Of a DNA stretch of 64,000 nt, positions 1-64,000 are shown in pieces. This stretch comes from a phage. The notes under the pieces were generated by a model, which had not been told where the DNA came from, made no database searches, and saw nothing but the letters and a program-made list of their open reading frames with translations. The DNA is taken from assembly GCA_025284135.1 (NCBI GenBank), contig GCA_025284135.1_3646.1. One strand, given 5' to 3'. Made by a program: the position numbers and the translations under genes. Numbering within the stretch: position 1 is the first letter of the stretch; each line of letters begins with the position of its first letter.

Positions 1-19
1 AACAAAAGGAACCTTTAAA

Positions 20-289
20 ATGTATACACTTAAAATTGTAGAGCGTGTGAATCCAACCCATACCGTAGATTTTCGTGACGATTTCAATCCTCTGGCTGTA
101 AATCTTCGAGAGTCATATCATGAACTCAGCTGCGATGCAGTGGTGGTCTTTTTTGAAGACAACTCTGAAGGGGCGGTAGCTTGTGTTGTTGATAGTGAGC
201 AGAAGTTTTATATTTACAGAGATGTAGATGCATACTTGATGAATGAAAATGCAGTTACTGTTAGAATCATCCACCGAGTGCCTCGATAA
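20..289 (+). CDS. hypothetical protein (89 aa)
   Basis: ORF from the six-frame track; no TM segment or recognisable motif; ends just before an intrinsic terminator. Position upstream of terL is compatible with a small terminase subunit, but there is no sequence support. Confidence 0.35.
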   Translation: MYTLKIVERVNPTHTVDFRDDFNPLAVNLRESYHELSCDAVVVFFEDNSEGAVACVVDSEQKFYIYRDVDAYLMNENAVTVRIIHRVPR

Positions 290-345
290 GTATTAGTCTC
301 CTTTTAGTTAGTTTCGATCTATTTAGGTTACTCAATTTTAACCCG

Positions 346-376
346 CCCCGTTAGCTGTATAGCTGCGGGGTTTTTT
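346..376 (+). terminator. intrinsic (rho-independent) terminator
   Basis: GC hairpin CCCCG...AGCT/AGCT...CGGGG followed by TTTTTT. Confidence 0.6.
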
Positions 377-394
377 CGTTTCTGGAGCCTTAAA

Positions 395-793
395 ATGATT
401 TCAGGTTTAACATGGCTTAGTAGGTATAGAGGGATCATAAAAGGTTTAGTTTTTGCAGCGGCTATAGGTACAGCTTATCTTGGGGCCGTGTATTGGTTTA
501 ACTCTAAGCTCAATGATGCTTATCAGGAAGGTGTGTCAGCAACAGAGTTAAAGTGGGAACGGATCCTTGACCAACAACAAAAGCAGGCCGACAAAATTAA
601 AATGGGCCACGCAGAGGAGGTTAAAAACCTTGAAAAATCCCTTTCTGATCTACAGGATAAATTAAATATAGCTGAGAGGGCAGGTAGAGAAAAGCAGATT
701 ATCTACCTCCAATCACCTGAAGGTAAGAAGTCAACACTTCCTGATCAGCTTATAGATATTTATAATGAGAGTATCAATCAGGAGGATCGATGA
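395..793 (+). CDS. i-spanin (Rz-like inner membrane spanin)
   Basis: 132 aa; single N-terminal TM segment (GLVFAAAIGTAYLGAVYWF) followed by charged coiled-coil region; 4-nt overlap with a downstream lipoprotein gene. Confidence 0.6.
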   Translation: MISGLTWLSRYRGIIKGLVFAAAIGTAYLGAVYWFNSKLNDAYQEGVSATELKWERILDQQQKQADKIKMGHAEEVKNLEKSLSDLQDKLNIAERAGREKQIIYLQSPEGKKSTLPDQLIDIYNESINQEDR

Positions 794-1077
794 GAGTTGC
801 CACACTGTTTATTGCGTGCTTGTTATTATGTGGGTGTGCAACCAGCGTTGAGAGAGAATACAAGATTGACCCTCCGGATGTAGGAAGGTTGATTGTTAAA
901 CCCCCAGAAGGTGCCATGAAACCACCTGCTAAAGCTATGCCTTTGAAGAAAGGTGCGCCAGATGCAGTGAATTCTGGCATTATGAGGGATAATAATCTGT
1001 CTTGTAGCAATGATAGAGCTAAATTGATCATTTTGCAAGACTATATTAGAACACTGTTTCCAAAGGAGAGAGGTTAA
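790..1077 (+). CDS. o-spanin (Rz1-like outer membrane lipoprotein)
   Basis: 95 aa; signal peptide with lipobox-like LLLCGC; proline-rich mature region (PPDVGRLIVKPPEGAMKPP); start overlaps i-spanin stop, stop overlaps terL start. Confidence 0.6.
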   Translation: MRVATLFIACLLLCGCATSVEREYKIDPPDVGRLIVKPPEGAMKPPAKAMPLKKGAPDAVNSGIMRDNNLSCSNDRAKLIILQDYIRTLFPKERG

Positions 1078-2624
1078 TGTCTAAGATTTACGGACCGTGT
1101 TCTGAAAAGCAGAAGATGATCCTCGAAAACGATGCAGATATCTTGGTAATCGGCGGTGCCGCAGGGTCTGGCAAGTCGTTCCTCTTGCAGTTGATGCCAC
1201 TTAAAATTATTGATGACCCCCACAGCTCTGTGGTTATGTTCCGAAGAACAACCCCACAGTTAGAAGGTGAGGGTGGACTATGGCCTAAAGCAGTAGCTAT
1301 TTATAGTGATCTGCCTGAAAACATTAAGCCAAAGTTCAGAGAGAAGGATCATAAGTTCATTTTTCCACGGTTTGATCCGAACACTGGTAAGTGGGATAGA
1401 AGCAAAAAGGGAGCTGTTGTAAAATACTGCCATATGGAGTATGTACAAGATAAGCTTAACCATCAGGGGCTTGAGTACACCATGGTTTGCTTCGATGAGG
1501 GCACGCAGTTCGAATGGGAGCAGATAGACTACCTGATGTCTCGTCTGCGATCTCAGTCAAAGTATCCATCAAGAATGGTTATCAGCTGTAACCCCGATTC
1601 AGAACACATGCTTGCCAAACTGGTTAGATGGTGGTTGGACGATGAAGGGTATCCAGATCCGGAGAAATGCGGTAAGAAAAGATATTTTATCCGACGCGAC
1701 GGTGAATTTATCTGGGGGGACTCTAAAGAAGAGTTGATAGAGAAATACACCACGGTTAACGGACTTGGTGTGGAGATCAAGCCAAGACCGTTGTCATTCT
1801 CGTTTATAGGCGCAACAATATTCGATAATCCTGTTTGCTTAAGAGACAACCCAGAATACCTTGCTTTCCTTGAAGGTCTGCCGGAACTGGAAAAAGCTCA
1901 GCTTCTTCATGGTAACTGGTTTGCAAAGCCTGAGGGCGCAAACTATTTTCAAAGATCTTTCCTTCGTGATGCCGATAGAGTACCCCTTGGATCAGTATCT
2001 TGCAGGGCATGGGATAAGGCAGGAACCGAGAGAACTTCCGGTAATAAATTTCCTGACTTTACCGCCAGTGTTAAGGTAAGTAAAGATAGCGACGGCTTTT
2101 ATTACCTGTCCGGTGATTATTGTCCTGAGAACGTGGATGACGGGAGGTATTCCACAGGCCTGGAAGGCAAGTTCTGTAAAAAGGCTGGTGAACGAGATGT
2201 GATCATCAGGAAACAGGCGCAGTTTGATGGTGATGATTGTATAATCGTATTCTCTGTGGACCCCGGTCAGGCAGGTAAGAGTGAGTTCTTAACCTCATCC
2301 AGATCCTTGCTCGCAGAAGGGTTCAGGGTTGAAGAAGACCCAATGCCTTCCAACAAGTCTAAACTGACAAGGTTCTCACCTTTTGCCAATCTTGCCCAAC
2401 AAGGGATGGTGAGGATTGTAAAATCCAGTTTCCATCCTGATACTCTGGAAGCATTTCTGACCGAACTTGAAAAATTCAACGGGGAAAGATCAACATTTAA
2501 CAGAAAAGACGACTGGGCCGACTGTGTAGCTTCTGCGATTAATTTCCTGGAGAAAGAGGAGGTAGCACTTCCTTGTGTGATTCCATCAATCTCCTCACCT
2601 TCTATGTTCAAGCGTTTTATCTAA
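1077..2624 (+). CDS. terL: terminase large subunit
   Basis: 515 aa; N-terminal Walker A P-loop GGAAGSGKS and ATPase-like region; C-terminal acidic nuclease-like region; immediately upstream of portal-sized gene. Confidence 0.9.
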   Translation: MSKIYGPCSEKQKMILENDADILVIGGAAGSGKSFLLQLMPLKIIDDPHSSVVMFRRTTPQLEGEGGLWPKAVAIYSDLPENIKPKFREKDHKFIFPRFDPNTGKWDRSKKGAVVKYCHMEYVQDKLNHQGLEYTMVCFDEGTQFEWEQIDYLMSRLRSQSKYPSRMVISCNPDSEHMLAKLVRWWLDDEGYPDPEKCGKKRYFIRRDGEFIWGDSKEELIEKYTTVNGLGVEIKPRPLSFSFIGATIFDNPVCLRDNPEYLAFLEGLPELEKAQLLHGNWFAKPEGANYFQRSFLRDADRVPLGSVSCRAWDKAGTERTSGNKFPDFTASVKVSKDSDGFYYLSGDYCPENVDDGRYSTGLEGKFCKKAGERDVIIRKQAQFDGDDCIIVFSVDPGQAGKSEFLTSSRSLLAEGFRVEEDPMPSNKSKLTRFSPFANLAQQGMVRIVKSSFHPDTLEAFLTELEKFNGERSTFNRKDDWADCVASAINFLEKEEVALPCVIPSISSPSMFKRFI

Positions 2625-2627
2625 GTG

Positions 2628-2656
2628 TTGCCAATCTTAATTAGATGTGGTAGAAT
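2628..2656 (+). promoter_or_regulatory. sigma70-type promoter, extended -10 (TTGCCA-N17-TGgTAGAAT)
   Basis: -35/-10 hexamers with 17-nt spacer and TG at -15/-14; same architecture recurs 7 times in the structural region. Confidence 0.5.
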
Positions 2657-2673
2657 AGAGTAATCGGAGATAC

Positions 2674-2702
2674 TAGCCCTCTAACACGAGGGCTATTTTG
2701 TT
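2674..2702 (+). promoter_or_regulatory. leader hairpin / terminator-like attenuator upstream of portal gene
   Basis: Perfect 8-bp inverted repeat TAGCCCTC-TAACAC-GAGGGCTA followed by TTTTGTT, located downstream of promoter 2628-2656 and upstream of the portal start. Confidence 0.4.
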
Positions 2703-2726
2703 ATACTGTTTTGAGGGGTAAAGCTT

Positions 2727-4283
2727 GTGTCCAAAAAGAACCGCAGGAAACACAACGCCACAGCCAAAACTGTGAATAAATCTGGGAACGCAGGCGCACC
2801 AACTCATAATGTTCGTATGAGTGAGATCGGTTCTGGCGCACTTTCCCAAATTATGGCAGAATCGCAATCTATGATGGTTGAGGAATTGCGTTGGCCTCAG
2901 CTGATTGCCACAGTGGAGACTATGAAATGTGATTCCACAGTTGCTACTGCCTTAGATACAAAATATGTTTTCATCACGAAAGCATTCAATGATTTTAAGA
3001 TCCTTTATAATGTTAAAAGTGAAGACTCTAAGAAAGCTGCCGAGCTTATAGAGTATTCTTTGCGTAATTTGGCAAACCAACAAACTCTTCGAGATATTGC
3101 AAGAAGCGCAGCTACCTTTAACGAGTATGGTTTTTCACTGTTTGAGAAAGTATACCGCAGAGAGAAAGAAGGTAAATATGCCGGGATGCTTCTTATTGAT
3201 AAAATTGCATTCCGACCTCAGGCCAGTCTGTCCAGATCAGAGCCGTTTGTCTTTGACAAGAATAGCAGAACACTGACAGGTATTTATCAGTCACCTAATG
3301 CATTTCTAAACACTCAGAATGCACGCTGGGCTGGACCTCTTGCTGCAATGCCTTCAAAAGGCTTTAATGAGCCTGAAATTTTCATCCCTGCTAAAAAGCT
3401 TATGCTCATGACCCTGTCAGGAACAGAATCTAACCCTGCAGGTGTGTCACCTATGATAGGTTGCTACAGATCTTTCCGTGAGAAAGTTCTGATTGAAAAC
3501 CTTGAGGTTGTTGGCTGTTCCAAAGACCTTGGTGGTGTGCTTGAGCTGAAAATTCCTTCCAATATTTTGAACAAGGCCAGCATTGACCCTAATTCAATGG
3601 AAGGGAGAATGGTTGCAGACCTTATGCTTGACGCAGCAAACGCCCATAGTGGTGAGCAAAGTTTCTTTATACTTCCGTCTGATAGAGATAAGTCTGGTAA
3701 AGAGCTTTACTCCATGACCCTGAAGGGGGTTGACGGTATGGGTAAGCAGTATTCCACTAAAGATTTGATTGATGCCCGTAAGAAGGCGATTCTTGACCGT
3801 TTCGGTGCTGGCTTTATTAACCTCGGTAACGATAACGTTGGATCCTTCTCTCTGTCTGAGTCAAAACAGTCTATCCATGGTCATTTTGTTCAGCGTGATA
3901 TAGATATTATCACTGAAGCCTTCAATAAAGATCTTATTCCACAGCTTCTGGCATTGAATGGTATCATCCTTGAAGATGATGATATGCCTAAACTGAAACC
4001 TGGTCTGATTGAAGAAGTGGATATGGAGAGCTTCTCCAAGTTTGTCCAGAGGATCGGTGCTGTAGGTTACTTGCCAAAAACTCCTGCAGTAATTAATAAG
4101 ATTCTTGAAGTAGGTGGGTTTGATGAAAGATTTGACGAGGACATGGATCAGGAAGAGCTGATGAAGCTCTTGGGCCAGGACATCAGTAGGGCTGGTGATG
4201 GAATGGCTGCAGGATCCACTGGTAACGGCACTTCTAAGATGTCATCAACCAGAGATAATTCCATATCCAACATGGAAAATTAA
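2727..4283 (+). CDS. portal protein (putative)
   Basis: 518 aa; GTG start with GAGGGG Shine-Dalgarno; canonical position directly after terL and before scaffold/capsid genes; size typical of portal proteins; no motif confirmation. Confidence 0.7.
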   Translation: MSKKNRRKHNATAKTVNKSGNAGAPTHNVRMSEIGSGALSQIMAESQSMMVEELRWPQLIATVETMKCDSTVATALDTKYVFITKAFNDFKILYNVKSEDSKKAAELIEYSLRNLANQQTLRDIARSAATFNEYGFSLFEKVYRREKEGKYAGMLLIDKIAFRPQASLSRSEPFVFDKNSRTLTGIYQSPNAFLNTQNARWAGPLAAMPSKGFNEPEIFIPAKKLMLMTLSGTESNPAGVSPMIGCYRSFREKVLIENLEVVGCSKDLGGVLELKIPSNILNKASIDPNSMEGRMVADLMLDAANAHSGEQSFFILPSDRDKSGKELYSMTLKGVDGMGKQYSTKDLIDARKKAILDRFGAGFINLGNDNVGSFSLSESKQSIHGHFVQRDIDIITEAFNKDLIPQLLALNGIILEDDDMPKLKPGLIEEVDMESFSKFVQRIGAVGYLPKTPAVINKILEVGGFDERFDEDMDQEELMKLLGQDISRAGDGMAAGSTGNGTSKMSSTRDNSISNMEN

Positions 4284-4350
4284 AAATTATCAACACAGGG
4301 GGTTGCAAAACCTCCTTTGGCGTGATAAAATAATCCACATGGGGAATAAT

Positions 4351-4770
4351 ATGCCACAGGAAGAAATGATTTCCTACGAAATCATCTACGAGCCTGACAC
4401 TAAAGATGCTCACGGTGAGTGGATGAGTAAAGACACCATCAAAAAGGCTAAAGATAACTGGGACGCAGCATACGCCGCAGGCCTAGTTTCTGAGAACCTT
4501 TTCCACTTGACCTCTACAGATGCTTTCACCATTGAAAAGACGTGGATTCAAGAAGAGTTTGATGTTGTAGTAATTGGCACTGAGCAGGTCATCAAGGCTG
4601 GCTCTTGGGTTGCTAAAGTTAAATACAATAATCCTGAACTATGGGAAGCTAAGAAGGCTGGCATTGTTGGTGGCCTAAGCATTCAGGCAACAGGTAATGT
4701 TGATGAAGAAACTGGTGAAATTACCAACGTAAACTTCGGGATCAGTGTTGTAGAAGAGGGCAATGAATAA
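4351..4770 (+). CDS. head morphogenesis protein, possibly XkdF-type prohead protease-like
   Basis: Track ORF 4195-4770 overlaps portal by ~90 nt; internal ATG at 4351 preferred. Motif PDTKDAHGEWMSKDTIKKA resembles the conserved N-terminal D-x-H-G-D/E segment of XkdF-like phage proteins; position between portal and scaffold. Confidence 0.35.
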   Translation: MPQEEMISYEIIYEPDTKDAHGEWMSKDTIKKAKDNWDAAYAAGLVSENLFHLTSTDAFTIEKTWIQEEFDVVVIGTEQVIKAGSWVAKVKYNNPELWEAKKAGIVGGLSIQATGNVDEETGEITNVNFGISVVEEGNE

Positions 4771-5747
4771 TGTCTGAAAAAACGATTACTATTAAAGAGA
4801 AGGGGATTGCCCTGTGCCATAAGGCGCAAGGCTATAGCGCTAACAACAGACCTGTATCTCTTTTGATGAAGAGTGATCTTAAGCCTGAGCAGTTAACAGA
4901 CGATATTGTTAAGGCACTTCGCCAAGTTACTGTGGAGCTTAGTTTTGAAGAATACCTGCGTCGTTTCTTCGATATGTGGTATGATGATGCTAAAGCACTT
5001 GCACACATGCTTGGTTTTGAGATTGAAGAGGAGGCTTGGGCTAAAGAGCATCCTGATTGGGAATGGGCGCAAGCTGACGCAGAGTCTTGTATTGCATGGC
5101 TGGAAGAGCGTTGTGATAACGTGACCATTCATAAGGCTGCAAAAGAAGGCAAGCAGCTTAGTGTGGTAGATCAGTACAGCCTGTTAAAAACACAACAGAT
5201 TTTTGAACAAGTAACCGCTGATCTCTTCGATAAAGAAGGGAACCTGATCAAGGCGGTACAGGAACCTGCTGAGGTGGATAAAACTACCGAGGTGGATGAT
5301 GTTGCAAAATCCGCAAATACCGAGGAGAATCCGGTGGACGTAACCAAAACTAAAGAGTATCTGGATCTGCTGAAGCAAGTAGAAGAGCTGAAAGCAACCC
5401 AGAGTAAAGCTGAAGAAATCATCAAGGCCCAGGTTGAAGTTGAAAAAGCTAAAATGCTGACTAAGGCTCAAGCTTTAAGCTTTGTTGGTGAAGAAGATCA
5501 CGCAACCCTGGTTGACTTCATGCTGGAGAAAGCTAACGAACCTATCGTAGCTATGCTGGAGAAAGCTCAAGCAAAAATTGAAGAGCTGGAAGCAGAGGTG
5601 CATAAAACTAAAGAAGAGTTTGCCACCACTGAACATGGTAATGATGGCGAACCTGTTGTGGATGATATTGCAAAATCCGCAGAAGAAATTCTTGCTGAAA
5701 ACGTTGCAAAAGCACTTGCTCGTGCACGTGCAGAATCTAACAAATAA
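4770..5747 (+). CDS. scaffolding protein (putative)
   Basis: 325 aa; acidic, Ala/Glu/Lys-rich with long predicted coiled coils (EELKATQSKAEEIIKAQVEVEKAKMLTKAQA); located between portal and major capsid genes. Confidence 0.6.
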   Translation: MSEKTITIKEKGIALCHKAQGYSANNRPVSLLMKSDLKPEQLTDDIVKALRQVTVELSFEEYLRRFFDMWYDDAKALAHMLGFEIEEEAWAKEHPDWEWAQADAESCIAWLEERCDNVTIHKAAKEGKQLSVVDQYSLLKTQQIFEQVTADLFDKEGNLIKAVQEPAEVDKTTEVDDVAKSANTEENPVDVTKTKEYLDLLKQVEELKATQSKAEEIIKAQVEVEKAKMLTKAQALSFVGEEDHATLVDFMLEKANEPIVAMLEKAQAKIEELEAEVHKTKEEFATTEHGNDGEPVVDDIAKSAEEILAENVAKALARARAESNK

Positions 5748-5767
5748 GACATTAACGGGGGAAATAA

Positions 5768-6154
5768 ATGATTACCGCTCAATATTCTGATATCGTGCTC
5801 GGCAAAGTTGATTCTAGCGATGCTGGCTACAATTTTAAAGAGATTAAGGTAACACTGACAGAGCATCACCACGCTGGTACTGTTGTAACAAAAACAGGTA
5901 CCATCGCTAACGCAGACGGTTCTGATGTGTACGGCGTTCTTGTTGACCGTGCTCTTGTCAAAGATGCTGGTACGGTTCATCTTGCAAAACCTTTAGAAGT
6001 AGGTCAATCCTATAACCTGGTTGTTGCCGTCCATGGTGTTACCTTTGCAAAAGATATGCTGTTAGGTGCAGATGGAGCTAAAGCAGACCAAAGAATTCTG
6101 GATAAGTTGGAAGCTTTAGGTAACAAAGTTCACGTCCAGACTCTTGGTGAATAA
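5768..6154 (+). CDS. head decoration/auxiliary capsid protein (putative)
   Basis: 128 aa; position immediately upstream of major capsid gene as for lambda gpD; no convincing sequence similarity to gpD itself. Confidence 0.35.
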   Translation: MITAQYSDIVLGKVDSSDAGYNFKEIKVTLTEHHHAGTVVTKTGTIANADGSDVYGVLVDRALVKDAGTVHLAKPLEVGQSYNLVVAVHGVTFAKDMLLGADGAKADQRILDKLEALGNKVHVQTLGE

Positions 6155-6205
6155 TAAGCCCTAAATTGTTCGGGAAAATATTTAAGTTTTACTTTGGAGA
6201 AATAA

Positions 6206-7216
6206 ATGATTACTCGTAAAGATGAATTTGGCATTGTCGATTTAGGTGCTACTCTGGACCTTGTTCCGCGCCAATTCCGACTGATCACCGGTATGGATCT
6301 GTTCGAAACCCGTCTCGGCACCTCAACAATTGCTCAGATCGAGCGTGTTGATGAAGTTGTAACCGACATTCCGGCACGCCGTCGTGGTGGTGAACGTAAC
6401 TATGTTGGTAGTGAACGTGCTCAGGTTAAAAACCTGAACATCCCGTTCTTCCCTCTGGACAAAGGCATCACTGCCGCAGATGTTCAGAACTTCCGTCGTT
6501 ACTTCACTCCTGATGCTCCGAAAACTGTTCAGGACGTAGTAACCCGCGTTGTTCGTCGTATCCGTGTTTCTCATGAAGCACTGCGTGAGAAAGCTCTGTT
6601 CCAGGCTATTCTGGGTAAATCCTATGCACCTGGTGACGCTACCTGCCAGTATGATTACTACACTCTGTGGGGTGTGTCTCAGAAATCTGTTGAGATCGAC
6701 CCTGCAAAAGCAGATCAGGATCCTATGGAGGTTCTGGAAGAAGCTCGTCTGCACATCGCACTGCAAGCTGGCGATAATGCAGCTGGCTATCGCATCGTAG
6801 CCCTGTGCTCACCAGAGTTCTTCAGTGCTATTACCCATCACCCGCTGGTAGAACTGGCATACACCTATTACGGCTCTGCTCAGGAACCTCTGCGTCGCCG
6901 TCTGGGTGCGGGTGGTCAAGACAGCGTATACCGTGTGTTTGAGCATAAAGGTATCACCTTTATCGAAGATATCTCTGGCAATATTCCGAAGAAAGAAGCT
7001 CGCATTCTGCCTATGGGTATTGATCAGATGTTCCAGCTGCACTTTGCTCCAGCAGATGATGTTAACGAAGCAAATACCCCAGCTCAGGAACTGTACATGT
7101 GGTATAAACACTCTGCATACCTGCGTGAAGAGAAGATTGAATCTGAAACTTCCATGCTGGCAGTTAACACCCGTCCAGAGCTGGTTGTTAAAGTAACTCT
7201 GAAAAACGGTGGCTAA
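6206..7216 (+). CDS. major capsid protein (lambda gpE-like family, putative)
   Basis: 336 aa; segment patterns reminiscent of phage major capsid protein E (e.g. HEALREKALFQAILGKSY vs lambda EELAIAQVEEMQAVSAVLKGKY); strongly host-optimised codon usage (CTG, CGT, GGT, CCG); followed by a perfect 10-bp terminator hairpin. Confidence 0.8.
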   Translation: MITRKDEFGIVDLGATLDLVPRQFRLITGMDLFETRLGTSTIAQIERVDEVVTDIPARRRGGERNYVGSERAQVKNLNIPFFPLDKGITAADVQNFRRYFTPDAPKTVQDVVTRVVRRIRVSHEALREKALFQAILGKSYAPGDATCQYDYYTLWGVSQKSVEIDPAKADQDPMEVLEEARLHIALQAGDNAAGYRIVALCSPEFFSAITHHPLVELAYTYYGSAQEPLRRRLGAGGQDSVYRVFEHKGITFIEDISGNIPKKEARILPMGIDQMFQLHFAPADDVNEANTPAQELYMWYKHSAYLREEKIESETSMLAVNTRPELVVKVTLKNGG

Positions 7217-7240
7217 TCACTGATGTGATTCATCCCATAT

Positions 7241-7270
7241 GGGGAGGGGGTTCTCCCCCTCCCCTTTTTA
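7241..7270 (+). terminator. intrinsic terminator
   Basis: Perfect 10-bp stem GGGGAGGGGG-TTCT-CCCCCTCCCC followed by TTTTT. Confidence 0.8.
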
Positions 7271-7297
7271 CTTATTAGGGTTTAACAGGAGTGTCCC

Positions 7298-8143
7298 GTG
7301 AAGCGAACCGTCTACCCAGTCGAGTATGATCCTCTATTAAGAGTTTTCAACAATCAGTTAAGTTTTTATCAATTTTTAGCACAATATAACCCAGAAATCA
7401 ATGTTGGTTTATCAGCCCTGCTGCCGCCAACAGAATTCGTTATTGGCAGTGTGCACTATCCATGCAGAACGATTGTAGACTTCTTCCAGAAGATTGCAAA
7501 ACACACAGGCCTGCCAATTGATACTGGTATTTCAACTATCCGTATGGGTGTTATTCTTCTGTTCTTCACAGAGAACCTTGATGAAAGCACTTTAACACTG
7601 CAAAGTGGGGATGTCAATATCACACTCACCCCGTCAGTGTTTAAAGAGGTAGATGCGGCTTTCCAAGTTTCCGTGGCAGAGGGCCATCTATGGGACCCTG
7701 TAGGGATGCCTAAAAAGGTGACCATAAACGATGAGCAATGCAACGTTGTTTATGAAGAAGATACCCAAACTTTCACCATTGAGTGGCCTAAGAAACGTTC
7801 TCAGGTTGTAAATCTTGGGCTGGTCTCTACGATAGCTCCACCGCCTCAACCAGAGCCGGAGCCGCCTGTAGGTCCTACTGAACCTGGTGGTGGTGAAGAA
7901 TCCCAAGGTCCGACTGTACCGGAGGGAGGCACTGAGCAGGATCCTGAACAGGCACAAGAATCAAGATCTTCTCGCAGTGATGTTGATGCCCTACTACAGC
8001 AGGCCGCAGCTCTTAACAACGAAGATGACAAAAGTGGTTCAAAAGATGCACTCCAAACCTTCGCCAAAGAGCACGGTGTTACCTTAAGTAAGGCAAAAAC
8101 TTTCCAAAATATGATGAAAGATTTTGAGGCTGCACTGGCATAA
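7298..8143 (+). CDS. hypothetical structural protein (head/neck region)
   Basis: 281 aa; GTG start with AGGAG SD; Pro/Glu-rich linker (PPPQPEPEPPVGPTEPGGGEE); position between capsid and tail genes. Confidence 0.35.
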   Translation: MKRTVYPVEYDPLLRVFNNQLSFYQFLAQYNPEINVGLSALLPPTEFVIGSVHYPCRTIVDFFQKIAKHTGLPIDTGISTIRMGVILLFFTENLDESTLTLQSGDVNITLTPSVFKEVDAAFQVSVAEGHLWDPVGMPKKVTINDEQCNVVYEEDTQTFTIEWPKKRSQVVNLGLVSTIAPPPQPEPEPPVGPTEPGGGEESQGPTVPEGGTEQDPEQAQESRSSRSDVDALLQQAAALNNEDDKSGSKDALQTFAKEHGVTLSKAKTFQNMMKDFEAALA

Positions 8144-8152
8144 TTTTGTTAA

Positions 8153-8187
8153 GGCCCCTTCCAAATTAGGAATGGGGCTTTATTTTT
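8153..8187 (+). terminator. intrinsic terminator
   Basis: GCCCCTTCC...GGAATGGGGC hairpin followed by T-rich run TTTATTTTTA. Confidence 0.55.
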
Positions 8188-8202
8188 ACGAGGTATTTTC
8201 AA

Positions 8203-8823
8203 ATGGCATGGTATGAAGATGAAGAGATTATCCCGTCCCCGCCTAACCATGATGGTGCAGTAGATACCCCAGAAGAACCACCAAAAGAAGATCCTGTACC
8301 TCCGGAACCTGATCCAGACCAACCTCTTATTAATATTATGAGGTTGTTGCTTGGCAATGTTGATGAGGAAACCCTCCCTGACGAGGTAATTAAAACATTC
8401 CTTGACATGGAGAAGTTGAAACTAAATTATCCGGCAGATCCTGATAAGCTGCCTCTGCTTAAGTACAATGTGCTTGTGCAGCTTGTGCGGTGGCTGATGA
8501 TGCAGGAAGTGTCCAGCGGTAATGCAAGTATAACTTCCCGTCTGGAAAAAATAGGTGATGAGACCATAGAGATTCGTGGTGGATCTTCCTACGCCCAATG
8601 GAAAGATTTCCTTGATTGGCTGCTGGCACACCCAGACTATGTAGATTCTGAGTTAGATGCTTACAGCAGAATGATTATCATTGGTGGTGTTCGTGTAGAC
8701 GAAGGAATTCGGGTTAAATTTAATGAAAACAGCAACGGACCGTTCGATGTCCAGGGGATTACACCTATCAGTGGTCTAAATAACCAACCTCCTCGCCACC
8801 CAAGACGCAAACGCAGTTTTTAA
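8203..8823 (+). CDS. hypothetical protein (putative neck/head-tail joining)
   Basis: 206 aa; acidic Pro-rich N-terminus; positional inference only. Confidence 0.3.
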   Translation: MAWYEDEEIIPSPPNHDGAVDTPEEPPKEDPVPPEPDPDQPLINIMRLLLGNVDEETLPDEVIKTFLDMEKLKLNYPADPDKLPLLKYNVLVQLVRWLMMQEVSSGNASITSRLEKIGDETIEIRGGSSYAQWKDFLDWLLAHPDYVDSELDAYSRMIIIGGVRVDEGIRVKFNENSNGPFDVQGITPISGLNNQPPRHPRRKRSF

Positions 8824-8829
8824 AAATTG

Positions 8830-8858
8830 TTGCTTTTGATGTATCTTTGTGGTAAAAT
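8830..8858 (+). promoter_or_regulatory. sigma70-type promoter, extended -10 (TTGCTT-N17-TGgTAAAAT)
   Basis: Shares the GGTAAAATAC -10 motif with promoters at 12352, 26507, 32324. Confidence 0.4.
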
Positions 8859-8876
8859 ACATTAGTGAGGGATATA

Positions 8877-9335
8877 ATGCTAAAGGTTAAATGTCAAACA
8901 AGGTTCAACCTAAAGCGTTTAGATCGCTTCTACAAAGAACTTGTGAGACTTGAAAGTAAAACAATAACCTACGGCTTTTATGACGAACCTCACCCGTCAG
9001 GCTTAAATATGGCAACATTGGCAGCCATTCACAACTTCGGTTGGAACGGGCTGCCTGTTCGCAATTTCATGGAGACAGCCTTTGCATTTCACAGCACTCA
9101 ACTACAGACCTTGACAGAAAAATTGTTGAGAGCTATGGCTAGAGGATCAAGTGCAGAGGCTATTCTTAAGCAGATGGGGGACACAGGGGCCAAAGCTATC
9201 CAGTTTGTTATTGAGGCTGGGCAGTTTAGTAATCCTACTGTTAGCGAGCAGTGGGCACAAGAGAAAGGCTTCAACGAGGCTATGCGGCATTACGATGTGC
9301 TGCTTGAATCTGCAACCTTTAAAATCGGACAGTAA
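8877..9335 (+). CDS. hypothetical protein (putative neck/head completion)
   Basis: Track ORF starts at GTG 8865; ATG 8877 with GAGG SD preferred; positional inference only. Confidence 0.3.
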   Translation: MLKVKCQTRFNLKRLDRFYKELVRLESKTITYGFYDEPHPSGLNMATLAAIHNFGWNGLPVRNFMETAFAFHSTQLQTLTEKLLRAMARGSSAEAILKQMGDTGAKAIQFVIEAGQFSNPTVSEQWAQEKGFNEAMRHYDVLLESATFKIGQ

Positions 9336-9350
9336 AAATAAGGGGGTTGA

Positions 9351-9776
9351 GTGGCAGCAGGTTATAAGCTGATAGGAAAGAACAGACTAATACCTCGTAA
9401 AACATTCAAAGGTCGCCACAGAGTGTATAACAAAACAGTTGGTGGCCCTTTTGCCAACGAGGGGTTAGAACTTGAGTATGAAGAGTTTGATGTCTTAGAG
9501 TGTGTTGTGCAGCCGTTGACAGGAAGGGCGGCTAAAGATTACTCCTCTCAAATAAACCCTGAAGGTGACAGACAGTACGAGGCTTTTACAGTTTACTCCT
9601 CAACCAAGTTGTATAGTCCGGATGAAGGAACATACGCAATGGCTGATCAAATTCAACTTCCTGACATCCGTGGTGACTTGAAATGGTTTACCGTTTTAAA
9701 ATGCGATGCATATGTTACCTCTGGTGGTGGGAGATATAGATTTTTTGTGGTAGAAGAGCCTGAAGGAGAAAACTAA
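9351..9776 (+). CDS. hypothetical protein (putative neck/tail completion)
   Basis: 141 aa; GTG start with AGGGGG SD; positional inference. Confidence 0.3.
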   Translation: MAAGYKLIGKNRLIPRKTFKGRHRVYNKTVGGPFANEGLELEYEEFDVLECVVQPLTGRAAKDYSSQINPEGDRQYEAFTVYSSTKLYSPDEGTYAMADQIQLPDIRGDLKWFTVLKCDAYVTSGGGRYRFFVVEEPEGEN

Positions 9777-10327
9777 TGGAAGCTTTCGAAAAAGTTTTTT
9801 CTGATCTTGAAACAACCATTGCTAAGCTTGTCAAGGTTGCCACAGGAAGAACTGTAGTTCTGGCAGAAAGCTCTACCATACCGAAGCCGGAAGGTGAGTT
9901 TGTACTTTTACAAACCTTGGCGATAAATCCTACCACTTGGGAAGATAATGAGTTTCAAGATGCGGAGGGTAATGCTTACGTCACCCACAGCTATACTGTT
10001 ACCTATCTGCTAACAGCTTATCGTGGCAGGGCATATGCTGCACTTAGCAGAGTATTGCAAGCAATAAATCTTCCAATGTTTTATGACAAGTATTTCCCTC
10101 TGGGGTCGTGCTTTGCCTACTCTAACAATTCAACAATCTCACCTCAAAGAGTGCCGTTGAATAAGCAGACGTATGAAAATAGAGCCACTGTGATGCTGAC
10201 ATTTAACGTAAGGTTTGTTGAAACAGACATTGGGGCTTTTGAGGATCTTCAGGGAATTAAGGCTGAAATAACCACACACTTCCCTTCACCCAATTCTGGT
10301 AAAGCGGTTACAGACAGTGGTCAGTAA
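9776..10327 (+). CDS. hypothetical protein (putative tail terminator/neck)
   Basis: 183 aa; start overlaps previous stop (TAATGG); immediately upstream of sheath gene. Confidence 0.3.
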   Translation: MEAFEKVFSDLETTIAKLVKVATGRTVVLAESSTIPKPEGEFVLLQTLAINPTTWEDNEFQDAEGNAYVTHSYTVTYLLTAYRGRAYAALSRVLQAINLPMFYDKYFPLGSCFAYSNNSTISPQRVPLNKQTYENRATVMLTFNVRFVETDIGAFEDLQGIKAEITTHFPSPNSGKAVTDSGQ

Positions 10328-10342
10328 TCGTTATAATTGTGT

Positions 10343-10359
10343 AGTGTAATGATTACACT
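10343..10359 (+). promoter_or_regulatory. perfect 17-bp palindrome AGTGTAAT-G-ATTACACT (candidate operator or RNA hairpin)
   Basis: Perfect dyad symmetry seen directly in sequence, just downstream of a TATAAT hexamer (10332-10337) and ~40 nt upstream of the sheath start. Confidence 0.4.
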
Positions 10360-10399
10360 GCGTGTTTGATATCCGTGCACAGATATTAAGAGGAAACAA

Positions 10400-11776
10400 A
10401 TGCCATATTTAGATAAGGTGGTAGATGTTACAGTTAACCTCGGAACCCAGCCTATTGACACTGTAGGTTTCGAAACTCCCCTGTTCATCGCTATCCACAA
10501 CAACTTTACTGAGCGAGCTCGCGTATATGCGGAGCTGGATCAGATGGTGGAAGATGGTTTCGCACAAGGCTCTGCAGCGTATGAGTTTGCAGCAAAAGCT
10601 TTTGGTGGTGTATTCCCTCCACAATACGTTATGATCGGCAGACAGGCCAAAGAAAAGACCACTGTAGATTTTAAAGGTATTGCTGCCGCAGCTGATACCG
10701 ATGTCGTAATGACTATTGCAAAAGGTAGCTACAATACTTCTTTGATAGTGCCTATCTCTGGTGGAACAGGTGCAACTCAGATTGCAGAGTCAATGAAGAC
10801 TAAAATTGAAGCAGATGATAGCTTGAACGATATCACTGTAGAGGCTGCTGAAGGTGTTCTCACCATCACTGGTAACTGCACTGTTGGTTATCATACTGGT
10901 AACTACACAATCAAAAATATCGCCAATGCTGAAAAACCTTCTACAGTAGTTGATAAGATCAATGCTGAGCGTGACAATTGGTACTTCCTGTGCCATGAAG
11001 ACCACACCGACATTGAAGCATGTGCCAAGTGGGCTCAGGCTAACTATAAGCTGCATGTCTACTCTACTGCAGAAGATGTGACTGGCAAAGATAATAACAT
11101 CGCCACCAAACTGATGGCTGCACAGTATGACAGTGTCGGCATGTACGATCCTCGTGCTGATAAAGATTTTCCAGAGGGTGGTATCGTAGGCGCTATGGCA
11201 TCCAACGATCCGTCTTACGGTGACAGCTTGCACTTAAAACAGATGCCGGGTGTGATTGCACCATCTCTGACTTTAACTCAGCGCATGGCGATTTGGGAAA
11301 ACCACGTTAACTTCTATAGAATGATTAACGGTGTTGGTGCTTTCTGGGAAGGTAAGTGTGCTTCAGGTCAGTATGCAGACGCTATTCGTTTTGCACACTG
11401 GATCAAGTTCAGATCTGAAGAATCTATGTTTGGGTACATGCATCGCCGCTCCAACATGGGTTTAAGCATGAAGATGTCTGATGATGATCTTCCGGTTATC
11501 AAGTCTGTCTTGATGAACAACCCAATCAACACTGGCATTAAGAATGGTGCGATCCTGACAGGTTTCGACGAAGACAATAATGTATTCTACGACCCGATCA
11601 TTACAGTTCCTAAACGTGCAGAAATCCCAACTAATCAGTTGGCTGCTCGTGTTCTGGAAGGTGTGAAAGTAGAACTGGTGTATAACAACGCCCTGCACTT
11701 CGTTCGTATCCGGATCAACGTCCTTCTGGACAAAGTTGGTTCTAAATCCACCAATGCTGTTGCAATGACTGAATAA
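10400..11776 (+). CDS. tail sheath protein (putative)
   Basis: 458 aa; followed by tube-sized gene, frameshifted chaperone and tape measure (canonical contractile-tail order); C-terminal segment MINGVGAFWEGKCASGQYADAIRFAHWIKFRSE resembles the conserved sheath C-terminal motif; host-optimised codons. Confidence 0.6.
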   Translation: MPYLDKVVDVTVNLGTQPIDTVGFETPLFIAIHNNFTERARVYAELDQMVEDGFAQGSAAYEFAAKAFGGVFPPQYVMIGRQAKEKTTVDFKGIAAAADTDVVMTIAKGSYNTSLIVPISGGTGATQIAESMKTKIEADDSLNDITVEAAEGVLTITGNCTVGYHTGNYTIKNIANAEKPSTVVDKINAERDNWYFLCHEDHTDIEACAKWAQANYKLHVYSTAEDVTGKDNNIATKLMAAQYDSVGMYDPRADKDFPEGGIVGAMASNDPSYGDSLHLKQMPGVIAPSLTLTQRMAIWENHVNFYRMINGVGAFWEGKCASGQYADAIRFAHWIKFRSEESMFGYMHRRSNMGLSMKMSDDDLPVIKSVLMNNPINTGIKNGAILTGFDEDNNVFYDPIITVPKRAEIPTNQLAARVLEGVKVELVYNNALHFVRIRINVLLDKVGSKSTNAVAMTE

Positions 11777-11786
11777 GGAAGCCTAG

Positions 11787-12260
11787 ATGGAAACTCAAAT
11801 TTTAACTCCTTATGCGTATGACCCTAAAAAGGTCAAACTGTATCTGATGCAGCAGCGTGTCACTGGCTTCGCTGCTGACACCAAGATTGTTGTTTCAAGA
11901 AACGAAGACAACATTTATCCTCACGTCGGCGTGGATGGTGAAATGTCTGCAGCTCTGTCCCGTAACCAATCTGGTGTTATGACTGTATCTTTGCAGAACA
12001 CTTCTGTATGGAACGCTTACCTTTCCGACTGGCAGAAACAGGCATCGATTACTGGCCTGGTATTCTTCCCGGTTCTGCTGGAAGGTAGCCAGGGCCCTGG
12101 TATTTCCACAATCGGTTGGATCCAGAAACAGCCTGACCTGACTTACGGAACCGAAGTAGGTCAACTGGACTGGGATATCGGTATTCTGGATGCATGGCTC
12201 AACCGTGATAACATCACTGGTGCTCTTACTGGCCTCGCAGGTCTTGCAGGTATTATCTAA
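11787..12260 (+). CDS. tail tube protein (putative)
   Basis: 157 aa; position between sheath and chaperone genes; host-optimised codons; followed by terminator. Confidence 0.5.
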   Translation: METQILTPYAYDPKKVKLYLMQQRVTGFAADTKIVVSRNEDNIYPHVGVDGEMSAALSRNQSGVMTVSLQNTSVWNAYLSDWQKQASITGLVFFPVLLEGSQGPGISTIGWIQKQPDLTYGTEVGQLDWDIGILDAWLNRDNITGALTGLAGLAGII

Positions 12261-12277
12261 GGGCACACTTTAGCATA

Positions 12278-12310
12278 AGCCTCACCTTCGGGTGGGGCTT
12301 TTTGCTTTTT
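12278..12310 (+). terminator. intrinsic terminator (UUCG tetraloop)
   Basis: AGCCTCACC-TTCG-GGTGGGGCT stem-loop followed by TTTTGCTTTTT. Confidence 0.7.
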
Positions 12311-12351
12311 ATGGTTTTGACACACGTTCTTGAATTGCTTGAAAGGTTAAA

Positions 12352-12380
12352 TTGACAATGCACCATAATCATGGTAAAAT
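12352..12380 (+). promoter_or_regulatory. sigma70-type promoter, extended -10 (TTGACA-N17-TGgTAAAAT)
   Basis: Consensus -35 TTGACA, 17-nt spacer, TG-extended -10; bracketed by a 9-bp inverted repeat TGCACCATA/TATGGTGCA (12359-12367 and 12388-12396). Confidence 0.6.
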
Positions 12381-12423
12381 ACACAAATATGGTGCACAAC
12401 ATGACTAATAAGGATGCTATAAA

Positions 12424-12891
12424 ATGGCTATAAACTTTAGACCTACAACAGAGATTGATTTAGCAGGGCACAACTTTGTGATCACCCACTGGGGACCGAT
12501 GAAAGCAATGAAAAACATGCCTAAAATCGGTAAGATTGTGGCTGTTCCGCTAGGTGCTATCGGTGGATCTATTATCTCAGGCGGTCAGAATATGGCAGAG
12601 GTACTTCCTACTGCTCTGGCTTACCTGTTCCAAGAACTTGATGATAACTCTATTGAAGAGTTATTTAAAATCTTGTTCGAAGATATTACCGTGGATGGTG
12701 TGGATAAGCTTAACCCGGATGTTGTGTTTGCAGGACATCTGCTGGAGATGATTAAGCTGGCAGGTAAGGTTCTGGAGGTTAACTACGGCTGTTTTTTCAC
12801 ACAAGACGGTTTAGGAAGCCTTCTGGAGATGTTACAGCAGATGGGTATGATTCAGCAGGTGAACAACCTGGATCAGACTCCGGAAGAGTAG
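12424..12891 (+). CDS. tail assembly chaperone (gpG/gpE-like, frame-0 product)
   Basis: 155 aa; between tube and tape measure genes; contains slippery heptamer T_TTT_TTC near its 3' end with an open -1 frame continuing to 13157. Confidence 0.6.
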   Translation: MAINFRPTTEIDLAGHNFVITHWGPMKAMKNMPKIGKIVAVPLGAIGGSIISGGQNMAEVLPTALAYLFQELDDNSIEELFKILFEDITVDGVDKLNPDVVFAGHLLEMIKLAGKVLEVNYGCFFTQDGLGSLLEMLQQMGMIQQVNNLDQTPEE

Positions 12892-13157
12892 GAATAAGCA
12901 AGGTTGTTGTGAGGGCCAGTGAGTGGGCAGCTAAGAACAGTTCACTCAACTGGTTCGACTTTCTTTGGTGCAGGGTGCTCAAGAATTTCAAAGGGGAAAA
13001 TTTTGAATCGCTAAATCTTGCAGATATGGCGTATTTCCTGAAGCTATGTGAGTATCTTGATATCGAAGAATTCCTAGATACCGTCCAAAACAGGGAAATG
13101 GAGCGGGAGCAGAAGGCTGCCGCAGCTGCTGCGAAAGCTAAGCGCAGGAGAGGATAA
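12424..13157 (+). CDS. tail assembly chaperone, predicted -1 programmed frameshift fusion product (gpGT/gpE+E'-like)
   Basis: -1 frame is open from 12783 to 13157 and overlaps the 3' end of the upstream ORF; slippery site T TTT TTC at 12792-12798 in the correct zero frame; conserved position upstream of tape measure gene. Confidence 0.5.
12792..12798 (+). other. candidate -1 ribosomal frameshift slippery heptamer (T_TTT_TTC)
   Basis: X_XXY_YYZ heptamer in frame of ORF 12424-12891 (codons TTT TTC = FF of ...NYGCFFTQ...). Confidence 0.5.
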
Positions 13158-13160
13158 TCT

Positions 13161-13198
13161 AAGGGCCGGATTCCTTTTCTGGGATCTGGCCCTTTTTA
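13161..13198 (+). terminator. intrinsic terminator/attenuator
   Basis: Long imperfect stem AGGGCCGGATTCC...GGGATCTGGCCCT followed by TTTTTATT; lies between chaperone and tape measure genes. Confidence 0.5.
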
Positions 13199-13211
13199 TT
13201 ATGAGGAAACC

Positions 13212-15548
13212 ATGGCTACAAACAAAATAGTTGCCACAACAGTCAACAAGATTGGCTTTGAGATAGAGAACTCCTCCTACAAAAAAGCTGTAGAGAAAAT
13301 TCGCAGTATTGGGAGGGAGTTCAGGAAACTGGGCGAGGATTTTAACTCAGCCAACCCCATGAGTAGATGGCAGGCAGTGGCGGTTAAAACTCAGCAGACA
13401 ATGCAACGTGTTGCCAGACAACAATCTCAAGCAAATGCTAAACTGCACAGGGAGAGCGTTGCTCAGGCCAAGAAAGAGGCTGCAGTAAAGGCTGCAATAG
13501 AGCGTAGGGAGAATGCAAGACGTAGGCAAGCTGTAGGCAATCTTACCGCCAAAAACCCAGAGATGGCTAGGATGCGTAAGTTCTACCAGCAGCAAGCTAA
13601 AGAGGCTAAAAAAGCTGCCAAATCTGCACCAGTATCCTATGGGGGTTATAAGGCACCTAAGGCAAGAGTTCTTGCTAACGCCAAGTCTTTCAGATATATT
13701 CCAGGCAACCCGAACATGGGTGGGGTGGCTTCAGATCCTAATCTTGTGAAAGCCCAGACCGCTGCCATGAATCGTTATCATAGACAGCTAAGAAGAGACA
13801 GTAAAGCTGGTATGGATAATAGGCTTATGTCGGATCGTGAGGCAAGGAGAACCCACCTCTACAACTCCGCGATAAGACTTTCTGCCAAGTATGGGGCCGG
13901 ATTCCGTGGAAGCTTGCCAGGATACTCAGAGTTAGAGTCTAGGTTTGCTCGCGGGGAGATGAAAAAGTCAACCTTTAACGCCCACCTGTCAGCTCTGCAG
14001 TCTGGATTTAAAAGCGCCACCAGCCAAACGCTTACACTAGGCGATGCCATGAGAGACTTACGTAGATCTGTTATTAATGCAACAGCTGCGTATACAGCTT
14101 TTTCTGGATTTGCTGCGGTTAACAGATCCGGTCACATGATGGAGGGGGCAAGTGCTGCTCTTACTGCTGTTACTGGAGATCCAAACAAAGCCAACAGTGA
14201 GGTTGCGTTTGTCCAGCAAGAGGCTATGCGTCTTGGTTTTGATCTCAAATCTGGTCTTCAAGGTTACGCCCAGATGTCGGTAAACGCCAAAAACCAGATG
14301 ACAAATCAGGAAGTGCATGAGCTGTTTTCTGCATACTCCCAGTATGCTGCTGCTTATGGTGCTGATGAGGTAAAATATCAGCGCGGTATCATGGCAATCC
14401 AGCAGATGCTTGGCAAGGGACAAGTAATGTCCGAGGAACTGAAGCAACAGCTTGCTGAAGCATTACCTGGTGCATACGAACCTTTTATCAAGGCCACCAA
14501 AGAGGCTTTTGGTCTTTCTGAACTCTCCATGGATCAGTTCATGGACATGATGAAGAAAGGTGAGGTTAAAACAGCCAAGATCATGAAGTATGTGGCTAAG
14601 TACATGAACGAGGCATCTGCAGCTGGTTATGAAAGAATGCAGAAGTCTAACGTGCTGGCAGAAAACAGACTGAAAACCTTCATCGAACTGACTCGTCAGA
14701 AACTGTTCACCCGTTGGTCTGACGAACTGACAGAGTTCTATTATACACTGATCCGCACTGGTGAGACTCTGCAATTTGTATGGGATGCCTCTGGTGATTT
14801 TGTTAGCGGGTTTGTGAGAGGCCTTAACTGGGTAGTTGGTGAACTAAACAACACCATAGTCAAGATCCGCATGTTTTTCCTTGAATGGGGGATTAAATGG
14901 GGATTCATAACAGCTAAGACGAAGGAATATTCTGAAGAGCTTCATGACACCTTTAGCTATGCTAAATGGGCAGGGTTTGCTGCTGCCATCATGCTGGTCG
15001 TCAACGCTCTAACAAAAGGTTTTGTCATGGCATCCATGCTTGTAAAAACCTTTAAATTCCTTAACTCTCTAAGAGGTGCAGCTGGAGCAGCAGGTGCCGC
15101 TACTGCAGAAGGATCTGGTGGTGGCGCTCCGGCAGGAAAAGGTGGGGGTGGCCTCAAGACACCTGGTGGCAAAGTTGGTCTGCTCGGTAAGCTGGGCATT
15201 ATCGGCACAATACTAAGCGCCGGGGAATTATTTAATGACCGTTACAACCCGCTAAGTGAAAGAAATCAGCAGCTGGATACTATCAGCGATATGATTCGCA
15301 AAGATATCATATCGGGAGGTAACGGGTTTGTTAATCCTTTGGACACCTTACCTGGTGGGACTCTTCCGTTGCCAGGTGGCCCTGGTTTTGCTTCTCAATT
15401 AAGAACTATGGAAATGCTACCTTTAGAGATCAGTGATGGGAAAATCACGATTTCAATAGATGAGGGCGAGTTTAACAAAATATTTGATGCAAAACTTGAG
15501 TGGGAGAACAATAAAGATATCAACTTCATGTCTACCGACCTTTGGTAA
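13212..15548 (+). CDS. tail tape measure protein
   Basis: 778 aa; Ala/Lys/Gln-rich helical N-terminal half, hydrophobic segment and Gly-rich stretch (GAAGAAGAATAEGSGGGAPAGKGGGG) near C-terminus; position after frameshifted chaperone. Confidence 0.8.
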   Translation: MATNKIVATTVNKIGFEIENSSYKKAVEKIRSIGREFRKLGEDFNSANPMSRWQAVAVKTQQTMQRVARQQSQANAKLHRESVAQAKKEAAVKAAIERRENARRRQAVGNLTAKNPEMARMRKFYQQQAKEAKKAAKSAPVSYGGYKAPKARVLANAKSFRYIPGNPNMGGVASDPNLVKAQTAAMNRYHRQLRRDSKAGMDNRLMSDREARRTHLYNSAIRLSAKYGAGFRGSLPGYSELESRFARGEMKKSTFNAHLSALQSGFKSATSQTLTLGDAMRDLRRSVINATAAYTAFSGFAAVNRSGHMMEGASAALTAVTGDPNKANSEVAFVQQEAMRLGFDLKSGLQGYAQMSVNAKNQMTNQEVHELFSAYSQYAAAYGADEVKYQRGIMAIQQMLGKGQVMSEELKQQLAEALPGAYEPFIKATKEAFGLSELSMDQFMDMMKKGEVKTAKIMKYVAKYMNEASAAGYERMQKSNVLAENRLKTFIELTRQKLFTRWSDELTEFYYTLIRTGETLQFVWDASGDFVSGFVRGLNWVVGELNNTIVKIRMFFLEWGIKWGFITAKTKEYSEELHDTFSYAKWAGFAAAIMLVVNALTKGFVMASMLVKTFKFLNSLRGAAGAAGAATAEGSGGGAPAGKGGGGLKTPGGKVGLLGKLGIIGTILSAGELFNDRYNPLSERNQQLDTISDMIRKDIISGGNGFVNPLDTLPGGTLPLPGGPGFASQLRTMEMLPLEISDGKITISIDEGEFNKIFDAKLEWENNKDINFMSTDLW

Positions 15549-15559
15549 TAAACTGTGCA

Positions 15560-15585
15560 GGGGGCTCCGGGCCCCCTTTATTTTA
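15560..15585 (+). terminator. intrinsic terminator
   Basis: GGGGGC-TCCGG-GCCCCC hairpin followed by TTTATTTTA. Confidence 0.7.
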
Positions 15586-15591
15586 TCGGTG

Positions 15592-15620
15592 TTGTAAAAA
15601 CAGCTATTTTATGATACAAT
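15592..15620 (+). promoter_or_regulatory. sigma70-type promoter, extended -10 (TTGTAA-N17-TGaTACAAT)
   Basis: Hexamers with 17-nt spacer directly after terminator; first ATG (15627) lies ~7 nt after the -10, so a leaderless start is possible. Confidence 0.5.
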
Positions 15621-15626
15621 ATCTAG

Positions 15627-16538
15627 ATGGTATCGGAGTGTCCTGGAGAGGTTATGCCAAGCAATATAGTTGATGAAAAAGACCTGTACAAGCCTCAAGA
15701 GGTTAAATCTCCAAAGGCTGAAAAGGCAGAGCAGCAAACTGAAAGCGATGTAAAGTACACTATGTTTGTCAGCGGTCTTAACTATGGTGGTCGCAATACG
15801 GAGATGAAGGGTAAAAACTTTACTAACGATCTTGCCATTATCTTCGACCAGGTTGAGAACTATTCTTTCAAACATTCTGTTGATAAGACTGATTTTGCAG
15901 TGGAAGATAAATCTACCCTGTCAGACCACGCTGTAATTAAAGATGGTGTATTTTCTTTTACTGGTAGGGTAAATACATCACCACATATAATCTATGAGCA
16001 AAACTACATTGACAGGAATACTGACTCTAAAAACCCTGCAGCATCTATGCGACCGGGCGCTGCACTGGAGGCTTTGACTGAAATCATTAATAAGCGCCAA
16101 TTGGTTTCTTTGGTTACCGAGGAAAGACTCCTTGAGAACTACATTATAACCAGCCTTTCTGCCAGCAAGTCTGTTGGCGAAGGTGCTGCAATGGTTTTTG
16201 ATGTAGAGCTTACAGAGTTCCGCACATTCTACTTGAACAAGGTTGTTAATGCAACTGTATACAGCAATCCTAAGAAAGTAGGCAAGACCCAACAAAAAGG
16301 TGCTGTCAACGACTGTAAGAATGGTAGTAACGTAGGTAACAAGAGGGACACAGGAGCATTCGCAGACACTGCATCCACAAACGCTGCAGAGGAGTGGCAG
16401 CCATACAAATCTATGATGTGGACAGATGAAAACGGTGTTACCCAATCGGCTGCGGATTGGTATTATCAGGAATATGGAAGACCTTCTACCATAGTCCCAT
16501 CTGAGCAGGGAAACTACAACAAAGTTAACGGGAAATAA
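15627..16538 (+). CDS. tail/baseplate-associated protein (hypothetical)
   Basis: 303 aa from track; alternative start at ATG 15654 with GGAGAGG SD; position after tape measure (as Mu gp43 / P2 gpU); no motif support. Confidence 0.3.
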   Translation: MVSECPGEVMPSNIVDEKDLYKPQEVKSPKAEKAEQQTESDVKYTMFVSGLNYGGRNTEMKGKNFTNDLAIIFDQVENYSFKHSVDKTDFAVEDKSTLSDHAVIKDGVFSFTGRVNTSPHIIYEQNYIDRNTDSKNPAASMRPGAALEALTEIINKRQLVSLVTEERLLENYIITSLSASKSVGEGAAMVFDVELTEFRTFYLNKVVNATVYSNPKKVGKTQQKGAVNDCKNGSNVGNKRDTGAFADTASTNAAEEWQPYKSMMWTDENGVTQSAADWYYQEYGRPSTIVPSEQGNYNKVNGK

Positions 16539-16550
16539 GGGGAGCGTATA

Positions 16551-16931
16551 ATGGAGCTTAAAGATTGGTGCATAATCACCTTTGTGTGGGACATTGACGG
16601 CTTTCCTGATCAAACCATGCGTGTTGTTTTAGACAACGAAACGTATGAAATGCGTATGCAATGGAATGAGAGGGATGAGTCTTGGTGGTTATCTCTTGGT
16701 CCAGTAGGTGACAGCCCTTTAGTAACCAGAAAAGTAACAGCTTGTCAAGATATCTTAGACGGACTGCATTATAGAGACGATTTACCGAAAGGTAGATTGA
16801 TGGCACTGTCGTTTAAAGATGATCAATATTGGGGCAGGGTTGGAAGATACAACCTTGGAGCAAGATCCGAGCTACAACTTGTATACGGCACCCCAGTTGA
16901 TCTTTACAAGGAACAGCAAGGGTTAGAATAA
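16551..16931 (+). CDS. hypothetical tail protein
   Basis: 126 aa; positional inference. Confidence 0.3.
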   Translation: MELKDWCIITFVWDIDGFPDQTMRVVLDNETYEMRMQWNERDESWWLSLGPVGDSPLVTRKVTACQDILDGLHYRDDLPKGRLMALSFKDDQYWGRVGRYNLGARSELQLVYGTPVDLYKEQQGLE

Positions 16932-17935
16932 TGGCAGAGTACAGACGTAGAACATGGCGATTATTGTTTGGTCGTCCTGTAGAACATGGCGGTAAATCAA
17001 AAACCAATATCCCAAAATCTGTTGAAAAGAAAGGGGAGAGTGATTCCGGAGTTTATGAAGTTAGCTCAGACACTGGTGCTGCCAATATAGAGTTTGACAT
17101 ACAAAAGGACAATACCAAAGAGCCAAACAAAGGTTATGTGACAGTTTACAACCTGTCCGACGATACAGTTAACTATCTGGATATGCATCAGGCTGATGCT
17201 CTTGCAGTTATGTTTGAAGCTGGCTATGATAATGAGAACCAGTTGATATTCTCCGGAACTGTGGAGTTTGTTGAAGACAGATGGGAAGGTCCTACCAGAA
17301 AAACTAAGTTCATCTTTGGGGATGGCACTGAGAACATCATTAAGTGCCAAAGCACAAGATCTTATCAGAAAGGCACACCTCTGAACTCTGTGCTTAATGA
17401 CTTACTGAAGGATATGAACTTGCCAAAAGGTAGGGTTGTTGGTTTTGGAAACCAGACTTTGCAATACTCTATGGCTTTCTCTGGAAACACTGCAGAGAAC
17501 CTCCGCAGGTTTGCAAGGCTGACCAACTCAACATTTAGCGTTCAGGATGGGGCTTTGTATTGGACCAAGGTTGGAAAAAGGTTCAAAGACTCTGTGTTTG
17601 AAATAAGCGCAGAGTCTGGGATGCACGGATCTCCTACCCCTAAAAACCCAGAACCTGCTAAAAAACGAAAAGCTAAAGCTGCTGCCAAAGGTGGTTCGAC
17701 ATCTAAAAAGAAAAAGAAAAACCCGAGAGAGGATGTTGGCCTTACTGTAACCACATGCCTTAACGGAGCTATCCTCCCAGAGTCCACTATTTATCTTAAA
17801 AGCAAGCAATATACAGGCTTCTATAAGGTGATCACGGTGCATCATAAGGGCACCATAGAAGGTGGTGATTACACTACAGAGCTTGGCCTTGGGGAAACAG
17901 TGGGTGGAGTTGTTGACAAAACTGAGGAGGTATAA
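16931..17935 (+). CDS. baseplate hub-like protein (putative, Mu gp44 / P2 gpD position)
   Basis: 334 aa; positional inference; contains a poly-lysine linker (KKRKAKAAAKGGSTSKKKKKNP) encoded by an A-rich tract near 17640-17720. Confidence 0.3.
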   Translation: MAEYRRRTWRLLFGRPVEHGGKSKTNIPKSVEKKGESDSGVYEVSSDTGAANIEFDIQKDNTKEPNKGYVTVYNLSDDTVNYLDMHQADALAVMFEAGYDNENQLIFSGTVEFVEDRWEGPTRKTKFIFGDGTENIIKCQSTRSYQKGTPLNSVLNDLLKDMNLPKGRVVGFGNQTLQYSMAFSGNTAENLRRFARLTNSTFSVQDGALYWTKVGKRFKDSVFEISAESGMHGSPTPKNPEPAKKRKAKAAAKGGSTSKKKKKNPREDVGLTVTTCLNGAILPESTIYLKSKQYTGFYKVITVHHKGTIEGGDYTTELGLGETVGGVVDKTEEV

Positions 17936-18612
17936 TGGCAATAAATAGGAAAGATGCTGCTGTAAGATCCTTCATAGAAAAAATAATGAGGGACTACCAC
18001 ACCAGTATCAGGGCCAGAGTTGTCAGTGTAGACTACAGTATCCCTTCTGCATCTGTGCAGCCAATAGCTGAAACCACGTTTGATGACGGAGATGTGGAGA
18101 GATACCCCCTTATCTATGACGTTCCAATTCAGGTGATGTCTGCAAACAGCGGAAAGGCAAGGTTAACACTTCCTATTAAGGCCGGAGATGTTGTAGGATT
18201 GCAGTTTTCAGAGAGGAATGAAAACAATAACGACGATCAACAAACTCACGGCCTGTTTCCAGGGTGGGCAATCACCTCCGTTCATTCAGACTCAAACGCT
18301 TTACAGATCGATCCTGATAACGTAGAGTTATGGAATGATAGGGTTTATTTTAAACTGACACCTTCTGGCGATTTTGAGCTTCAGACACCGGGTGGAACAT
18401 TACGGTGCGACAGCAGCGGGGAGTTTTCTTTCACTAACGGTGCTGCCAATTTGCGAGCTGCTGTGGATGGAAATATCAGAATGAATGGTGCCACAATAGA
18501 CCCATCTGGTAGAATTATAACTGCTGCTGGCGTGGATTTGGATTCATTCTATGCAGAATATAAAGGTCATACCCACTCTTGCCCTGATGGCGAGACAAGT
18601 GGACCGCACTAA
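17935..18612 (+). CDS. baseplate spike protein (P2 gpV / Mu gp45-like)
   Basis: 225 aa; C-terminal apex motif YKGHTHSCPDGETSGPH closely resembles the P2 gpV C-terminus (LHTHKHPGDSGGTTGSPL, metal-binding HxH). Confidence 0.6.
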   Translation: MAINRKDAAVRSFIEKIMRDYHTSIRARVVSVDYSIPSASVQPIAETTFDDGDVERYPLIYDVPIQVMSANSGKARLTLPIKAGDVVGLQFSERNENNNDDQQTHGLFPGWAITSVHSDSNALQIDPDNVELWNDRVYFKLTPSGDFELQTPGGTLRCDSSGEFSFTNGAANLRAAVDGNIRMNGATIDPSGRIITAAGVDLDSFYAEYKGHTHSCPDGETSGPH

Positions 18613-18624
18613 TAGAGGGCTTTC

Positions 18625-19341
18625 ATGGCTACGCTTTATAGTGATATATTGATGGACCCACAGACAGGCGATTTGGCGATAGACAAAGGTCTTGAGTTGA
18701 TAGATTCAAACCAGGTGAGTCTGCGCCAGCGCTTGTGGATGAGATTTAATACGTGGAAGGGGAGCTGGTACTTTGACGAGTTGTTTGGCTTTCCTTATAT
18801 GGACTTTCTCAGTAAGAAGGTCATGAAGACTGTTCTTGATAACAAGATTATGGAAGTGGCAAGACAAGAGCCGGATGTGCTAAACATCATAAACTTCCAG
18901 TCTACCATGGATCGAAGATCGAGAACATACCAAGCGTTCTTTGAGGTTGTTACCAAAGAGAACGAGATTGTAAGGCTGGCTTTCGTAGGTCTTGATCAGT
19001 TTACCTACCCACAGCCTGATTCTGGGACAACCTCTCTCTGTGATGATGAAGGTTGGATTAAGTGGGCTAATAAACTGTACTACCTGATCAACTTCAGATT
19101 GCCTAGAACCGGAGATGCCACATGGTGGAACCAGTATGCTGGTCCTGAGATGGAAAACCCGATCCCTGTAGGCTCTCTGTTGACTCAGGATAAAGATCTG
19201 CTGATGACCGAGGCAGAACAAACCATTAACCGCAATACCTGGACGCTTGCTCCAGATGAGCGCGAATACTCTGGTGTTATTGCTACCTCCAATGATGAGG
19301 CTATTGCCAACCAGTCTGGTCGTGCTATTGATGTTAACTAA
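18625..19341 (+). CDS. baseplate wedge protein (gp25/gpW- or XkdS-like, putative)
   Basis: 238 aa; position directly after spike; N-terminal pattern D-x-x-TGDL...SLRQRL...TWKGSWYFDELFGFP compatible with gp25/W-like small wedge proteins. Confidence 0.35.
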   Translation: MATLYSDILMDPQTGDLAIDKGLELIDSNQVSLRQRLWMRFNTWKGSWYFDELFGFPYMDFLSKKVMKTVLDNKIMEVARQEPDVLNIINFQSTMDRRSRTYQAFFEVVTKENEIVRLAFVGLDQFTYPQPDSGTTSLCDDEGWIKWANKLYYLINFRLPRTGDATWWNQYAGPEMENPIPVGSLLTQDKDLLMTEAEQTINRNTWTLAPDEREYSGVIATSNDEAIANQSGRAIDVN

Positions 19342-19350
19342 GGAGAAATC

Positions 19351-20019
19351 ATGGCTGTAGCTTATCCTACAATACCAATTCCAGATCTTGAAGATGCAGA
19401 AACAGTCCTGAGTGATGACTTCTTGGTTGTCAACCAGACTGATGGGACAAGAAAGGCTAAGATTGATGATGTTGTCAACGATCTCAGCATTACTAAAATA
19501 GTCTATTTCACAGAGGGTGGTTATCTTAAGAGCAAGAAGGACTTTGCTTATGATCCAGAGACCAAGCGCTACTACACGTGGAACGGGGACTATCCTAAAA
19601 TAATCCTCCCAGACTCCACTGTAGAGGGTGCTGGGGGTGTGTCTGCAAATGCCTGGTCTGTTTTTGGTGAGCTTGCTGCAACTTCTTCTGGCAGAATAGT
19701 TGATTACGGATCTATCGGTGGTCAGCTTAATATGGATCTTGAAGTTGCGGATACCTTTAAGGTTCGACTAACTTCAAATACCACAATCTCTTTTGAAAAT
19801 CAAACAGAAGGTCTTGAAGGGGTGGCGAGAACTATAACCGTATGCATTACTCAGACCTCTGGCGGCAACAAAGTCTATTGGCCCGGCAATGTTAAATGGT
19901 CCTACGGAAGAGATCCTATCCTAACATTTACAGCTGGTGCAACAGACATTTTCAAGTTGGAAACCTACGACAACGGGTTAACTTGGTACGGGGCACTGAT
20001 TATCGCAGGAGCTATCTAA
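19351..20019 (+). CDS. tail fibre/tailspike anchor-domain protein
   Basis: 222 aa; N-terminal ~100 aa clearly paralogous to the N-terminus of the 1270-aa fibre at 22655 (DDFLVVNQTDGTRKAKIDDVV...FTEGGYLKSKKDFAY vs DDYLVVQQPDLTRRVKIGDVV...FKEGGKLNGPMDFAY). Confidence 0.5.
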   Translation: MAVAYPTIPIPDLEDAETVLSDDFLVVNQTDGTRKAKIDDVVNDLSITKIVYFTEGGYLKSKKDFAYDPETKRYYTWNGDYPKIILPDSTVEGAGGVSANAWSVFGELAATSSGRIVDYGSIGGQLNMDLEVADTFKVRLTSNTTISFENQTEGLEGVARTITVCITQTSGGNKVYWPGNVKWSYGRDPILTFTAGATDIFKLETYDNGLTWYGALIIAGAI

Positions 20020-20020
20020 G

Positions 20021-22618
20021 ATGCGTATTCAACATAACATTGATAACGTATTTCAGATGATTGAGGGGCACAGGAAGTGCCTCGATAACAACACAGGTAT
20101 TACCAACACCCCTACACAAAATAAGCTAGTAAACCCTGATGGTCTTATAGCTGCAGGGTGGGCAGGTAATAAGATAAATAATGATTGGGCAATGCATGAG
20201 TCCCAAGCTGTGTTGATTCTGGGATACATTGAAGCATACAGGGCATCGAAAAGCGATTTCTATCTGGATAGGGCAAAAGATGCTTGGGAAGCTTACAATA
20301 GTCATCTTCTGGGTGCATATGCAGTAGAAAGTAAAATGCAAAGATTGTCCCACTACCCTCTATCTACAGATGGGGTTCCATCACATGGTGGGTTTAAAGA
20401 TGTGGTGGTGTCTTTTACCAATGGTAGAGGAAAAATCCCAGCTGGATCTCCGACATGGGGAGAATACCTGGACAAGGCATTCCAAGCGTATAACGGTGTG
20501 TTAGGAAGAAACACGGTAGACTCCGATGTTTACGGTGGCACAGATGCTGACCCAGATTGGACAACATCCGGATTAAGTTGGTGGGTTGAGTGGTATATAG
20601 CATGGGATGGTAACCGCTATTGGGCTAACGGTAGCATAGCCGACAGTGGTCATACGTCTGTAGAGTTCGGCACAATCCAATTACAAGATAAGGGTGTTAC
20701 AGGAAGCCACAAGGTAACCTATTGTGTAAGATTACCTCAAGAGCAGGGTGGATCGGTGATACCTGCAGGATCCCCTGTAATTGTGAATCCTATAAACGTG
20801 GTTGCAGACAATCAAGCCCCAGAGTTGGACGGGGAAGAAATGTGGTGTGACGCTTGTTATCAACTCTACACCTTGACAGGTGAGGAAAAGTATTACACCG
20901 CGTTTAAACAGTCTTACAACAAGTTGCTTAATTTCAGTGATATAAACGCCTACGACAAACTGTTTAGAAAGACCACGTTGATTAAGGCACCATTTACAGA
21001 TGGTGCTTGTCTTGTTGCAGGAACAGTTCCTGTCATGAGCAGGGATAGTGACGGGTATATCAATTTTAGAATGAACGCACGCCAGCCTTGCGAAATAATT
21101 CAAAAAGGGACTACATACAAAATAGGCAGAGATGCTGAAATTGTTATGAATTTCGGAGGAGAAGGGGTTCTGTTCCAGCCACATTTCATCCTTAATGATG
21201 GCAACAATAACAAAAAACAGTACAGGATAGGTGTTCCTTTTGGGGGTGCAGAGGTAACAGAAATAGTTGCCAAGGTTACTGATTTCGTAGAGGTAGTTGG
21301 TAAAGACGGTAATCCGTACCTCTTACCTAAAGAGGAAAACATTGCCGTGAGCGGTGGTGCCAGTGTTAGTATGCAGTACGATACCGACATTTACAACCAC
21401 TCTGACAACTTCACCCGTTGTAATATAGCAAGGGGCAAAGTAACTTTCAATTTTGGAAGAGAGATTTCTTTAAACTCAGTAACTTATCGATCAGATGATG
21501 AGATGGTAAGGGTCAAATTTCTTGACAAAGACAGGTGGTTATGGTATGCTGATCTATATGCCACTAATGGACAATGGATAACAGAAACTCTTACTCTAGG
21601 AGATTTCAAACTAGATCCGACACAACCTCATCACACCGAAGAAGAGATTAAACCTTTCTTTGCTAATCCTAAGGGGCTCACCTCTGTAGATTTCAGCCTA
21701 AGCGACAGGCAGATAGGTAATGGCTTGTTTGACCTATATTGCGTCAACACACTGCCACAATTTTATATTGCAGATAGAGATGCTTATCTAATCTGGTTTA
21801 GCGTATGGATGGCAAGCAAGACAGAATCAACCGCTAGGGTTGGCGATTGCTATGTCAGAAACTACAAGCAAGGCGCATACAGGCACACACCGGGTGTGTT
21901 CCCTGCCGGAAAGGTGATAGATAAGGAAAACTATCTCTTAGAGGAAAAGCCAAATTGGCCCTACCCTGGCATGCAATATCCAGCAATCTACTGCATGGGT
22001 GCAGAAAACATAGATCGCCATAGATTGTCAAATACAATAGGCTTTCTGTATGACGCTCAAGTCTGGTATAATAATACATTTAAGACAGAGGGTCCAGTTG
22101 CCTCGCGTTATGTATGGCAGAGAGGTAATGAAGGGCTGACTGGTTGGTGGGAGATGGTAGATAACTCTAAACTCCAGTCAAGATCTTTTGTTGCTGCGTG
22201 CCGCACAATATATGAGCTCAAGAAACATAAAGAACCTGTTGATGAAAGACTATTCCTGTTCTGCCAGAAATGGGCATGGTTCCTCAACAGATTCCAGTCA
22301 TCTCATTCAGGAAATCTGCCCACAGACTTTAACACCTCTGGGGGATATTCTTATCAAGACAGAGGAGACAGGATGTGGGTGGTAGGTGAATGGCTTGCAG
22401 GTTGCTGCTGGCTAGGTCTGTGCGGGTATTCAGAGACAATACCTCAAATAGATATTGTTGTGGAAGCCTGTGTGAAGCTACTGCAAAAGCACCACTTCAT
22501 TAATGGGGATAATATTTTAAACGGCTGCTGGGCAGTTTCTGATCCGGTTGGCTATCACTCTGGCGAAATCCTTCGCGGTCTGGGCCTTTATGCTCAATAC
22601 CGTGGATTGTACCTTTAA
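20021..22618 (+). CDS. large tail-associated protein, possibly enzymatic (depolymerase-like?)
   Basis: 865 aa; Trp/Tyr-rich, no fibre-like repeats; start 2 nt after the anchor-domain gene; function inferred from context only. Confidence 0.3.
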   Translation: MRIQHNIDNVFQMIEGHRKCLDNNTGITNTPTQNKLVNPDGLIAAGWAGNKINNDWAMHESQAVLILGYIEAYRASKSDFYLDRAKDAWEAYNSHLLGAYAVESKMQRLSHYPLSTDGVPSHGGFKDVVVSFTNGRGKIPAGSPTWGEYLDKAFQAYNGVLGRNTVDSDVYGGTDADPDWTTSGLSWWVEWYIAWDGNRYWANGSIADSGHTSVEFGTIQLQDKGVTGSHKVTYCVRLPQEQGGSVIPAGSPVIVNPINVVADNQAPELDGEEMWCDACYQLYTLTGEEKYYTAFKQSYNKLLNFSDINAYDKLFRKTTLIKAPFTDGACLVAGTVPVMSRDSDGYINFRMNARQPCEIIQKGTTYKIGRDAEIVMNFGGEGVLFQPHFILNDGNNNKKQYRIGVPFGGAEVTEIVAKVTDFVEVVGKDGNPYLLPKEENIAVSGGASVSMQYDTDIYNHSDNFTRCNIARGKVTFNFGREISLNSVTYRSDDEMVRVKFLDKDRWLWYADLYATNGQWITETLTLGDFKLDPTQPHHTEEEIKPFFANPKGLTSVDFSLSDRQIGNGLFDLYCVNTLPQFYIADRDAYLIWFSVWMASKTESTARVGDCYVRNYKQGAYRHTPGVFPAGKVIDKENYLLEEKPNWPYPGMQYPAIYCMGAENIDRHRLSNTIGFLYDAQVWYNNTFKTEGPVASRYVWQRGNEGLTGWWEMVDNSKLQSRSFVAACRTIYELKKHKEPVDERLFLFCQKWAWFLNRFQSSHSGNLPTDFNTSGGYSYQDRGDRMWVVGEWLAGCCWLGLCGYSETIPQIDIVVEACVKLLQKHHFINGDNILNGCWAVSDPVGYHSGEILRGLGLYAQYRGLYL

Positions 22619-22622
22619 CATA

Positions 22623-22644
22623 GGGGGGCTGTTTGCCCCCTTTC
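22623..22644 (+). terminator. weak intrinsic terminator/attenuator
   Basis: GGGGGGC-TGTTT-GCCCCC hairpin followed by only TTT. Confidence 0.35.
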
Positions 22645-22654
22645 AGGAGAAAGA

Positions 22655-25600
22655 ATGGCTGATATTAAAGTTGTCAGAATTGAATCTCTTCCTGCCACTA
22701 CCGCAGTGACAGAGGATGATTACCTGGTTGTTCAACAACCAGACCTGACCCGTCGTGTAAAAATTGGCGATGTTGTCCATGTTGATGGGACTGTTTCTCA
22801 TGTAATCTCCTTTAAGGAAGGTGGTAAGTTAAACGGCCCAATGGATTTTGCCTACTTCGAAGAGGAAGACCTCTACCTGCGTTGGAAAGGCGAATTTCCG
22901 CACACTGTTCCTGCACTATCTTCACCGTACTCCGATGGCGGGATTACTGACGCTGCATGGATGGTATATACAGACCCGTCATTAAGGGAGGAGCTGGAAT
23001 CTACCATTGGCGCATCTATGATCATGACAGCCGAAGGGCAGTCTGTCCAGGATGTAATGGATGTTACTGTTCAGACAGCTAACGATGCCAAAGCACTTGC
23101 ACAGCGTGTAGATTTTGGTACAGTGCACACTGTAGGCGATGTTATTCACCTTGATAACTTTGTTGGCCCTGCAGTTATTGAAGAGGGAAGAACTACCAAC
23201 TACCCTTCTGCAGCAGCTGGTGAAAAATTTCTGAACGGTGTGGTATCTCGTCGTGATACTACAACTGTTGATGGTATTTTCCGTGGCGCTACCTCCGGAG
23301 CCATGTATACCATTGCAGTAACCAACGGTGTAGCAACAACAAAAAGAATAGCACTTCGTGATGAATTTAAACGCCTGGAGGCAAACAACCCAACAAGAAC
23401 AGTTATCCGTGCTGGAGATGATTTAAACACGGCAGGGTACTTGCAGCTTGATGCAACAGGCCGTTGGGGTATGTGGAACCAACAAACAGCCTCGTGGCAA
23501 CCTCTTGCTATAGAGCAAGGCGGTACAGGGGCCAGAGATGCCGCTGGAGTCCGTATCAATATCGGGGCTTTCTATAAGCAACGTGCAGCCCTTGAGCCAA
23601 ATTTCAATATCAATAACTTGACTGGTAATCAGGATGGTGTATACTACCAGCCGATGACTGCTTATGCAACTGAGGCAAATGGTTATCCTGCAGGTTCTGG
23701 TGCTGGTCACTTGATTGTTTGGCAGAACAATGCTAACGGTGGTACAGGTTGTCGTCAGGAATACTATCCATTCTCTAACGTAGATGTTTGGTATTTGAGA
23801 ACCTATCAGGCCAATACAAACCAGTGGACTGCATGGCAGCCGATGGTCAGACCTCGTAACGATGATACCTTTAGATCGCACATCGGCCTTGGTAAAAACA
23901 ACTCACCAGCCTTCGGGCACCTTTACTTAGCTCAATACTCTGGAGATGTCAAATCGGCCTCAGGTATTCTCCATGGAGATAAATATAACACTGATGGTGT
24001 TCTTGAGCATGGCTATAGGATCTATTCTGAGGTAAGAAACGACAATAAGGCTTGGTTGACAATCCACCTGCACAAAGGTGCAAAAGGATCTGAAACCCAT
24101 AGATATTTAGGCTTCCGTGAGGATGGGGTCTTAGATTGTCCTAAATATATGCAGGTTGGTGATCTGAACGGTCAGATGGCAAACTGGGGACTTGGAGAAT
24201 GGATCCGCAGTTCAGGAGCAGAAAGAGGTTTCTGGGGATCTAAGAAAGCCGCCAAGATGGTCATCTGGGATGGCGGTATGGACGAGCAAGGTGAAGGAAC
24301 GCTTGAGTGGGGTGTTTATAACAACCGGAAAGCCAAATGGGAACCACTACCGATAGCTTGTGGTGGTACCAGTGCCAGGACTGTAGGGGATGCTCAAGCA
24401 CAATTCAGAATCCCTCTGGCAGCAGGTACTAGACCATATGTAAACCTGCCTAGAACTGCAGCTATGCAGGACGGTAAGTATTATCCTATTATCGTCAGAA
24501 CTGACCCCAACTTTGCAGCAACTATCGGGACAGATTTAACCATTGTCACCAGATCTTCTTCTGGCGGCGACCCAATGAACTGTGCTACACTACAGTGTCA
24601 CTACAGAACTGGTGGCTGGACAGACAGAGGTGATTCTTTCCAAGGGGTTATTAATTTCTACCAAAACGAGAAAGCAATCCTCGGATGTGTATCTCCAACC
24701 AGAGGTAAGCAGGAGTATGTTGCATTCTATGTAGAGGCACGTGCATTCCCTGTTACAGTATATGCTGGTGCTACTGTAATAGAAGTGTCAACCAGGGAGG
24801 TTGATTGGCAGGTAGGCAACGTGACAGGTAACCAAGATGGTGTCAAGTTCTGTGCTCCTCTGGCATCTGCAGATTTGAGTCTTGCAATCAAAGGTGATGA
24901 TGTAACAAACACCAGACCTCTGGTTGAGTTCAAAGGAACATCAGGTTTCTACACTGGTGGTGGAACTATGTGGCACTACCTGGGGACTCCTGAACGCTAT
25001 GCAGTGATGAGCAAAATGAACATGCCTAAAGTCGAGCTTTGGGCAGACGGTATTGACTACATTTGTCCTGGTAGTCAGACCACTAGAAAAGCACTGTTCT
25101 CTAACGCAGGGTTCCAAGCTGCATCGGAAGGAACAGAGGATCTGATCAACAACACCTTTACCTCTAAATGTGGTAATGGTGCAAGACTGCAAGGCCAGGC
25201 AGAGTTCAGATCTACTCCGGAAGCTGGTCAAGTTATCGTTCGCGATGTTGTAGGTACAGCTCATAAGTTCTACAATTTCAACAAAGACGGCACATTTTTC
25301 CCTCCTGGAGGCTATGTTTGCCAGACAGGCGCTGACTGGAACAATCAGTTTGGTAATACAAACCCCTCCAAGATAATGGCTGGCAATGTCAACGGGCCGG
25401 AAGGTTCGATGGTTGTTGGAGGACTGTCTGTGGCGTTTTCTGGAAACTATGCTTTCCAAATGGCTGGTCGCCTTGATCAGTTATACACCAGATCTATCGA
25501 GGGTGGTAACCATAGGGCATGGAACAAAGTTATTCAGCACCGTGGTCAAGGTCTGGGGACAGAAGACCTTAATAACTACGATGGTAGCCGTGAAGGTTTC

Positions 25601-26467
25601 TATCACCAGGGTTCAAACGCTGACGCACTTGTAATAGCTCGTCACTACCCTGCTCCGTACGCTGGTACGCTGCTTGTTTACAAAAACACAGCCAACAGAC
25701 CGCAAGGTTGTGTGCAGGAATACATTACCTATTTTGGTGACAGATATACTCGTGCTGGTAACTACGTTGGCGATGTCTTTACTTGGGAAGAATGGAGACA
25801 CGATGCTGGTAAGGGCATTCAGTTAAGACCTAATTACAATTTCGGTGAAAACAGTACTCAGCTGGAAATTCATGTTGGTGCTAATGGTCTTCCATCCAAC
25901 GCCGATAACTTACCTACCAACAGTGCTATACTCCATTATTGGGGTAACGGCAGTGCAGGGACTCGTCCAAACGTGTTAGAGTTTAAGGTTCTTGACGAGT
26001 CTCAATCGGCTTATGTATGGCATTGCGGTACCTTGCCGGATAAATCAAGATATCTTTCTGTAAACGGTGCTGTGAATTGCACATCTGTCAATCAGAGTTC
26101 TGACAGAGACCTGAAAGATAACATATCTGTTATTCCTGATGCGTTAGAAGCTATCCGGAAGATGAAGGGTTATACTTACACTCTTAAAGAGAACGGTATG
26201 CCTTATGCAGGTGTTATAGCACAAGAAGTGCTTGAAGCGTTGCCGGAAGCAGTTAGCTCTTTCGTGCAAAGAAAGGAAATCCCAAACCCTGATCAAGATG
26301 GAACTCCTTTGATAACAGAGGAAAGATTCTACAGCGTGGATTACGCAGCCGTAACAGGCTTGCTTGTCCAGGTTTGCAGGGAACAGGACGATAAAATAAC
26401 CGCCCTTGAGGAGCAGGTTAAAAAATTGACGGAGGTTGTTACTGGGTTGCAAGAGAAACTGAAGTAA
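22655..26467 (+). CDS. tail fibre/tailspike protein with C-terminal intramolecular chaperone (peptidase S74-like) domain
   Basis: 1270 aa; N-terminal anchor domain shared with 19351 gene; C-terminal 122 aa (SDRDLKDNISVIPDALEAIRKMKGYTYTLKENG...AGVIAQEVLEALPEAV...coiled coil) matches the auto-cleaving chaperone domain of endosialidases and T5 L-shaped fibres. Confidence 0.8.
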   Translation: MADIKVVRIESLPATTAVTEDDYLVVQQPDLTRRVKIGDVVHVDGTVSHVISFKEGGKLNGPMDFAYFEEEDLYLRWKGEFPHTVPALSSPYSDGGITDAAWMVYTDPSLREELESTIGASMIMTAEGQSVQDVMDVTVQTANDAKALAQRVDFGTVHTVGDVIHLDNFVGPAVIEEGRTTNYPSAAAGEKFLNGVVSRRDTTTVDGIFRGATSGAMYTIAVTNGVATTKRIALRDEFKRLEANNPTRTVIRAGDDLNTAGYLQLDATGRWGMWNQQTASWQPLAIEQGGTGARDAAGVRINIGAFYKQRAALEPNFNINNLTGNQDGVYYQPMTAYATEANGYPAGSGAGHLIVWQNNANGGTGCRQEYYPFSNVDVWYLRTYQANTNQWTAWQPMVRPRNDDTFRSHIGLGKNNSPAFGHLYLAQYSGDVKSASGILHGDKYNTDGVLEHGYRIYSEVRNDNKAWLTIHLHKGAKGSETHRYLGFREDGVLDCPKYMQVGDLNGQMANWGLGEWIRSSGAERGFWGSKKAAKMVIWDGGMDEQGEGTLEWGVYNNRKAKWEPLPIACGGTSARTVGDAQAQFRIPLAAGTRPYVNLPRTAAMQDGKYYPIIVRTDPNFAATIGTDLTIVTRSSSGGDPMNCATLQCHYRTGGWTDRGDSFQGVINFYQNEKAILGCVSPTRGKQEYVAFYVEARAFPVTVYAGATVIEVSTREVDWQVGNVTGNQDGVKFCAPLASADLSLAIKGDDVTNTRPLVEFKGTSGFYTGGGTMWHYLGTPERYAVMSKMNMPKVELWADGIDYICPGSQTTRKALFSNAGFQAASEGTEDLINNTFTSKCGNGARLQGQAEFRSTPEAGQVIVRDVVGTAHKFYNFNKDGTFFPPGGYVCQTGADWNNQFGNTNPSKIMAGNVNGPEGSMVVGGLSVAFSGNYAFQMAGRLDQLYTRSIEGGNHRAWNKVIQHRGQGLGTEDLNNYDGSREGFYHQGSNADALVIARHYPAPYAGTLLVYKNTANRPQGCVQEYITYFGDRYTRAGNYVGDVFTWEEWRHDAGKGIQLRPNYNFGENSTQLEIHVGANGLPSNADNLPTNSAILHYWGNGSAGTRPNVLEFKVLDESQSAYVWHCGTLPDKSRYLSVNGAVNCTSVNQSSDRDLKDNISVIPDALEAIRKMKGYTYTLKENGMPYAGVIAQEVLEALPEAVSSFVQRKEIPNPDQDGTPLITEERFYSVDYAAVTGLLVQVCREQDDKITALEEQVKKLTEVVTGLQEKLK
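26096..26467 (+). other. intramolecular chaperone auto-processing domain (S74-like) within fibre gene
   Basis: S-D-x-x-L-K signature (QSSDRDLK) with predicted cleavage before the Ser; ends in a coiled-coil segment. Confidence 0.7.
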
Positions 26468-26474
26468 CTGTTTT

Positions 26475-26504
26475 GCCCTCGCTTCGGCGGGGGCTTTTTG
26501 TTTG
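26475..26504 (+). terminator. intrinsic terminator (UUCG tetraloop)
   Basis: GCCCTCGC-TTCG-GCGGGGGC followed by TTTTT. Confidence 0.75.
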
Positions 26505-26506
26505 TA

Positions 26507-26535
26507 TTGCGTATTAACTCAAAATCTGGTAAAAT
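26507..26535 (+). promoter_or_regulatory. sigma70-type promoter, extended -10 (TTGCGT-N17-TGgTAAAAT)
   Basis: Immediately downstream of terminator; shared GGTAAAATA motif. Confidence 0.5.
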
Positions 26536-26566
26536 AACTATCATGATTGTTTAACCTGGAGGCACA

Positions 26567-27157
26567 ATGTTTTTATGGGAAAGGCCTAGATACCTTCCAG
26601 ATATTAGATTGGAGCTGCTGGCAGATATTGTTACGTTTAAAAGTCCGTTTACAGGTAAAACGCAAAAAGTAACCTATGCCACACCTAACTGGAAAGGCAC
26701 TTTGACGGTTTCCAATATCAGCGAGTCACAGTTGCTAGAGCTTAAGAGCTTTGTTGATCAGGTGTATAAAGATGGAAACATCTTTCTTATTAAAACTTAC
26801 GGTCACTCAGTAACAGCTAATGAGCCAATCGCCCTTGGGCCTACTGGTAACGATGATTTTTTGAGGACGGTTGGGTGGGAGCCAAACAGAGACATAGCCA
26901 GAGTTGGGGATAAAATATCTGTCAATGATGAATTGAAAGTGGTAACAGCTCCAGTGCGTAGCGATGGTGTTGGGTCTGCTGTTATAAGCATATCTCCAAG
27001 ACTTAGAAAACCTATTGCCGCAGGGGACACTATGAAGATAATAACTCAATCCCCGAAGGGTAGGTTTCATATCAGAGATATTTATAAAATTAAGCAAAAA
27101 GTCGATGCTATGCAAAAAGGTGATAATATAGTTATCAACTTCTTTGAGGATTTCTAA
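26567..27157 (+). CDS. minor tail protein, lambda gpM-like (putative)
   Basis: 196 aa; segment WKGTLTVSNISESQLLELKSFVDQVYKDGNIFL resembles lambda gpM TYSVTLSVPREEATVLESFLEEHGGWKSFLW (recalled from memory); first gene of an M-L-K-J-like set. Confidence 0.45.
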   Translation: MFLWERPRYLPDIRLELLADIVTFKSPFTGKTQKVTYATPNWKGTLTVSNISESQLLELKSFVDQVYKDGNIFLIKTYGHSVTANEPIALGPTGNDDFLRTVGWEPNRDIARVGDKISVNDELKVVTAPVRSDGVGSAVISISPRLRKPIAAGDTMKIITQSPKGRFHIRDIYKIKQKVDAMQKGDNIVINFFEDF

Positions 27158-27710
27158 GATGATCAGAGCGCCATTAGATAATTTATTTCTTGAAAAGCTG
27201 GAGCTTGATGGTGTTGAGATCTTAATTGCTGCAAAGCTGGAGCTACCGACAGGAACTGTCAGGGTGTGCTCAGGCACTGGTGTTGTAGTAATTGAGGGGC
27301 AACATTTTATAGGGATAGGTGGGTCAGCAACATTAACCGCTGTGTCTGAGAAAGATGCCACCAACTTCGGATCTGTGGTAGCGACATTGAACGGGTTTGA
27401 TCCTAAGTATGTGGGTGATCTGCTGAAGACTGAGTATTCTGGTTGTCGTGCCACGTTGTACATTACCGCTATGGAGAATGGTCTGCCTGTTACAACTAAT
27501 GGCTTGTTTGACGGCCTTATAACAGATATGGCTATTCAGACGGGTGAGAATAGCGCTTTGTCCATATCCATCTCTTCCATCTTCAACAGTTGGTTAAGAG
27601 GTTTTCCTTATCGGTACACGGAGGAAAGCCACAGCTCAAGAAACGATAACGACAGATTTTTTAAATATGTGGATCAGGTGGCGAGCCGCCCGATCATTTG
27701 GGAGGTTTAA
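27144..27710 (+). CDS. minor tail protein, lambda gpL-like (putative)
   Basis: 188 aa; position between M-like and K-like genes; loose pattern similarity to gpL N-terminal region; overlaps neighbours by a few codons. Confidence 0.4.
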   Translation: MRISKMIRAPLDNLFLEKLELDGVEILIAAKLELPTGTVRVCSGTGVVVIEGQHFIGIGGSATLTAVSEKDATNFGSVVATLNGFDPKYVGDLLKTEYSGCRATLYITAMENGLPVTTNGLFDGLITDMAIQTGENSALSISISSIFNSWLRGFPYRYTEESHSSRNDNDRFFKYVDQVASRPIIWEV

Positions 27711-28135
27711 TGAGCACACATCCTCGTCTAGTGGACTGGCAAGAAAGATTGTGGAAAGTGTTTGACGAAGAGGCCACCATACCTTTTGAATGGGGATTCC
27801 ACGATTGTTGCACCTTTGCAGCTAAGTGTGTTGATGCCCAATACGGAACAGATTTTCTTTCTAACTTCGAAGGAACGTATAAAACAGAGTTGGAAAGCAA
27901 AAGATGGTGCATGCTCCGTTTCAAAACCACACACCTGCCTACTATTTTTGATCTCTTTATGACTCGGCTGGATACTCCTAAACAGGTTCAGCGTGGAGAT
28001 ATTGTCATTTTCGAAGGTCTGAACGGCCTCACCGCCGGTGTGTTCTGGAACAACCAGATTTGGGCGAAAGGTGATAAAGGGGTCTTTATGTTCGATATGA
28101 AAGATTCTATCGTTGTTGATGTCTGGAGGTATTAA
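27698..28135 (+). CDS. tail assembly protein with NlpC/P60-like motifs (lambda gpK-like, putative)
   Basis: 145 aa; candidate catalytic Cys in WGFHDCCTF and downstream GDIVIFEG...GVFW pattern typical of NlpC/P60 folds; directly upstream of J-like gene. Confidence 0.45.
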   Translation: MGGLMSTHPRLVDWQERLWKVFDEEATIPFEWGFHDCCTFAAKCVDAQYGTDFLSNFEGTYKTELESKRWCMLRFKTTHLPTIFDLFMTRLDTPKQVQRGDIVIFEGLNGLTAGVFWNNQIWAKGDKGVFMFDMKDSIVVDVWRY

Positions 28136-31100
28136 TGCCAATTGCAATGATTGATAACATCGTTGCTTCTGCAAGATCTTCAAGTTATGACTGGAACGCA
28201 TCCAAGGCAGCTCTGGCTGACAGCCTGAACACTGTTACCACCAGAACTCTGGATAAGATTTTTGAGGGCAACAAATCTTACAGAAGTCAGCAAGATAGAC
28301 AAAAGCTTCTCAGATCTTCTGCTGCACCCTGCTCTGTAGTGTATGGAAAGACACGCACATCTGGATTGCTTGCGTTTTTGGAGCAGGATAGAGACAAAAC
28401 CCTCCATTGTGCTATTGTTCTTGCCAATCACCCTCTGGAAGGTATAGAAGATATACTTATCGACGGTAATCCGATTTCCTCGTATGGAGATCTGGTATCG
28501 TGGGAGCTACATAACGACAGAAAAACATCTGATCCTTTCATGGGTACACACTGCCCATCATGGTCACCAGACATGATAGGTAGAGGGATCAGTTGGCTAC
28601 GTGCCAGCTTCAGGTTTGACCCTAACAAGTTTCCTTTTGGGTTGCCAAACGTTACACTTGTCAAGGTTGGTAAAAAATGCTATGATCCTCGTATCAGTAA
28701 AGAGGTGTATACCAATAACGCGGCCTTGGTGATTCTGGACTATTTAAGAACGTACCTTAAATGTCCTGACGAAACCATCAACTGGGAGTCCTTCAAGGAG
28801 GCTGCCAACATATGCGATGAGGCGGTAAAAAACGCTGACGGAACCAGTGAGCGCCGTTACACAATTAATGGCGAGTTCGATATGGATGAGGCTCCAGCAA
28901 GTATTATGGCAGAAATGCTGAAAGCTTGTGGAGCAGATCTCAGCTATGTAGCTGGTAAGTATGGTTTGCTGGTCGGTGCATATTATGGTCCGGCAACAAT
29001 GACACTGAGTGAGGATTGTGTCTGCGGTGAGGTAAAGATCTATCCGGAAGCCTCATTTGACAAAAGATCCAACACAATAACTGGCAGATTCACTAGTCCG
29101 ACCAAAGGGTATTCTGAAACAGATTTTCCATCAGTGTTTGTCCCAGAGTGGATAGAGAAGGATGGAGAAAGAAAGATAATCGATATAGACTATCGCTTTG
29201 TTACCAGTCCTTATCAAGCTCAACGTGTTTCTGCAATCTTCCTAAGACGTGCCAGAGCTGGCAGGATTATTGAAGTCACCTGCAATATGCGAGGTTTTAA
29301 ATTTAAGCCTGGCCGTTACGTTACAATGAATCTTCCAAGTATTGGTATAGTAGGCCAAGAAATGAGGGTTCTTGAATGGGAGTTCACCAAAAAGGGTGGT
29401 GTCAAGGTAAAACTTCGTCAAGATGCTAAAGAGTGGAATGATGCCACAGGGCAACTTCCGGATTCTGGTGATGTAGATATTCCGATATCTCCATCTGGTG
29501 TAGCTCAACCGCAAAACTTCAGATACTCCGTCCTCCAAGCTGGGGAAATAACTCACGGTGTTCTGGCTTGGGACAACGTTGGGACTTACGCTCAAAATAT
29601 TGTGCAGGTAAGAAAGAACGGAGAGATTGTTTGGACAGCACAGACAGTTGAGCAGTTTGTCCGAGTAGAAGGCTTGACCAAGGGGTCATACACAGCAACC
29701 GTGGTTGCAACATCTTATAAAGGTGGTGTATCTCCAGAAGCGTACTGCGAGTTTAACATTCAGGCACCTGAAGCTCCTGTTTCTGTAGAGGTTAAGCAGG
29801 GATACTTTGCTATCACCTTGATTCCACACAGCAGGGATTTAGCAAGTGTAAGCACCCAGTATGACTTTTGGACATCTGGTATGACAAGGTTGCCCGACAC
29901 CAGCGATGCAACCGTTACTTCAAACGCCACCCGTATGGGTGTTGGTTCAACTTGGACATCCGAAGGTCTGCAGAACGATAAGGTTTATTATTGGTATATT
30001 CGAACCACAAACGCTTTTGGTAGCTCTCAGTTTGTAGAGTGTGCTGCACGCTGCTATACCTCCATTGAGGATTTGATGCCTCAGATAGATGCTGAATTCA
30101 AAAAGACAGAAACTTATAAAGAGTTGATGAGCACTTTGGATTCCTCTATTGAAGAGGTTGAAAATCGTGTCACAGAACTTAACAGGTACATGGATGGTAG
30201 AGTTGACGAGGCTTTTGACCACATGGAAGGTGAGTTCTCTAGAGTAGACAAGCTGTATGCTCAGTTGGGAGATAGGGTTGGAATATTCATCCAAGAAACC
30301 CACGACAACTTCCAGGACGTTAATGGAACGCTTACCACTCTAGATCAGAAACTGGTAGCCACTCAGAACAAGTTTGCAGATGATCTTTCTAAAGAAAGTG
30401 GCAAGCTTGCTTCTCTAATCCAGACCACTAACAAAGCTACAACCGATCTGTTAAATCAGAAAACTGAAGCTTTGGACGAGAAGATTGTTTCAACCAGGGG
30501 TGAGTTGGAAGATGCTTTAGCGCAGGAAAGCTCTGAGCTGAACTCCCTGATTGTATCAACCAATAAAACGACTACAGATCTCCTTAATCGGAAAACCGAG
30601 GCTTTAGACAATAAGCTGACGGCAACGAAAGGTGAGTTGACCAACAATCTGCAGAATGAGAGTGCTAAACTATCGTCCTTGATTGAGTCAACCAACAAAT
30701 CCACCACTGATCTTCTTAATAAGAAAACAGAGGCGTTGGATGAAAAACTGGTTGCTGCACAGGGCGAGTTGACTGAGCAGATCGGAGATGTTGAAAAAGG
30801 CTATCTGGCTGGTGATAAGAGCCTAGAGGGCAAGTTGAATACTCAAAGATCTGAGTTGGATGCGAGCATTCTGAGCACTAACCAGGCCACTGTGGACTTG
30901 CTGAACAGAACTTCTGAGACTCTTGACCAGAAGATTAGCCAGACCAACGCCACAGTGTCCAAAAACTACACCACGCTTGATGGTAAGATAAACACCGCCA
31001 AGTCTGATCTTAATACGTTGATTTCTACCACCAACAAGGCCACAACTGACCTGTTGAATCAGAAAACGGCAGCTTTGACTGAGCAGTTAACCACTGCTAA

Positions 31101-32280
31101 AGGGCAGATTACAACCAACACCAATAATATTACTGGGTTGGACAATAAGCTGACTCAGACTAAGAAAGATTTGTCTGCGAATATTTCTGAAACTAATAAC
31201 GCCACTGTTGATCTGATTAACGGCACAGCGTCAGCTATTCGTCAAGAACTTGCTGTTGCTAAGCAGGAGATCATTGATGGTGTTGGTGATGTGTCCGAGA
31301 TCAGGGCTGCAGTAGCTACAACAGCTAAGGCTGTAACCGACTTGGAGGGTAAAGTAAGTGCTCAATGGGGCACAAAAATACAGGTAGACTCCGCAGGGAA
31401 TAAATATGTTGCAGGTATCCAGTTGGGGATGGAAGGGTCTGGGGGCCAAGTTCAATCCTACTTCATGGTTAGTGCAAACAATTTTGCGGTATACAACCCT
31501 GGCAATGGAACAGCAACCCTTGCTTTTGCAATCAAGAACAACCAAGCGTTCTTGAAAGACGCTTTTATAGAGAACGGGACGATTTCATCTGCCAAGATCG
31601 CACAAGAAATCTCGTCAAACAACTACGATGGCAACGGGTACCATAAATACGGTTGGTATATTAACAAGAACGGGCACGCCCAATTTATGGATGTGTGGGT
31701 GAAAGGCAACATCAACGCTAGTTCTGGTAACTTCACAGGGGCAGTTAACGCCACTAGTGGTACCTTCCGTGGGGATGTTTATGCCAATAATGGTAGCTTT
31801 AGAGGCACCATAGATGCAACCGGAGGTACCTTCCGTGGTCGTGTAGAAGCTTCTGTTATCCGTGCTAACCAGTTCGAAGGTGCAATTGTTGCGCACAGGA
31901 CTTATGGGGATTGTGCTCCAGTATATAACTCCCGGCAAAGGGTTTGCCGTTGGAGGTGGAGATACGTAGATAACGTTTCAGGTCAGGGTAAGAACGTAAC
32001 ATTCTTCTTTAAACTGAATGGTACTCTTGCCAGCTCCCAGCTCAACGTTTGGATAGCCGGACATCAAATCCTTGCAGGTAAGAAGTACGGAAACGACAAC
32101 AACGGTATGTGTGCGGTAGGGATAACAGGTCTTGGTGAACAAACCATAGATATTGTTGTTGAAATCTACACACCATGGTCAACGTCTTCTGTAACAGGGG
32201 TCGCAATATCCTGTCCTACTGTTGTGGTAAGCCGTTCTAACTCAAGCTTCCAGGGACCTTGGAACGAGTCTCACGACTAA
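28135..32280 (+). CDS. central tail fibre / tip attachment protein, lambda gpJ-like, with inserted coiled-coil repeat array
   Basis: 1381 aa; N-terminal HPLEGIEDILIDGNPIS and AALVILDYLRTYLKCPDETINWESFKEAANICDEAV, FN3-like GYFAITLIPH...YYWYIRTTNAFGSSQFVE, and C-terminal KYVAGIQLGMEGSGGQVQSYFMVSANNFAVYNPGNG...AFLKDAFI all parallel recalled lambda gpJ segments. Confidence 0.75.
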   Translation: MPIAMIDNIVASARSSSYDWNASKAALADSLNTVTTRTLDKIFEGNKSYRSQQDRQKLLRSSAAPCSVVYGKTRTSGLLAFLEQDRDKTLHCAIVLANHPLEGIEDILIDGNPISSYGDLVSWELHNDRKTSDPFMGTHCPSWSPDMIGRGISWLRASFRFDPNKFPFGLPNVTLVKVGKKCYDPRISKEVYTNNAALVILDYLRTYLKCPDETINWESFKEAANICDEAVKNADGTSERRYTINGEFDMDEAPASIMAEMLKACGADLSYVAGKYGLLVGAYYGPATMTLSEDCVCGEVKIYPEASFDKRSNTITGRFTSPTKGYSETDFPSVFVPEWIEKDGERKIIDIDYRFVTSPYQAQRVSAIFLRRARAGRIIEVTCNMRGFKFKPGRYVTMNLPSIGIVGQEMRVLEWEFTKKGGVKVKLRQDAKEWNDATGQLPDSGDVDIPISPSGVAQPQNFRYSVLQAGEITHGVLAWDNVGTYAQNIVQVRKNGEIVWTAQTVEQFVRVEGLTKGSYTATVVATSYKGGVSPEAYCEFNIQAPEAPVSVEVKQGYFAITLIPHSRDLASVSTQYDFWTSGMTRLPDTSDATVTSNATRMGVGSTWTSEGLQNDKVYYWYIRTTNAFGSSQFVECAARCYTSIEDLMPQIDAEFKKTETYKELMSTLDSSIEEVENRVTELNRYMDGRVDEAFDHMEGEFSRVDKLYAQLGDRVGIFIQETHDNFQDVNGTLTTLDQKLVATQNKFADDLSKESGKLASLIQTTNKATTDLLNQKTEALDEKIVSTRGELEDALAQESSELNSLIVSTNKTTTDLLNRKTEALDNKLTATKGELTNNLQNESAKLSSLIESTNKSTTDLLNKKTEALDEKLVAAQGELTEQIGDVEKGYLAGDKSLEGKLNTQRSELDASILSTNQATVDLLNRTSETLDQKISQTNATVSKNYTTLDGKINTAKSDLNTLISTTNKATTDLLNQKTAALTEQLTTAKGQITTNTNNITGLDNKLTQTKKDLSANISETNNATVDLINGTASAIRQELAVAKQEIIDGVGDVSEIRAAVATTAKAVTDLEGKVSAQWGTKIQVDSAGNKYVAGIQLGMEGSGGQVQSYFMVSANNFAVYNPGNGTATLAFAIKNNQAFLKDAFIENGTISSAKIAQEISSNNYDGNGYHKYGWYINKNGHAQFMDVWVKGNINASSGNFTGAVNATSGTFRGDVYANNGSFRGTIDATGGTFRGRVEASVIRANQFEGAIVAHRTYGDCAPVYNSRQRVCRWRWRYVDNVSGQGKNVTFFFKLNGTLASSQLNVWIAGHQILAGKKYGNDNNGMCAVGITGLGEQTIDIVVEIYTPWSTSSVTGVAISCPTVVVSRSNSSFQGPWNESHD
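30394..31266 (+). repeat. in-frame array of ~6 diverged ~132-nt (44-aa) coiled-coil repeats inside J-like gene
   Basis: Protein repeats of the form ES(G/S/A)KL(A/N/S)SLIxSTNKxTTDLLNxKTEALDxKL; first three units exactly 132 nt apart (30394, 30526, 30658); DNA diverged mostly at synonymous positions. Confidence 0.7.
31720..31851 (+). repeat. four tandem 33-nt (11-aa) Gly-rich repeats inside J-like gene
   Basis: SSGNFTGAVNA / TSGTFRGDVYA / NNGSFRGTIDA / TGGTFRGRVEA. Confidence 0.7.
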
Positions 32281-32286
32281 CCTTTA

Positions 32287-32315
32287 AAGCCCCGCTTCGG
32301 CGGGGTTTATTTTTA
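32287..32315 (+). terminator. intrinsic terminator (UUCG tetraloop)
   Basis: CCCCGC-TTCG-GCGGGG followed by TTTATTTTTAT. Confidence 0.8.
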
Positions 32316-32323
32316 TGCTCAGA

Positions 32324-32352
32324 TTGACTATTGTTACAAAATTTGGTAAAAT
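32324..32352 (+). promoter_or_regulatory. sigma70-type promoter, extended -10 (TTGACT-N17-TGgTAAAAT)
   Basis: Hexamers with 17-nt spacer directly after terminator. Confidence 0.55.
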
Positions 32353-32385
32353 ACCTTGTAGAGATTTTCATACCGGAGGAGTGAC

Positions 32386-33876
32386 GTGGCTAAGTATGGA
32401 TTGACAGAGGCTGGTTTCGTTATACCAACCCTAAATGACCTAATCGTTGAAACTAAGCAAAGCCTGATCCGTGCTTTTGGCGAAAACTTCAACGTACAGA
32501 GTAACTCCGTTGCAGATAAGCTGACCACTATCTTCAACGAGCGAGAGTATCAACTTATTCTTATGGCAGCATCTGTATATGCATCACAGACGCTGTATGG
32601 GGCAGAAGGTATTTACCTAGATGAGCTTCTTGGAAGACAGGGTATTTACCGAAGAGGCCGTTCTAAATCATCAGGTACCTGCCAGTTGACAATCAACACA
32701 ACTGTGCCGTACAATATGATTTATGATTCCAAAACTTATACGCTGGACAGTGGCAACTTTGTTCTTAGCAACGATGTGCAAGTAGCAGGGAATCTTATTG
32801 CTCACAGAATAAATGCTCCAGACCTAAGGATTGGGAAATACAACTTCCAAATTACCAACCAGACAGATGGAAGTATCAAAACAAAAAGCCTGGTTTTAAC
32901 AGATAAGTCTCTGGACTCTTCTGATTTGCCAAGCTTTTACGGAGAGATTAAGCAATTCATTGTCGATAATACAACTCTGTTGAACGACGATTTGATTCAA
33001 ATCGATATGTTGACAGGAACGTTGTGGATAGGGTACAATTCGAATCTTGATCAGGTTGGACTTAATAGTAGGGTAGATTTCAGAGTATCCCCGATTGTAG
33101 GGGAAAGAACTATCACTCTAGATGTTATCGCTAACGAGGCTGGTGAGCTGTCAAGGGAGGCAGAAACCGTGACAACAATGTCGCCTACCCCCAGCGGATT
33201 TATTAAGCTTACCAACCGAGAAAGATTCAATGAGGGAAGGGATGTTGAAAAAGACTCAGAGTATCGCTTAAGAGCTTCCAGCACAAAACAGTTAACATCG
33301 AAGGCTACCCGTCCTGCAATCCTTAGCGCTGTAAGCGAGGTAAAAGGTGTTGAGAAAGTGAGAGTGTTCTCCAACAACACCGATAAAACTGATGCTAAAG
33401 GTATACCTCCTTACAAGTTCCAAGTGGTTGTGTTTGGTGGTGCAACGGAGGACATTTGCCAAGCACTTTACCAAACTATAGCCTGTACGAACAGGACTTA
33501 TGGTAATATTTTCTACGATATCGCTACATCTGACGGTCAAACTGAAAGAATTTATTACTCCAGGGCAAATACCTACCGCCTAGATGTAAGAATTACCTAT
33601 TCCGGCGCTGCGCTTTCCACAACCGAAAAAGATGCCATTGTAGAGGCTCTTTTGCAGGTTGTTAACGGACTTGATGTTGCAGATACGTTGTACAATATCC
33701 AATTGGTCGGTGCTGCATCCGCTGCTGTGTCGATAGGTAGATTTAATAGACTGGTAATTCAAGTTAAACCAGTAGGAGCTTCTGATGAAGCTTACACGAC
33801 AAACGATATTGTTGCGAACATGACCGAGGTGTTTGACCTCGACGAAAGTAATATAACTTTCCAACAAACTATTTAA
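32386..33876 (+). CDS. baseplate wedge protein, Baseplate_J-like (P2 gpJ / Mu gp47-like, putative)
   Basis: 496 aa; GTG start with GGAGG SD; DSEYRLRA motif matching the D-x-D-Y-R-L-R signature recalled from P2 gpJ, followed by alternating beta-strand-like segments. Confidence 0.5.
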   Translation: MAKYGLTEAGFVIPTLNDLIVETKQSLIRAFGENFNVQSNSVADKLTTIFNEREYQLILMAASVYASQTLYGAEGIYLDELLGRQGIYRRGRSKSSGTCQLTINTTVPYNMIYDSKTYTLDSGNFVLSNDVQVAGNLIAHRINAPDLRIGKYNFQITNQTDGSIKTKSLVLTDKSLDSSDLPSFYGEIKQFIVDNTTLLNDDLIQIDMLTGTLWIGYNSNLDQVGLNSRVDFRVSPIVGERTITLDVIANEAGELSREAETVTTMSPTPSGFIKLTNRERFNEGRDVEKDSEYRLRASSTKQLTSKATRPAILSAVSEVKGVEKVRVFSNNTDKTDAKGIPPYKFQVVVFGGATEDICQALYQTIACTNRTYGNIFYDIATSDGQTERIYYSRANTYRLDVRITYSGAALSTTEKDAIVEALLQVVNGLDVADTLYNIQLVGAASAAVSIGRFNRLVIQVKPVGASDEAYTTNDIVANMTEVFDLDESNITFQQTI

Positions 33877-33887
33877 GGCGGCGAGAT

Positions 33888-34574
33888 ATGGCAGAGATTA
33901 AGTCGGATGTTAACCACATCCACACTCTGCCAGATTTTGTTCAGGGAGGTCTTGACTACCTACCTGGAGATTTTCTGGCTGAGAAGGTTAATTTAGTCAC
34001 ATTCTTAACCGTATACCTTAAAAGGTTGGAGGATGTTGATAAGATGCTGGTAGGTTTGGCTGAAGGAAGATTGCTTAACAATGCCAGCGGAAGATACCTT
34101 GACGAAGTTGGTAATCAACTTGGTATTCTTAGGAATGGACTTTCAGATGCTGATTTTCGTGCCACACTAATTATTCAGCAGGCCGCAGCATCAAGGGGCG
34201 GGACTCGCGAAGATGTCATCTCCACCTTGCGACAATTGTTCGGAAGAGACAATTTCGATACGTGGAAAGGAGACAACTTCAGGTTTGACATAAATATTAG
34301 AAAAACTTGCTTTGACATATTGCAGTCTATCGATCAGATCTTAGATATGCTACCATTACCTTGTCATTTGCGTCTTACAGAATCGCAAGGGCAAGCTTTT
34401 GGTTTTGAAGGGGACTCTACAGCTCTTGGCTTCGGATCAGTGTGGGAAGAAAACCAATTCGGAGTTGGTGGGCTGGCTACTTTGCTATATGTTCCTGACG
34501 TAAGACCTGATTGGGACACCACAACCATTTATTGTGAAAGTATTACAGTAAACGCAACTAGACAGGAGGGTTAA
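33888..34574 (+). CDS. baseplate protein, XkdU / P2 gpI-like (putative)
   Basis: 228 aa; N-terminal YLPGDFLAEKVNLVTFLTVYLKRLEDVDKMLVGLAEGRLL resembles the tail protein I/XkdU family motif; position directly after J-like wedge gene. Confidence 0.45.
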   Translation: MAEIKSDVNHIHTLPDFVQGGLDYLPGDFLAEKVNLVTFLTVYLKRLEDVDKMLVGLAEGRLLNNASGRYLDEVGNQLGILRNGLSDADFRATLIIQQAAASRGGTREDVISTLRQLFGRDNFDTWKGDNFRFDINIRKTCFDILQSIDQILDMLPLPCHLRLTESQGQAFGFEGDSTALGFGSVWEENQFGVGGLATLLYVPDVRPDWDTTTIYCESITVNATRQEG

Positions 34575-36646
34575 TGGCAACAGCTGTTTTTAAACCTTAC
34601 CGTGATTACTCTACAATGGCTGCACAGTTTCATTACCGAACAGTTCAGGATACTGCCGTTCCTGGTAGGGATTATAATCATGTTGAGGGCGATGTAACTA
34701 TCCCAATTGGGGCAACCAGTATTGAAATCCCAGTGGAAATTGTTGACAAATTACCCAACAGGTTACCAAGAAGCTTCTTTATGGAGTTTTCATCAAAATC
34801 TCAAGGGGTGATGATTGGGACACAAAGGGCAAAATGTACAATAGTTTCAGATGAGAATCTTGACAGGATATCTTGGGATACTGTTGAGGAGAGAATGTTT
34901 CACCCAAGATATTGGGTTACAAATACTCAGCAGACTGAAAGTACCTGTATTGTTGCAGATGACAACTGTTGTATTAACCGTTTAGTGTCAAGAACATATG
35001 GAGGTATGGCTGGGTGCATTTGGGAAACAGTTGACAAGTATGACCATTTCGGTATTGGGTTTGATGATCACTATGAGATGAGAAACACCAAGCTTTGGTT
35101 CAGAATGTCAATAACCAATGCCAGCAACTTCTCCACCCCTGAAAAGATGATTATGACTGTAGACCTTGTCGATGGCACAATCATCTATGTTCCTTTAGCT
35201 CAATATGCTGTCAGCATCTCAGAGGATAAGAATGTTGCAGAAATTCATATTGATTTTGAGGACTGCGTCGGGATGGACCAGAACAACAACATGATGGGTG
35301 TTGATCCTCGGCAGGTTAGAAGGATTTTAATACCACTCATGCCTAAAGACTGGGTAAGTAATAGCACAGACCCGAGAACGGAAAATGTAGAGTGTGAGTT
35401 GCGCCTAGATTTGCTTCAGCCAGACACAGGCTGGAAAATGATGCAACTTAACAATATTCAGGTGAGAGAGCACGACGTTGGGATCTGCACCGCATATGAC
35501 GATATGTGGAACGTATCCCCTTTAAGGGTGTTGAACAATATCAAGCGTCTGGGCTATACCGGAACCATAAACCATTATGTTGGTATGAGTCATTATTATG
35601 ACTACACATGGTCAGGAACTCAATGGTCTATAAACAGAACAGGAGCGCTAAACGCTGCAGCTTATAAATGGCATGATGATTTTATGTACAATGCCAAACG
35701 ACATAACTTCGACGTTATGCAATCTGTAAGTTTTGAGCTTTTCAGCGATGCCTGCCCGTTGGAATGGACCCAAAGAGACTGGAACGATAACTACGCTAAA
35801 ACAGGGTATACACCTTGTAGCTACCTCCTGTCTCCAACCATTGAAGAGGGTATGAATTTCCTTACTGCAGTATTTAAGAATTTTGCATCAGCCGCTATGA
35901 GAAACAACCTGCCAGTGATTATGCAGGTTGGTGAACCGTGGTGGTGGTACAATACCGATACTCGTAGACCTTGTATTTATGATTACCCTACAAAACAGGC
36001 GTTTTATGATGAGACAGGCGAGTATGCATTAGATATTGGGACTATTGACGATCCTAAAACTGGCGGTGTTTACGATAAGTATGTAGCATTTTGTCGTGGT
36101 AAGCTTGGCGCTCGTATTGCGGCTATTTCAAAGGCAATAAAGGCACACGCTGCATCAGCTCAGATGACAGCTCTGCTGTTTTTCCCAACCATTATGGAAA
36201 CCGAGCTTACGCAAAAGCTTAACCTTGCTGACCAATATAAAAAGGAAGCAGGTGCTCTTGATTTCTTCTGCACCGAGTGCTACGATTGGGTGATGCAGGG
36301 AGGTATTGAAAAGGCAAAAGAGTCTGTAAACATACCTATCGTTAAGTTAGGTTGGCAACCGTCTGAAATACAATACCTTGCAGGGTTCGTTCCTAGTAAA
36401 GAGCTTGCTCCGGTATATGGCTACGACCCAACCAGGAATTACCAAGAATTTTTATGGAGATGTATTTGCGGAAACATGGCAACTATAGAGTATAGATACC
36501 CTGAGGTAAAACAGTATGTGTGGGCATACCCGCAAGTAATGTCTGACAGCATCACTGTTACCGCTAGAGATTCTACCGTGCTTCATATGGGGCAGGTTGC
36601 TCTGAAAGGGTATGTAGAAGATGTTGTCCCGCCAGACTTCTCATAA
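34574..36646 (+). CDS. baseplate-associated protein with N-terminal Calx-beta-like segment
   Basis: 690 aa; N-terminal AVPGRDYNHVEGDVTIPIGATSIEIPVEIVD resembles the Calx-beta motif; Trp/Tyr-rich remainder; function unknown. Confidence 0.3.
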   Translation: MATAVFKPYRDYSTMAAQFHYRTVQDTAVPGRDYNHVEGDVTIPIGATSIEIPVEIVDKLPNRLPRSFFMEFSSKSQGVMIGTQRAKCTIVSDENLDRISWDTVEERMFHPRYWVTNTQQTESTCIVADDNCCINRLVSRTYGGMAGCIWETVDKYDHFGIGFDDHYEMRNTKLWFRMSITNASNFSTPEKMIMTVDLVDGTIIYVPLAQYAVSISEDKNVAEIHIDFEDCVGMDQNNNMMGVDPRQVRRILIPLMPKDWVSNSTDPRTENVECELRLDLLQPDTGWKMMQLNNIQVREHDVGICTAYDDMWNVSPLRVLNNIKRLGYTGTINHYVGMSHYYDYTWSGTQWSINRTGALNAAAYKWHDDFMYNAKRHNFDVMQSVSFELFSDACPLEWTQRDWNDNYAKTGYTPCSYLLSPTIEEGMNFLTAVFKNFASAAMRNNLPVIMQVGEPWWWYNTDTRRPCIYDYPTKQAFYDETGEYALDIGTIDDPKTGGVYDKYVAFCRGKLGARIAAISKAIKAHAASAQMTALLFFPTIMETELTQKLNLADQYKKEAGALDFFCTECYDWVMQGGIEKAKESVNIPIVKLGWQPSEIQYLAGFVPSKELAPVYGYDPTRNYQEFLWRCICGNMATIEYRYPEVKQYVWAYPQVMSDSITVTARDSTVLHMGQVALKGYVEDVVPPDFS

Positions 36647-36658
36647 TCAGGAGATAAA

Positions 36659-37699
36659 ATGTCAAAACCTAGTTTTCCATTAGAGATTTGGGCAGAGGAG
36701 GATCAGGTTCTGCCTAACACCCACAGACAGAACAGGCTACGCCCGATTGATGATTTGTGGAGAAAAGGTTGGGATCTTGGTCAAAAGCCCTCATGTGAAG
36801 AACTTAACTATATTTTCAATATGCTCGGAACTTGGGCAAAATACATTGCTGACGAGCAGATCCCCGCTCAAGAAGGCCGTTATCTGGTACGTGATAATAA
36901 CTTGAGTGATCTTTTGAACATCCCTGTTGCCCGTAGAAACCTTGGGATTATTACCAAGGAAGAGGCAGACGCCAGGTATGTAAAAGTTACAGGTGATACA
37001 ATGACAGGCCCATTGGGTTTGCAACGTATCAACTTTAAGGCTGCCGAGACAGATAAGGCTTGGATAGAGACAACTATTGGCCCAGATAAGACAACTCTCG
37101 ACTTCGGGTTAAGTGATAATATTGGGTCGTTTGATGATGGTGGTACATCTACAGTAGATGCGTTTCGTTGGAGATTCCAGCCAACTCAGCCGGATATTAA
37201 TCCAGAGTTCACTTTGATGTACCTTAACGCGATCACGGCGAACCGTGCGCTGTTGAAAGTGGTAGGCAATGTTGAAGTTGTCGATAACATGAGGTGCAAT
37301 AACCTTACTATCAGCAATACAGCAACATTCACCAACTGTAATGTGGCTAGTCAGTTGACGGCTGGGTCAGTATATGTTAATGGTGGTGCAAGTTGTGACA
37401 GCATGGTTGTAAGAAGTCAGCACTGTGTTGTCGGTAACAGAAATGTGGTTCGCTCTGTGAACGGAGTGACGGCTAACGGTAACGGTGATGTAACGATCAC
37501 TATCCCGCAGACAGGTGTGCAAGACATCAGAATCGGTGCAAGACTTGTTGACGGCGTTTCTGAATCTCCAATTCGCAACGGCTACGTTGTCACAGGCTGG
37601 CATTTCGGTGACAAAAAAGAGATGCGTGGTTCAACCTACTGGGCAGGACCTTTACAAAAACTTGTAAATGGTCAATGGATCACTGTTAATTATGCATAG
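36659..37699 (+). CDS. tail fibre protein (P2 gpH / Mu S-type C-terminus), paralog A
   Basis: 346 aa; C-terminus YWAGPLQKLVNGQWITVNYA parallels P2 gpH C-terminus (...RPIQKYINGTWYNVAQV); followed by a Tfa-type chaperone gene; paralog at 38714. Confidence 0.7.
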   Translation: MSKPSFPLEIWAEEDQVLPNTHRQNRLRPIDDLWRKGWDLGQKPSCEELNYIFNMLGTWAKYIADEQIPAQEGRYLVRDNNLSDLLNIPVARRNLGIITKEEADARYVKVTGDTMTGPLGLQRINFKAAETDKAWIETTIGPDKTTLDFGLSDNIGSFDDGGTSTVDAFRWRFQPTQPDINPEFTLMYLNAITANRALLKVVGNVEVVDNMRCNNLTISNTATFTNCNVASQLTAGSVYVNGGASCDSMVVRSQHCVVGNRNVVRSVNGVTANGNGDVTITIPQTGVQDIRIGARLVDGVSESPIRNGYVVTGWHFGDKKEMRGSTYWAGPLQKLVNGQWITVNYA

Positions 37700-37713
37700 A
37701 TCGGAGGACTAGC

Positions 37714-38298
37714 ATGAAAATACTTCAAGAGTTTAAACTTTACCAACCGGGATCTGGCGAATACCACGCCAACAAGGAAACCAAAGAGCTGACCCCTCAA
37801 GAGGTTGAGGATTACACCGCATACACTGGGTATTTTTTACGTAATGATGATGGCGATTGGTATGTGCAGTCACGAACATTACGACAAGAAAATCCGGGTT
37901 GTATCTTCCTACTTGTTGACGAGAAGGGAATTCTTAAGACATCTACAGAAGAACCTGATGCCTTATGGCCTGCTCCAGGTCTTCGTGTGGTTATCGCCAA
38001 AAAAGAAGAGGTACCAGAAAACATTATGCTTCACCACGACGCTTTGCGTTTAGTTGGTGATGAATTTGTCACAGATAATGAATTCTTTGTTCAACAGGCA
38101 GAGGGTGTCATAGAGACAGAACTTGCTTGGGCTACTGCTAGAATTGGTGCCTATCAAGACATGATTGACCTTGAATATGATCTTACTGATGACCAGAAAC
38201 GTAACATCAGGGATTTGAAAATGTACAGGGTAAAACTTCTTGAAATAGATACATCTAAAGCCCCTGACATTTTCTTCCCGGAGCGACCTACCCTCTAA
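37714..38298 (+). CDS. tail fibre assembly chaperone (Tfa-like)
   Basis: 194 aa; C-terminal motif LKMYRVKLLEIDTSKAPDIFFPERP matches the Tfa signature (W/Y-R-x-x-L-x-x-D-x-S-x-APDI-x-W/F-P). Confidence 0.75.
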   Translation: MKILQEFKLYQPGSGEYHANKETKELTPQEVEDYTAYTGYFLRNDDGDWYVQSRTLRQENPGCIFLLVDEKGILKTSTEEPDALWPAPGLRVVIAKKEEVPENIMLHHDALRLVGDEFVTDNEFFVQQAEGVIETELAWATARIGAYQDMIDLEYDLTDDQKRNIRDLKMYRVKLLEIDTSKAPDIFFPERPTL

Positions 38299-38309
38299 GA
38301 GGAGGTGTT

Positions 38310-38624
38310 GTGGAGTTGGATTTGGCGGCATTGTACGGTATCTGCATGGGTACCGTTGTCCCGATCTGTGTATGGGCTTTCAACCAGTGGCACACTAAAT
38401 GGAAAGGTATTTCCAAGAGGTTGGATGAACTGGAGAAAGACCTCATCTTAGTGAAAAACAGTATGGTTACAAAAGATAAACTTGATTCCGTTATCGAGAC
38501 CCGGTTAAGCAAGCTAGAGGCCGATATTAACGACCTTAAGCAGGATGTCAGGACAGATGTCTCCGGTATCCGAGCTGATGTACAAAAGATTTTGCACATG
38601 CTTGTAGAGCATAGTAAAAGGTAA
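38310..38624 (+). CDS. small membrane-anchored coiled-coil protein (function unknown; holin/antiholin-like or exclusion candidate)
   Basis: 104 aa; GTG start with GAGGAGG SD; one N-terminal TM (LAALYGICMGTVVPICVWAF) then coiled coil; sits between Tfa and second fibre gene. Confidence 0.35.
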   Translation: MELDLAALYGICMGTVVPICVWAFNQWHTKWKGISKRLDELEKDLILVKNSMVTKDKLDSVIETRLSKLEADINDLKQDVRTDVSGIRADVQKILHMLVEHSKR

Positions 38625-38654
38625 ACAAAGGTCAGAACGGAAAGGACTCCGTTC

Positions 38655-38683
38655 TTGCATTTTGTTCTCTAAAGTGTTAAAAT
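38655..38683 (+). promoter_or_regulatory. sigma70-type promoter, extended -10 (TTGCAT-N17-TGtTAAAAT)
   Basis: Hexamers with 17-nt spacer upstream of second fibre paralog. Confidence 0.5.
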
Positions 38684-38713
38684 AGTCCTAAGGAATTTTC
38701 TCAGGAGAACGTG

Positions 38714-39757
38714 ATGACTAAACCAGTTATCCCTCTTGATATTTGGGCCAATCAGGATGTTGTGCTTGAAAATACGGGAGAGTTGAATAAGTCTCAACCA
38801 AAAAAAGAAGATAGATTGAAAGGTTGGGATATGACACAAAGAATGGCATGTGAAGTTGTTAACTTTGAACTTCACATGCTTTCTGCGTGGTTGAAGCATT
38901 TAACAGAAGATGTTGTCCCGGGATGGGATAATAGATTCTTAAGGGTCACTAATAATCTAGCAGACGTTCCAGACAAAGCTGCTGCACGTCAAGTTCTCAA
39001 TGTATACTCGCCTGAAGAAATGGACGATCTATATGTTGACAAGTCTGGAGACATAATGACTCAGACTCAAACTTTAGGTCTTCAAAGAATCGAGTTTGCA
39101 TCTGCGTCAACAGACAATGCGGCAATATATACCACCATAACTCCAGACAAGACGACAATGGACTTCTGGATTATGGACAACATCGGCGGTGCTGACGGCA
39201 CAGACCTTGATGATCCTTCTCACCAAATAGACGGGTTCCGTTGGAGATTTCAACCTTCTGGTGGTCAGCCTGTGTTTTCGGCTATGAAGCTCAATGCTAT
39301 AACTGCCAACCGTGCAAGACTGGCTATCCAAGGAAATCTTGAATGCAACGATGCAAAAAGTTCCTCTGCAAATGCCAATGCGGTCACGATACCAAGAGCC
39401 ACTGTTAACGGACAACAGTCCTGCGGAAGCGCTCAAATAGGTGAAAGAGTTGATTGTAACGATGAAACCGTTAGGGGCCAATATGCAACAGTCGGTGGAA
39501 GAAACGTGGTCCGTAGGGTAAATGGTAGTAGCGCAGACAGTAGTGGTAACCTTACTATTCCTATGCCTAGTAGGGGTGTTGAAGATGTAAGGATAGCAAA
39601 CCGTTTCAGAACCACCTACAGAGAATCAAGAGTATACCCTGGGCATGTAATGTGCTCCGGCAATTACGCCTATAAACACCCGTATCAGGGCGACTATTGG
39701 ACTGGAGCCATTCAAAAATTTGTAAATGGTCAATGGATCACTATATCTTATGCTTAA
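38714..39757 (+). CDS. tail fibre protein (P2 gpH-type C-terminus), paralog B
   Basis: 347 aa from ATG 38714 (track gives GTG 38711); N-terminus (PLDIWANQDVVLEN...) and C-terminus (YWTGAIQKFVNGQWITISYA) paralogous to 36659 gene, central region diverged. Confidence 0.7.
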   Translation: MTKPVIPLDIWANQDVVLENTGELNKSQPKKEDRLKGWDMTQRMACEVVNFELHMLSAWLKHLTEDVVPGWDNRFLRVTNNLADVPDKAAARQVLNVYSPEEMDDLYVDKSGDIMTQTQTLGLQRIEFASASTDNAAIYTTITPDKTTMDFWIMDNIGGADGTDLDDPSHQIDGFRWRFQPSGGQPVFSAMKLNAITANRARLAIQGNLECNDAKSSSANANAVTIPRATVNGQQSCGSAQIGERVDCNDETVRGQYATVGGRNVVRRVNGSSADSSGNLTIPMPSRGVEDVRIANRFRTTYRESRVYPGHVMCSGNYAYKHPYQGDYWTGAIQKFVNGQWITISYA

Positions 39758-39768
39758 AAAGAGGGTAA

Positions 39769-40035
39769 ATGAAACTAACTCAGTTTTTATGGGGACTGGT
39801 TGCGGCATCTGATGACCCTACGAAAGTGTCCCAATCTAAGCTATGGTCGAATATAGGCATGGCGGTGATGACTGGGGTGTTTATTCATATGGGGTATAAT
39901 GATACGCTTCCGGAATGGTATGCGTGGATATACGCACCTTCAGTAGCCTGCCCCCAGCTTATTAGCAAATTCATCTCGCTCCGGTGGGGTTGCCAGCACC
40001 CTGACCACGTTAAAAACGAAGAGCAAAAAGCTTAA
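39769..40035 (+). CDS. small hydrophobic protein (holin-like candidate)
   Basis: 88 aa; two to three hydrophobic segments (FLWGLVAA, IGMAVMTGVFIHMG, WYAWIYAPSVA) and charged C-terminus; no motif match. Confidence 0.3.
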   Translation: MKLTQFLWGLVAASDDPTKVSQSKLWSNIGMAVMTGVFIHMGYNDTLPEWYAWIYAPSVACPQLISKFISLRWGCQHPDHVKNEEQKA

Positions 40036-40044
40036 GGAGAAATC

Positions 40045-41790
40045 ATGGCGCAAGACATGACAAGCTTTGAGCAGGCGGTAGATCAAGTAATTGTTGATTC
40101 TGAACGTTTGCACTTGGTTGTCAACGGTAACGCTGTGGATGAAGTTGTCGTAGAGGATGGGACCACCATCCCTACGGTACGAAAAGCCATGCTTGACAAC
40201 CTTTATTTTAAAACGCCACCGATCCCTTGGGCGTATGGTGCATCCACAACAGTTTTTAACCAGCTGTATGAGTTTAAAGGGGACACAGGCCCTCAATGGT
40301 GGTACGCTCCCGCAGCATCAAAATCTAACCCGGTTAGAATGCCAGCAGATCCTTCACAATCTCCAAACTGGAGATTATACACCGACTCTGCAGTAATGGC
40401 AAAATACTACGCAAAACTTAACAGCCCAAGGTTCGAAGGTGACCCGCGAGTACCTACACCTCCAATGGACGATAAGTCTGAGTCTATAGCAAACACAGAG
40501 TTTGTTGTTGACTATGTGGATAGCATATTTAAAGCCATGGAGGGGATGAAAGTTACTGTAGGGTCTTTGGTGGTAAAAGGTCTTACAGAACTAGCTAACA
40601 CCATAGTTGGGGGCACCCTTACCTTACATGGGCCTGTTAATGGAGCAGATTCTACTGCACGCTTCAGGAACCTAATCCTCACGGCAAATACTTCTACACT
40701 TACTTTTGCGTGGAGCGATCCTAAGCATGCAGACTGGAGAAGCACAGAGCTGCAACCTCATGAAGTGTCCACCCACAGGGTTATAGCTGACACTATAACC
40801 TCTGGGAAACCAGTGGCTAATAATAACGATGTACATTTTGATGGTCTGGGTAATAACTTTTTTGACTACGTGTACATTCGTGGTAATGCCATGAAGGCAG
40901 CAACCGAACCTACATTGCAGGTCGATGGGACCGCCAGGGTTAAGAACCTTGAGGTGACAGGCACCGTTACAGGGATAACCTACTCTGTCGATGGTACCAT
41001 GATCTACCCTAGCTATATTGAAAGCACGGGTGATGCATTGATAAATGGCGATTTAGAGGTTGGTGGGTCTGTAGTTATTCGAGGTACAGCCTCTATCCAA
41101 AACATAGCTCTGAACACTCTGAGAGTCAATGAGCGTGCAACTTTTGAAGGGGAAGGGCTTACAGCTAACAAAGGCATAATTACCGAGCTGACAACAACTA
41201 CTTTAACTGCAACAACTGCAAACTCTGAAAACTGCAACGTTACCAGAAACTTGCAGGTAAACGGCGATGTTAGCTTAAATGACAACGGCACAGGAACAAC
41301 ACGCCTTCATAACCTTGAAATATCCGGCACAGTGACTGGGTGGCTGCCAGACTTCTCTAATGTCAATTTTGTTTGTAATGGTATTAACTCCAGCGGTAAG
41401 ATAACCACCTCTCAAGGAATTGAGGCTGGTAAAACCATCACTGCCCCTACTTTCCACGCAGGAAAAGTAGACTTTGACTTAGAGGAGGTTGACGCATCTA
41501 GTGGGATATGGACACCTAACGGGCAGGCCAGTATGTATGTTGTCCACGCTAAAGGGGATTTTACAATAGGGCAGTGGCCTGGGACATCAGCGGAAGATAA
41601 ACCTTATCCATTCACTGCAGTTATCTATGTCATTCAGGATGCCGTAGGTCACAACGTGACTTTGCACGATAAGTATGCTATCCTGTCGGCAACACCTGTT
41701 ATTAACAACAAGGCTAACAGTGTTACCCTGCTGCAATTAACATATTGTGGTGTTGGTGATATCGTAGACGTGGTAATTGCACAACGTTAA
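40045..41790 (+). CDS. tail fibre protein
   Basis: 581 aa; conserved fibre collar-type motif NSPRFEGDPRVPTPPMDDKSESIANTEFVVDYV (cf. P2 gpH NSPALTGTPTTPTARQGTNNTQIASTAFV); repeated NL-x-V-x-G-x-VTG beta-helix-like segments. Confidence 0.6.
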   Translation: MAQDMTSFEQAVDQVIVDSERLHLVVNGNAVDEVVVEDGTTIPTVRKAMLDNLYFKTPPIPWAYGASTTVFNQLYEFKGDTGPQWWYAPAASKSNPVRMPADPSQSPNWRLYTDSAVMAKYYAKLNSPRFEGDPRVPTPPMDDKSESIANTEFVVDYVDSIFKAMEGMKVTVGSLVVKGLTELANTIVGGTLTLHGPVNGADSTARFRNLILTANTSTLTFAWSDPKHADWRSTELQPHEVSTHRVIADTITSGKPVANNNDVHFDGLGNNFFDYVYIRGNAMKAATEPTLQVDGTARVKNLEVTGTVTGITYSVDGTMIYPSYIESTGDALINGDLEVGGSVVIRGTASIQNIALNTLRVNERATFEGEGLTANKGIITELTTTTLTATTANSENCNVTRNLQVNGDVSLNDNGTGTTRLHNLEISGTVTGWLPDFSNVNFVCNGINSSGKITTSQGIEAGKTITAPTFHAGKVDFDLEEVDASSGIWTPNGQASMYVVHAKGDFTIGQWPGTSAEDKPYPFTAVIYVIQDAVGHNVTLHDKYAILSATPVINNKANSVTLLQLTYCGVGDIVDVVIAQR

Positions 41791-41798
41791 TATATCTA

Positions 41799-41825
41799 AC
41801 CGCTCCTGACGGGGCGGTTTTCTTA
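41799..41825 (+). terminator. intrinsic terminator/attenuator
   Basis: ACCGCTCC-TGAC-GGGGCGGT hairpin followed by TTTTCTT. Confidence 0.5.
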
Positions 41826-41838
41826 TCTGGAGAACACA

Positions 41839-44800
41839 ATGCTTCCAATCCCTTTGCTAAAACTTGGTCGTCATTTCCTCGATAAGAGGGGTGGAATTAA
41901 GGAACTTGCTGTTCTGTCATACCCAATAGACAACAGTGACGGTACAAGCACTACAGTATCCTATGTAAACAGCTTGGCTATACTTTTTGACGATGGTCAA
42001 CTTAATATTACGGGCTATAACAAGTTCGGGGAGTGTCGCACTGGGGATCGTAACCCTATAAACTACCCGAGCGAAACAGCATGGAATGTTGATCATGTGT
42101 GGAGAGCAGACCGTGCGTTTGTGATCCGAACTTTTGATAATCAGTTTTTCTACATCGGCTGCACTGCAGGGCTTATTGGATCTGATGCTGCAGGTGGTAA
42201 TGATGTTTGTGTAAGGGAGTGGACACCTCTTCCTGAACAGATTGTTAAAGGGTTGCACCTTGACACCCACCCGGAGCGCCTTGTTGAGGTGATGGGTGGT
42301 ATTAACAACACTGTCTGGGTTATTGCAGAGGCAGAAGGCACAGGCATACTGAATCTGTATGGGTCTGGTAACAACACCTACGGATCTTTGCATGTAGATA
42401 AAAATCAGCATGCAACCCCTGTAAAGATTGGTGAGACATCGGAAAATCCTGAAACAGGCCCTTGGAAAAACCCAAGCATTAACTGCGAGGTGCATGACAA
42501 CTCTGTTATTTTCGGTGGTCCTAGAGGTTTCTGGATTGCTGGATACGACTTTCTGAGAAATAACAGTAGAAACGACCTTGTTTGGCCTCCTGTGCAGATT
42601 ACTCGTAACGATTTGAGAGGCATTCCTGCAGATGAGGAGTGGAAAGGGTTTATGTGTGGTCCTAACGGGGCAATAATCGCCACACAGAGGATGCACACAC
42701 CCAATGACCAGCAGCTTGTTAACGTATTCTACGGGCAAGACGTCTGGGGAGATGACACATGGCGTTCCTTAAATATCACCTACACCCATGAGGTGATAAT
42801 GGCTCGTGGATACGGCACAAGTGGCATTTTCTTCAATAATGGCACTAAGCAGTATCGTGGATTCTCTCGCAACTTGTGCAATGATATTGGTGCACAATCT
42901 GCAAACAATAGCCCTAGGGCTAATTTTATCCACTATCGGGCTCTTGCTACAGCTAAATATGTTGAGCAACGCCTGCCAGTTAGCTGGACAGAGAGTGTTT
43001 ATTTCCAAGGCATTCACAGGGAAGGTTTCTTAGGAACCTTTACTGTTGTTAATGGCAAACTTTGGTGGTCAGGCATCCCAAGGGGAAGTTTTGCAGGCTC
43101 TAACAACCTGTTTGGCGGCAGACTTAATAGTCAGGGGTTCACAGAGGTTCCTGAGAATTGGTATAAAAATGTCCCGGTAGATAGTTGGGGTGTTGATGAT
43201 ATTTTCGACGTTAACGGTGTTAGCAGCGTTAGCAATATTTACATTGGTGACACGGTCAAGATGAAATTGAAGCCTCAGCCAGAGGGGGCTACGTTCATTA
43301 TTGACAAGATTGAACTGGTAAATGCTGCAGGCACGGTTGTTACAGATGCAAATTACCAATTCTCCACCAACTGGAACCACGGCGGGGCCAACGAAGTTGT
43401 TGTTACCCAGTATAACAGAAATGTTAACAGACGTGGCCTGTACTCTGTAAAAATAACCTATCATGACAAGCATGGCACAGGCAGAACTCACACAACAAGG
43501 ACTTTGAACTGGAACACCATAGTTCCTGCGTATCCGTCCAACGGCAAGTGGCATACTGTCGGTAGAAACAAACAGTTCCATGTCAACAACACTGTATACT
43601 TTGGACTGAATGGGGCTCAGCCTGTAGTAGAAGGTGATACAGCATACATGGTCAGACTACATAGAATGGATGCTGGATCAGCCACGTATGATGTTACCCA
43701 AGAGATTTATGATCAGCGACGAAATACTTACAACAACTTGGTGCAGACACAAGCTGTATGGGAGTTCAATCCTAACGGCAGAGGTGGTAAAATGTTACAG
43801 GTTAACGAGCAAAACGGAACATCGTTGACTGTCCACGAACACCCAGACCCTTGGCGTGATCCTGGAAAACCTAACCCAGGCGCTCGTACACTGAAAATTG
43901 TCAGCCATGATGTAGGATATTTCGGAATACGCTGGGAAGCTACAGTAAGATATGCCGACGGGACGACAAACAATATTGGGATCACCCTTGGTGGCACTAG
44001 TGAGGATAACTCACTGAAAATTGCCTATACACCTAGAGGAATCTCTATTGATAGTATGGATGTTGTTCGCAACGGTTACGGCGATGTGAATGTCAAAGTT
44101 ACTCTTGGCGAACATCTTGGTGGGGAAAGGATCATCATGTATGCCTTTGATCATGACCCTCGCACCAATGGAACCTATGCAGACCAAGCATGGAGTTACC
44201 TGATAAGCGCACCTGAGCCAAATACTAAAGAATTCTACTATGGTATGAAACGAGATGTGTGCAAGAAAACAGGAACACATGACTGGATTGCTATCTGCGT
44301 TAAAGATGAACGAACAGCTTGGGATGAGCCTGTTAACAGATGGTTCATAGGAATTCCTGCCCGAAGTGATAAATATGTTGAAGAATATATTGTGTGCATG
44401 GGAGGCACCAACCTGAACTTGTGTTGGAACGAGGATGCAAACAAATACTCTGATTATGACTATATGCGGGACTATTCTTGCAATCAGTGGTTTAACCAAC
44501 CCGGATATGCTGATCGACAGGCAAGGGTGAATCCTGCAATCTTTACAGATACACAGGTTTTCTTGACAAAACAGGCTAACGAGGTTCAGACCTTCAAGAA
44601 CAAATACGATCCTAACAAGTGGTTTTATAACTGTTATGGCGCATTTTTCTGGGGTCCTGGCGAACTACCTAATGGAGGATCTTGCTTCGAGGCTGCAACT
44701 TACGCCAGTGACAGGTTTATGGGGCAGGTTAAGAAGTACAAGATAATCCCCGGTCCTGAAACTCTGGGCAATGCCGTTGACCCTTATATCGTCATGACTG

Positions 44801-47463
44801 TGCTGAGATCAAACATGGATGGGACATCCATGTCTATGCAAGTTCCAGTAACAAACGGGTACAAACGTGTTGTGATGATCATTAAGTGCGACTTAATAGG
44901 TAAGCAAGTTCTTGCAGAAAACGGAACCTCAACACATTTATTCGAGACTGCTCTGCATTATCAGTTTGCTGATTCACCTTTTGCAGGGGATAAGAGAATA
45001 TCTGATACAGACAATGCTCGATGCAAGAAATTTATGCTTGGTGGTGGATGGTGGTGGTATGAATTTGATTTAACAGACAAATTCACTGACACGTCTAAAG
45101 TGGTGACAGGGCTTCGTCTAGATCTTGGCGAAAACATGCACAAAAGTGTTTGTGATGGCACCTACGGTGACCCAACAATCTACTTAAAGTATGTTTCTTT
45201 TGAGCACCCAGAGGATGTCGTTTATGGTCCAAAACTGAGACTGTTTGGCAATTGGATTGCTAAAGACAGGGCAGGTATGGGTAAAAAGGTAAGAGGGTTC
45301 TTAGTGGATGCAGGAACAGAAGACATGTTGGTTAATGCAGTGTGGCCTGAATTACCGGGAACTCAGTGGGACAACTCTGCTAAATCTATAAACTGGTTCA
45401 ACATTCACAGAGCTATGTGGACAACTAACTGCTACCTGTGGAAAGAGTTGAATGACGGCGCTTTCGGGTTTACAGGTGGCAGAAGAATGGCAATCATCTG
45501 CTGGACAACGCTGCAAAGATGTTATGACCATGACTACGAGATTGGAGGTAGGGCATGGAAAAATATTAGAGATAGAATCATAACTAACTTCGCAGACCCT
45601 AATGGTGGTGGAGCGTATGGCTTCGACTGCAGCAGGCTCATCCATTTGAACGGGTCCTCTGCATATAAGAAAGAGGGTTACTCTGGGTCCATGATTGAGT
45701 GGGGTCTGGTGAAAGATGCTCGCGTATTGATGGGTCAACAACTTGCTGCTGCAATAGGACCGAACGCAGTACAATCTGTTAAACCAGCGTGGTTCGATAT
45801 CCCATTATGGTCCTCTGGAACACCAGGAACTGCTGTGATCAACCCTACCACTGGGGATCTGGAAATCTCTTGGGAGGACTTGAAGCAGGTCGGTGGTTGG
45901 GACAAAACAGGGTATCAGGTTCAATGGTGGAGGGCTGATGGATCTTTAGCCGCTGATGAGTTTGTTAGGGACAATTTCTACACCATGTCCTCTGCAAAAG
46001 CACAACAACTGTTCGGTCAGGCTACCCCGTCAACGATCACCATGTCCATGTGCTGTAAAGACAACAGGACTGGAGCTTTGGGGCCAAGGGTTGCTAAAGT
46101 TTTCTCAGGTATCAAATGGAATCTTCCTGTTCAAAGTGTTGCATGGAAGCAAATAGGTGATAACAAGCTGCTGGTTACTCCTGCTTGTCAGTTCAACGCA
46201 ACTCTTAACGTTGATCCTGCTGTTGCGGCAAACTCAGCTAAAGCTTCTGACTTCTCTGTGTCTAACACTGCTATGGCAGATGTGAGGAAGATTGACACGC
46301 TGAACGCCAGAATTACCTGTAAAAACACTTATGGCACATTCCAGATCATCAACAACTTCACAGACGCGGACTCTAAGGTAGTGAGGACAGCAAGCCAGAC
46401 TCTGAGTTTAGGAACTCTGGCCTATGCGGCCCTGATCACTGAACAGTCAGCAACACTCCAAGGGGGTGGTGTAGGCAAGTCCATTACAACACCTGTGTGG
46501 AAGCCAAATGAGTGGGTTGTGTTTGATTTGACTGTAGACTTCTCCAGCGATAATAACTGGACATGGGTAAGGAATTGTTTGTCACAGTTGATGGGCGGTC
46601 CAAGCTCCATTAGCGATAGTCACGACTCTACTGACCCGAGTGTGTTCCAGGTAGGCAAAACTCACCCGGAGACTGGAGCAACGTTGCCTGACAGGAAGTA
46701 TGCTTTGGTTTGCATCTCTTACGGGAAGGCAGATGTCACCTTCTCAGGGACACACACTTATAACGGAACCTACAATTTCTCAAGGAAGTATAGTCTCAAA
46801 GCGGGAAACATTGTAGACGAGGTTGGTGTGCTGTATAATCCTGGCAACGGCATAGGGATTGTGGGTGGTAAACTGCAGATGCAGGAACCTTCTATTACCC
46901 CTTCCAATGTGTCTGGGATTAGAAAGACTTGGGAAAGCAGTAATACCAACATTGCAACAGTGGATGCTACCACAGGGCTGGTAACATTTAAAGCTACTGG
47001 GAATGTCACCATAAAGTTTGTAGTTACTGATGATGCAGGGCGCAAAACGTCTTCAACATCGTTTACTGTCAGACAGATGGCACCTCAGTGGTTTATTTGG
47101 GAAGGAAATCCTCTTGACGGGACTTACCCTAGACCTGCAGGAACGTCCAATATGAGGGTCTTTACCGGTCCGGTCATGGACAATCCGACCACAACCACCA
47201 ACCCTACATTTTTTGGTGCTTACATACCTGAAATTATTGGCCTACCAAGGAACCAGATACAACTGCTTTTCGGAGCAGGTGTTGATGGCCTAGCCACTTT
47301 TGGGTACAGTGACAACATCGATGCAGCCAGAAGCTCGGGTTGGATTGGATTTAAGTTCCAGTGGAACCCTGGTGGTAGAACATTAGGTCTTGCAAGCATA
47401 GGTGTTATGCTACCTGGTAACCAGCAATACCATCTCGAAGCTTATACAAACTTCCCTAGTTAA
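41839..47463 (+). CDS. giant structural protein (1874 aa) with RCC1-like repeats and C-terminal Ig-like (Big_2-like) domain; probable adhesin/fibre
   Basis: N-terminal repeated Gly-rich blades (ITGYNKFGECRTGD, LYGSGNNTYGSLHVD, FYGQDVWGDDTWR) resembling RCC1/beta-propeller repeats; C-terminal SNVSGIRKTWESSNTNIATVDATTGLVTFKATGNVTIKFVVTDDAGRKTSSTSFTV resembles bacterial Ig-like group 2 domains; last gene of the plus-strand structural block. Confidence 0.45.
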   Translation: MLPIPLLKLGRHFLDKRGGIKELAVLSYPIDNSDGTSTTVSYVNSLAILFDDGQLNITGYNKFGECRTGDRNPINYPSETAWNVDHVWRADRAFVIRTFDNQFFYIGCTAGLIGSDAAGGNDVCVREWTPLPEQIVKGLHLDTHPERLVEVMGGINNTVWVIAEAEGTGILNLYGSGNNTYGSLHVDKNQHATPVKIGETSENPETGPWKNPSINCEVHDNSVIFGGPRGFWIAGYDFLRNNSRNDLVWPPVQITRNDLRGIPADEEWKGFMCGPNGAIIATQRMHTPNDQQLVNVFYGQDVWGDDTWRSLNITYTHEVIMARGYGTSGIFFNNGTKQYRGFSRNLCNDIGAQSANNSPRANFIHYRALATAKYVEQRLPVSWTESVYFQGIHREGFLGTFTVVNGKLWWSGIPRGSFAGSNNLFGGRLNSQGFTEVPENWYKNVPVDSWGVDDIFDVNGVSSVSNIYIGDTVKMKLKPQPEGATFIIDKIELVNAAGTVVTDANYQFSTNWNHGGANEVVVTQYNRNVNRRGLYSVKITYHDKHGTGRTHTTRTLNWNTIVPAYPSNGKWHTVGRNKQFHVNNTVYFGLNGAQPVVEGDTAYMVRLHRMDAGSATYDVTQEIYDQRRNTYNNLVQTQAVWEFNPNGRGGKMLQVNEQNGTSLTVHEHPDPWRDPGKPNPGARTLKIVSHDVGYFGIRWEATVRYADGTTNNIGITLGGTSEDNSLKIAYTPRGISIDSMDVVRNGYGDVNVKVTLGEHLGGERIIMYAFDHDPRTNGTYADQAWSYLISAPEPNTKEFYYGMKRDVCKKTGTHDWIAICVKDERTAWDEPVNRWFIGIPARSDKYVEEYIVCMGGTNLNLCWNEDANKYSDYDYMRDYSCNQWFNQPGYADRQARVNPAIFTDTQVFLTKQANEVQTFKNKYDPNKWFYNCYGAFFWGPGELPNGGSCFEAATYASDRFMGQVKKYKIIPGPETLGNAVDPYIVMTVLRSNMDGTSMSMQVPVTNGYKRVVMIIKCDLIGKQVLAENGTSTHLFETALHYQFADSPFAGDKRISDTDNARCKKFMLGGGWWWYEFDLTDKFTDTSKVVTGLRLDLGENMHKSVCDGTYGDPTIYLKYVSFEHPEDVVYGPKLRLFGNWIAKDRAGMGKKVRGFLVDAGTEDMLVNAVWPELPGTQWDNSAKSINWFNIHRAMWTTNCYLWKELNDGAFGFTGGRRMAIICWTTLQRCYDHDYEIGGRAWKNIRDRIITNFADPNGGGAYGFDCSRLIHLNGSSAYKKEGYSGSMIEWGLVKDARVLMGQQLAAAIGPNAVQSVKPAWFDIPLWSSGTPGTAVINPTTGDLEISWEDLKQVGGWDKTGYQVQWWRADGSLAADEFVRDNFYTMSSAKAQQLFGQATPSTITMSMCCKDNRTGALGPRVAKVFSGIKWNLPVQSVAWKQIGDNKLLVTPACQFNATLNVDPAVAANSAKASDFSVSNTAMADVRKIDTLNARITCKNTYGTFQIINNFTDADSKVVRTASQTLSLGTLAYAALITEQSATLQGGGVGKSITTPVWKPNEWVVFDLTVDFSSDNNWTWVRNCLSQLMGGPSSISDSHDSTDPSVFQVGKTHPETGATLPDRKYALVCISYGKADVTFSGTHTYNGTYNFSRKYSLKAGNIVDEVGVLYNPGNGIGIVGGKLQMQEPSITPSNVSGIRKTWESSNTNIATVDATTGLVTFKATGNVTIKFVVTDDAGRKTSSTSFTVRQMAPQWFIWEGNPLDGTYPRPAGTSNMRVFTGPVMDNPTTTTNPTFFGAYIPEIIGLPRNQIQLLFGAGVDGLATFGYSDNIDAARSSGWIGFKFQWNPGGRTLGLASIGVMLPGNQQYHLEAYTNFPS

Positions 47464-47473
47464 CAGGAGGCAA

Positions 47474-47506
47474 ATAAAAAGGGGCCGTTTGGCCCCTTTC
47501 TTTTTA
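47474..47506. terminator. bidirectional intrinsic terminator between convergent transcription units
   Basis: GGGGCC-GTTT-GGCCCC hairpin flanked by A-run upstream and T-run downstream. Confidence 0.8.
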
Positions 47507-47509
47507 TAA

Positions 47510-47710
47510 TTAGTAATATTCCCAACACGACCCATCTTCAGACGGCTGGACACGCTTACCTTCATGATCGACATAGGTGTAACCACAGCCTTCACAGATA
47601 ACAGGTGCCGCGTAACCTTCCTTCCACTGCTTCTCCGTGATCAGTCCTTTCAGATCTCCGCAGTCACGACCAAACAACTCTTCAGAGCAATCTTTACAAA
47701 AATCAGCCAT
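47510..47710 (-). CDS. small zinc-ribbon protein
   Basis: 66 aa; two CxxC pairs (CKDC ... CEGC); GAGGA SD. Confidence 0.45.
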   Translation of the reverse strand: MADFCKDCSEELFGRDCGDLKGLITEKQWKEGYAAPVICEGCGYTYVDHEGKRVQPSEDGSCWEYY

Positions 47711-47713
47711 TTC

Positions 47714-48121
47714 TCAGTCCTCGCATTTAACAAATTTTTCTACAGATCCGCCAAGCACAGCTTGTTGCTTGATGGCACTTCCTTCATCATAGTGGATAGA
47801 TTTATGCTCCGTTCCACCAAACTTCCCTGTGTGGAAGGTGTGCACCCAAATCTCTTTGGGAAGGGATTTATTCTCTTCTTCCACCAACTCCCACATTCCC
47901 CATAGGTGATCTGTGATATCTCTGATGAAATATCCCTCGCCGAGGTTTGTATTCACACTATAGGCCGATTCGTGAACTGGGTGAGTATAACGGAAGGCAG
48001 TGTACTCTTTTCCCGGTGTGAAGTGGGTATCCATTAGTATAGCTGTTAAAGAATAAGGGTCTCGAAAGCCCAAGAACTTTAGTTTAACAATTTCGACATT
48101 CACACTTGCAAGATTCTCCAT
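47714..48121 (-). CDS. hypothetical protein (135 aa)
   Basis: ORF with compact spacing in minus-strand operon; His-rich (HTFHTGKFGGTEH) but no assignable motif. Confidence 0.4.
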   Translation of the reverse strand: MENLASVNVEIVKLKFLGFRDPYSLTAILMDTHFTPGKEYTAFRYTHPVHESAYSVNTNLGEGYFIRDITDHLWGMWELVEEENKSLPKEIWVHTFHTGKFGGTEHKSIHYDEGSAIKQQAVLGGSVEKFVKCED

Positions 48122-48150
48122 GACAGTCTCCTCTGTTCGGTTGGTGAGAT

Positions 48151-48179
48151 AATCCTATACAAATCTGGTATTGGTGTCA
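48151..48179 (-). promoter_or_regulatory. candidate sigma70-type promoter on minus strand (TTGACA-N17-TAGGAT)
   Basis: Read on minus strand in the 164-nt gap upstream of gene 47714-48121; -10 is weak. Confidence 0.3.
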
Positions 48180-48257
48180 AGCTTAATTTTAAGAGATCTG
48201 AGATGGTATTTTATTCAGGAAGGCAATCGCACAGGGTGTGGCAATTTATGAAGGCAC

Positions 48258-48275
48258 AGGCCTCTTTTGAGGCCT
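48258..48275. other. perfect 7-bp hairpin AGGCCTC-TTTT-GAGGCCT in intergenic gap
   Basis: Seen directly; no adjacent U-run on either strand, so not a canonical terminator. Confidence 0.3.
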
Positions 48276-48284
48276 TAAAATCGA

Positions 48285-48665
48285 TTATGACACTTTGACG
48301 TAGCGCTCTGACAGAGCTGGAAAGCCAAAAGCAGTACCTATACTGCCGTATGCTACCCACCATTGAAGTTCATCGTGACACCATTTTCCGATCAGGAAGA
48401 TGCTGGGGTATCGGGTCAGTATTTTGGCATAAGCTTTAGGGTCTGCATCTTCTGGGATAATGATACTTGGAACATCTTTGTTATGACCACAGCAGCAGTT
48501 TAGAGTTTTCAATCCTGCCGCCCATAGACTCATGATAGGCTTAGCCATGCACTTATCAAGGCACACACGTTTTTTGCCGTCACGGAGCTTTTTAGGCACA
48601 TCAACGATAACATTTTGATGCTTGGCACCTTTCACTTTCCAATTATAGGATTTACACTTGCACAT
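48285..48665 (-). CDS. Cys-rich putative zinc-binding protein (nuclease-like?)
   Basis: 126 aa; CKCK...C-x3-C...CCCGHN cysteine/histidine clusters; family not identifiable by eye. Confidence 0.4.
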   Translation of the reverse strand: MCKCKSYNWKVKGAKHQNVIVDVPKKLRDGKKRVCLDKCMAKPIMSLWAAGLKTLNCCCGHNKDVPSIIIPEDADPKAYAKILTRYPSIFLIGKWCHDELQWWVAYGSIGTAFGFPALSERYVKVS

Positions 48666-48686
48666 TTAATCAGTCTCCATCTAGAA

Positions 48687-48866
48687 AGCAATACTTTACT
48701 TAAAATCTTTGTCACCTATTACGATTGCACGAATCCACTCATTGTGATGTTCGATGGCGGTAAGGTGCAACATAATGCAGTGATTGTCATTACCAAACAC
48801 GGTGCGGTAAGCTTTAGCAGCACCATGATATAACTTCCACATCAGGTAATGATATCTTCGCCTCAT
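48687..48866 (-). CDS. small ORF (59 aa), below the track length cutoff
   Basis: My own translation of the minus strand: MRRRYHYLMWKLYHGAAKAYRTVFGNDNHCIMLHLTAIEHHNEWIRAIVIGDKDFK; start ATG overlaps the stop of upstream gene (ATGA), suggesting translational coupling; fills an otherwise 198-nt gap. Confidence 0.3.
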
Positions 48867-49342
48867 GGCTCTTTCTCCGGTTCAGGATCTGGGTAATCTT
48901 CAATAATAAAAGGCCATCCATTACGCTTTGCTTCAGACTTATACTTAATCTCCTTCATTGCAAACTCTAATTGATTCTTAGCCGGAATACATGCCGGAGA
49001 ATCATCAATCCAGATATCTGGGTAGATATCAAACTGCGCCAGATAGGCTGCCTTCTGAACACCTCCAGTATAAAACACACCAACATCAAGCTCCTTGCGC
49101 CAATACTCAATGTCTACATTGTCTTGAGTAATGAATCGGAAAGTCACAAGGTAGACTGCCCACCCCTCCTTCTTCAGATCTCTGATCAGGCGGGAGAAGA
49201 TGAAAGGACTCGCATTAAATGTTCCATCAAAGTCAATGGCAATGATGTGCGTTCCGTGGCGAGTCTCATATGGATTGCTTGTGGTAAGATTGCTGTAGTT
49301 AAAAGGGACCTCTTCCCCGCAGTAGCTGTAGTCCATATTCAC
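48863..49342 (-). CDS. HAD-superfamily phosphatase (putative nucleotidase/phosphoesterase)
   Basis: 159 aa; HAD motif I DxDGT in HIIAIDFDGTFN; additional downstream Asp-rich motifs (IWIDDSP). Confidence 0.55.
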   Translation of the reverse strand: MNMDYSYCGEEVPFNYSNLTTSNPYETRHGTHIIAIDFDGTFNASPFIFSRLIRDLKKEGWAVYLVTFRFITQDNVDIEYWRKELDVGVFYTGGVQKAAYLAQFDIYPDIWIDDSPACIPAKNQLEFAMKEIKYKSEAKRNGWPFIIEDYPDPEPEKEP

Positions 49343-49614
49343 ACCTTCTCGTTGATAAATTTACGGGCGGTTTGGTGAGTTGTTTCTGCTGTCTTCAGAA
49401 TGATATTAATTTTATCGTCAAGATCATTCATCTCAGCAGTTAATTCAGGAATCTCCCCGGCATGCATGGTGAAATCATACATAGACATGCCCAGGATCTC
49501 ATTGATTCGGCGGTTGCATTCTGCAGCACGTTGGTTCATTTTCCAAGCTAACACCAGAGCCTCTTGCGTAGCCTCCAGTGCAAAGTCTAATACGTCGGCT
49601 TCTTCTTTCGTCAT
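49339..49614 (-). CDS. hypothetical acidic protein (91 aa)
   Basis: ORF with tight operon spacing; no motif. Confidence 0.4.
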   Translation of the reverse strand: MTKEEADVLDFALEATQEALVLAWKMNQRAAECNRRINEILGMSMYDFTMHAGEIPELTAEMNDLDDKINIILKTAETTHQTARKFINEKV

Positions 49615-49669
49615 CTCAGTCTCTCTTGTTGTATTGTTAGTAGGTGCATGAACACCTTATATCTTACTT

Positions 49670-50236
49670 TTATTCAAACTGCAATAGCAAGTCCACCACC
49701 GCACTAGGCCTGTCAACAAATTCCCCAGGCCCACATGCCCATAGAGGGTATCCATCAACATACCGCCATATCCAACCTGCAGTGTGAAGTTCAAGCAGGG
49801 CAGTGCCGTCCTTACTGTCAACCACCCTTTCCCACAGTGTTGGGCAGCGAAGCTTGAGAATCGGGTCCCCGCCCTTATACCCATCCATGTAGATACCCAT
49901 TGCAAAGTTCAGCATCATCTTTTTGTGCACTGATCTCTTATTGAGAGTGCTCATCACTTCCTCTTTGTGAATGTTTGTAAGCTTCTCTCTGGCTACCCGC
50001 AGATCGTTGCAACCATTGTTCAGAAGATCTTCCAGGCACTTGATCCGAAGGTCGTGAATGTCTTTGTCGTGTACCGTTGGCACAGGGTCGTAGCGGTATA
50101 GCACTGTTGATACAAGATTGCTCGGGTGTGGGTCTGACAGCAACCCATAACCCCAATACTCTTCTGTATCTGAAAGGACAAGACACCCAATATCTCTGTC
50201 AAGCTTTCCTGTGTTGTAAGCCACATTGACAGCCAT
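49670..50236 (-). CDS. hypothetical protein (188 aa)
   Basis: ORF in minus-strand operon; no motif recognised. Confidence 0.4.
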   Translation of the reverse strand: MAVNVAYNTGKLDRDIGCLVLSDTEEYWGYGLLSDPHPSNLVSTVLYRYDPVPTVHDKDIHDLRIKCLEDLLNNGCNDLRVAREKLTNIHKEEVMSTLNKRSVHKKMMLNFAMGIYMDGYKGGDPILKLRCPTLWERVVDSKDGTALLELHTAGWIWRYVDGYPLWACGPGEFVDRPSAVVDLLLQFE

Positions 50237-50238
50237 GG

Positions 50239-50484
50239 CTATAGCTCCACTAGCAAAGTGCTTTCAAAGTGCCGTTCATGCAAACCGTTGTAAGGGACCA
50301 CTTCTACAACGCCATCACGGACATATGGGGCCATCATGGTGGTATAATCTCCAAACGGGTTGGTATTGTCACTAACCACAACCACCTTCTGCCCTTCCTT
50401 GGCAGAGTGCCAAATAGATCTGCACTTCATCAGGTGTTCGAGAGCTCCAGGTAAAATTTTGTTACGTTCTTTACGGGTCTTCAT
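50239..50484 (-). CDS. hypothetical protein (81 aa)
   Basis: ORF with tight operon spacing. Confidence 0.4.
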   Translation of the reverse strand: MKTRKERNKILPGALEHLMKCRSIWHSAKEGQKVVVVSDNTNPFGDYTTMMAPYVRDGVVEVVPYNGLHERHFESTLLVEL

Positions 50485-50930
50485 AACAGATATAGCTCCT
50501 TATGAAAGTGGTCTTTTAATTTCTCACTGAGAAACTTCTTGATACCTTCCTCTAAAGTGTTTTCGATGTAGTCCAGCTTAACTGCCTCGATGGACATATC
50601 ATAGATCGCCAGCTCTAAGCTGTCAAGTCCCATCATAGCATGAACCATAAGATTTTCATCTTCAGATACATTCAGGGGACTCCCTATAACATCTGTAGGT
50701 AGGATAGTTTCCCAATTATTCTGGGGGGTAGTTCTCCCGCCATCCACTTTACGGCGCAGTTCGAAGGTGTTTTTAGTGTAGAACACTTCATAGGAAACGA
50801 TACGACTGTCGCTCTCATAATAAACGAAGTTCAGGTAGGAGCCTAGCCGCAGTCGGCAAACTTCTACCCCAAACCATTGTTTCTTATAAGAATTCAGGCT
50901 AATGCTGTCGCATTCACGCTTGCTCAACAC
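50481..50930 (-). CDS. hypothetical protein (149 aa)
   Basis: ORF overlapping neighbour by 4 nt. Confidence 0.4.
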   Translation of the reverse strand: MLSKRECDSISLNSYKKQWFGVEVCRLRLGSYLNFVYYESDSRIVSYEVFYTKNTFELRRKVDGGRTTPQNNWETILPTDVIGSPLNVSEDENLMVHAMMGLDSLELAIYDMSIEAVKLDYIENTLEEGIKKFLSEKLKDHFHKELYLL

Positions 50931-50946
50931 GGCTATCTCCTTTTTG

Positions 50947-51180
50947 TTAATCTTCGTAAATCAGGATTTCTGCTTTAGGTTTTCGTGCTTTCAGGTCCAG
51001 CTCTATCCAGTGCACCATAGCTGTTTCAAGAAAAACAGCTTGGATGCATCCGTCCTCAGCGTGCCCCACCAACATAACAAGATCTTCACATTCGTCATCT
51101 GCATCACGAACATACAGAATCTCTCCAGATTCAAAGTCTTTCACAACCTGATTGCTGGATAATTTACGAATTTTTGCCAT
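50947..51180 (-). CDS. hypothetical acidic protein (77 aa)
   Basis: ORF; net negative charge. Confidence 0.4.
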   Translation of the reverse strand: MAKIRKLSSNQVVKDFESGEILYVRDADDECEDLVMLVGHAEDGCIQAVFLETAMVHWIELDLKARKPKAEILIYED

Positions 51181-51181
51181 A

Positions 51182-51445
51182 TCAGAAACCCTCTAAAAAG
51201 CTCTTGTAGAAAATAATTTCAGTGTCCACACCTGTCACGATCTTATCGTTTCGGATCTCATCTGTGAGGTAGGTATCGAAACGTAGTACTTGTGTGGTAT
51301 TGTCACACATCCACTCAGCTGTGACCATTGCGAAAATCTTAGCATCTTCATTATCTGGTGTGAATGTTACCACCTCGCCGCACTTAAACTTTTCGATAGG
51401 TTGAGTGTTAGCTTTCGGTTCTGCGATAGTGATTTTCGTGGTCAT
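51182..51445 (-). CDS. hypothetical protein (87 aa)
   Basis: ORF with 1-nt spacing to neighbours. Confidence 0.4.
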   Translation of the reverse strand: MTTKITIAEPKANTQPIEKFKCGEVVTFTPDNEDAKIFAMVTAEWMCDNTTQVLRFDTYLTDEIRNDKIVTGVDTEIIFYKSFLEGF

Positions 51446-51711
51446 TACTCTTCCTCCATAGTTTCACCAAATACTTCGATACGAGCATCGAGCTCGGTTG
51501 CTTTCAGCTCCCCAACAAAATCTTTTAGTTCTTTCTCGTCCAGATCGTAAGCCCACACACAAGAAGAACATGCAGATTTCACAATCAGCAGAGTAGATAC
51601 CTGTCCTGACTCTGTAATCAGGCTCACAACAGTTCCCACAGGGAACGTGTTGAGAGCTTTTTTAACCGGGCGCTCAGCTTTAATTACTACCTCTGTTGCC
51701 ATAAATAACAC
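51445..51711 (-). CDS. hypothetical acidic protein (88 aa)
   Basis: ORF; acidic C-terminus (GETMEEE). Confidence 0.4.
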   Translation of the reverse strand: MLFMATEVVIKAERPVKKALNTFPVGTVVSLITESGQVSTLLIVKSACSSCVWAYDLDEKELKDFVGELKATELDARIEVFGETMEEE

Positions 51712-51717
51712 CCTTTC

Positions 51718-53199
51718 TTACTTAGCGTACTCGATTAATTCCACAGTTTTCCCAAAGCTCGGGATATAATTTTTATTATACCCTTCGGTGAGAACCCACA
51801 AAGTATCGTACTTTTTCCACTTGTTGTCAACAGCCTTTTGTTCAAAGTTATGCTCAAAGTATAGGTCGGTCAGGACGATGACATCTTTTGCATTCGGTAT
51901 GTTGGCATCCAAATACTCGAACACGCAAGCAGCTGTTGTGCCCCATGTTGAGTGGACCTCATAGTTGATCATCTCGTCTATGTTGCCGCGAGTATATACT
52001 TTAACCTCTCCGACTTCAGTTGACCAACAGAACATTGTAACCTTAAACTCTTTATACAGGTTGCACAATCCGGTGATTTCATTGAACATTTTCTTTAAAG
52101 TTCTTTGAGAGATCGAGCCAGAAACGTCTAAAGCCACCACAATATCTATAGTGTTTTCCGGATTACGACCCGGAACAATAACGTGTTGGTTCTTGTTTAT
52201 AGCTCCAACTTTTCGCATTGTGCTGGTCAAAGACCCAGATCGGCGACCAGGTTTTCTGTAGGTCAGTTCGGCCTTTCGTTTAGACAACATGCGTTGCTTG
52301 ATGATGTCTATATAATTGATTACAGGCTTACCTCTGTTCTTGACAAACTCACGAACCGCCTCAGGGCAACGACCTCCGGAAGCTTGCATTGCTGCCTCCA
52401 GCATGTCACCAGAGTCCTGCATGGCCTGATCTTTATCAGATTGGCTGATTACAGGTTGTGGCTGATCATACCCCATAGCCTTTCCAAGATCATCACTAGT
52501 GCCACCGTTCCCACTCATGTGATCATCGGTTTGTCGCTTATCACCTTGAGAGTTCTCACCTTTACCGTTCTTACTTTTACCGTTATTTTGATCTCTTTGC
52601 TTATCAAGAACTGCATAAACGTTCTCAGCAATCCATCCATGAAACTTCATGTCGCAGTAGCAGCTGGCTAAGAAGCCAAAAGGCTTACCTTTTACGAACG
52701 TAGTGCTTTTCCCTTTTGGGAAGAAAACACAAGGAGGCTTGCTAAAGTCAACCACAAGGCCTGTGTTGATGACGTGATCACAAGCAATGTTGAACAGTTC
52801 CGGTTCAAAGCTTTTACCACGGACCAGGTGATCACAGATAATATGTCCCACCTCATGTGACAGAAGAAAGGCCACCTCTTTCACAGATTTGGGGGAATAG
52901 AAAACCTCAGCCATCTCAAACTGCCCGTCAGTTAGAGAAGCCTTAAGAATAGCCTTGCGTTCATCAGCCAACCCCATAATGAACTCAGGACTGTAATAGA
53001 TGCGTTTATGGTCGGTTGCCATGGTGGAGCACCATGTGTGGTTTTCTACGAACTGCAACCCTGACAGTAGCGTGCCATAAAACGGCAGCTTTTCAAGAAG
53101 ATACATACGTGCAGCTTGCAACATTCTCAGGGCATCATCTTTCTGTGAGGCAATGATTTCTGAACTTCTGCTATCCATTAAAACTCCAGAAGGGGCCAT
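51718..53199 (-). CDS. putative zinc metallopeptidase domain + von Willebrand factor A (vWA) domain protein (DUF2201-like)
   Basis: 493 aa; HExxH motif in LLSHEVGHIICDH with downstream ACDHVINTGL; C-terminal vWA-like MIDAS motif DxSGS in VVALDVSGSIS; more likely start is the second in-frame ATG at 53178 (GGAG SD) because the first ATG sits inside a GC hairpin. Confidence 0.65.
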   Translation of the reverse strand: MAPSGVLMDSRSSEIIASQKDDALRMLQAARMYLLEKLPFYGTLLSGLQFVENHTWCSTMATDHKRIYYSPEFIMGLADERKAILKASLTDGQFEMAEVFYSPKSVKEVAFLLSHEVGHIICDHLVRGKSFEPELFNIACDHVINTGLVVDFSKPPCVFFPKGKSTTFVKGKPFGFLASCYCDMKFHGWIAENVYAVLDKQRDQNNGKSKNGKGENSQGDKRQTDDHMSGNGGTSDDLGKAMGYDQPQPVISQSDKDQAMQDSGDMLEAAMQASGGRCPEAVREFVKNRGKPVINYIDIIKQRMLSKRKAELTYRKPGRRSGSLTSTMRKVGAINKNQHVIVPGRNPENTIDIVVALDVSGSISQRTLKKMFNEITGLCNLYKEFKVTMFCWSTEVGEVKVYTRGNIDEMINYEVHSTWGTTAACVFEYLDANIPNAKDVIVLTDLYFEHNFEQKAVDNKWKKYDTLWVLTEGYNKNYIPSFGKTVELIEYAK

Positions 53200-53211
53200 T
53201 GGCCCCTGTCA

Positions 53212-54255
53212 TTATTTAACGTGTTTGAAAATACCTGCCAACTCGGTCATTGTCATGCGGGTGGTCTTCATAAGATCTGTCATAGCTTTCTCCATAATTG
53301 GAGATACTACCATAAAGTTTCCTTTAGTGAAACCTTTATTCCAGTCGGTCACCAACAGTGGTTTAAGTCCAGCTCCGAGACGTTCACCAGTTAAAGCACA
53401 GCATTTGCGAATATACGAACTCTTAAATTGGCTGAACGACAGATCAACTTTCATACCTGCATCGTAGAACGTTTGACAATAGAAAGTGTAAGCCTTAGCA
53501 ATCTCAACATCATCAGGCAGTGCAGGAACTTCTTCTGCAATACCCTCTTCGACCTCCTGAGGATCTTTTTCCTCTTCAGAGTTCTGTTCTTCAATTTCTT
53601 CTGTCACAGTCTCGTTTACGATGTCTGAAATGTGTTTGTTGGCTGCACGATCAGCCATGAAATTTTTAAAGTCCTGCATTGGTGACATATCTTCCTCCTC
53701 TTCGTCAAATAGTGCTAGTTTATCTTCTTCTGTCCCGTATTGCAAGATGAAATCTTCAAAAGTATAATCACCTTTCAATTTCTCCATACGCTCTTCGCTC
53801 AGGTGGAGCATCATCTGCTGGACAATTTTTCGATCAGTTTTGTCTTTTATCAAGATTGCAGTCTTTTTATCTACCAGACAGTCCTTCAGAGCGTTGCACC
53901 TCAATCCCACCACACAACAATTATCAATTGAGTAAGGACCTTCATCATCTATCCGCTCCAGAGATGGATAGAAAGGATTTCCCAGCCCGTTTTCATCTGT
54001 GTGCATGTCAAAAGGTATAAGGGTGTAATCGCACACTCCATCTCCTAAAAGTTTTTTACCAAATAGGAGGTATTCTTCCCATGACAGGTTGAACTCTATA
54101 TCCCGTTTCCGTGCATTATTCTGTTTGCGTCTATATTTTTTGAGCAGGCGCTCTAACTCTTCTGGTGTATAATATTTTTCAAGATTCATGAGTTGTCTCT
54201 TGTGCTCTGTAGGTGAAGAAATCTTATCAAGTGCCTCAACAGATGTCAACCTCAA
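53212..54255 (-). CDS. HNH-like endonuclease candidate with acidic central linker
   Basis: 347 aa; segment SLERIDDEGPYSIDNCCVVGLRCNALKD resembles the R/H-I-D...N...CN-x-x-K core of HNH/His-Me finger nucleases; track start is TTG, so the true start is uncertain. Confidence 0.3.
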   Translation of the reverse strand: MRLTSVEALDKISSPTEHKRQLMNLEKYYTPEELERLLKKYRRKQNNARKRDIEFNLSWEEYLLFGKKLLGDGVCDYTLIPFDMHTDENGLGNPFYPSLERIDDEGPYSIDNCCVVGLRCNALKDCLVDKKTAILIKDKTDRKIVQQMMLHLSEERMEKLKGDYTFEDFILQYGTEEDKLALFDEEEEDMSPMQDFKNFMADRAANKHISDIVNETVTEEIEEQNSEEEKDPQEVEEGIAEEVPALPDDVEIAKAYTFYCQTFYDAGMKVDLSFSQFKSSYIRKCCALTGERLGAGLKPLLVTDWNKGFTKGNFMVVSPIMEKAMTDLMKTTRMTMTELAGIFKHVK

Positions 54256-54262
54256 AAACGTG

Positions 54263-54291
54263 TTGACTTTACCCTAAATCCACGATATAGT
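54263..54291 (+). promoter_or_regulatory. sigma70-type promoter (TTGACT-N17-TATAGT) in divergent intergenic region
   Basis: Hexamers with 17-nt spacer; lies inside the track-predicted 5' extension of ORF 54290, supporting the downstream ATG 54332 as the start. Confidence 0.5.
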
Positions 54292-54331
54292 GCACCCATT
54301 CGAAAGAAAACGAACACAGGAGTACTTAATC

Positions 54332-55243
54332 ATGGCAAATCTTAACAGCTTTAGCACTCGGTGGAAACAAGATATCACAACCAATCTCTCAGCAGGCGAT
54401 ATCCTTTCTGCAATTTACGAGGCTTTGGATGATAAAGCTACTTCAAAAGCGGTTTGTACCAACCCACTAATTCCTGTAGTGATGAAGGTTATTGAGCGTA
54501 GATTGGTATCTGGGTCTGATAAGTGGACATATTTAGATAATGAAGGACACACCTATTCCAATGGGTACGTCGATATAAAAGTAGAATACGCGGTATCATA
54601 CCGCCGGAGCGGTTCTGTAACTTTCAACTTCTCTGGAGGTTTTCGATCTCTGGCTACCTCACCTTTTGTTTCCTCAGAGGAGAAGTATGAGCTTCCATTT
54701 CTTTGGATGATGGCTAACGCGACAGGAAAAACCCCCGTTAGCATCCGAGTAAAATACAACTACAACGGATCTAGTAAGATCTATGCCGAGAGTGTCTCAG
54801 CAAGTTTTTATTTTGTGATGGGGGATGGAATCCTCAAACATATAAAGATGTGCGATATGCATGATGTTATAAATGAAGTGACTGATAAGAATGTTCTGGT
54901 GAAGGATCTCAACAATTTTTATACACCCGGAGACTATTACGTCAGCCGTCCACTGTGCATCTTTAATGCCGCACACCCTCTAGGTGAGTATTTGATCGCC
55001 AATAGCGATATTGCCAATAACCGCTTCGAGGTAGCAAGAGTACAGAATGAGGTATTGACATCTTGCAAGAGCGGTGATAAGTTTACCGAAGAAGAGATGG
55101 GTGTTTTAGAAATGATGGGATATAAGTGTAGCCTTTGGGTAGATGAGGTGTTTAATGATTGCATCTATGGACAGGATATTTACCCATTAAAGAAGTATAC
55201 TGATTCCAGTTTAATATTTGACTATGATGAAGTCATGTGGTAG
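54332..55243 (+). CDS. hypothetical protein (303 aa)
   Basis: ATG 54332 with CAGGAG SD; first gene of plus-strand operon; no motif recognised. Confidence 0.45.
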   Translation: MANLNSFSTRWKQDITTNLSAGDILSAIYEALDDKATSKAVCTNPLIPVVMKVIERRLVSGSDKWTYLDNEGHTYSNGYVDIKVEYAVSYRRSGSVTFNFSGGFRSLATSPFVSSEEKYELPFLWMMANATGKTPVSIRVKYNYNGSSKIYAESVSASFYFVMGDGILKHIKMCDMHDVINEVTDKNVLVKDLNNFYTPGDYYVSRPLCIFNAAHPLGEYLIANSDIANNRFEVARVQNEVLTSCKSGDKFTEEEMGVLEMMGYKCSLWVDEVFNDCIYGQDIYPLKKYTDSSLIFDYDEVMW

Positions 55244-55496
55244 TGTATATTATGTTGGTGAGAATGTTCAGGCAGATAGTGTGTGGAAATCCATTAAGTC
55301 CACCACCGATGATGCCTTTCTGAGCGGGTTATGCTTTCCCAGCCCAGGGGACACTCTCCCTTACCCTGGAGATTTTGTTGTCAACAAGATGGACGGTTAT
55401 ACCGTGTGCCTGATGGTTGAAAAAATCTTTTTAGACACTAGACACAATCACCGTCTTGTGTTAAAATTTCAAGAATGTAAAATGACAATTGCCTAA
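55218..55496 (+). CDS. hypothetical protein (92 aa)
   Basis: Track ORF with TTG start overlapping previous gene; real start probably an internal ATG. Confidence 0.3.
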   Translation: MTMMKSCGSVYYVGENVQADSVWKSIKSTTDDAFLSGLCFPSPGDTLPYPGDFVVNKMDGYTVCLMVEKIFLDTRHNHRLVLKFQECKMTIA

Positions 55497-55509
55497 GGAG
55501 ACCTTGCCG

Positions 55510-55866
55510 ATGTCTAAAGTTACTTATCGTGCAGCTATTTACTGCAATGAACACCCAATCTATAATGATGGTCACTGCCTTTTTAAAGAAAATCAATTGG
55601 GCTGTATTGTCCTCCCTGATGAAGGTGAAGGTTATCTGATTGCGTTGACAGGGTTTGAACCTGAAGCTCTGGAAGCCAATCTTGACTACCTGGTAGAAGA
55701 GGGTGCTGCAGACCTGGTTGCCAATGGCCTATCCGTAAGCCTTGATGAAGTGGAGCGCTTCATGGGCAATTACCGTGTAGTGCGTGAGTTTACTATCGAG
55801 GTGGAAACTCCAGAGTGGGGTAGCACTGAAACTAATGCCGAAGAAAAAGAAGAGGAGGTAGAATAA
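55510..55866 (+). CDS. strongly acidic small protein (DNA-mimic/anti-restriction candidate)
   Basis: ATG 55510 with AAGGAG SD (track gives TTG 55489); about 27 Asp/Glu vs about 7 Lys/Arg; acidic tail EEKEEEVE. Confidence 0.45.
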   Translation: MSKVTYRAAIYCNEHPIYNDGHCLFKENQLGCIVLPDEGEGYLIALTGFEPEALEANLDYLVEEGAADLVANGLSVSLDEVERFMGNYRVVREFTIEVETPEWGSTETNAEEKEEEVE

Positions 55867-56123
55867 TGAAAGTGCAGATCTTGACTAATGCCGAGAAGAT
55901 GTTTATTGAAGATACACCTTTTGAAGCTGGTGAGCTACAGTTCGTTTATTTTGTTGACTTAGATAAGGTGTTCCCTGCACTGAATCTGGGTCTGGATGAA
56001 GTTCCTCATAAGGTTTTGTGCCAAGTTGTTCGTGCCTTAGCGGCAGAGGGGGAGTTCCACACCCTTCAAGATATCCAGACCTACGGGTATCTTGAACTAC
56101 AACGAGAAGAAGAGGTGGACTGA
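55866..56123 (+). CDS. acidic small protein (85 aa)
   Basis: Start overlaps previous stop (TAATGA); net charge about -11. Confidence 0.45.
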   Translation: MKVQILTNAEKMFIEDTPFEAGELQFVYFVDLDKVFPALNLGLDEVPHKVLCQVVRALAAEGEFHTLQDIQTYGYLELQREEEVD

Positions 56124-56125
56124 TA

Positions 56126-56506
56126 ATGGCTCAGTGGAAGACAACAGTTGACCTTCATGATCAGTGGTTAGGACGCATCACTGAAGACGGGAAGTTAGTT
56201 GAGTGGGACAATAAGCATGTTAGCGAGTTGGCAAGTATTGTGGCTGGCAAGTTACGATCCAAGTTCCCTGAACAACTGGATCCTGATAGTTCAAAGTTCG
56301 ATCCTGAGTTGGAGGATGTTGTATACTACTTCGACACCGTGGATGACTACGATGCGTGGTTTGCAGCACGGGAGCTTTACCCACAAGGATCTGCTATGCG
56401 CCAGATGGAAGAAGATTATCCTCCGTGCGAGCAATTCAATAGTGCAATGACTTGCCTCTACGATTGGGCAGATAAGAACCTTGTCTGGATTCGGACTGCA
56501 TTTTAG
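56126..56506 (+). CDS. acidic small protein (126 aa)
   Basis: Asp-rich (DTVDDYDAW); net charge about -13. Confidence 0.45.
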   Translation: MAQWKTTVDLHDQWLGRITEDGKLVEWDNKHVSELASIVAGKLRSKFPEQLDPDSSKFDPELEDVVYYFDTVDDYDAWFAARELYPQGSAMRQMEEDYPPCEQFNSAMTCLYDWADKNLVWIRTAF

Positions 56507-56550
56507 TGGGCAGGAATGGCGGCAAGGATGCTGCTTAAGGAGTAGTAGAG

Positions 56551-56820
56551 ATGTTATACCAGCAATATGAACTTCGTGCAGAAAAAGAGTTAAATTTTGA
56601 CAAAGATATTCACAGATATTATTATGGGAAAGTTAGAGGGCAAGCAAGAAAGTGTACTCCAACACTCTTTTATGCCAGCAGACGACTAGCGCCAGAAGAG
56701 GCAACAGCAGAAAGGGTTGCGTACAACTGGAGAGTCACGTATGATATTGACAGATCCGATGTGATATCTGTTTTGGAAAACTTTGAAAACACTTACACAC
56801 AAGTAGAGGACTTTTACTAA
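56551..56820 (+). CDS. hypothetical protein (89 aa)
   Basis: ORF immediately upstream of and overlapping the AAA+ ATPase start. Confidence 0.4.
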   Translation: MLYQQYELRAEKELNFDKDIHRYYYGKVRGQARKCTPTLFYASRRLAPEEATAERVAYNWRVTYDIDRSDVISVLENFENTYTQVEDFY

Positions 56821-58004
56821 TGTCAAGAAACGTATTTGAAAGTGGTCAAATCACTGTCCGTGAGTTGCCAGCTATCATTCAGTTTGCCCAGCGTCATAAC
56901 CGATCTGTCCTGATTTTAGGACCAATGGGCGTGGGAAAGAGCCGGGTGATGAAGCAGATCGCAGACAATATGTTCGGTGAGCGAGATGACAACTTGGTTG
57001 ACGTGCGGTTGTCAGATAAAGATCCTGCCGACTTATCTGGGCTACCTATCCCTGTAGAAGCGGATGGAACTACACGTACAGTGTTTGCAATTCCAGAATT
57101 TTGGCCTGCGGATCCTGACTGGAGCGGAATTATCTTTCTGGATGAGCTCACTCATGCAGATAACTACCTGCAAAAGGTTGCAATGCAAATTATGCTCGAC
57201 CACAAGTGCGGTACCTATGCATTCCCTAAAGGTTCTGTTTTTGTGGCTGCTGGTAACCGTTCTACAGATGGTGCGGTTCTTTCGGCGCTCGAAGCCCCTC
57301 TGGCTAACCGTTTTATCATTGTAGAAGTTACAAGCAATGCAGAGGTGTTTATTGAGGACTACGCATTCCTTAATGGGGTGCATTCCTCTGTAATTGGATA
57401 TCTGAAAAGAGTTCCATCAGCTATCGATAATTATGAGGCTATGGCTGAGATTAATTGTCCATCTTTTGCCACACCGCGATCTTGGGTTGCTGCATCTGAT
57501 ATCTTGCACGATTTTGACAGCGGCATTATTTCTGACGCTATGGCCCGTGTTCTTCTGCAAGGTGCTATTGGTCACACTGCAGCGGTAGAGATCTGGACTT
57601 ACCACACCAAGAAACGCAACTTACCGGAAATCGGTCGGATTATGGCAGGAGGTTGCAAAGAATATGTAGGTCCTAAACAGCCAGACATCTTGTGGATTCT
57701 TGGATCTGAAGGTTGTATCGCTATTCGTAATATGATGGAAAATGCAAGTATCTCCGACGAAGATCTTGTTAGCTGTGTGGCAAACTTCCTCGATTTCCTT
57801 TGGGGAAACTTCAAGGATGAGAACCGAGATTTTGTATTCTCAGTCTTTATGGCGATGATGAAACCTAATGCCTTAGGAAATGCCTTGCTTATCGGTAAAG
57901 GTCGTGACAAGATTGTTGCTCAGCTGATCAAAGCATACCCAAACCTGATGAAGATTGTAAAAGAGTTTGGTGAAGAGTTTAGCGCCATTTTGGCTAAAGC
58001 TTAA
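56820..58004 (+). CDS. AAA+ ATPase, MoxR/AAA_5-like
   Basis: 394 aa; Walker A GPMGVGKS, Walker B IIFLDEL, sensor-like AAGNRSTDG; domain order typical of MoxR/CbbQ/CobS-type ATPases. Confidence 0.75.
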   Translation: MSRNVFESGQITVRELPAIIQFAQRHNRSVLILGPMGVGKSRVMKQIADNMFGERDDNLVDVRLSDKDPADLSGLPIPVEADGTTRTVFAIPEFWPADPDWSGIIFLDELTHADNYLQKVAMQIMLDHKCGTYAFPKGSVFVAAGNRSTDGAVLSALEAPLANRFIIVEVTSNAEVFIEDYAFLNGVHSSVIGYLKRVPSAIDNYEAMAEINCPSFATPRSWVAASDILHDFDSGIISDAMARVLLQGAIGHTAAVEIWTYHTKKRNLPEIGRIMAGGCKEYVGPKQPDILWILGSEGCIAIRNMMENASISDEDLVSCVANFLDFLWGNFKDENRDFVFSVFMAMMKPNALGNALLIGKGRDKIVAQLIKAYPNLMKIVKEFGEEFSAILAKA

Positions 58005-58013
58005 GGAGGTTGT

Positions 58014-58394
58014 ATGGCTAAAGTAGGTAAGCGGGGAAACTACCTAGTGGTATTGACCGAGGAGCCCGAGAAGGAGTACGAATGCAGCTCCACTTGCGTG
58101 ATCGATATCCGAGAAAAAGATGTAGATGAAATCTGGTTTGAAATATTGGACGCTTGCGATAGCAGTGATTATTTCTTCATCTATGTCAACGATAAGGCTG
58201 GGTTCTTCCATGACGACGGAGAGTTGCCGTATGAAATCTATGAACTTGTAGAGGCTTGCCATCGTGGAGATGCGGAGTTGTTTGGCTTACGGCTGAAAAG
58301 CGGTAAATTCTTCTATCAAGATGAGTGCATGAATCTTCATAACTTTGTAGAGGGAACTTGCAACGATGGAGAGATTCTGGCACACTACGATTAA
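58014..58394 (+). CDS. strongly acidic small protein (126 aa)
   Basis: About 29 Asp/Glu vs about 11 basic residues; followed by terminator. Confidence 0.45.
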   Translation: MAKVGKRGNYLVVLTEEPEKEYECSSTCVIDIREKDVDEIWFEILDACDSSDYFFIYVNDKAGFFHDDGELPYEIYELVEACHRGDAELFGLRLKSGKFFYQDECMNLHNFVEGTCNDGEILAHYD

Positions 58395-58404
58395 TTTCTA
58401 AGAC

Positions 58405-58433
58405 CACCCCGCTTCGGCGGGGATTTTCTATTT
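58405..58433 (+). terminator. intrinsic terminator (UUCG tetraloop)
   Basis: CCCCGC-TTCG-GCGGGG followed by ATTTTCTATTT; same hairpin core as at 32290. Confidence 0.75.
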
Positions 58434-58442
58434 GGAGTTATT

Positions 58443-58943
58443 GTGAAAATTAAGATCTTTGCTATTATTTTGAGCGCATTTTTATCGCTGCCTGTTGTTG
58501 CAGCACCAAAACAAAAAGTATACCATACTTGCAAGCCATCAGATACTAAGGAAAACATTCTAGCATGCAATATCTACAGGGAAGCTAGAGGAGATGGCAC
58601 GATGGGTATGCTGGCATCTGGGTTTGCCACCCTAAACAGAAAATCTCATCCCAAATACCCAGACACTATAAGAAAGATTGTCTACCAACCTAATCAGTTT
58701 TCGTGGACAAACTACGGCAAAACTTTTAAGGTGACAGAAAAAGATTCATGGGATCACGCTAAAAGTCTTGCAAAGATGCTTCTAAAGGTCTATAATAACA
58801 ACCATGTTGCATACATGGCTATGGATATAACAGGTGGAGCAACACACTACCATACAACCAAAGTACGACCGAAATGGGCAAAAAAGATGCAGAGGACAGC
58901 TCAATTCGGGAGCCATATCTACTACAAGGAGCGCAATAAATGA
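58443..58943 (+). CDS. secreted cell wall hydrolase, SleB/CwlJ-type (Hydrolase_2-like); endolysin candidate
   Basis: 166 aa; GTG start with GGAG SD; N-terminal signal peptide (MKIKIFAIILSAFLSLPVVAAP); motifs ACNIYREARGDG, GMLASGFATLNR, YPDTIRKIVYQPNQFSW match the conserved blocks of SleB-family hydrolases. Confidence 0.7.
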   Translation: MKIKIFAIILSAFLSLPVVAAPKQKVYHTCKPSDTKENILACNIYREARGDGTMGMLASGFATLNRKSHPKYPDTIRKIVYQPNQFSWTNYGKTFKVTEKDSWDHAKSLAKMLLKVYNNNHVAYMAMDITGGATHYHTTKVRPKWAKKMQRTAQFGSHIYYKERNK

Positions 58944-60922
58944 TCGTAAACAGTAATGAAACTAAAGCGGTACTAACCGGGAATATGGAGGTCACCAGGG
59001 GCTCAATTTCTCTGAACAAAGAGACTTTTGGGCTAATCATTAAAGGGATTTACGAAGATAAGGTGCTGGCAAGCTGCCGTGAACCAATCTTCAACGCCGT
59101 GGACTCCCATGTTGAGTCTGGACGGGGTGATGTACCGATCATTATTCACTCTCCTACAGACCTTGAACCGTACTTCTTTGTGCAGGACGTCGGATTGGGC
59201 ATGTCAGAAGAGATGGTCCGCAACACTTTCATGAACCTCGGGGAGTCAACCAAGCGCAACAGCAACGCTCTGGTAGGTAATAAAGGTGTTGGTTCAAAGG
59301 CTCCGTTCAGCATGGTGGACACTTTCGATGTGATCAGTGTGCATAATGGTGTTGAAAGCACATATCTATTGTTCTTGGATCAGGGTATCCCAAACGTTAC
59401 CAAGATTCGCGAGCGGAAGACTGAAGAGCACAACGGGGTAAAAGTTCAGTTCCATGTTAAGAAAGAGCATGTCCTGAAATATCGCACTGCTATTGCATCG
59501 TGCTTACGCTATGCGAAGTTTCCGTTCACCGTCACCGATCCCATGACCAGTAAGATGTTAGAAGGTGACAAGGTTGAGGCACAGTATCATTACGAGAAGG
59601 ATGGCTGGAAAATGACCATCCTGAAAGGTTATACCAGTTCTGATGAGAGCCGTGTTGTGATGGGTCACCAACCTTACCGCTCTAAGTTCCTGGAGACATT
59701 GACCGATTACCCTGCAATCTGCGTGGAAATTCCTATTGGGGATTGCAATATTAACCCTGGGCGTGAATGGACCATAGAGGGCCATGACGACGGTGGATTC
59801 CAGGATCGCCTGGAGGCCTTTGTCAAAGAAGGTATACGTCTTCGCGGGGCAGAAGTTGTTGCAGAACTGGAGACGGCAAAAACCTCCGCAGAAGCACGTG
59901 AAATGATGAAGAATAGTGGAGTGTTCGGGCACATCTTCGGTAAGAATTTTATGTATGACCGCTGGGAAGAAACAGGGCTAGGGAATTTGGGGGACTGCGA
60001 GATCTTCGCTGGCGGCTTAAATAAAGGCCGCATAGGTTACGCCTGCTACGGAAAGGTAGAATTCTTACGGGGAGTTTATTTAGTATTTAACGACGGAGAC
60101 GGCAAATATAACCGGAATAAGTGTAACTACTTAAGCGAGATCACCGGACGCAACGTTTTCTATTGCCGTAACACGGATCTGGTGAAAGAGTTTAAAGAGG
60201 CGGCACACCATCCGTTTTTTGCAGATACGGTCAAATTGTTATCTGAGCTTCCACGCCGACCTACGAAGAAAGGTGAAACCAAAACCCGTTACGAACCAGG
60301 CTATTGGGTTAAAAAACTTGAGAAGGATGGTTACTTCCGGCGTGAGCGTATTACTAAGGCAGAGTTCAGGAAGATTAAGTACTGCATTCCCTACGAGGGG
60401 GATATCCAACGTGGAAGTTGTTGGCTGGGACAGCTGAGTAACATCTACCAGCAAAATTATGACCGTGTGCGTGCGGCACTCCAGATTCCTGAAGGGGAAG
60501 ATCTGTACCTGGTATCGGAATCTCGTCTGCTTTGGACTGATCCTGATTGCCAGTATGTTACAGAGAAGAATGTGGAACATTTGTTGAAAGAGGATGCTTG
60601 GAAATTCTTACTGACTCGCGCAGCAAATGAAACTTCATATGACAGCCTGTATAGACAATTAGGGAAAATTATTCCCATGCAAGATTTTGGAAATTATCGG
60701 CCACATTTCCACAAGTGGGAAGGTAACACCGCGTGGAAGCACAGTGAGCTAAATCATCGTGCCAAAATCTTAATCGCCAACCGAGTTAAATGCGGGAAGG
60801 CCTATATTGCAAGATTGGAAAAGAAATACCCACTTTTGAAGCATGTAGGCTTGAAATATTGGGACACTCCTGCTATGATTGAATACCGTGAACTGATCGA
60901 TACAAAGAATAACATCAAATAA
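58940..60922 (+). CDS. rIIA: rIIA-like protein (GHKL/HATPase-like N-terminal domain)
   Basis: 660 aa; N-terminal segments REPIFNAVDSH, FFVQDVGLGMS, GNKGVGSKAPFSMVDTFDVISVH parallel T4 rIIA ([45 protein letters not shown]); followed by rIIB-like gene. Confidence 0.85.
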   Translation: MIVNSNETKAVLTGNMEVTRGSISLNKETFGLIIKGIYEDKVLASCREPIFNAVDSHVESGRGDVPIIIHSPTDLEPYFFVQDVGLGMSEEMVRNTFMNLGESTKRNSNALVGNKGVGSKAPFSMVDTFDVISVHNGVESTYLLFLDQGIPNVTKIRERKTEEHNGVKVQFHVKKEHVLKYRTAIASCLRYAKFPFTVTDPMTSKMLEGDKVEAQYHYEKDGWKMTILKGYTSSDESRVVMGHQPYRSKFLETLTDYPAICVEIPIGDCNINPGREWTIEGHDDGGFQDRLEAFVKEGIRLRGAEVVAELETAKTSAEAREMMKNSGVFGHIFGKNFMYDRWEETGLGNLGDCEIFAGGLNKGRIGYACYGKVEFLRGVYLVFNDGDGKYNRNKCNYLSEITGRNVFYCRNTDLVKEFKEAAHHPFFADTVKLLSELPRRPTKKGETKTRYEPGYWVKKLEKDGYFRRERITKAEFRKIKYCIPYEGDIQRGSCWLGQLSNIYQQNYDRVRAALQIPEGEDLYLVSESRLLWTDPDCQYVTEKNVEHLLKEDAWKFLLTRAANETSYDSLYRQLGKIIPMQDFGNYRPHFHKWEGNTAWKHSELNHRAKILIANRVKCGKAYIARLEKKYPLLKHVGLKYWDTPAMIEYRELIDTKNNIK

Positions 60923-60932
60923 GGAGACCAAG

Positions 60933-62138
60933 ATGATTTTCATCTACGAACATTTCAAAACCCGTAAAGAAGCACGAGACCGCCGTGCAGAACTTGAGAA
61001 GAAGGGTTTCACATGTGCCATTGAGAAAGGCGACACAACCTGGACACTGGCAGTTGGTGCCCCAGAGTTGTTCGATCCTGACCGTGACAGCGTCTGCTAC
61101 ACCCGTGAAGATTTTGAAACCCGCGAAGAGGCCCGTTTATTTCGATACGGTCTGGAAGATAACGGTAAGTACGCCATGATCTTAGATTTAGGCGAAGGGT
61201 CCGTTAAACGTTGGGGCGTGGTATACCCACTGTGTGTTGTTCATGGTGTGGGGTTCACTGGGGTAGCAATCAAGTCAGAAGAACCTTTAGTAGAAGTCAA
61301 AGATCCGGTGCTGGAGGTGGTGAGCAGTGTATCTCAGCAACAGACTCGAAGTATTGAGCCTTTGGTAGTTATTTGTGGGGAACTCCTCCAGATCACCTGC
61401 AACGAAGGCATTTTTGAAATTCGCCGCAGCGAAAGTGAGGAAGTTTACCAGAAAGTCTTCGACCATATCTCTGTCCAGAAATATGACGAGGCAATTGGTG
61501 AAATCCTTGTCTGGTTGGAACGCAAGAATGAGTTCACTACACTTGCAGACAACCTGATCATGAAAGATGGTAAGCTCTACTACTACGGTGTAGAGATGCG
61601 ATCCACCATTGCAAAGAAAATTGAGAAAGATTATGCAGACGGAACACTAGATGACCGCTATGTGAAATTCCTAGTTCGCCTGCTACGCAATCCTTCTGCA
61701 AAATCTGTAAACATGCTCTACGATTTTATGCAGGCCAACGATATCCAGGTTGCAGAAGATGGTCGAATCATTTGCTACAAAGGGGTTCAGTTTAACGGCA
61801 GCAAGTGGGTGGATTGGCACAGTGGTAAAGTTCCACAATACCAGGGTGCTTTTGTATCCATGCCTCGTAACTTTGTAGAGGATGATCCTGAAGCTGCGTG
61901 CTCCTATGGCTTACACTGCGCCAGCAAAGAGTATGCAAAGAGCTACGGCACTGTAATGACTGTTATGGTTGATCCTGCAGATGTGGTCAGTGTGCCATAC
62001 CAACACAATAGCGCTAAGTGCCGTGCATGCCGCTATGAGATTGTGGTAGCTCCGGAAGCACGCAAAGACGGAGACCCTATTGAATATGTAGTTGATCGTG
62101 ACGGTAACACTATCGACATTCTTTACGAGGAGGCGTAA
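60933..62138 (+). CDS. rIIB: rIIB-like protein
   Basis: 401 aa; C-terminal half parallels T4 rIIB (YDFMQANDIQVAEDGRIICYK vs FDFLVANDIEITEDGYFYAWK; GLHCASKEY...VMVDPADVVSVPYQHNSAKCRACRYEIVV vs GLHVCSKSY...VKVHPRDVVSIPIDYNDAKMRTCQYEVV). Confidence 0.85.
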   Translation: MIFIYEHFKTRKEARDRRAELEKKGFTCAIEKGDTTWTLAVGAPELFDPDRDSVCYTREDFETREEARLFRYGLEDNGKYAMILDLGEGSVKRWGVVYPLCVVHGVGFTGVAIKSEEPLVEVKDPVLEVVSSVSQQQTRSIEPLVVICGELLQITCNEGIFEIRRSESEEVYQKVFDHISVQKYDEAIGEILVWLERKNEFTTLADNLIMKDGKLYYYGVEMRSTIAKKIEKDYADGTLDDRYVKFLVRLLRNPSAKSVNMLYDFMQANDIQVAEDGRIICYKGVQFNGSKWVDWHSGKVPQYQGAFVSMPRNFVEDDPEAACSYGLHCASKEYAKSYGTVMTVMVDPADVVSVPYQHNSAKCRACRYEIVVAPEARKDGDPIEYVVDRDGNTIDILYEEA

Positions 62139-63508
62139 TGGAAAAAGGGCAGTATGATGTAGGCACAGATGCTGCCCTCGTTGCAATCATGAGCGGTGAG
62201 AATGTCTTCGTTTCAGGACCTGCAGGTTGTGGGAAGACGTATCTCATCAACATGATCCAGTCAATGTATGGAGACTCTTGCATAACGGTTGCCCCGACAG
62301 GGGTAGCCGCTTTAAACGTTAATGGAGCAACAGCACACCGAACCTTCGATCTTGCAGCAGGTGTGAGCATGGAGTCAGACTGGACCGCAATAAGGGCAAA
62401 AACAGCAAAGCCTTTGAAAAGCAAGGCATTTACCATCCTAATTATCGATGAAATCTCTATGATCCGTGCTGATAAGTTTATAGAGATGGATAGGAAACTC
62501 CGCTTCCTTCGAAAAAATGACAAACCTTTCGGAGGCATACAGGTCATATTGTTTGGCGATTTTTACCAGGCACCTCCTGTTGTCTCTTCTATGGAGAAGG
62601 AAGCCTACTTCAACTTCTACCATACGGACCTGTGTTGCTATACCGAATCTTGGAAAGAGCTTGACCTCCACAACATAGCCCTAGTAGATCAGTTCCGACA
62701 GGAGTCTATTCGATTTGCCACAATGCTCAACTGTGTTCGTGAGGGTCGTCGCATAAAAGAGGTTGTAGCAGAACTTAATGCTCGCTGTTACAAAGGCGGC
62801 GTACCAACAGATGCTCTCACAATTTGCGCCACCAACAAACAAGCAGAGGAAGTAAACAGAAGGTTCTATGATGCCATCAACGCCCCAGAGAAGGTATACA
62901 CTGGTGAAATGAAGGGTAAGTTTCCCTCCACCCTGCCAGTTGAGCAGGAGATGAAGTTGAAAATTGGTATGAAAGTTATGATAACCGCCAACGATGTTGA
63001 CCCGACGCACAAGGTACCTTATTATGTTAACGGAACACGTGCCACAATTGTTAAATTTAAGAACAAGGCGGTGGTGGTAGAGCTTGAAGATGGAACACAG
63101 GTTGACATAGAGCAGAGGTTGTGGGAGAATAACGAGTATAAGCCATCTCAGAGATACAACATTGCAGAAAGGAAGATGGAGAAGTTTATAGAGAGGGTAG
63201 TGATTGGGTCATACAAGCAACTTCCTCTGAAATCTGGGTACGCCGTAACATCTCATAAAAGTCAAGGGCTTACGCTAGATTGTTACAACCTAGACCTTGG
63301 AAAGAACGGAGCTTTCTCTCCTGGGATGACGTATGTCGCTTTGAGTAGAGTTAAGACAATACAAGGAATAAACTTGTTGCGTCCACTAAGAGAAGTTGAC
63401 ATTATTGTTGACCCGCGAGTCGTAGAGTTTTACAATACAACATTCCCTGACTTAGACAAAATTGTCAGGAAAGATTTTGAAACCAGAGCAGAAGAGGGGG
63501 ACGTATGA
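62138..63508 (+). CDS. SF1B DNA helicase, PIF1/Dda/RecD-like
   Basis: 456 aa; Walker A GPAGCGKT, motif Ia APTGVAA, Walker B ILIIDEISM, GGIQVILFGDFYQAPPV, AVTSHKSQGLT, YVALSRV. Confidence 0.85.
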   Translation: MEKGQYDVGTDAALVAIMSGENVFVSGPAGCGKTYLINMIQSMYGDSCITVAPTGVAALNVNGATAHRTFDLAAGVSMESDWTAIRAKTAKPLKSKAFTILIIDEISMIRADKFIEMDRKLRFLRKNDKPFGGIQVILFGDFYQAPPVVSSMEKEAYFNFYHTDLCCYTESWKELDLHNIALVDQFRQESIRFATMLNCVREGRRIKEVVAELNARCYKGGVPTDALTICATNKQAEEVNRRFYDAINAPEKVYTGEMKGKFPSTLPVEQEMKLKIGMKVMITANDVDPTHKVPYYVNGTRATIVKFKNKAVVVELEDGTQVDIEQRLWENNEYKPSQRYNIAERKMEKFIERVVIGSYKQLPLKSGYAVTSHKSQGLTLDCYNLDLGKNGAFSPGMTYVALSRVKTIQGINLLRPLREVDIIVDPRVVEFYNTTFPDLDKIVRKDFETRAEEGDV

Positions 63509-63846
63509 GTTTGTGGAGAAATATCGTTAACTACGTGTGTGGCAATCCGACTCCTGAAGAGAAGGATGTTGTGATTCACGATTTTACTAAAAGATCTCGT
63601 GAAAAAGATCTACTGCTAACAAAGGTGACTGATAAAGATCCTGCAGTAGGGGACTGGGCAGGTTTTGCGTTTACATCGGACAAATACACCTTTAACAAAG
63701 GTGACTACCTTGTTGTAGATTTTAACGAAGACATTGAGGGTGCTGAACCTTACTATCAAACCCTTATTGTTGCAGGGTGTGTTAATCTCTCTGCAAGCAT
63801 GCACAGTTTGATTCTTTTTGAGCTTGACTCTGAAGACCTTGAGTAG
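63505..63846 (+). CDS. hypothetical protein (113 aa)
   Basis: ORF overlapping helicase stop by 4 nt; no motif. Confidence 0.4.
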   Translation: MSLWRNIVNYVCGNPTPEEKDVVIHDFTKRSREKDLLLTKVTDKDPAVGDWAGFAFTSDKYTFNKGDYLVVDFNEDIEGAEPYYQTLIVAGCVNLSASMHSLILFELDSEDLE

Positions 63847-63863
63847 TAAGATGTGAGTATAAA

Positions 63864-63881
63864 GGGGAGGCACTCCTCCCC
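63864..63881. other. GC hairpin GGGGAGG-CACT-CCTCCCC in intergenic spacer
   Basis: Perfect 7-bp stem; flanked by A-rich sequence on the plus strand, so not a canonical plus-strand terminator. Confidence 0.3.
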
Positions 63882-63907
63882 ACAAAAACTAAGGAGAGCA
63901 CCAAACG

Positions 63908-64000
63908 ATGAGTAAAACCAAATTAGAACTTACCTGGATAGGTAAAAACGAGCGCAAAAAGTTAGAGCCGCACATTTTGTTAGAAGATTCTAGCAAATCT
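63908..64000 (+). CDS. N-terminal fragment of a probable DNA methyltransferase (truncated by window end)
   Basis: ATG with AAGGAG SD; N-terminus MSKTKLELTWIGKNERKKLEP carries an L-x-L-x-W-x-GK motif that I associate with N-termini of adenine-specific (Mod-like) DNA methyltransferases; only 31 codons visible. Confidence 0.35.
   Translation, partial: MSKTKLELTWIGKNERKKLEPHILLEDSSKS

Follow-up and report, generated by a model that had tools for sequence, protein, structure and literature searches.

Two genes flanking a divergent switch

The window, which is the whole stretch of 64,000 nucleotides that we analysed, comes from an rV5-like coliphage, a Vequintavirus, with published phages that are 96-98% identical. 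A sequence-only reading had placed an ATPase and a peptidase-vWA protein in it, encoded on opposite strands about 3.6 kb apart. Both open reading frames are present and free of internal stops, their starts are 3,620 bases apart on opposite strands, and the four motifs named for them (Walker A, Walker B, HExxH and DxSGS) lie at the places claimed. The features are listed here by position.

51718..53199, minus strand: gene for a protein with zincin-peptidase and vWA domains (DUF2201_N + DUF2201), 493 aa
51865..51867 and 51937..51939, minus strand: further MIDAS residues D445 and T421, both invariant
52114..52128, minus strand: MIDAS motif DVSGS, aa 358-362; D358, S360 and S362 invariant
52828..52857, minus strand: putative zinc-binding/catalytic motif HEVGHIICDH; H115, E116, H119 and H124 invariant
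53191..53207, minus strand: conserved 7-bp GC hairpin at the junction of an anti-sigma-like gene and the vWA gene; z-score -2.8
54221..54291, no strand: divergent switch region with a GC-skew sign change and back-to-back sigma70-like promoter matches (promoter scan, consensus only)
56820..58004, plus strand: gene for a predicted MoxR-type AAA+ ATPase, 394 aa
56919..56942, plus strand: Walker A GPMGVGKS, aa 34-41; G37, G39, K40 and S41 invariant
57129..57149, plus strand: Walker B IIFLDEL, aa 104-110; D108 and E109 invariant
58407..58422, plus strand: putative terminator, a GC-rich hairpin followed by a T-run (pattern match only)

The two genes lie on either side of the switch at about 54.22-54.29 kb, which agrees with the earlier claim that they are split between divergent operons, as far as consensus promoter matches can indicate. 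The transcription units of both genes appear to start at this putative switch, and the hairpin and T-run at 58407..58422 is the probable end of the rightward unit that holds the ATPase gene. The GC hairpin at 53191..53207 is conserved in Bas54, Bas56 and one IMG/VR relative and encloses the first in-frame ATG of the vWA gene. Translation of this gene probably begins at an ATG at position 53178 (Met8), giving a protein of 486 aa, because GGAG is found 7 nt upstream, whereas the first ATG is in the hairpin loop, and because both GenBank records and the protein-cluster representative have the 486-aa form. Judged by their matches, these are not chance open reading frames, since the vWA protein passes both DUF2201 Pfam cut-offs and both proteins match PHROG families (E = 1e-110 to 1e-123).

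Family and conserved residues of the two proteins

The ATPase is the ortholog of the rV5 "MoxR ATPase" and of bas54_0063 from Bas54 and, more distantly, is related to N4 gp24. Across the 51 sequences in which invariance was scored, N146, R147, R164 and R220 were invariant in addition to the Walker residues; these four are candidate sensor or arginine-finger residues. The protein scored 16.9 bits against Pfam AAA_5, where the cut-off is 22, and was likewise below the cut-offs of the other Pfam AAA models. A search of NCBIfam gave no family match, the PADLOC defence-system models gave only P-loop-level matches (E of at least 6e-4), and a single-sequence search of the PDB returned no match for the vWA protein and, for the ATPase, only matches to ClpB and ClpC at the P-loop level. 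AAA_3 and AAA_5 do occur in homologues found at E of about 1e-44 that share 31-35% identity across some 85% of its length (22 of the 51 sequences), and five of the aligned homologues match the Pfam bpMoxR model. The family profile matches the AAA modules of midasin (E = 5.9e-10). The predicted fold is of the MoxR type, with an AAA+ core, a helix-2 insert and a pre-sensor-1 beta-hairpin, and the best matches are CbbQ and NorQ. This predicted fold, together with the homologues, places the ATPase with the MoxR ATPases. The sequence-only reading called the protein AAA_5-like, a label that holds as a classification of the family but not for the protein itself, which is below the AAA_5 cut-off.

The partner protein is the ortholog of bas54_0055 and resembles N4 gp25. 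It matches DUF2201_N with 99.8 bits (cut-off 23.2) and DUF2201 with 43.7 bits (cut-off 26.4). From N- to C-terminus it is comprised of the first domain, with the zincin motif HExxHxxxxH, and then the second, a vWA fold with a complete MIDAS (DxSxS...T...D). DUF2201_N was present in 65 of the 65 homologues found and DUF2201 in all of these except P0062. Residue invariance was scored across 53 homologues and includes the HEVGH sequence residues (aa 115-119, 52843-52857) listed above as well as D141; weak matches to Peptidase_M48 and selecase cover the HExxH helix. Thus, the proposal that the vWA partner carries an HExxH peptidase domain is borne out by the DUF2201_N match and the invariant motif, with the activity itself putative. 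PHROG and RefSeq label this protein "HNH endonuclease", which we rejected because no HNH domain was detected and Pfam gives a zincin and a vWA domain. At E <= 1e-30 the family comprises 15,434 clusters (50% identity), including bacterial chromosomal copies. The gene families of both proteins are already catalogued. Searches of the literature for DUF2201, COG3864 and "MoxR ATPase" with rV5 found no functional study, and none found a biochemically characterised zincin-vWA protein with DUF2201_N and DUF2201.

A conserved gene pair and its split in rV5-like phages

Using the ATPase alone, we retrieved 80 loci of uncultured phages from IMG/VR, 71 of which were informative. In 69 of these 71 the ATPase gene is followed downstream, on its own strand and within 550 nt, by the peptidase-vWA gene, with a median gap of 72 nt between the open reading frames. 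The other 11 of the 80 loci are nine that end too early to judge, one with the rV5-like split and one that had no vWA gene within its remaining 1,067 nt. The same adjacent order is found in N4 (gp24/gp25), Atu_ph07, phAPEC6, PBS1, S-TIM5, phiYS40, a Rhizobium N4-like phage, N4-like contigs, contigs of uncultured myophages and the chromosome of the bacterium Sulfurivermis fontis. The lineages that keep the order on one strand include several jumbo phages, PBS1, a cyanophage and a Thermus phage, and in them the genes nearly always adjoin directly; in all, the arrangement is found in over 10 named phage lineages and one bacterium. The pair is separated in PA5oct by an inserted homing endonuclease and in VBP47 by several inserted genes, among them an HNH nuclease and an SPFH protein. 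VBP47 was considered as an ATPase-only genome and rejected when its full record was scanned and the peptidase-vWA gene turned up 5 kb downstream; none of the lineages sampled yielded a genome with the ATPase alone. Counts of GenBank phage records per host genus run parallel for the two proteins, and no recurring third gene beside the pair was evident in the neighbourhood tables inspected. In N4-like phages (Schitoviridae) gp24 and gp25 are two of the 14 core genes (PMC4193335).

From these comparisons it is well supported that the ATPase and the peptidase-vWA protein are the separated halves of the two-gene cassette known as N4 gp24/gp25. The sequence-only reading had proposed two halves of a chaperone-type ATPase/vWA pair, which this co-occurrence supports. 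The ATPase and vWA profiles match their N4 counterparts at E = 8e-57 and 6e-82 and the domain content is identical. The N4 genes are middle genes close to nucleotide-metabolism genes and to rIIA/rIIB. In contrast to the rV5-like arrangement, with opposite strands and a distance of 3.6 kb, they are adjacent on one strand, and the proteins are only about 20-27% identical. The Vequintavirinae vWA protein also differs by some 40 aa inserted ahead of the HExxH helix, and the ATPase by a longer C-terminal helical domain. No function for N4 gp24/gp25 was found in the literature.

Among the Vequintavirinae, UPEC06 has the two genes adjacent. Certrevirus has them nearly adjacent, with the cassette order kept, and the Seunavirus GAP31 has them split as in our phage. 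Because the UPEC06 and Certrevirus lineages keep the ATPase-then-vWA order, the divergent split is, on this comparison of gene orders, a derived inversion. The ATPase and the vWA protein are 50% and 47% identical to those of GAP31, 37% and 37% to those of UPEC06 and 35% and 34% to those of Certrevirus, a near-equal divergence for which shared genome history would produce an identical signal.

MoxR-vWA pairs are well-known chaperone-like machines. Among the closest are the Rubisco activase CbbQ-CbbO and NorQ-NorD, which serves NO reductase maturation; both belong to the MoxR "CGN" subfamily with vWA/MIDAS partners. Unlike the phage partner, CbbO and NorD have no peptidase domain. Their targets are metabolic enzymes, no such enzyme is encoded near the phage genes, and the phage ATPase has only 18-20% sequence identity to these systems. 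The bacterial vWA-MoxR conflict systems (Kaur, Burroughs, Iyer & Aravind 2020, eLife, PMC7159879) are similar in that the vWA co-chaperone carries an effector, sometimes a peptidase. They are ternary, with VMAP, FtsH or a beta-propeller as the third defining component, and the peptidases fused in them, often inactive, for the most part resemble trypsin or caspases (PMC7159879), whereas the phage cassette has two genes and invariant zincin catalytic residues.

Phenotypes of the Bas54 orthologs and possible roles of the pair

Bas54 (Escherichia phage MaxBurger) is 96.1% identical in DNA sequence over a 7.5-kb region with identical gene order. A HIDEN-SEQ transposon screen described in a preprint identified bas54_0063 as an anti-DS-28 gene, where DS-28 is a two-gene defence system (bioRxiv 10.1101/2025.11.20.689424); this preprint is the sole source of an experimental phenotype for the gene. 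On K-12 both Bas54 genes are non-essential, with insertions at 94% of TA sites and no fitness call; on the clinical strain CFE311 both were depleted, bas54_0063 with a log2FC of -7.23 (q = 0) and bas54_0055 with a log2FC of -2.20 (p = 0.0009, q = 0.009), and the intervening genes 0056-0062 were all neutral (bioRxiv 10.1101/2025.11.20.689424). A clean knockout of bas54_0063 was sensitive to DS-28 cloned into K-12, and the genes validated by the authors against DS-28 are 0063 and 0140, not 0055 (bioRxiv 10.1101/2025.11.20.689424). Sensitivity to DS-28 is thus reported for the ATPase ortholog only, and the peptidase-vWA ortholog has the CFE311 depletion only. The preprint does not discuss bas54_0055 as a partner of bas54_0063, and we found in it no description of the mechanism or nature of DS-28 (bioRxiv 10.1101/2025.11.20.689424). 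Neither gene has data in the CRISPRi-ART paper or in a second transposon preprint. An 89-aa open reading frame (56551-56820) that overlaps the ATPase start and has the PHROG label "ATPase" was rejected as a third component because bas54_0062, the ortholog of this frame, showed no effect on CFE311.

We consider it fairly probable that an inversion split the cassette in rV5-like phages, that both halves were kept, and that they act as a MoxR/MIDAS remodelling-protease machine in counter-defence. The inversion would have occurred in the ancestor shared by Vequintavirus and Seunavirus, with one breakpoint in the short intergenic spacer of the cassette, and would have left one gene on each arm of a divergent early/middle promoter region, where both were retained. 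If CbbQ-CbbO, NorQ-NorD and RavA-ViaA are a guide, the ATPase would assemble as a MoxR-type hexamer on which the peptidase-vWA partner may dock. With its complete MIDAS the partner would hold on to an acidic residue of its target protein, ATP hydrolysis would lead to remodelling of the target, and the fused HExxH zincin domain would then cleave the target or the adaptor itself. Counter-defence would be the physiological role in rV5-like phages, with the pair dispensable on K-12 and needed on the clinical strain, where the ATPase would be required to overcome DS-28.

The very unequal effects on CFE311, the validation of 0063 and 0140 against DS-28, and the position of the two genes in different transcription units would also suit an uncoupled pair. 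The ATPase would then act against DS-28 with another partner (e.g. the small bas54_0140), the peptidase-vWA protein would have a minor, independent role, and the split would reflect decoupling. We regard this as unlikely, given that both genes are retained after the split in two genera with near-equal divergence of the proteins and catalytic and MIDAS residues that are still invariant. The significant depletion of bas54_0055 amid neutral neighbours and the lack of ATPase-only genomes in the lineages sampled also count against it.

The pair could instead be a general factor of the infection cycle, in host takeover or in the maturation of a replication or nucleotide-metabolism complex, with an indirect DS-28 phenotype. 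Its core status in N4-like phages, its middle-gene expression in N4, the very large size of a family that reaches into bacterial chromosomes, and repeated neighbours (dCTP deaminase, thymidylate synthase, 5'-3' exonuclease or Hsp20) are in line with this. However, both genes tolerate insertions on K-12 and therefore a housekeeping role is not needed under standard conditions in Bas54, making this reading improbable.

A role as a chaperone of virion or tail-fibre assembly, needed only for host-specific fibres, is very improbable. The model would be p618 (MoxR) and p892 (vWA) of Acidianus two-tailed virus, the one virus with a studied MoxR-vWA pair. As described where PMC7159879 and PMC9964418 cite it, this pair is also virus-encoded with a chaperone role, but it belongs to an archaeal virus and to extracellular tail development, and no peptidase domain is reported in those passages. 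On CFE311, conditional essentiality extends to several of the lateral tail-fibre genes of Bas54, and the GenBank record of the PA5oct ATPase bears an "ESI-MS/MS" note. Yet the ATPase knockout is sensitive to DS-28 in K-12, where those fibres are dispensable, and the operons that hold the pair, both here and in N4, are of the early/middle type and lie apart from the structural modules.

Whereas the likeness to MoxR/vWA pairs in the sequence-only reading is upheld by the CbbQ and NorQ matches and the vWA/MIDAS partner, its alternative of CobS/CobT finds no support, and we give almost no credence to an auxiliary metabolic function in metal-cofactor insertion of the chelatase type (CobS/CobT, BchI/BchD). 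The combination expected of such pairs, an ATPase closest to BchI/CobS with a vWA partner that has an AAA-like N-domain and an acidic linker, is not seen: the ATPase matches CbbQ and NorQ best rather than BchI, a zincin domain stands where BchD/CobT have their AAA-like N-domain, and no conserved cofactor-pathway gene was found in the neighbourhoods examined.

Returning to counter-defence, a broader form of this reading is possible and is put forward tentatively. The cassette of MoxR ATPase and zincin-vWA protein may be a broadly conserved, ATP-driven and MIDAS-targeted counter-defence protease or disassemblase, acting by capture and inactivation of host immune proteins or of the complexes that activate them. 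In that case DS-28 would be only the first target identified, and the copies on bacterial chromosomes would represent an ancestral form with a housekeeping role.

The zincin-bearing vWA subtype belongs to the core of N4-like phages and occurs in many jumbo phages. Evolution has kept the two genes together despite their physical separation, which is good evidence of mutual need, and the screen data from a 96% identical phage indicate that both matter in one clinical host and that a defined defence system cannot be overcome without the ATPase. These observations bear on what job this widespread phage pair does and on whether AAA+-driven proteolysis disarms bacterial immunity. If the broad counter-defence reading is true, the cassette would be the first anti-defence system of the MoxR type, and two members of the 14-gene core of N4-like phages would thereby gain a function.

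The two genes and their setting

Both open reading frames (ORFs) described in the sequence-only reading were present, one encoding a 394-aa MoxR-type AAA+ ATPase and the other a protein, 493 aa as listed, with zincin metallopeptidase and vWA domains, and the four motifs were found where they had been placed. The genes are on opposite strands and flank a strand switch; the sign of the GC skew flips at ~54 kb. Over the 7.5 kb around them, more than 100 rV5-like phages of Escherichia (Vequintavirus) share 96-98% DNA identity with the window; rV5, vB_EcoM_YN3 (98.3%), AlexBoehm, and MaxBurger are among them, the last two being BASEL phages. GenBank labels for the rV5-like genes are 'MoxR ATPase' and either 'putative metallopeptidase' or 'VWA-like domain containing protein'. 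Across the same region, rV5-like coliphages also share 96-97% identity with 16 GenBank entries titled 'Campylobacter phage' (e.g. MG065654, MG065666, MG065658), whose stated host is Campylobacter jejuni; this host attribution looks doubtful.

Features around the ATPase and peptidase-vWA genes
51718-53199, minus strand: peptidase-vWA gene
53191-53207 (within 53165-53225), minus strand: GC hairpin, 7-bp, GGGGCC-AAU-GGCCCC, z = -2.8
53212-54255, minus strand: gene upstream of the vWA gene, 347 aa, annotated 'anti-sigma factor', 'anti-termination protein' or 'HNH endonuclease'
54221-54291: strand-switch gap, 70 bp, with back-to-back sigma70-like promoter matches (consensus matches only)
56551-56820, plus strand: 89-aa ORF, stop codon overlapping the ATPase start, PHROG label 'ATPase' (phrog_13164)
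56820-58004, plus strand: ATPase gene
56820-62138: ATPase-to-rIIA-rIIB stretch (comparison loci: L095, from N4, 939-11076; L103, 4974-10813)
62138-63508, plus strand: 456-aa ORF after rIIB

The promoters predicted in the strand-switch gap are TTGACA-17-TAAGAT leftward and TTGACT-17-TATAGT rightward. Because the TTG and GTG codons listed as starts of the flanking ORFs overlap these matches, translation probably begins at ATGs further downstream, at ~54189 and ~54332. The 347-aa anti-sigma-like protein matched phrog_3118 and, more weakly, the Srd-like, sigma70-decoy, and endonuclease VII families; Pfam returned no match for it. The 89-aa ORF is conserved across rV5-like phages, with an 80-aa ORF at the equivalent position in Seunavirus GAP31, and contains no ATPase motif despite its phrog_13164 label. 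Within it, just 5' of the ATPase gene, is a strong promoter-like site (TTGACA-17-TATTAT, 56597-56625, 11/12 matches). In rV5-like and N4-like phages alike, rIIA-rIIB follow the ATPase gene (or the ATPase/vWA pair) after a few kb on the same strand, a shared arrangement that may be a relic of a common middle-gene module.

Domain content of the two proteins

Two Pfam models matched the peptidase-vWA protein above cut-off, at 99.8 bits for DUF2201_N ('putative metallopeptidase domain') and 43.7 bits for DUF2201 ('VWA-like domain'). Twelve residues (H115, E116, H119, H124, A139, D141, D358, S360, S362, G420, T421, D445) were invariant in an alignment of 53 homologues with 21-82% identity to the protein, and these columns cover the zincin motif HExxHxxxxH as well as a complete MIDAS, DxSxS...T...D. 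In an AlphaFold2 model (pLDDT 84.7), the N-domain is helical apart from a small beta-sheet preceding the HExxH helix; a Gly/Asp/Gln-rich linker (aa 210-234) is disordered, and the C-terminal domain is alpha/beta. Weak sequence matches over the active-site helix, to peptidases of family M48 and to MJ1213, a minimal peptidase, are the only hints to where the peptidase domain belongs. The family is large, with 15,434 clusters (50% identity) at E <= 1e-30. The ATPase missed all Pfam AAA cut-offs, scoring 16.9 bits against AAA_5 where 22 is required. The related ATPases CbbQ, NorQ, and midasin each act with a MIDAS/vWA module.

The start of the peptidase-vWA protein is likely Met8 (ATG at 53178), because GGAG lies 7 nt upstream of this codon, whereas the first ATG falls inside the conserved GC hairpin, and databases use a 486-aa form. 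This hairpin, between the anti-sigma-like and vWA genes, could be an attenuator or RNA-stability element inside the operon.

PHROGs (phrog_1314) and many RefSeq phage records name this family 'HNH endonuclease'. We rejected this label since no HNH domain was detectable and Pfam identifies a zincin and a vWA domain; it looks like a propagated misannotation. It was seen for the gene in the window and at L095 2165-3307 (N4 gp25), L001 3971-5260, and L098 5023-6438 among the comparison loci. One cluster of the family is named 'DNA repair ATPase'.

Conservation of the pair and origin of the split

The proposal that the ATPase and the peptidase-vWA protein are partners is well supported by co-occurrence. 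Using the ATPase alone as bait we obtained 80 uncultured-virus loci and scanned them with a peptidase-vWA profile. At 69 of these, a peptidase-vWA gene lay downstream of the ATPase gene on the same strand within 550 nt (median ORF gap 72 nt). Nine were uninformative, the sequence stopping within 400 nt of the ATPase gene; one had the rV5-like split and one showed no peptidase-vWA gene in the remaining 1,067 nt. The same gene order is kept in N4 (gp24/gp25), Atu_ph07, phAPEC6, Bacillus phage PBS1, Thermus phage phiYS40, a Rhizobium N4-like phage, cyanophage S-TIM5, where the genes overlap, and N4-like metagenomic contigs and other uncultured phages. It also occurs on the Sulfurivermis fontis chromosome, and the cassette is therefore not limited to phages. 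Among the lineages sampled, we found no genome with one gene but not the other, and counts of GenBank phage records from ATPase and vWA searches ran parallel (Escherichia 214/216, Pseudomonas 102/108, Pectobacterium 26/26, Cronobacter 17/17). The literature (PMC4193335, PMC2784036) counts gp24 and gp25 in the 14-gene core of N4-like phages, classed as middle genes whose function is not known. We consider it likely that the two proteins form a functional MoxR/vWA pair.

The pair is separated by two small ORFs in SonariX, by a homing endonuclease among other inserted genes in PA5oct (L003 3148-5909), and by several genes including an HNH nuclease and an SPFH/Band-7 protein in VBP47 (L101/L104, record 4575-9600). 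The spacer is a recurrent insertion site in PA5oct and VBP47, and the proposed rV5/Seunavirus inversion breakpoint falls there too.

The divergent split is a derived state. Among the Vequintavirinae, UPEC06 has both genes side by side on one strand, two genes past a strand switch, and in Certrevirus DU_PP_I only two tiny ORFs lie between them. The divergent split of Seunavirus GAP31 is that of the window, down to the anti-sigma-like gene that precedes the vWA gene. The SleB-like hydrolase gene is on the arm opposite the ATPase gene in UPEC06 and just 3' of it, on the same strand, in the window. We infer that a single inversion would explain the split. The inverted segment would run from the switch to where the ATPase gene ends, with one break in the inter-gene spacer. 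Both genes were retained after the split, and identities of the ATPase and the peptidase-vWA protein across lineages are near-equal (50/47%, 37/37%, 35/34%).

Host-specific requirement and proposed function

Saturated transposon libraries of Bas54, identified by its locus tags as phage MaxBurger, are described in the HIDEN-SEQ preprint (bioRxiv 10.1101/2025.11.20.689424). On K-12, the orthologs of the ATPase (bas54_0063) and the peptidase-vWA protein (bas54_0055) are both 'Non-essential', with 60/64 and 81/86 TA sites hit. When K-12 was compared with the uropathogenic strain CFE311, bas54_0063 insertions fell to zero (log2FC -7.23, q = 0) and bas54_0055 was depleted ~4.6-fold (log2FC -2.20, p = 0.0009, q = 0.009), an effect seen at the level of strain CFE311. 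The intervening bas54_0056-0062, which include the anti-sigma-like gene and the 89-aa ORF, were neutral in this comparison; the anti-sigma-like ortholog was neutral on K-12 and on CFE311. The co-depletion of bas54_0055 with bas54_0063 is our reading of the preprint's table, and its authors do not mention bas54_0055. In Extended Data Table 8, Data S6 'resampling_K-12_vs_CFE303' repeats the command line and numbers of the CFE311 sheet, Data S7. The 'DNA helicase' gene bas54_0068, which corresponds to the ORF after rIIB, is non-essential on K-12 and strongly depleted on CFE311 (log2FC -6.32, q = 0), making the gene at 62138-63508 a further candidate host-specific or counter-defence gene in the window.

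For two genes, bas54_0063 and the small, unrelated bas54_0140, clean knockouts led the authors to report a specific requirement against the cloned two-gene defence system DS-28 (bioRxiv 10.1101/2025.11.20.689424). The weightiest alternative is one of functional uncoupling, in which the ATPase works with another partner such as bas54_0140. Next comes a general role of the pair in the infection cycle, which fits its core-gene status in N4-like phages and its recurring nucleotide-metabolism neighbours and is hard to reconcile with dispensability on K-12. Third is a role in virion or tail-fibre assembly, like that of ATV p618/p892, which the DS-28 phenotype seen in K-12 contradicts. A chelatase-type cofactor system, the weakest candidate, draws no support from structural matches or domain architecture.

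We favor a functional pair with a counter-defence role, a combined reading that we regard as somewhat better than even. On the model of CbbQ-CbbO, NorQ-NorD, and RavA-ViaA, the ATPase would assemble as a hexamer onto which its partner docks; the MIDAS of the partner would hold an acidic residue of the target, and ATP hydrolysis would remodel that target. That the polypeptide bearing the MIDAS also bears a conserved zincin site suggests that remodelling is coupled to cleavage, a specific step in which we have less confidence than in the combined reading. If the two are coupled, the pair would be the two-component counterpart of an ATP-dependent protease. The probable target in rV5-like phages is a DS-28 component, product or trigger.

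MoxR AAA+ ATPases with vWA/MIDAS partners are of a textbook kind. Both sequence families are already in Pfam, the genes are annotated in GenBank for rV5-like phages, and peptidase effectors on vWA partners in conflict systems have been catalogued (PMC7159879). In the literature searched we found no biochemical study of a DUF2201-type pair, no explicit statement of the rV5-like genes as a split gp24/gp25 cassette, and no remark on the co-depletion of the peptidase-vWA gene with the ATPase gene in Bas54. The pair is of a known kind, and its function is now tractable.

Follow-up and report, generated by a model that had tools for sequence, protein, structure and literature searches.

Four small acidic proteins around a MoxR-type ATPase gene of an rV5-like coliphage: possible ATPase accessories and genus-restricted genes

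The stretch of DNA analysed here (the window, 64,000 nt) is from an rV5-like coliphage of the genus Vequintavirus. Few coliphages are isolated as often as those of the rV5 type, which are considered for therapeutic use, and their early genes are little characterised. A sequence-only reading of this window had drawn attention to four small acidic open reading frames at positions 55510-55866, 55866-56123, 56126-56506 and 58014-58394. These coordinates are correct, and the four correspond to annotated CDS of phage rV5, namely ORF8, ORF7, ORF6 and ORF3, respectively. All four are on the + strand, are endowed with good Shine-Dalgarno sequences and are each annotated as "hypothetical protein".

The same reading placed the four genes in an operon driven by a promoter at 54263, and we indeed found there, on the + strand, a sigma70-like promoter (54263..54291, TTGACT-17-TATAGT) at the head of a series of tightly spaced genes that ends, just after ORF3, with a strong intrinsic terminator at 58407-58422 (58407..58432 in all, + strand, CCCCGCTTCGGCGGGG followed by a T-run). 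A second sigma70-like promoter (54249-54221, - strand) is divergent from the first one; promoter consensus matches are no more numerous in the region than expected from shuffling. The operon, entirely on the + strand, begins with a homologue of rV5 gene 10 (54332..55243), which is called "fucosyltransferase" in some records yet has no Pfam match, and the 3' end of which is changed in this window by a 10-bp deletion. It is followed by a homologue of rV5 gene 9 (55224..55496), encoding a near-neutral protein of 90 aa (pI 6.0), then by ORF8 (118 aa, net charge -20, pI 4.12), ORF7 (85 aa, net -11, pI 4.32), ORF6 (126 aa, net -13, pI 4.33), ORF5 (56551..56820; 89 aa), which is not acidic (net -2), the gene of a MoxR-like AAA+ ATPase of 394 aa (56820..58004) and finally ORF3 (126 aa, net -18, pI 4.34, 6 Cys). 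The stop codon of ORF8 overlaps the start codon of ORF7 (TAATG), that of ORF5 overlaps the start codon of the MoxR gene, and only 9 nt separate the stop codon of the latter from the start of ORF3. Within the operon, a further sigma70-like promoter on the + strand (56597..56625, TTGACA-17-TATTAT, matching the consensus at 11 of 12 positions) bears the name P4 in the rV5 annotation; it may allow MoxR and ORF3 to be transcribed independently. This is the first sigma70-driven operon of the phage, and its expression is presumably early. Downstream of it lie rIIA, rIIB, a PIF1 helicase gene and the start of an adenine methyltransferase gene, as had been described, and the divergent operon contains the homologue of rV5 gene 12 (51718..53199, - strand), which encodes a DUF2201_N metallopeptidase plus VWA-like protein.

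Small ORFs lacking homologues outside one genus could be frames left open by chance in a phage genome of moderate AT content, and we considered this explanation for some of the four. It has practically no chance of being right. When compared with 7-8 relatives, all four ORFs are under purifying selection, with dN/dS values of 0.01-0.23, and they are therefore real genes. The values per gene are 0.00-0.06 for ORF3, 0.01-0.07 for ORF6, about 0.1 for ORF7 and 0.09-0.23 for ORF8, those of the MoxR ATPase being 0.02-0.13. In every ORF synonymous changes far exceed non-synonymous ones (21 versus 1-2 in ORF3 and 16 versus 1 in ORF6), which refutes the idea of chance frames. Moreover, the reading frames are preserved without interruption in over 110 genomes and have good ribosome-binding sites.

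Strong acidity had been put forward as the special trait of these proteins. The net charges that we computed agree with the earlier estimate of roughly -11 to -20, with pI values of 4.12-4.34, and the four ORFs have the lowest pI among the 66 ORFs of the window. However, at the scale of one whole Vequintavirus genome they rank only 10th, 15th, 17th and 19th of 202 ORFs. In a genome of this genus about 10% of the ORFs are as acidic, which makes about 20 candidates at least as acidic as the four; several exceed them, for instance a protein of 113 aa with a net charge of -26, and further runs of acidic genes are found elsewhere in the same genome. The acidity of the four proteins is not exceptional in this phage, whose small non-structural proteins are as a rule strongly acidic, and we did not find any named anti-restriction gene among the ten most acidic ORFs of the genome. 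Their charge per residue is -0.17 for ORF8, -0.14 for ORF3, -0.13 for ORF7 and -0.10 for ORF6, Asp and Glu together represent 20-23% of the residues, and ORF8 ends with an acidic C-terminal tail (EEKEEEVE). Nearly all homologues keep a net negative charge. By alignment column, the acidic character is maintained in 15 of 27 acidic columns of ORF8, 17 of 29 of ORF3 and 7 of 25 of ORF6, and in ORF8 and ORF3 the acidic columns are identical less often than the other columns.

No recognisable motif had been noticed in these proteins, and our searches of Pfam, PHROGs and the PDB likewise led to no named family. The Pfam scan gave no match at E <= 0.1, and at E <= 0.01 each ORF matches in PHROGs just its own family of unknown function (12908, 13124, 6318 and 12370). 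The profiles of Ocr (PF08684, phrog_2568) and ArdA (PF07275) did not match any of the four, in conditions where T7 Ocr, used as a positive control, was recovered with E-values of 1.3e-64 (Pfam) and 2.5e-57 (PHROGs). A PDB sequence search with the four single sequences returned nothing significant, the solved structures of Ocr and ArdA being presumably among the entries searched. With the ORF6 profile, the best PDB match was Mediator subunit 29 (E = 0.014), which we judged to be due to chance. By BLASTP among the four proteins and T7 Ocr, we observed neither paralogy nor similarity to Ocr; as far as sequences can tell, the four proteins are unrelated to one another. They belong to very narrow families, with 4-8 close clusters per ORF in 5.8 billion proteins, and a full HMMER scan with the ORF8 profile yielded 2 matches in 1.84 billion representatives. 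Because the families are so narrow, AlphaFold2 was run on near-single-sequence input and gave poor models of mixed alpha/beta type for ORF8 (pLDDT 56) and ORF3 (pLDDT 51), and fold searches from these low-confidence models returned only noise. In the literature, we did not find a function for rV5 gp3, gp6, gp7 or gp8, nor for the phage MoxR/DUF2201 pair.

The composition of the four proteins had been likened to that of Ocr and ArdA. Ocr (gp0.3) of phage T7 is an all-helical DNA mimic that inhibits type I restriction-modification and BREX systems, and ArdA proteins, which are acidic too, inhibit type I restriction-modification by imitating DNA. ORF8 resembles Ocr, a strongly acidic early product of 117 aa with an acidic C-terminal tail, by its size, its tail and, as deduced from the operon, its early expression. 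However, Ocr is clearly more charged (net -28, i.e. -0.24 per residue, with 29% of Asp and Glu, versus -0.10 to -0.17 per residue here), it shares no sequence or profile similarity with the four proteins, and it is all-helical, whereas ORF8 and ORF3 are mixed alpha/beta in their low-confidence models. As for ArdA, none of the four has a match to its Pfam family, and ORF7 and ORF3 have no plasmid homologues, the lone match being a phage genome wrongly classified among plasmids.

Could one or more of the four, with ORF8 as the likeliest candidate, nevertheless be a DNA mimic or decoy with a new fold, which blocks type I restriction-modification, BREX or another DNA-binding defence early in infection, in the manner of Ocr? 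The charge of ORF8 (-20 over 118 aa), its acidic tail, its place in an early sigma70 operon and its evolution as accessory cargo are in favour of such a role, and so are its neighbours rIIA and rIIB, since these are experimentally identified counter-defence genes in the Vequintavirus EdH4. In addition, according to the BASEL raw data, Vequintaviruses carrying this operon plate with an efficiency (EOP) of about 0.06-1.1 on hosts with the type I systems EcoKI or EcoCFT_I, in spite of 10-17 and 4-6 sites, respectively. In the same data these phages are strongly restricted by EcoRI, EcoRV and type III systems, and phage Bas01, with just 3 EcoKI sites, has an EOP of about 1e-4 on EcoKI. However, the phi92-like phage Bas60, with 12 EcoKI sites, also escapes (EOP of 0.16-0.72 on EcoKI). 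As all matches to ORF8, ORF7 and ORF3 are within Vequintavirus, Bas60 should lack these genes, and the escape from type I systems is therefore not specific to them; for this reason we did not retain it as support for mimicry. The adenine methyltransferase encoded next door provides another explanation for it. The BASEL authors concluded that Vequintavirinae have no effective protection against restriction-modification, which speaks against an inhibitor; we did not retain this statement as a refutation either, since the raw EOP values reveal a selective escape from type I systems.

Other observations count against a mimic. The Ocr and ArdA profiles failed to match although the control worked, the charge density is below that of Ocr, the acidic positions of ORF8 and ORF3 are less conserved than the others, natural variants of ORF8 are tail-less or frameshifted, and the genome offers about 20 candidates that are at least as acidic. 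Taken together, our analysis yielded no positive evidence of DNA mimicry; it is possible for ORF8, and we consider it improbable that any of the four blocks defence in this way. An anti-restriction function shared by all four is weakened, because the proteins appear unrelated and because ORF6 and ORF3 seem to behave as MoxR companions and not as variable cargo.

The matches to ORF8 and ORF7 are confined to the genus Vequintavirus, and the genes found at equivalent positions in the sister genera encode unrelated proteins. ORF8 is an ORFan and the most variable gene of the operon. One divergent allele is only 69% identical, with saturated dS, inside flanks that are 92-99% identical; in phage YP-6 the copy is frameshifted; and the tails are variable, some natural variants lacking the acidic tail. 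This evolution is as expected of an accessory host-interaction gene. Several hallmarks of anti-defence accessory genes are found in ORF8, i.e. a narrow distribution, allelic diversity, location in an early operon and the vicinity of rIIA and rIIB, although they are not specific to anti-defence. ORF7 displays part of them, and the highly conserved ORF6 and ORF3 do not. Since they are genus-restricted early genes adjacent to rIIA/rIIB, and since ORF8 has divergent alleles, an anti-defence or host-interaction role is reasonable for ORF8 and, to a lesser extent, for ORF7. The four are small, acidic, located in an early operon and narrowly distributed, which makes them typical of the small early accessory ORFans of large lytic phages, among which they are catalogued. 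However, ORF6 and ORF3 differ from such ORFans in being unusually constrained and linked by position to one enzyme.

Indeed, ORF6 is present in at least four genera of Vequintavirinae (Vequintavirus, Mydovirus, Seunavirus and Avunavirus), in every case a short way upstream of the gene for MoxR, while the genes around it are replaced from one genus to another, often by genes of basic proteins. Its invariant residues, among which the motif FN..M...YDW.D...VW, are mostly aromatic and not acidic. ORF3 is missing in Mydovirus and Seunavirus; a homologue with 57% identity, present in a divergent phage contig (L024), directly follows the MoxR gene, and the genes downstream of it differ. This adjacency to MoxR amid neighbour turnover holds for ORF6 and ORF3, not for ORF8 or ORF7. 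In addition, ORF6 and ORF3 are under the same constraint as the ATPase, as judged by dN/dS. Since they are conserved beside MoxR and constrained like it, ORF6 and ORF3 are probably accessories of a MoxR/VWA module, as far as synteny and sequence evolution indicate.

Pairs made of a MoxR AAA+ protein and a VWA protein, such as RavA-ViaA, CbbQ-CbbO and NorQ-NorD, are known as chaperone systems. Like these pairs and their phage counterpart, gp24/gp25 of N4, the locus studied here has an operon centred on a MoxR-like ATPase with a DUF2201/VWA gene nearby. The DUF2201/VWA gene, here in the divergent operon, is the one that usually accompanies this ATPase: in ChuuTotoro and in N4-like phages the two are direct neighbours, and in phiTE a single gene lies between them. 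More than 800 phage records contain a homologue of the ATPase, among them those of jumbo phages and of N4-like phages, in which it is gp24. However, small acidic companions such as ORF6 and ORF3 are not among the described components of MoxR systems, and these two are lineage-specific additions. We did not find any homologue of ORF6 or ORF3 beside the ATPase in phiTE, ChuuTotoro or the N4-like phage PhAPEC7. As ORF6 is absent from these distant phages, it is not an obligate partner of MoxR. It should also be kept in mind that synteny inside one phage subfamily can stem from shared ancestry and not from function, and that the strong conservation of ORF6 and ORF3 would fit a conserved host target as well.

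All four could be ordinary early host-takeover proteins with separate targets (transcription, nucleoid or metabolism), without relation to defence or to the ATPase, their acidity being a compositional norm and their proximity to MoxR an inherited gene order. The abundance of equally acidic ORFs, in other runs too, the absence of relationship between the four proteins and with their positional equivalents in sister genera, and the many MoxR-bearing phages devoid of ORF6 and ORF3 are consistent with this explanation. The same is true of ORF5, which is located between ORF6 and MoxR and is not conserved across genera, having no detectable homology with the small gene that takes its place in other genera. 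On the other hand, it does not readily account for ORF6 staying beside MoxR while its neighbours turn over, for ORF3 doing so in L024 with different downstream genes, nor for a constraint on both genes as tight as that on the ATPase. We regard it as unlikely, though not far-fetched.

We favour, with a probability of about 45%, the view that the four proteins do not form one system, that ORF6 and ORF3 are tied to MoxR, that ORF8 and ORF7 are genus-restricted accessories and that none belongs to the Ocr or ArdA family. According to this tentative proposal, four unrelated small globular proteins would be produced from the first sigma70-driven, presumably early, operon of rV5-like phages. ORF6, upstream, and ORF3, downstream, would be evolutionarily locked to the MoxR-type AAA+ ATPase. 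They would serve as accessory subunits, be it as adaptors, regulators or clients, in a remodelling module made of MoxR and the VWA/metallopeptidase protein. ORF8 and ORF7 would bind host proteins via their acidic surfaces during takeover or counter-defence. Our data establish that the genes are real, as well as their charges, distribution, synteny, selective constraint and absence of homology to known families; from them we infer a physical association with MoxR and the existence of host targets. A bolder version is a long shot: ORF8 or another of the four would be the founder of a new-fold family of DNA mimics or decoys explaining the near-normal plating on type I hosts, or else ORF6 and ORF3 would be acidic adaptors aiming the MoxR and VWA-metallopeptidase machine at host complexes, possibly those of defence.

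On present evidence, the finding from which this analysis started is a correct but unexceptional compositional observation on catalogued hypothetical proteins. If one of them were an inhibitor of type I restriction-modification or BREX, it would represent a new anti-defence family and explain a phenotype already apparent in the raw BASEL values. If ORF6 and ORF3 were partners of MoxR, they would give an entry to the function of a MoxR/VWA module whose ATPase is this widespread among phages.

Two further points concern related phages. Deletions of gp004 and gp214 were reported to be viable in EdH4. From their genome positions, we take these genes to be probably not among the four studied here. 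In phiTE and ChuuTotoro, the VWA gene is followed by a gene of 126-127 aa, which we rejected as a counterpart of ORF3 (hhalign probability of 0.5%); the phiTE and ChuuTotoro proteins are homologous to each other.

The acidic small genes belong to a phage of the genus Vequintavirus (rV5-like E. coli myoviruses). Window 55400-58500 shares 97.5-99% identity with over 100 genomes of this genus, the top match being phage BP9 (99.0%; 97.7% for rV5). The four genes, numbered after rV5, are ORF8 (55510-55866), ORF7 (55866-56123), ORF6 (56126-56506) and ORF3 (58014-58394), and they flank ORF5 (56551-56820) and ORF4 (56820-58004), annotated as 'MoxR ATPase' in the rV5/BP9 records. All four are annotated CDSs in the rV5 and BP9 records as 'hypothetical protein', and have been catalogued as such since the rV5 genome publication. 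A previous sequence-only reading had their coordinates, strands and start codons right, and each has a good Shine-Dalgarno sequence. It also proposed an operon driven by a promoter at 54263, which fits the divergent sigma70-like promoters at 54263 (+) and 54249 (-), promoter P4 of the rV5 annotation within ORF5 (56597-56625, 11/12 consensus match) and a GC-rich hairpin with a T-run directly 3' of ORF3 (58407-58422). The co-located genes that it named were all found downstream, where we observed a SleB-type hydrolase, rIIA, rIIB, a PIF1-like helicase and the start of an adenine methyltransferase gene. At the ORF10/ORF9 junction (window 55216), 10 bp are absent relative to BP9 (TTACGCGGAG) that are present in 7/7 compared Vequintaviruses; with this deletion, gene 10 loses its final codons and stop, and gene 9 its GGAG Shine-Dalgarno, so that gene 10 ends ...LIFDYDEVMW and overlaps the start of gene 9 by 20 nt.

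In comparisons of the window with seven further Vequintaviruses and one relative from a metagenome, we observed that synonymous changes largely exceed non-synonymous ones in the four ORFs, with dN/dS of 0.00-0.06 for ORF3, 0.01-0.07 for ORF6, about 0.1 for ORF7 (0.41 in a single close pair that differs by only 5 substitutions) and 0.09-0.23 for ORF8; the values are 0.02-0.13 for the MoxR ATPase and 0.01-0.07 for the endolysin. This pattern indicates real genes and excludes spurious ORFs.

The four proteins had been proposed as candidate DNA mimics or anti-defence factors on the basis of net charges of about -11 to -20. The charges are correct (ORF8 -20, ORF7 -11, ORF6 -13, ORF3 -18); computed pI values are 4.12, 4.32, 4.33 and 4.34, respectively, the lowest among the 66 window ORFs, with 20-23% Asp+Glu. 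However, such acidity is not exceptional for this phage, since among 202 ORFs from about 125 kb of authentic phage sequence of BP9, called with the same crude ORF caller, the four rank only 10th, 15th, 17th and 19th by pI, and since the charge density of T7 Ocr, a DNA-mimic anti-restriction protein, is higher (net -28 over 117 aa in the T7 record, i.e. -0.24 per residue, versus -0.10 to -0.17). By charge per residue, ORF8 ranks 4th, ORF3 9th and ORF7 12th in BP9, ORF6 falling below the top 15. About one in ten BP9 ORFs is comparably acidic, several are more acidic, and there are other acidic gene runs (e.g. 24680-28458). The more acidic small ORFs of BP9, for instance one of 113 aa (net -26, 31% Asp+Glu; L018 10179-10520) and one of 116 aa (net -21; L018 24680-25030), all belong to PHROGs of unknown function and, on composition alone, are better Ocr-like candidates. 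Acidic products are also encoded elsewhere in the window: gene 11 (53212-54255, -), an Srd-like 'anti-sigma factor' of 347 aa (net -20) with a long Glu-rich central stretch, heads the divergent operon that also encodes the DUF2201/VWA metallopeptidase, and a small ORF at 63505-63846 (113 aa, net -11, pI 4.41), between the PIF1 helicase and the adenine methyltransferase, weakly matches a 'DNA ligase' PHROG family (1.2e-4).

The absence of a recognisable motif was borne out: no Pfam match at E <= 0.1 was obtained for any of the four, PDB sequence searches gave nothing significant, and the only PHROG matches were their own unknown-function families (12908, 13124, 6318 and 12370 for ORF8, 7, 6 and 3). 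T7 Ocr, used as a positive control, recovered its own families, namely 'DNA mimic ocr' in Pfam (1.3e-64) and 'ocr-like anti-restriction' among the PHROGs (2.5e-57). The four show neither paralogy among themselves nor resemblance to Ocr. The narrowness of the families left AlphaFold2 with alignments of 7 (ORF8) and 4 (ORF3) near-identical sequences, and neither model is reliable (mean pLDDT 56.4 and 50.7); both are mixed alpha/beta, with a disordered acidic tail in ORF8.

By distribution, ORF6 stands apart from ORF8, ORF7 and ORF3. In a tblastn search of 50,697 phage records, the latter three were found in 116-118 records only, all at >=80% identity, and are restricted to Vequintavirus. In a collection of 5.8 billion proteins, ORF8 gave 8 clusters (>=71% identity) and ORF3 gave 4 (the remotest at 57%), and a full HMMER scan of 1.84 billion representatives with an ORF8 profile returned only its own cluster and one fragment. 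Homologues of ORF6, at 25-39% identity, occur in Mydovirus, Seunavirus and Avunavirus. Among public records, an E. coli 'plasmid' from cattle faeces (PLSDB CP057073.1, 137.6 kb) is a Vequintavirus genome, 16 'Campylobacter phage' records (GenBank MG0656xx) are rV5-like coliphage genomes, and the closest record, that of BP9 (PP488543.1), appears chimeric from about 124,969 to its end (L020 24969-38295), with IS2 InsA and lambdoid prophage genes (integrase, exonuclease VIII, ea22) after rIIB instead of the window's helicase.

At all inspected loci the MoxR ATPase gene is preceded by ORF6, either directly or with a single small gene in between; the remaining upstream genes of the three other genera show no relation to ORF8, ORF7 or ORF9, and several encode basic proteins. 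Invariant columns of the ORF6 alignment (W14, W27, P48, L62, P100, F104, N105, Y112, W114, V120 and W121) are mostly aromatic or structural, only 4 invariant positions being acidic; the alignment profile had no credible match in the PDB. The sole distant homologue of ORF3 (57% identity), in metagenomic contig L024 (Logan SRR34397660_491192), starts right after a reading frame ending ...KQFGEEFRDLLAKA, which matches the MoxR C-terminus of the window, ...KEFGEEFSAILAKA, and the genes downstream of it differ from the window's. ORF3, like ORF6, thus tracks the ATPase. The same contig carries a 60-aa rIIB C-terminal fragment preceding a PIF1-type helicase homologue (768-1277) apparently broken within its Walker A motif (GPGGC|VDKDTEF...), as by an intein-like insertion.

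Homologues of the ATPase are present in 806 phage records, N4-like and jumbo phages included. Its gene adjoins the VWA gene in ChuuTotoro and in N4-like phages (gp24/gp25), and in phiTE the two are parted only by an inserted HNH endonuclease gene; the two therefore form a two-gene module. In the window the VWA partner is gene 12 (51718-53199, -), with a DUF2201_N putative metallopeptidase and a DUF2201 VWA-like domain. ORF6 and ORF3 are absent from phiTE, ChuuTotoro and the N4-like phages that have the ATPase, and are lineage-specific additions to the module. We found no paper giving a function to the phage MoxR/VWA module or to rV5 gp3, gp6, gp7 or gp8. A protein of 126-127 aa encoded 3' of the VWA/metallopeptidase gene in phiTE (L005 8299-8679) and ChuuTotoro (L025 6050-6433) may be another lineage-specific companion; the two are mutual homologues (E = 2e-14), unrelated to ORF3.

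ORF8 varies in another manner. In contig L022 (5001-5339) its allele has 69% identity with saturated synonymous sites, within flanking genes that are 92-99% identical, suggesting that alleles have been exchanged through recombination. In the phage YP-6 record (L013 3201-3559) a frameshift splits ORF8, and among natural variants some lack the acidic tail and others have a frameshifted basic one. Allelic turnover of this kind is typical of host-interaction genes.

The 'operon of acidic proteins' is thus a heterogeneous set. The most likely reading, to which we give a probability of about 0.45, is that ORF6 and ORF3 would be accessories of the MoxR/VWA-metallopeptidase module, because their adjacency is retained while neighbours turn over, their constraint equals that of the ATPase and the genes are tightly spaced, and that ORF8 and ORF7 would be genus-restricted accessory early proteins, with host proteins as their probable targets. 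It is also possible, if less likely, that the four are early takeover proteins with no relation to one another and that neither their acidity nor their position has a special meaning; their BP9 ranks agree with this as to acidity, and the retained adjacency of ORF6 and ORF3 to the ATPase speaks for the accessory reading. New in this analysis are the link between MoxR and ORF6/ORF3, the way ORF8 alleles behave, and the escape from type I systems in published raw data described below. Overall, the compositional observation is an ordinary one, offering a modest lead that can be tested.

It seems unlikely that the four include a new DNA mimic, for which ORF8 would be the first choice, that blocks type I restriction-modification or BREX. 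Published plating data bear on this reading. Among the Vequintaviruses of the BASEL collection, Bas50 and Bas52 have the operon (about 97.5% identity) and Bas51 has ORF6 (99.2%). The paper text describes these phages as lacking protection from restriction-modification, but the raw plating data (PMC8594841, files 5 and 7) are more nuanced. On type I systems, the efficiency of plating (EOP) of Bas50-52 is 0.06-1.1 with EcoKI (10-13 sites per genome; up to 17 in other BASEL Vequintaviruses, PMC8594841) and 0.12-1.1 with EcoCFT_I (4-6 sites), whereas Bas01, with only 3 EcoKI sites, falls to about 1e-4 on EcoKI (PMC8594841). Type II and III systems restrict strongly (sites for Bas50 and Bas51): EcoRI (30-42 sites) gives about 1e-4 to 5e-3, EcoRV (90-104) no plaques, EcoCFT_II (295-310) mostly no plaques, Bas51 being variable at <=0.06, and EcoP1 (208-225) about 0.02-0.04 for Bas50 and Bas52 and no plaques for Bas51. 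An inhibitor of the Ocr or ArdA type would give the same selective escape from type I. This escape does not, however, implicate the four proteins, because phi92-like Bas60 has 12 EcoKI sites yet plates at 0.16-0.72 on EcoKI (PMC8594841) and should lack ORF8, ORF7 and ORF3, which had no tblastn hit outside Vequintavirus; because the genome encodes about 20 candidates of equal acidity, and no named anti-restriction family is matched by any of them; and because a phage adenine methyltransferase is encoded nearby. Just 3' of the operon, rIIA and rIIB are genuine counter-defence genes, since the Vequintavirus EdH4 plates less well on lambda RexAB hosts when they are knocked down by CRISPRi-ART (PMC11879866).
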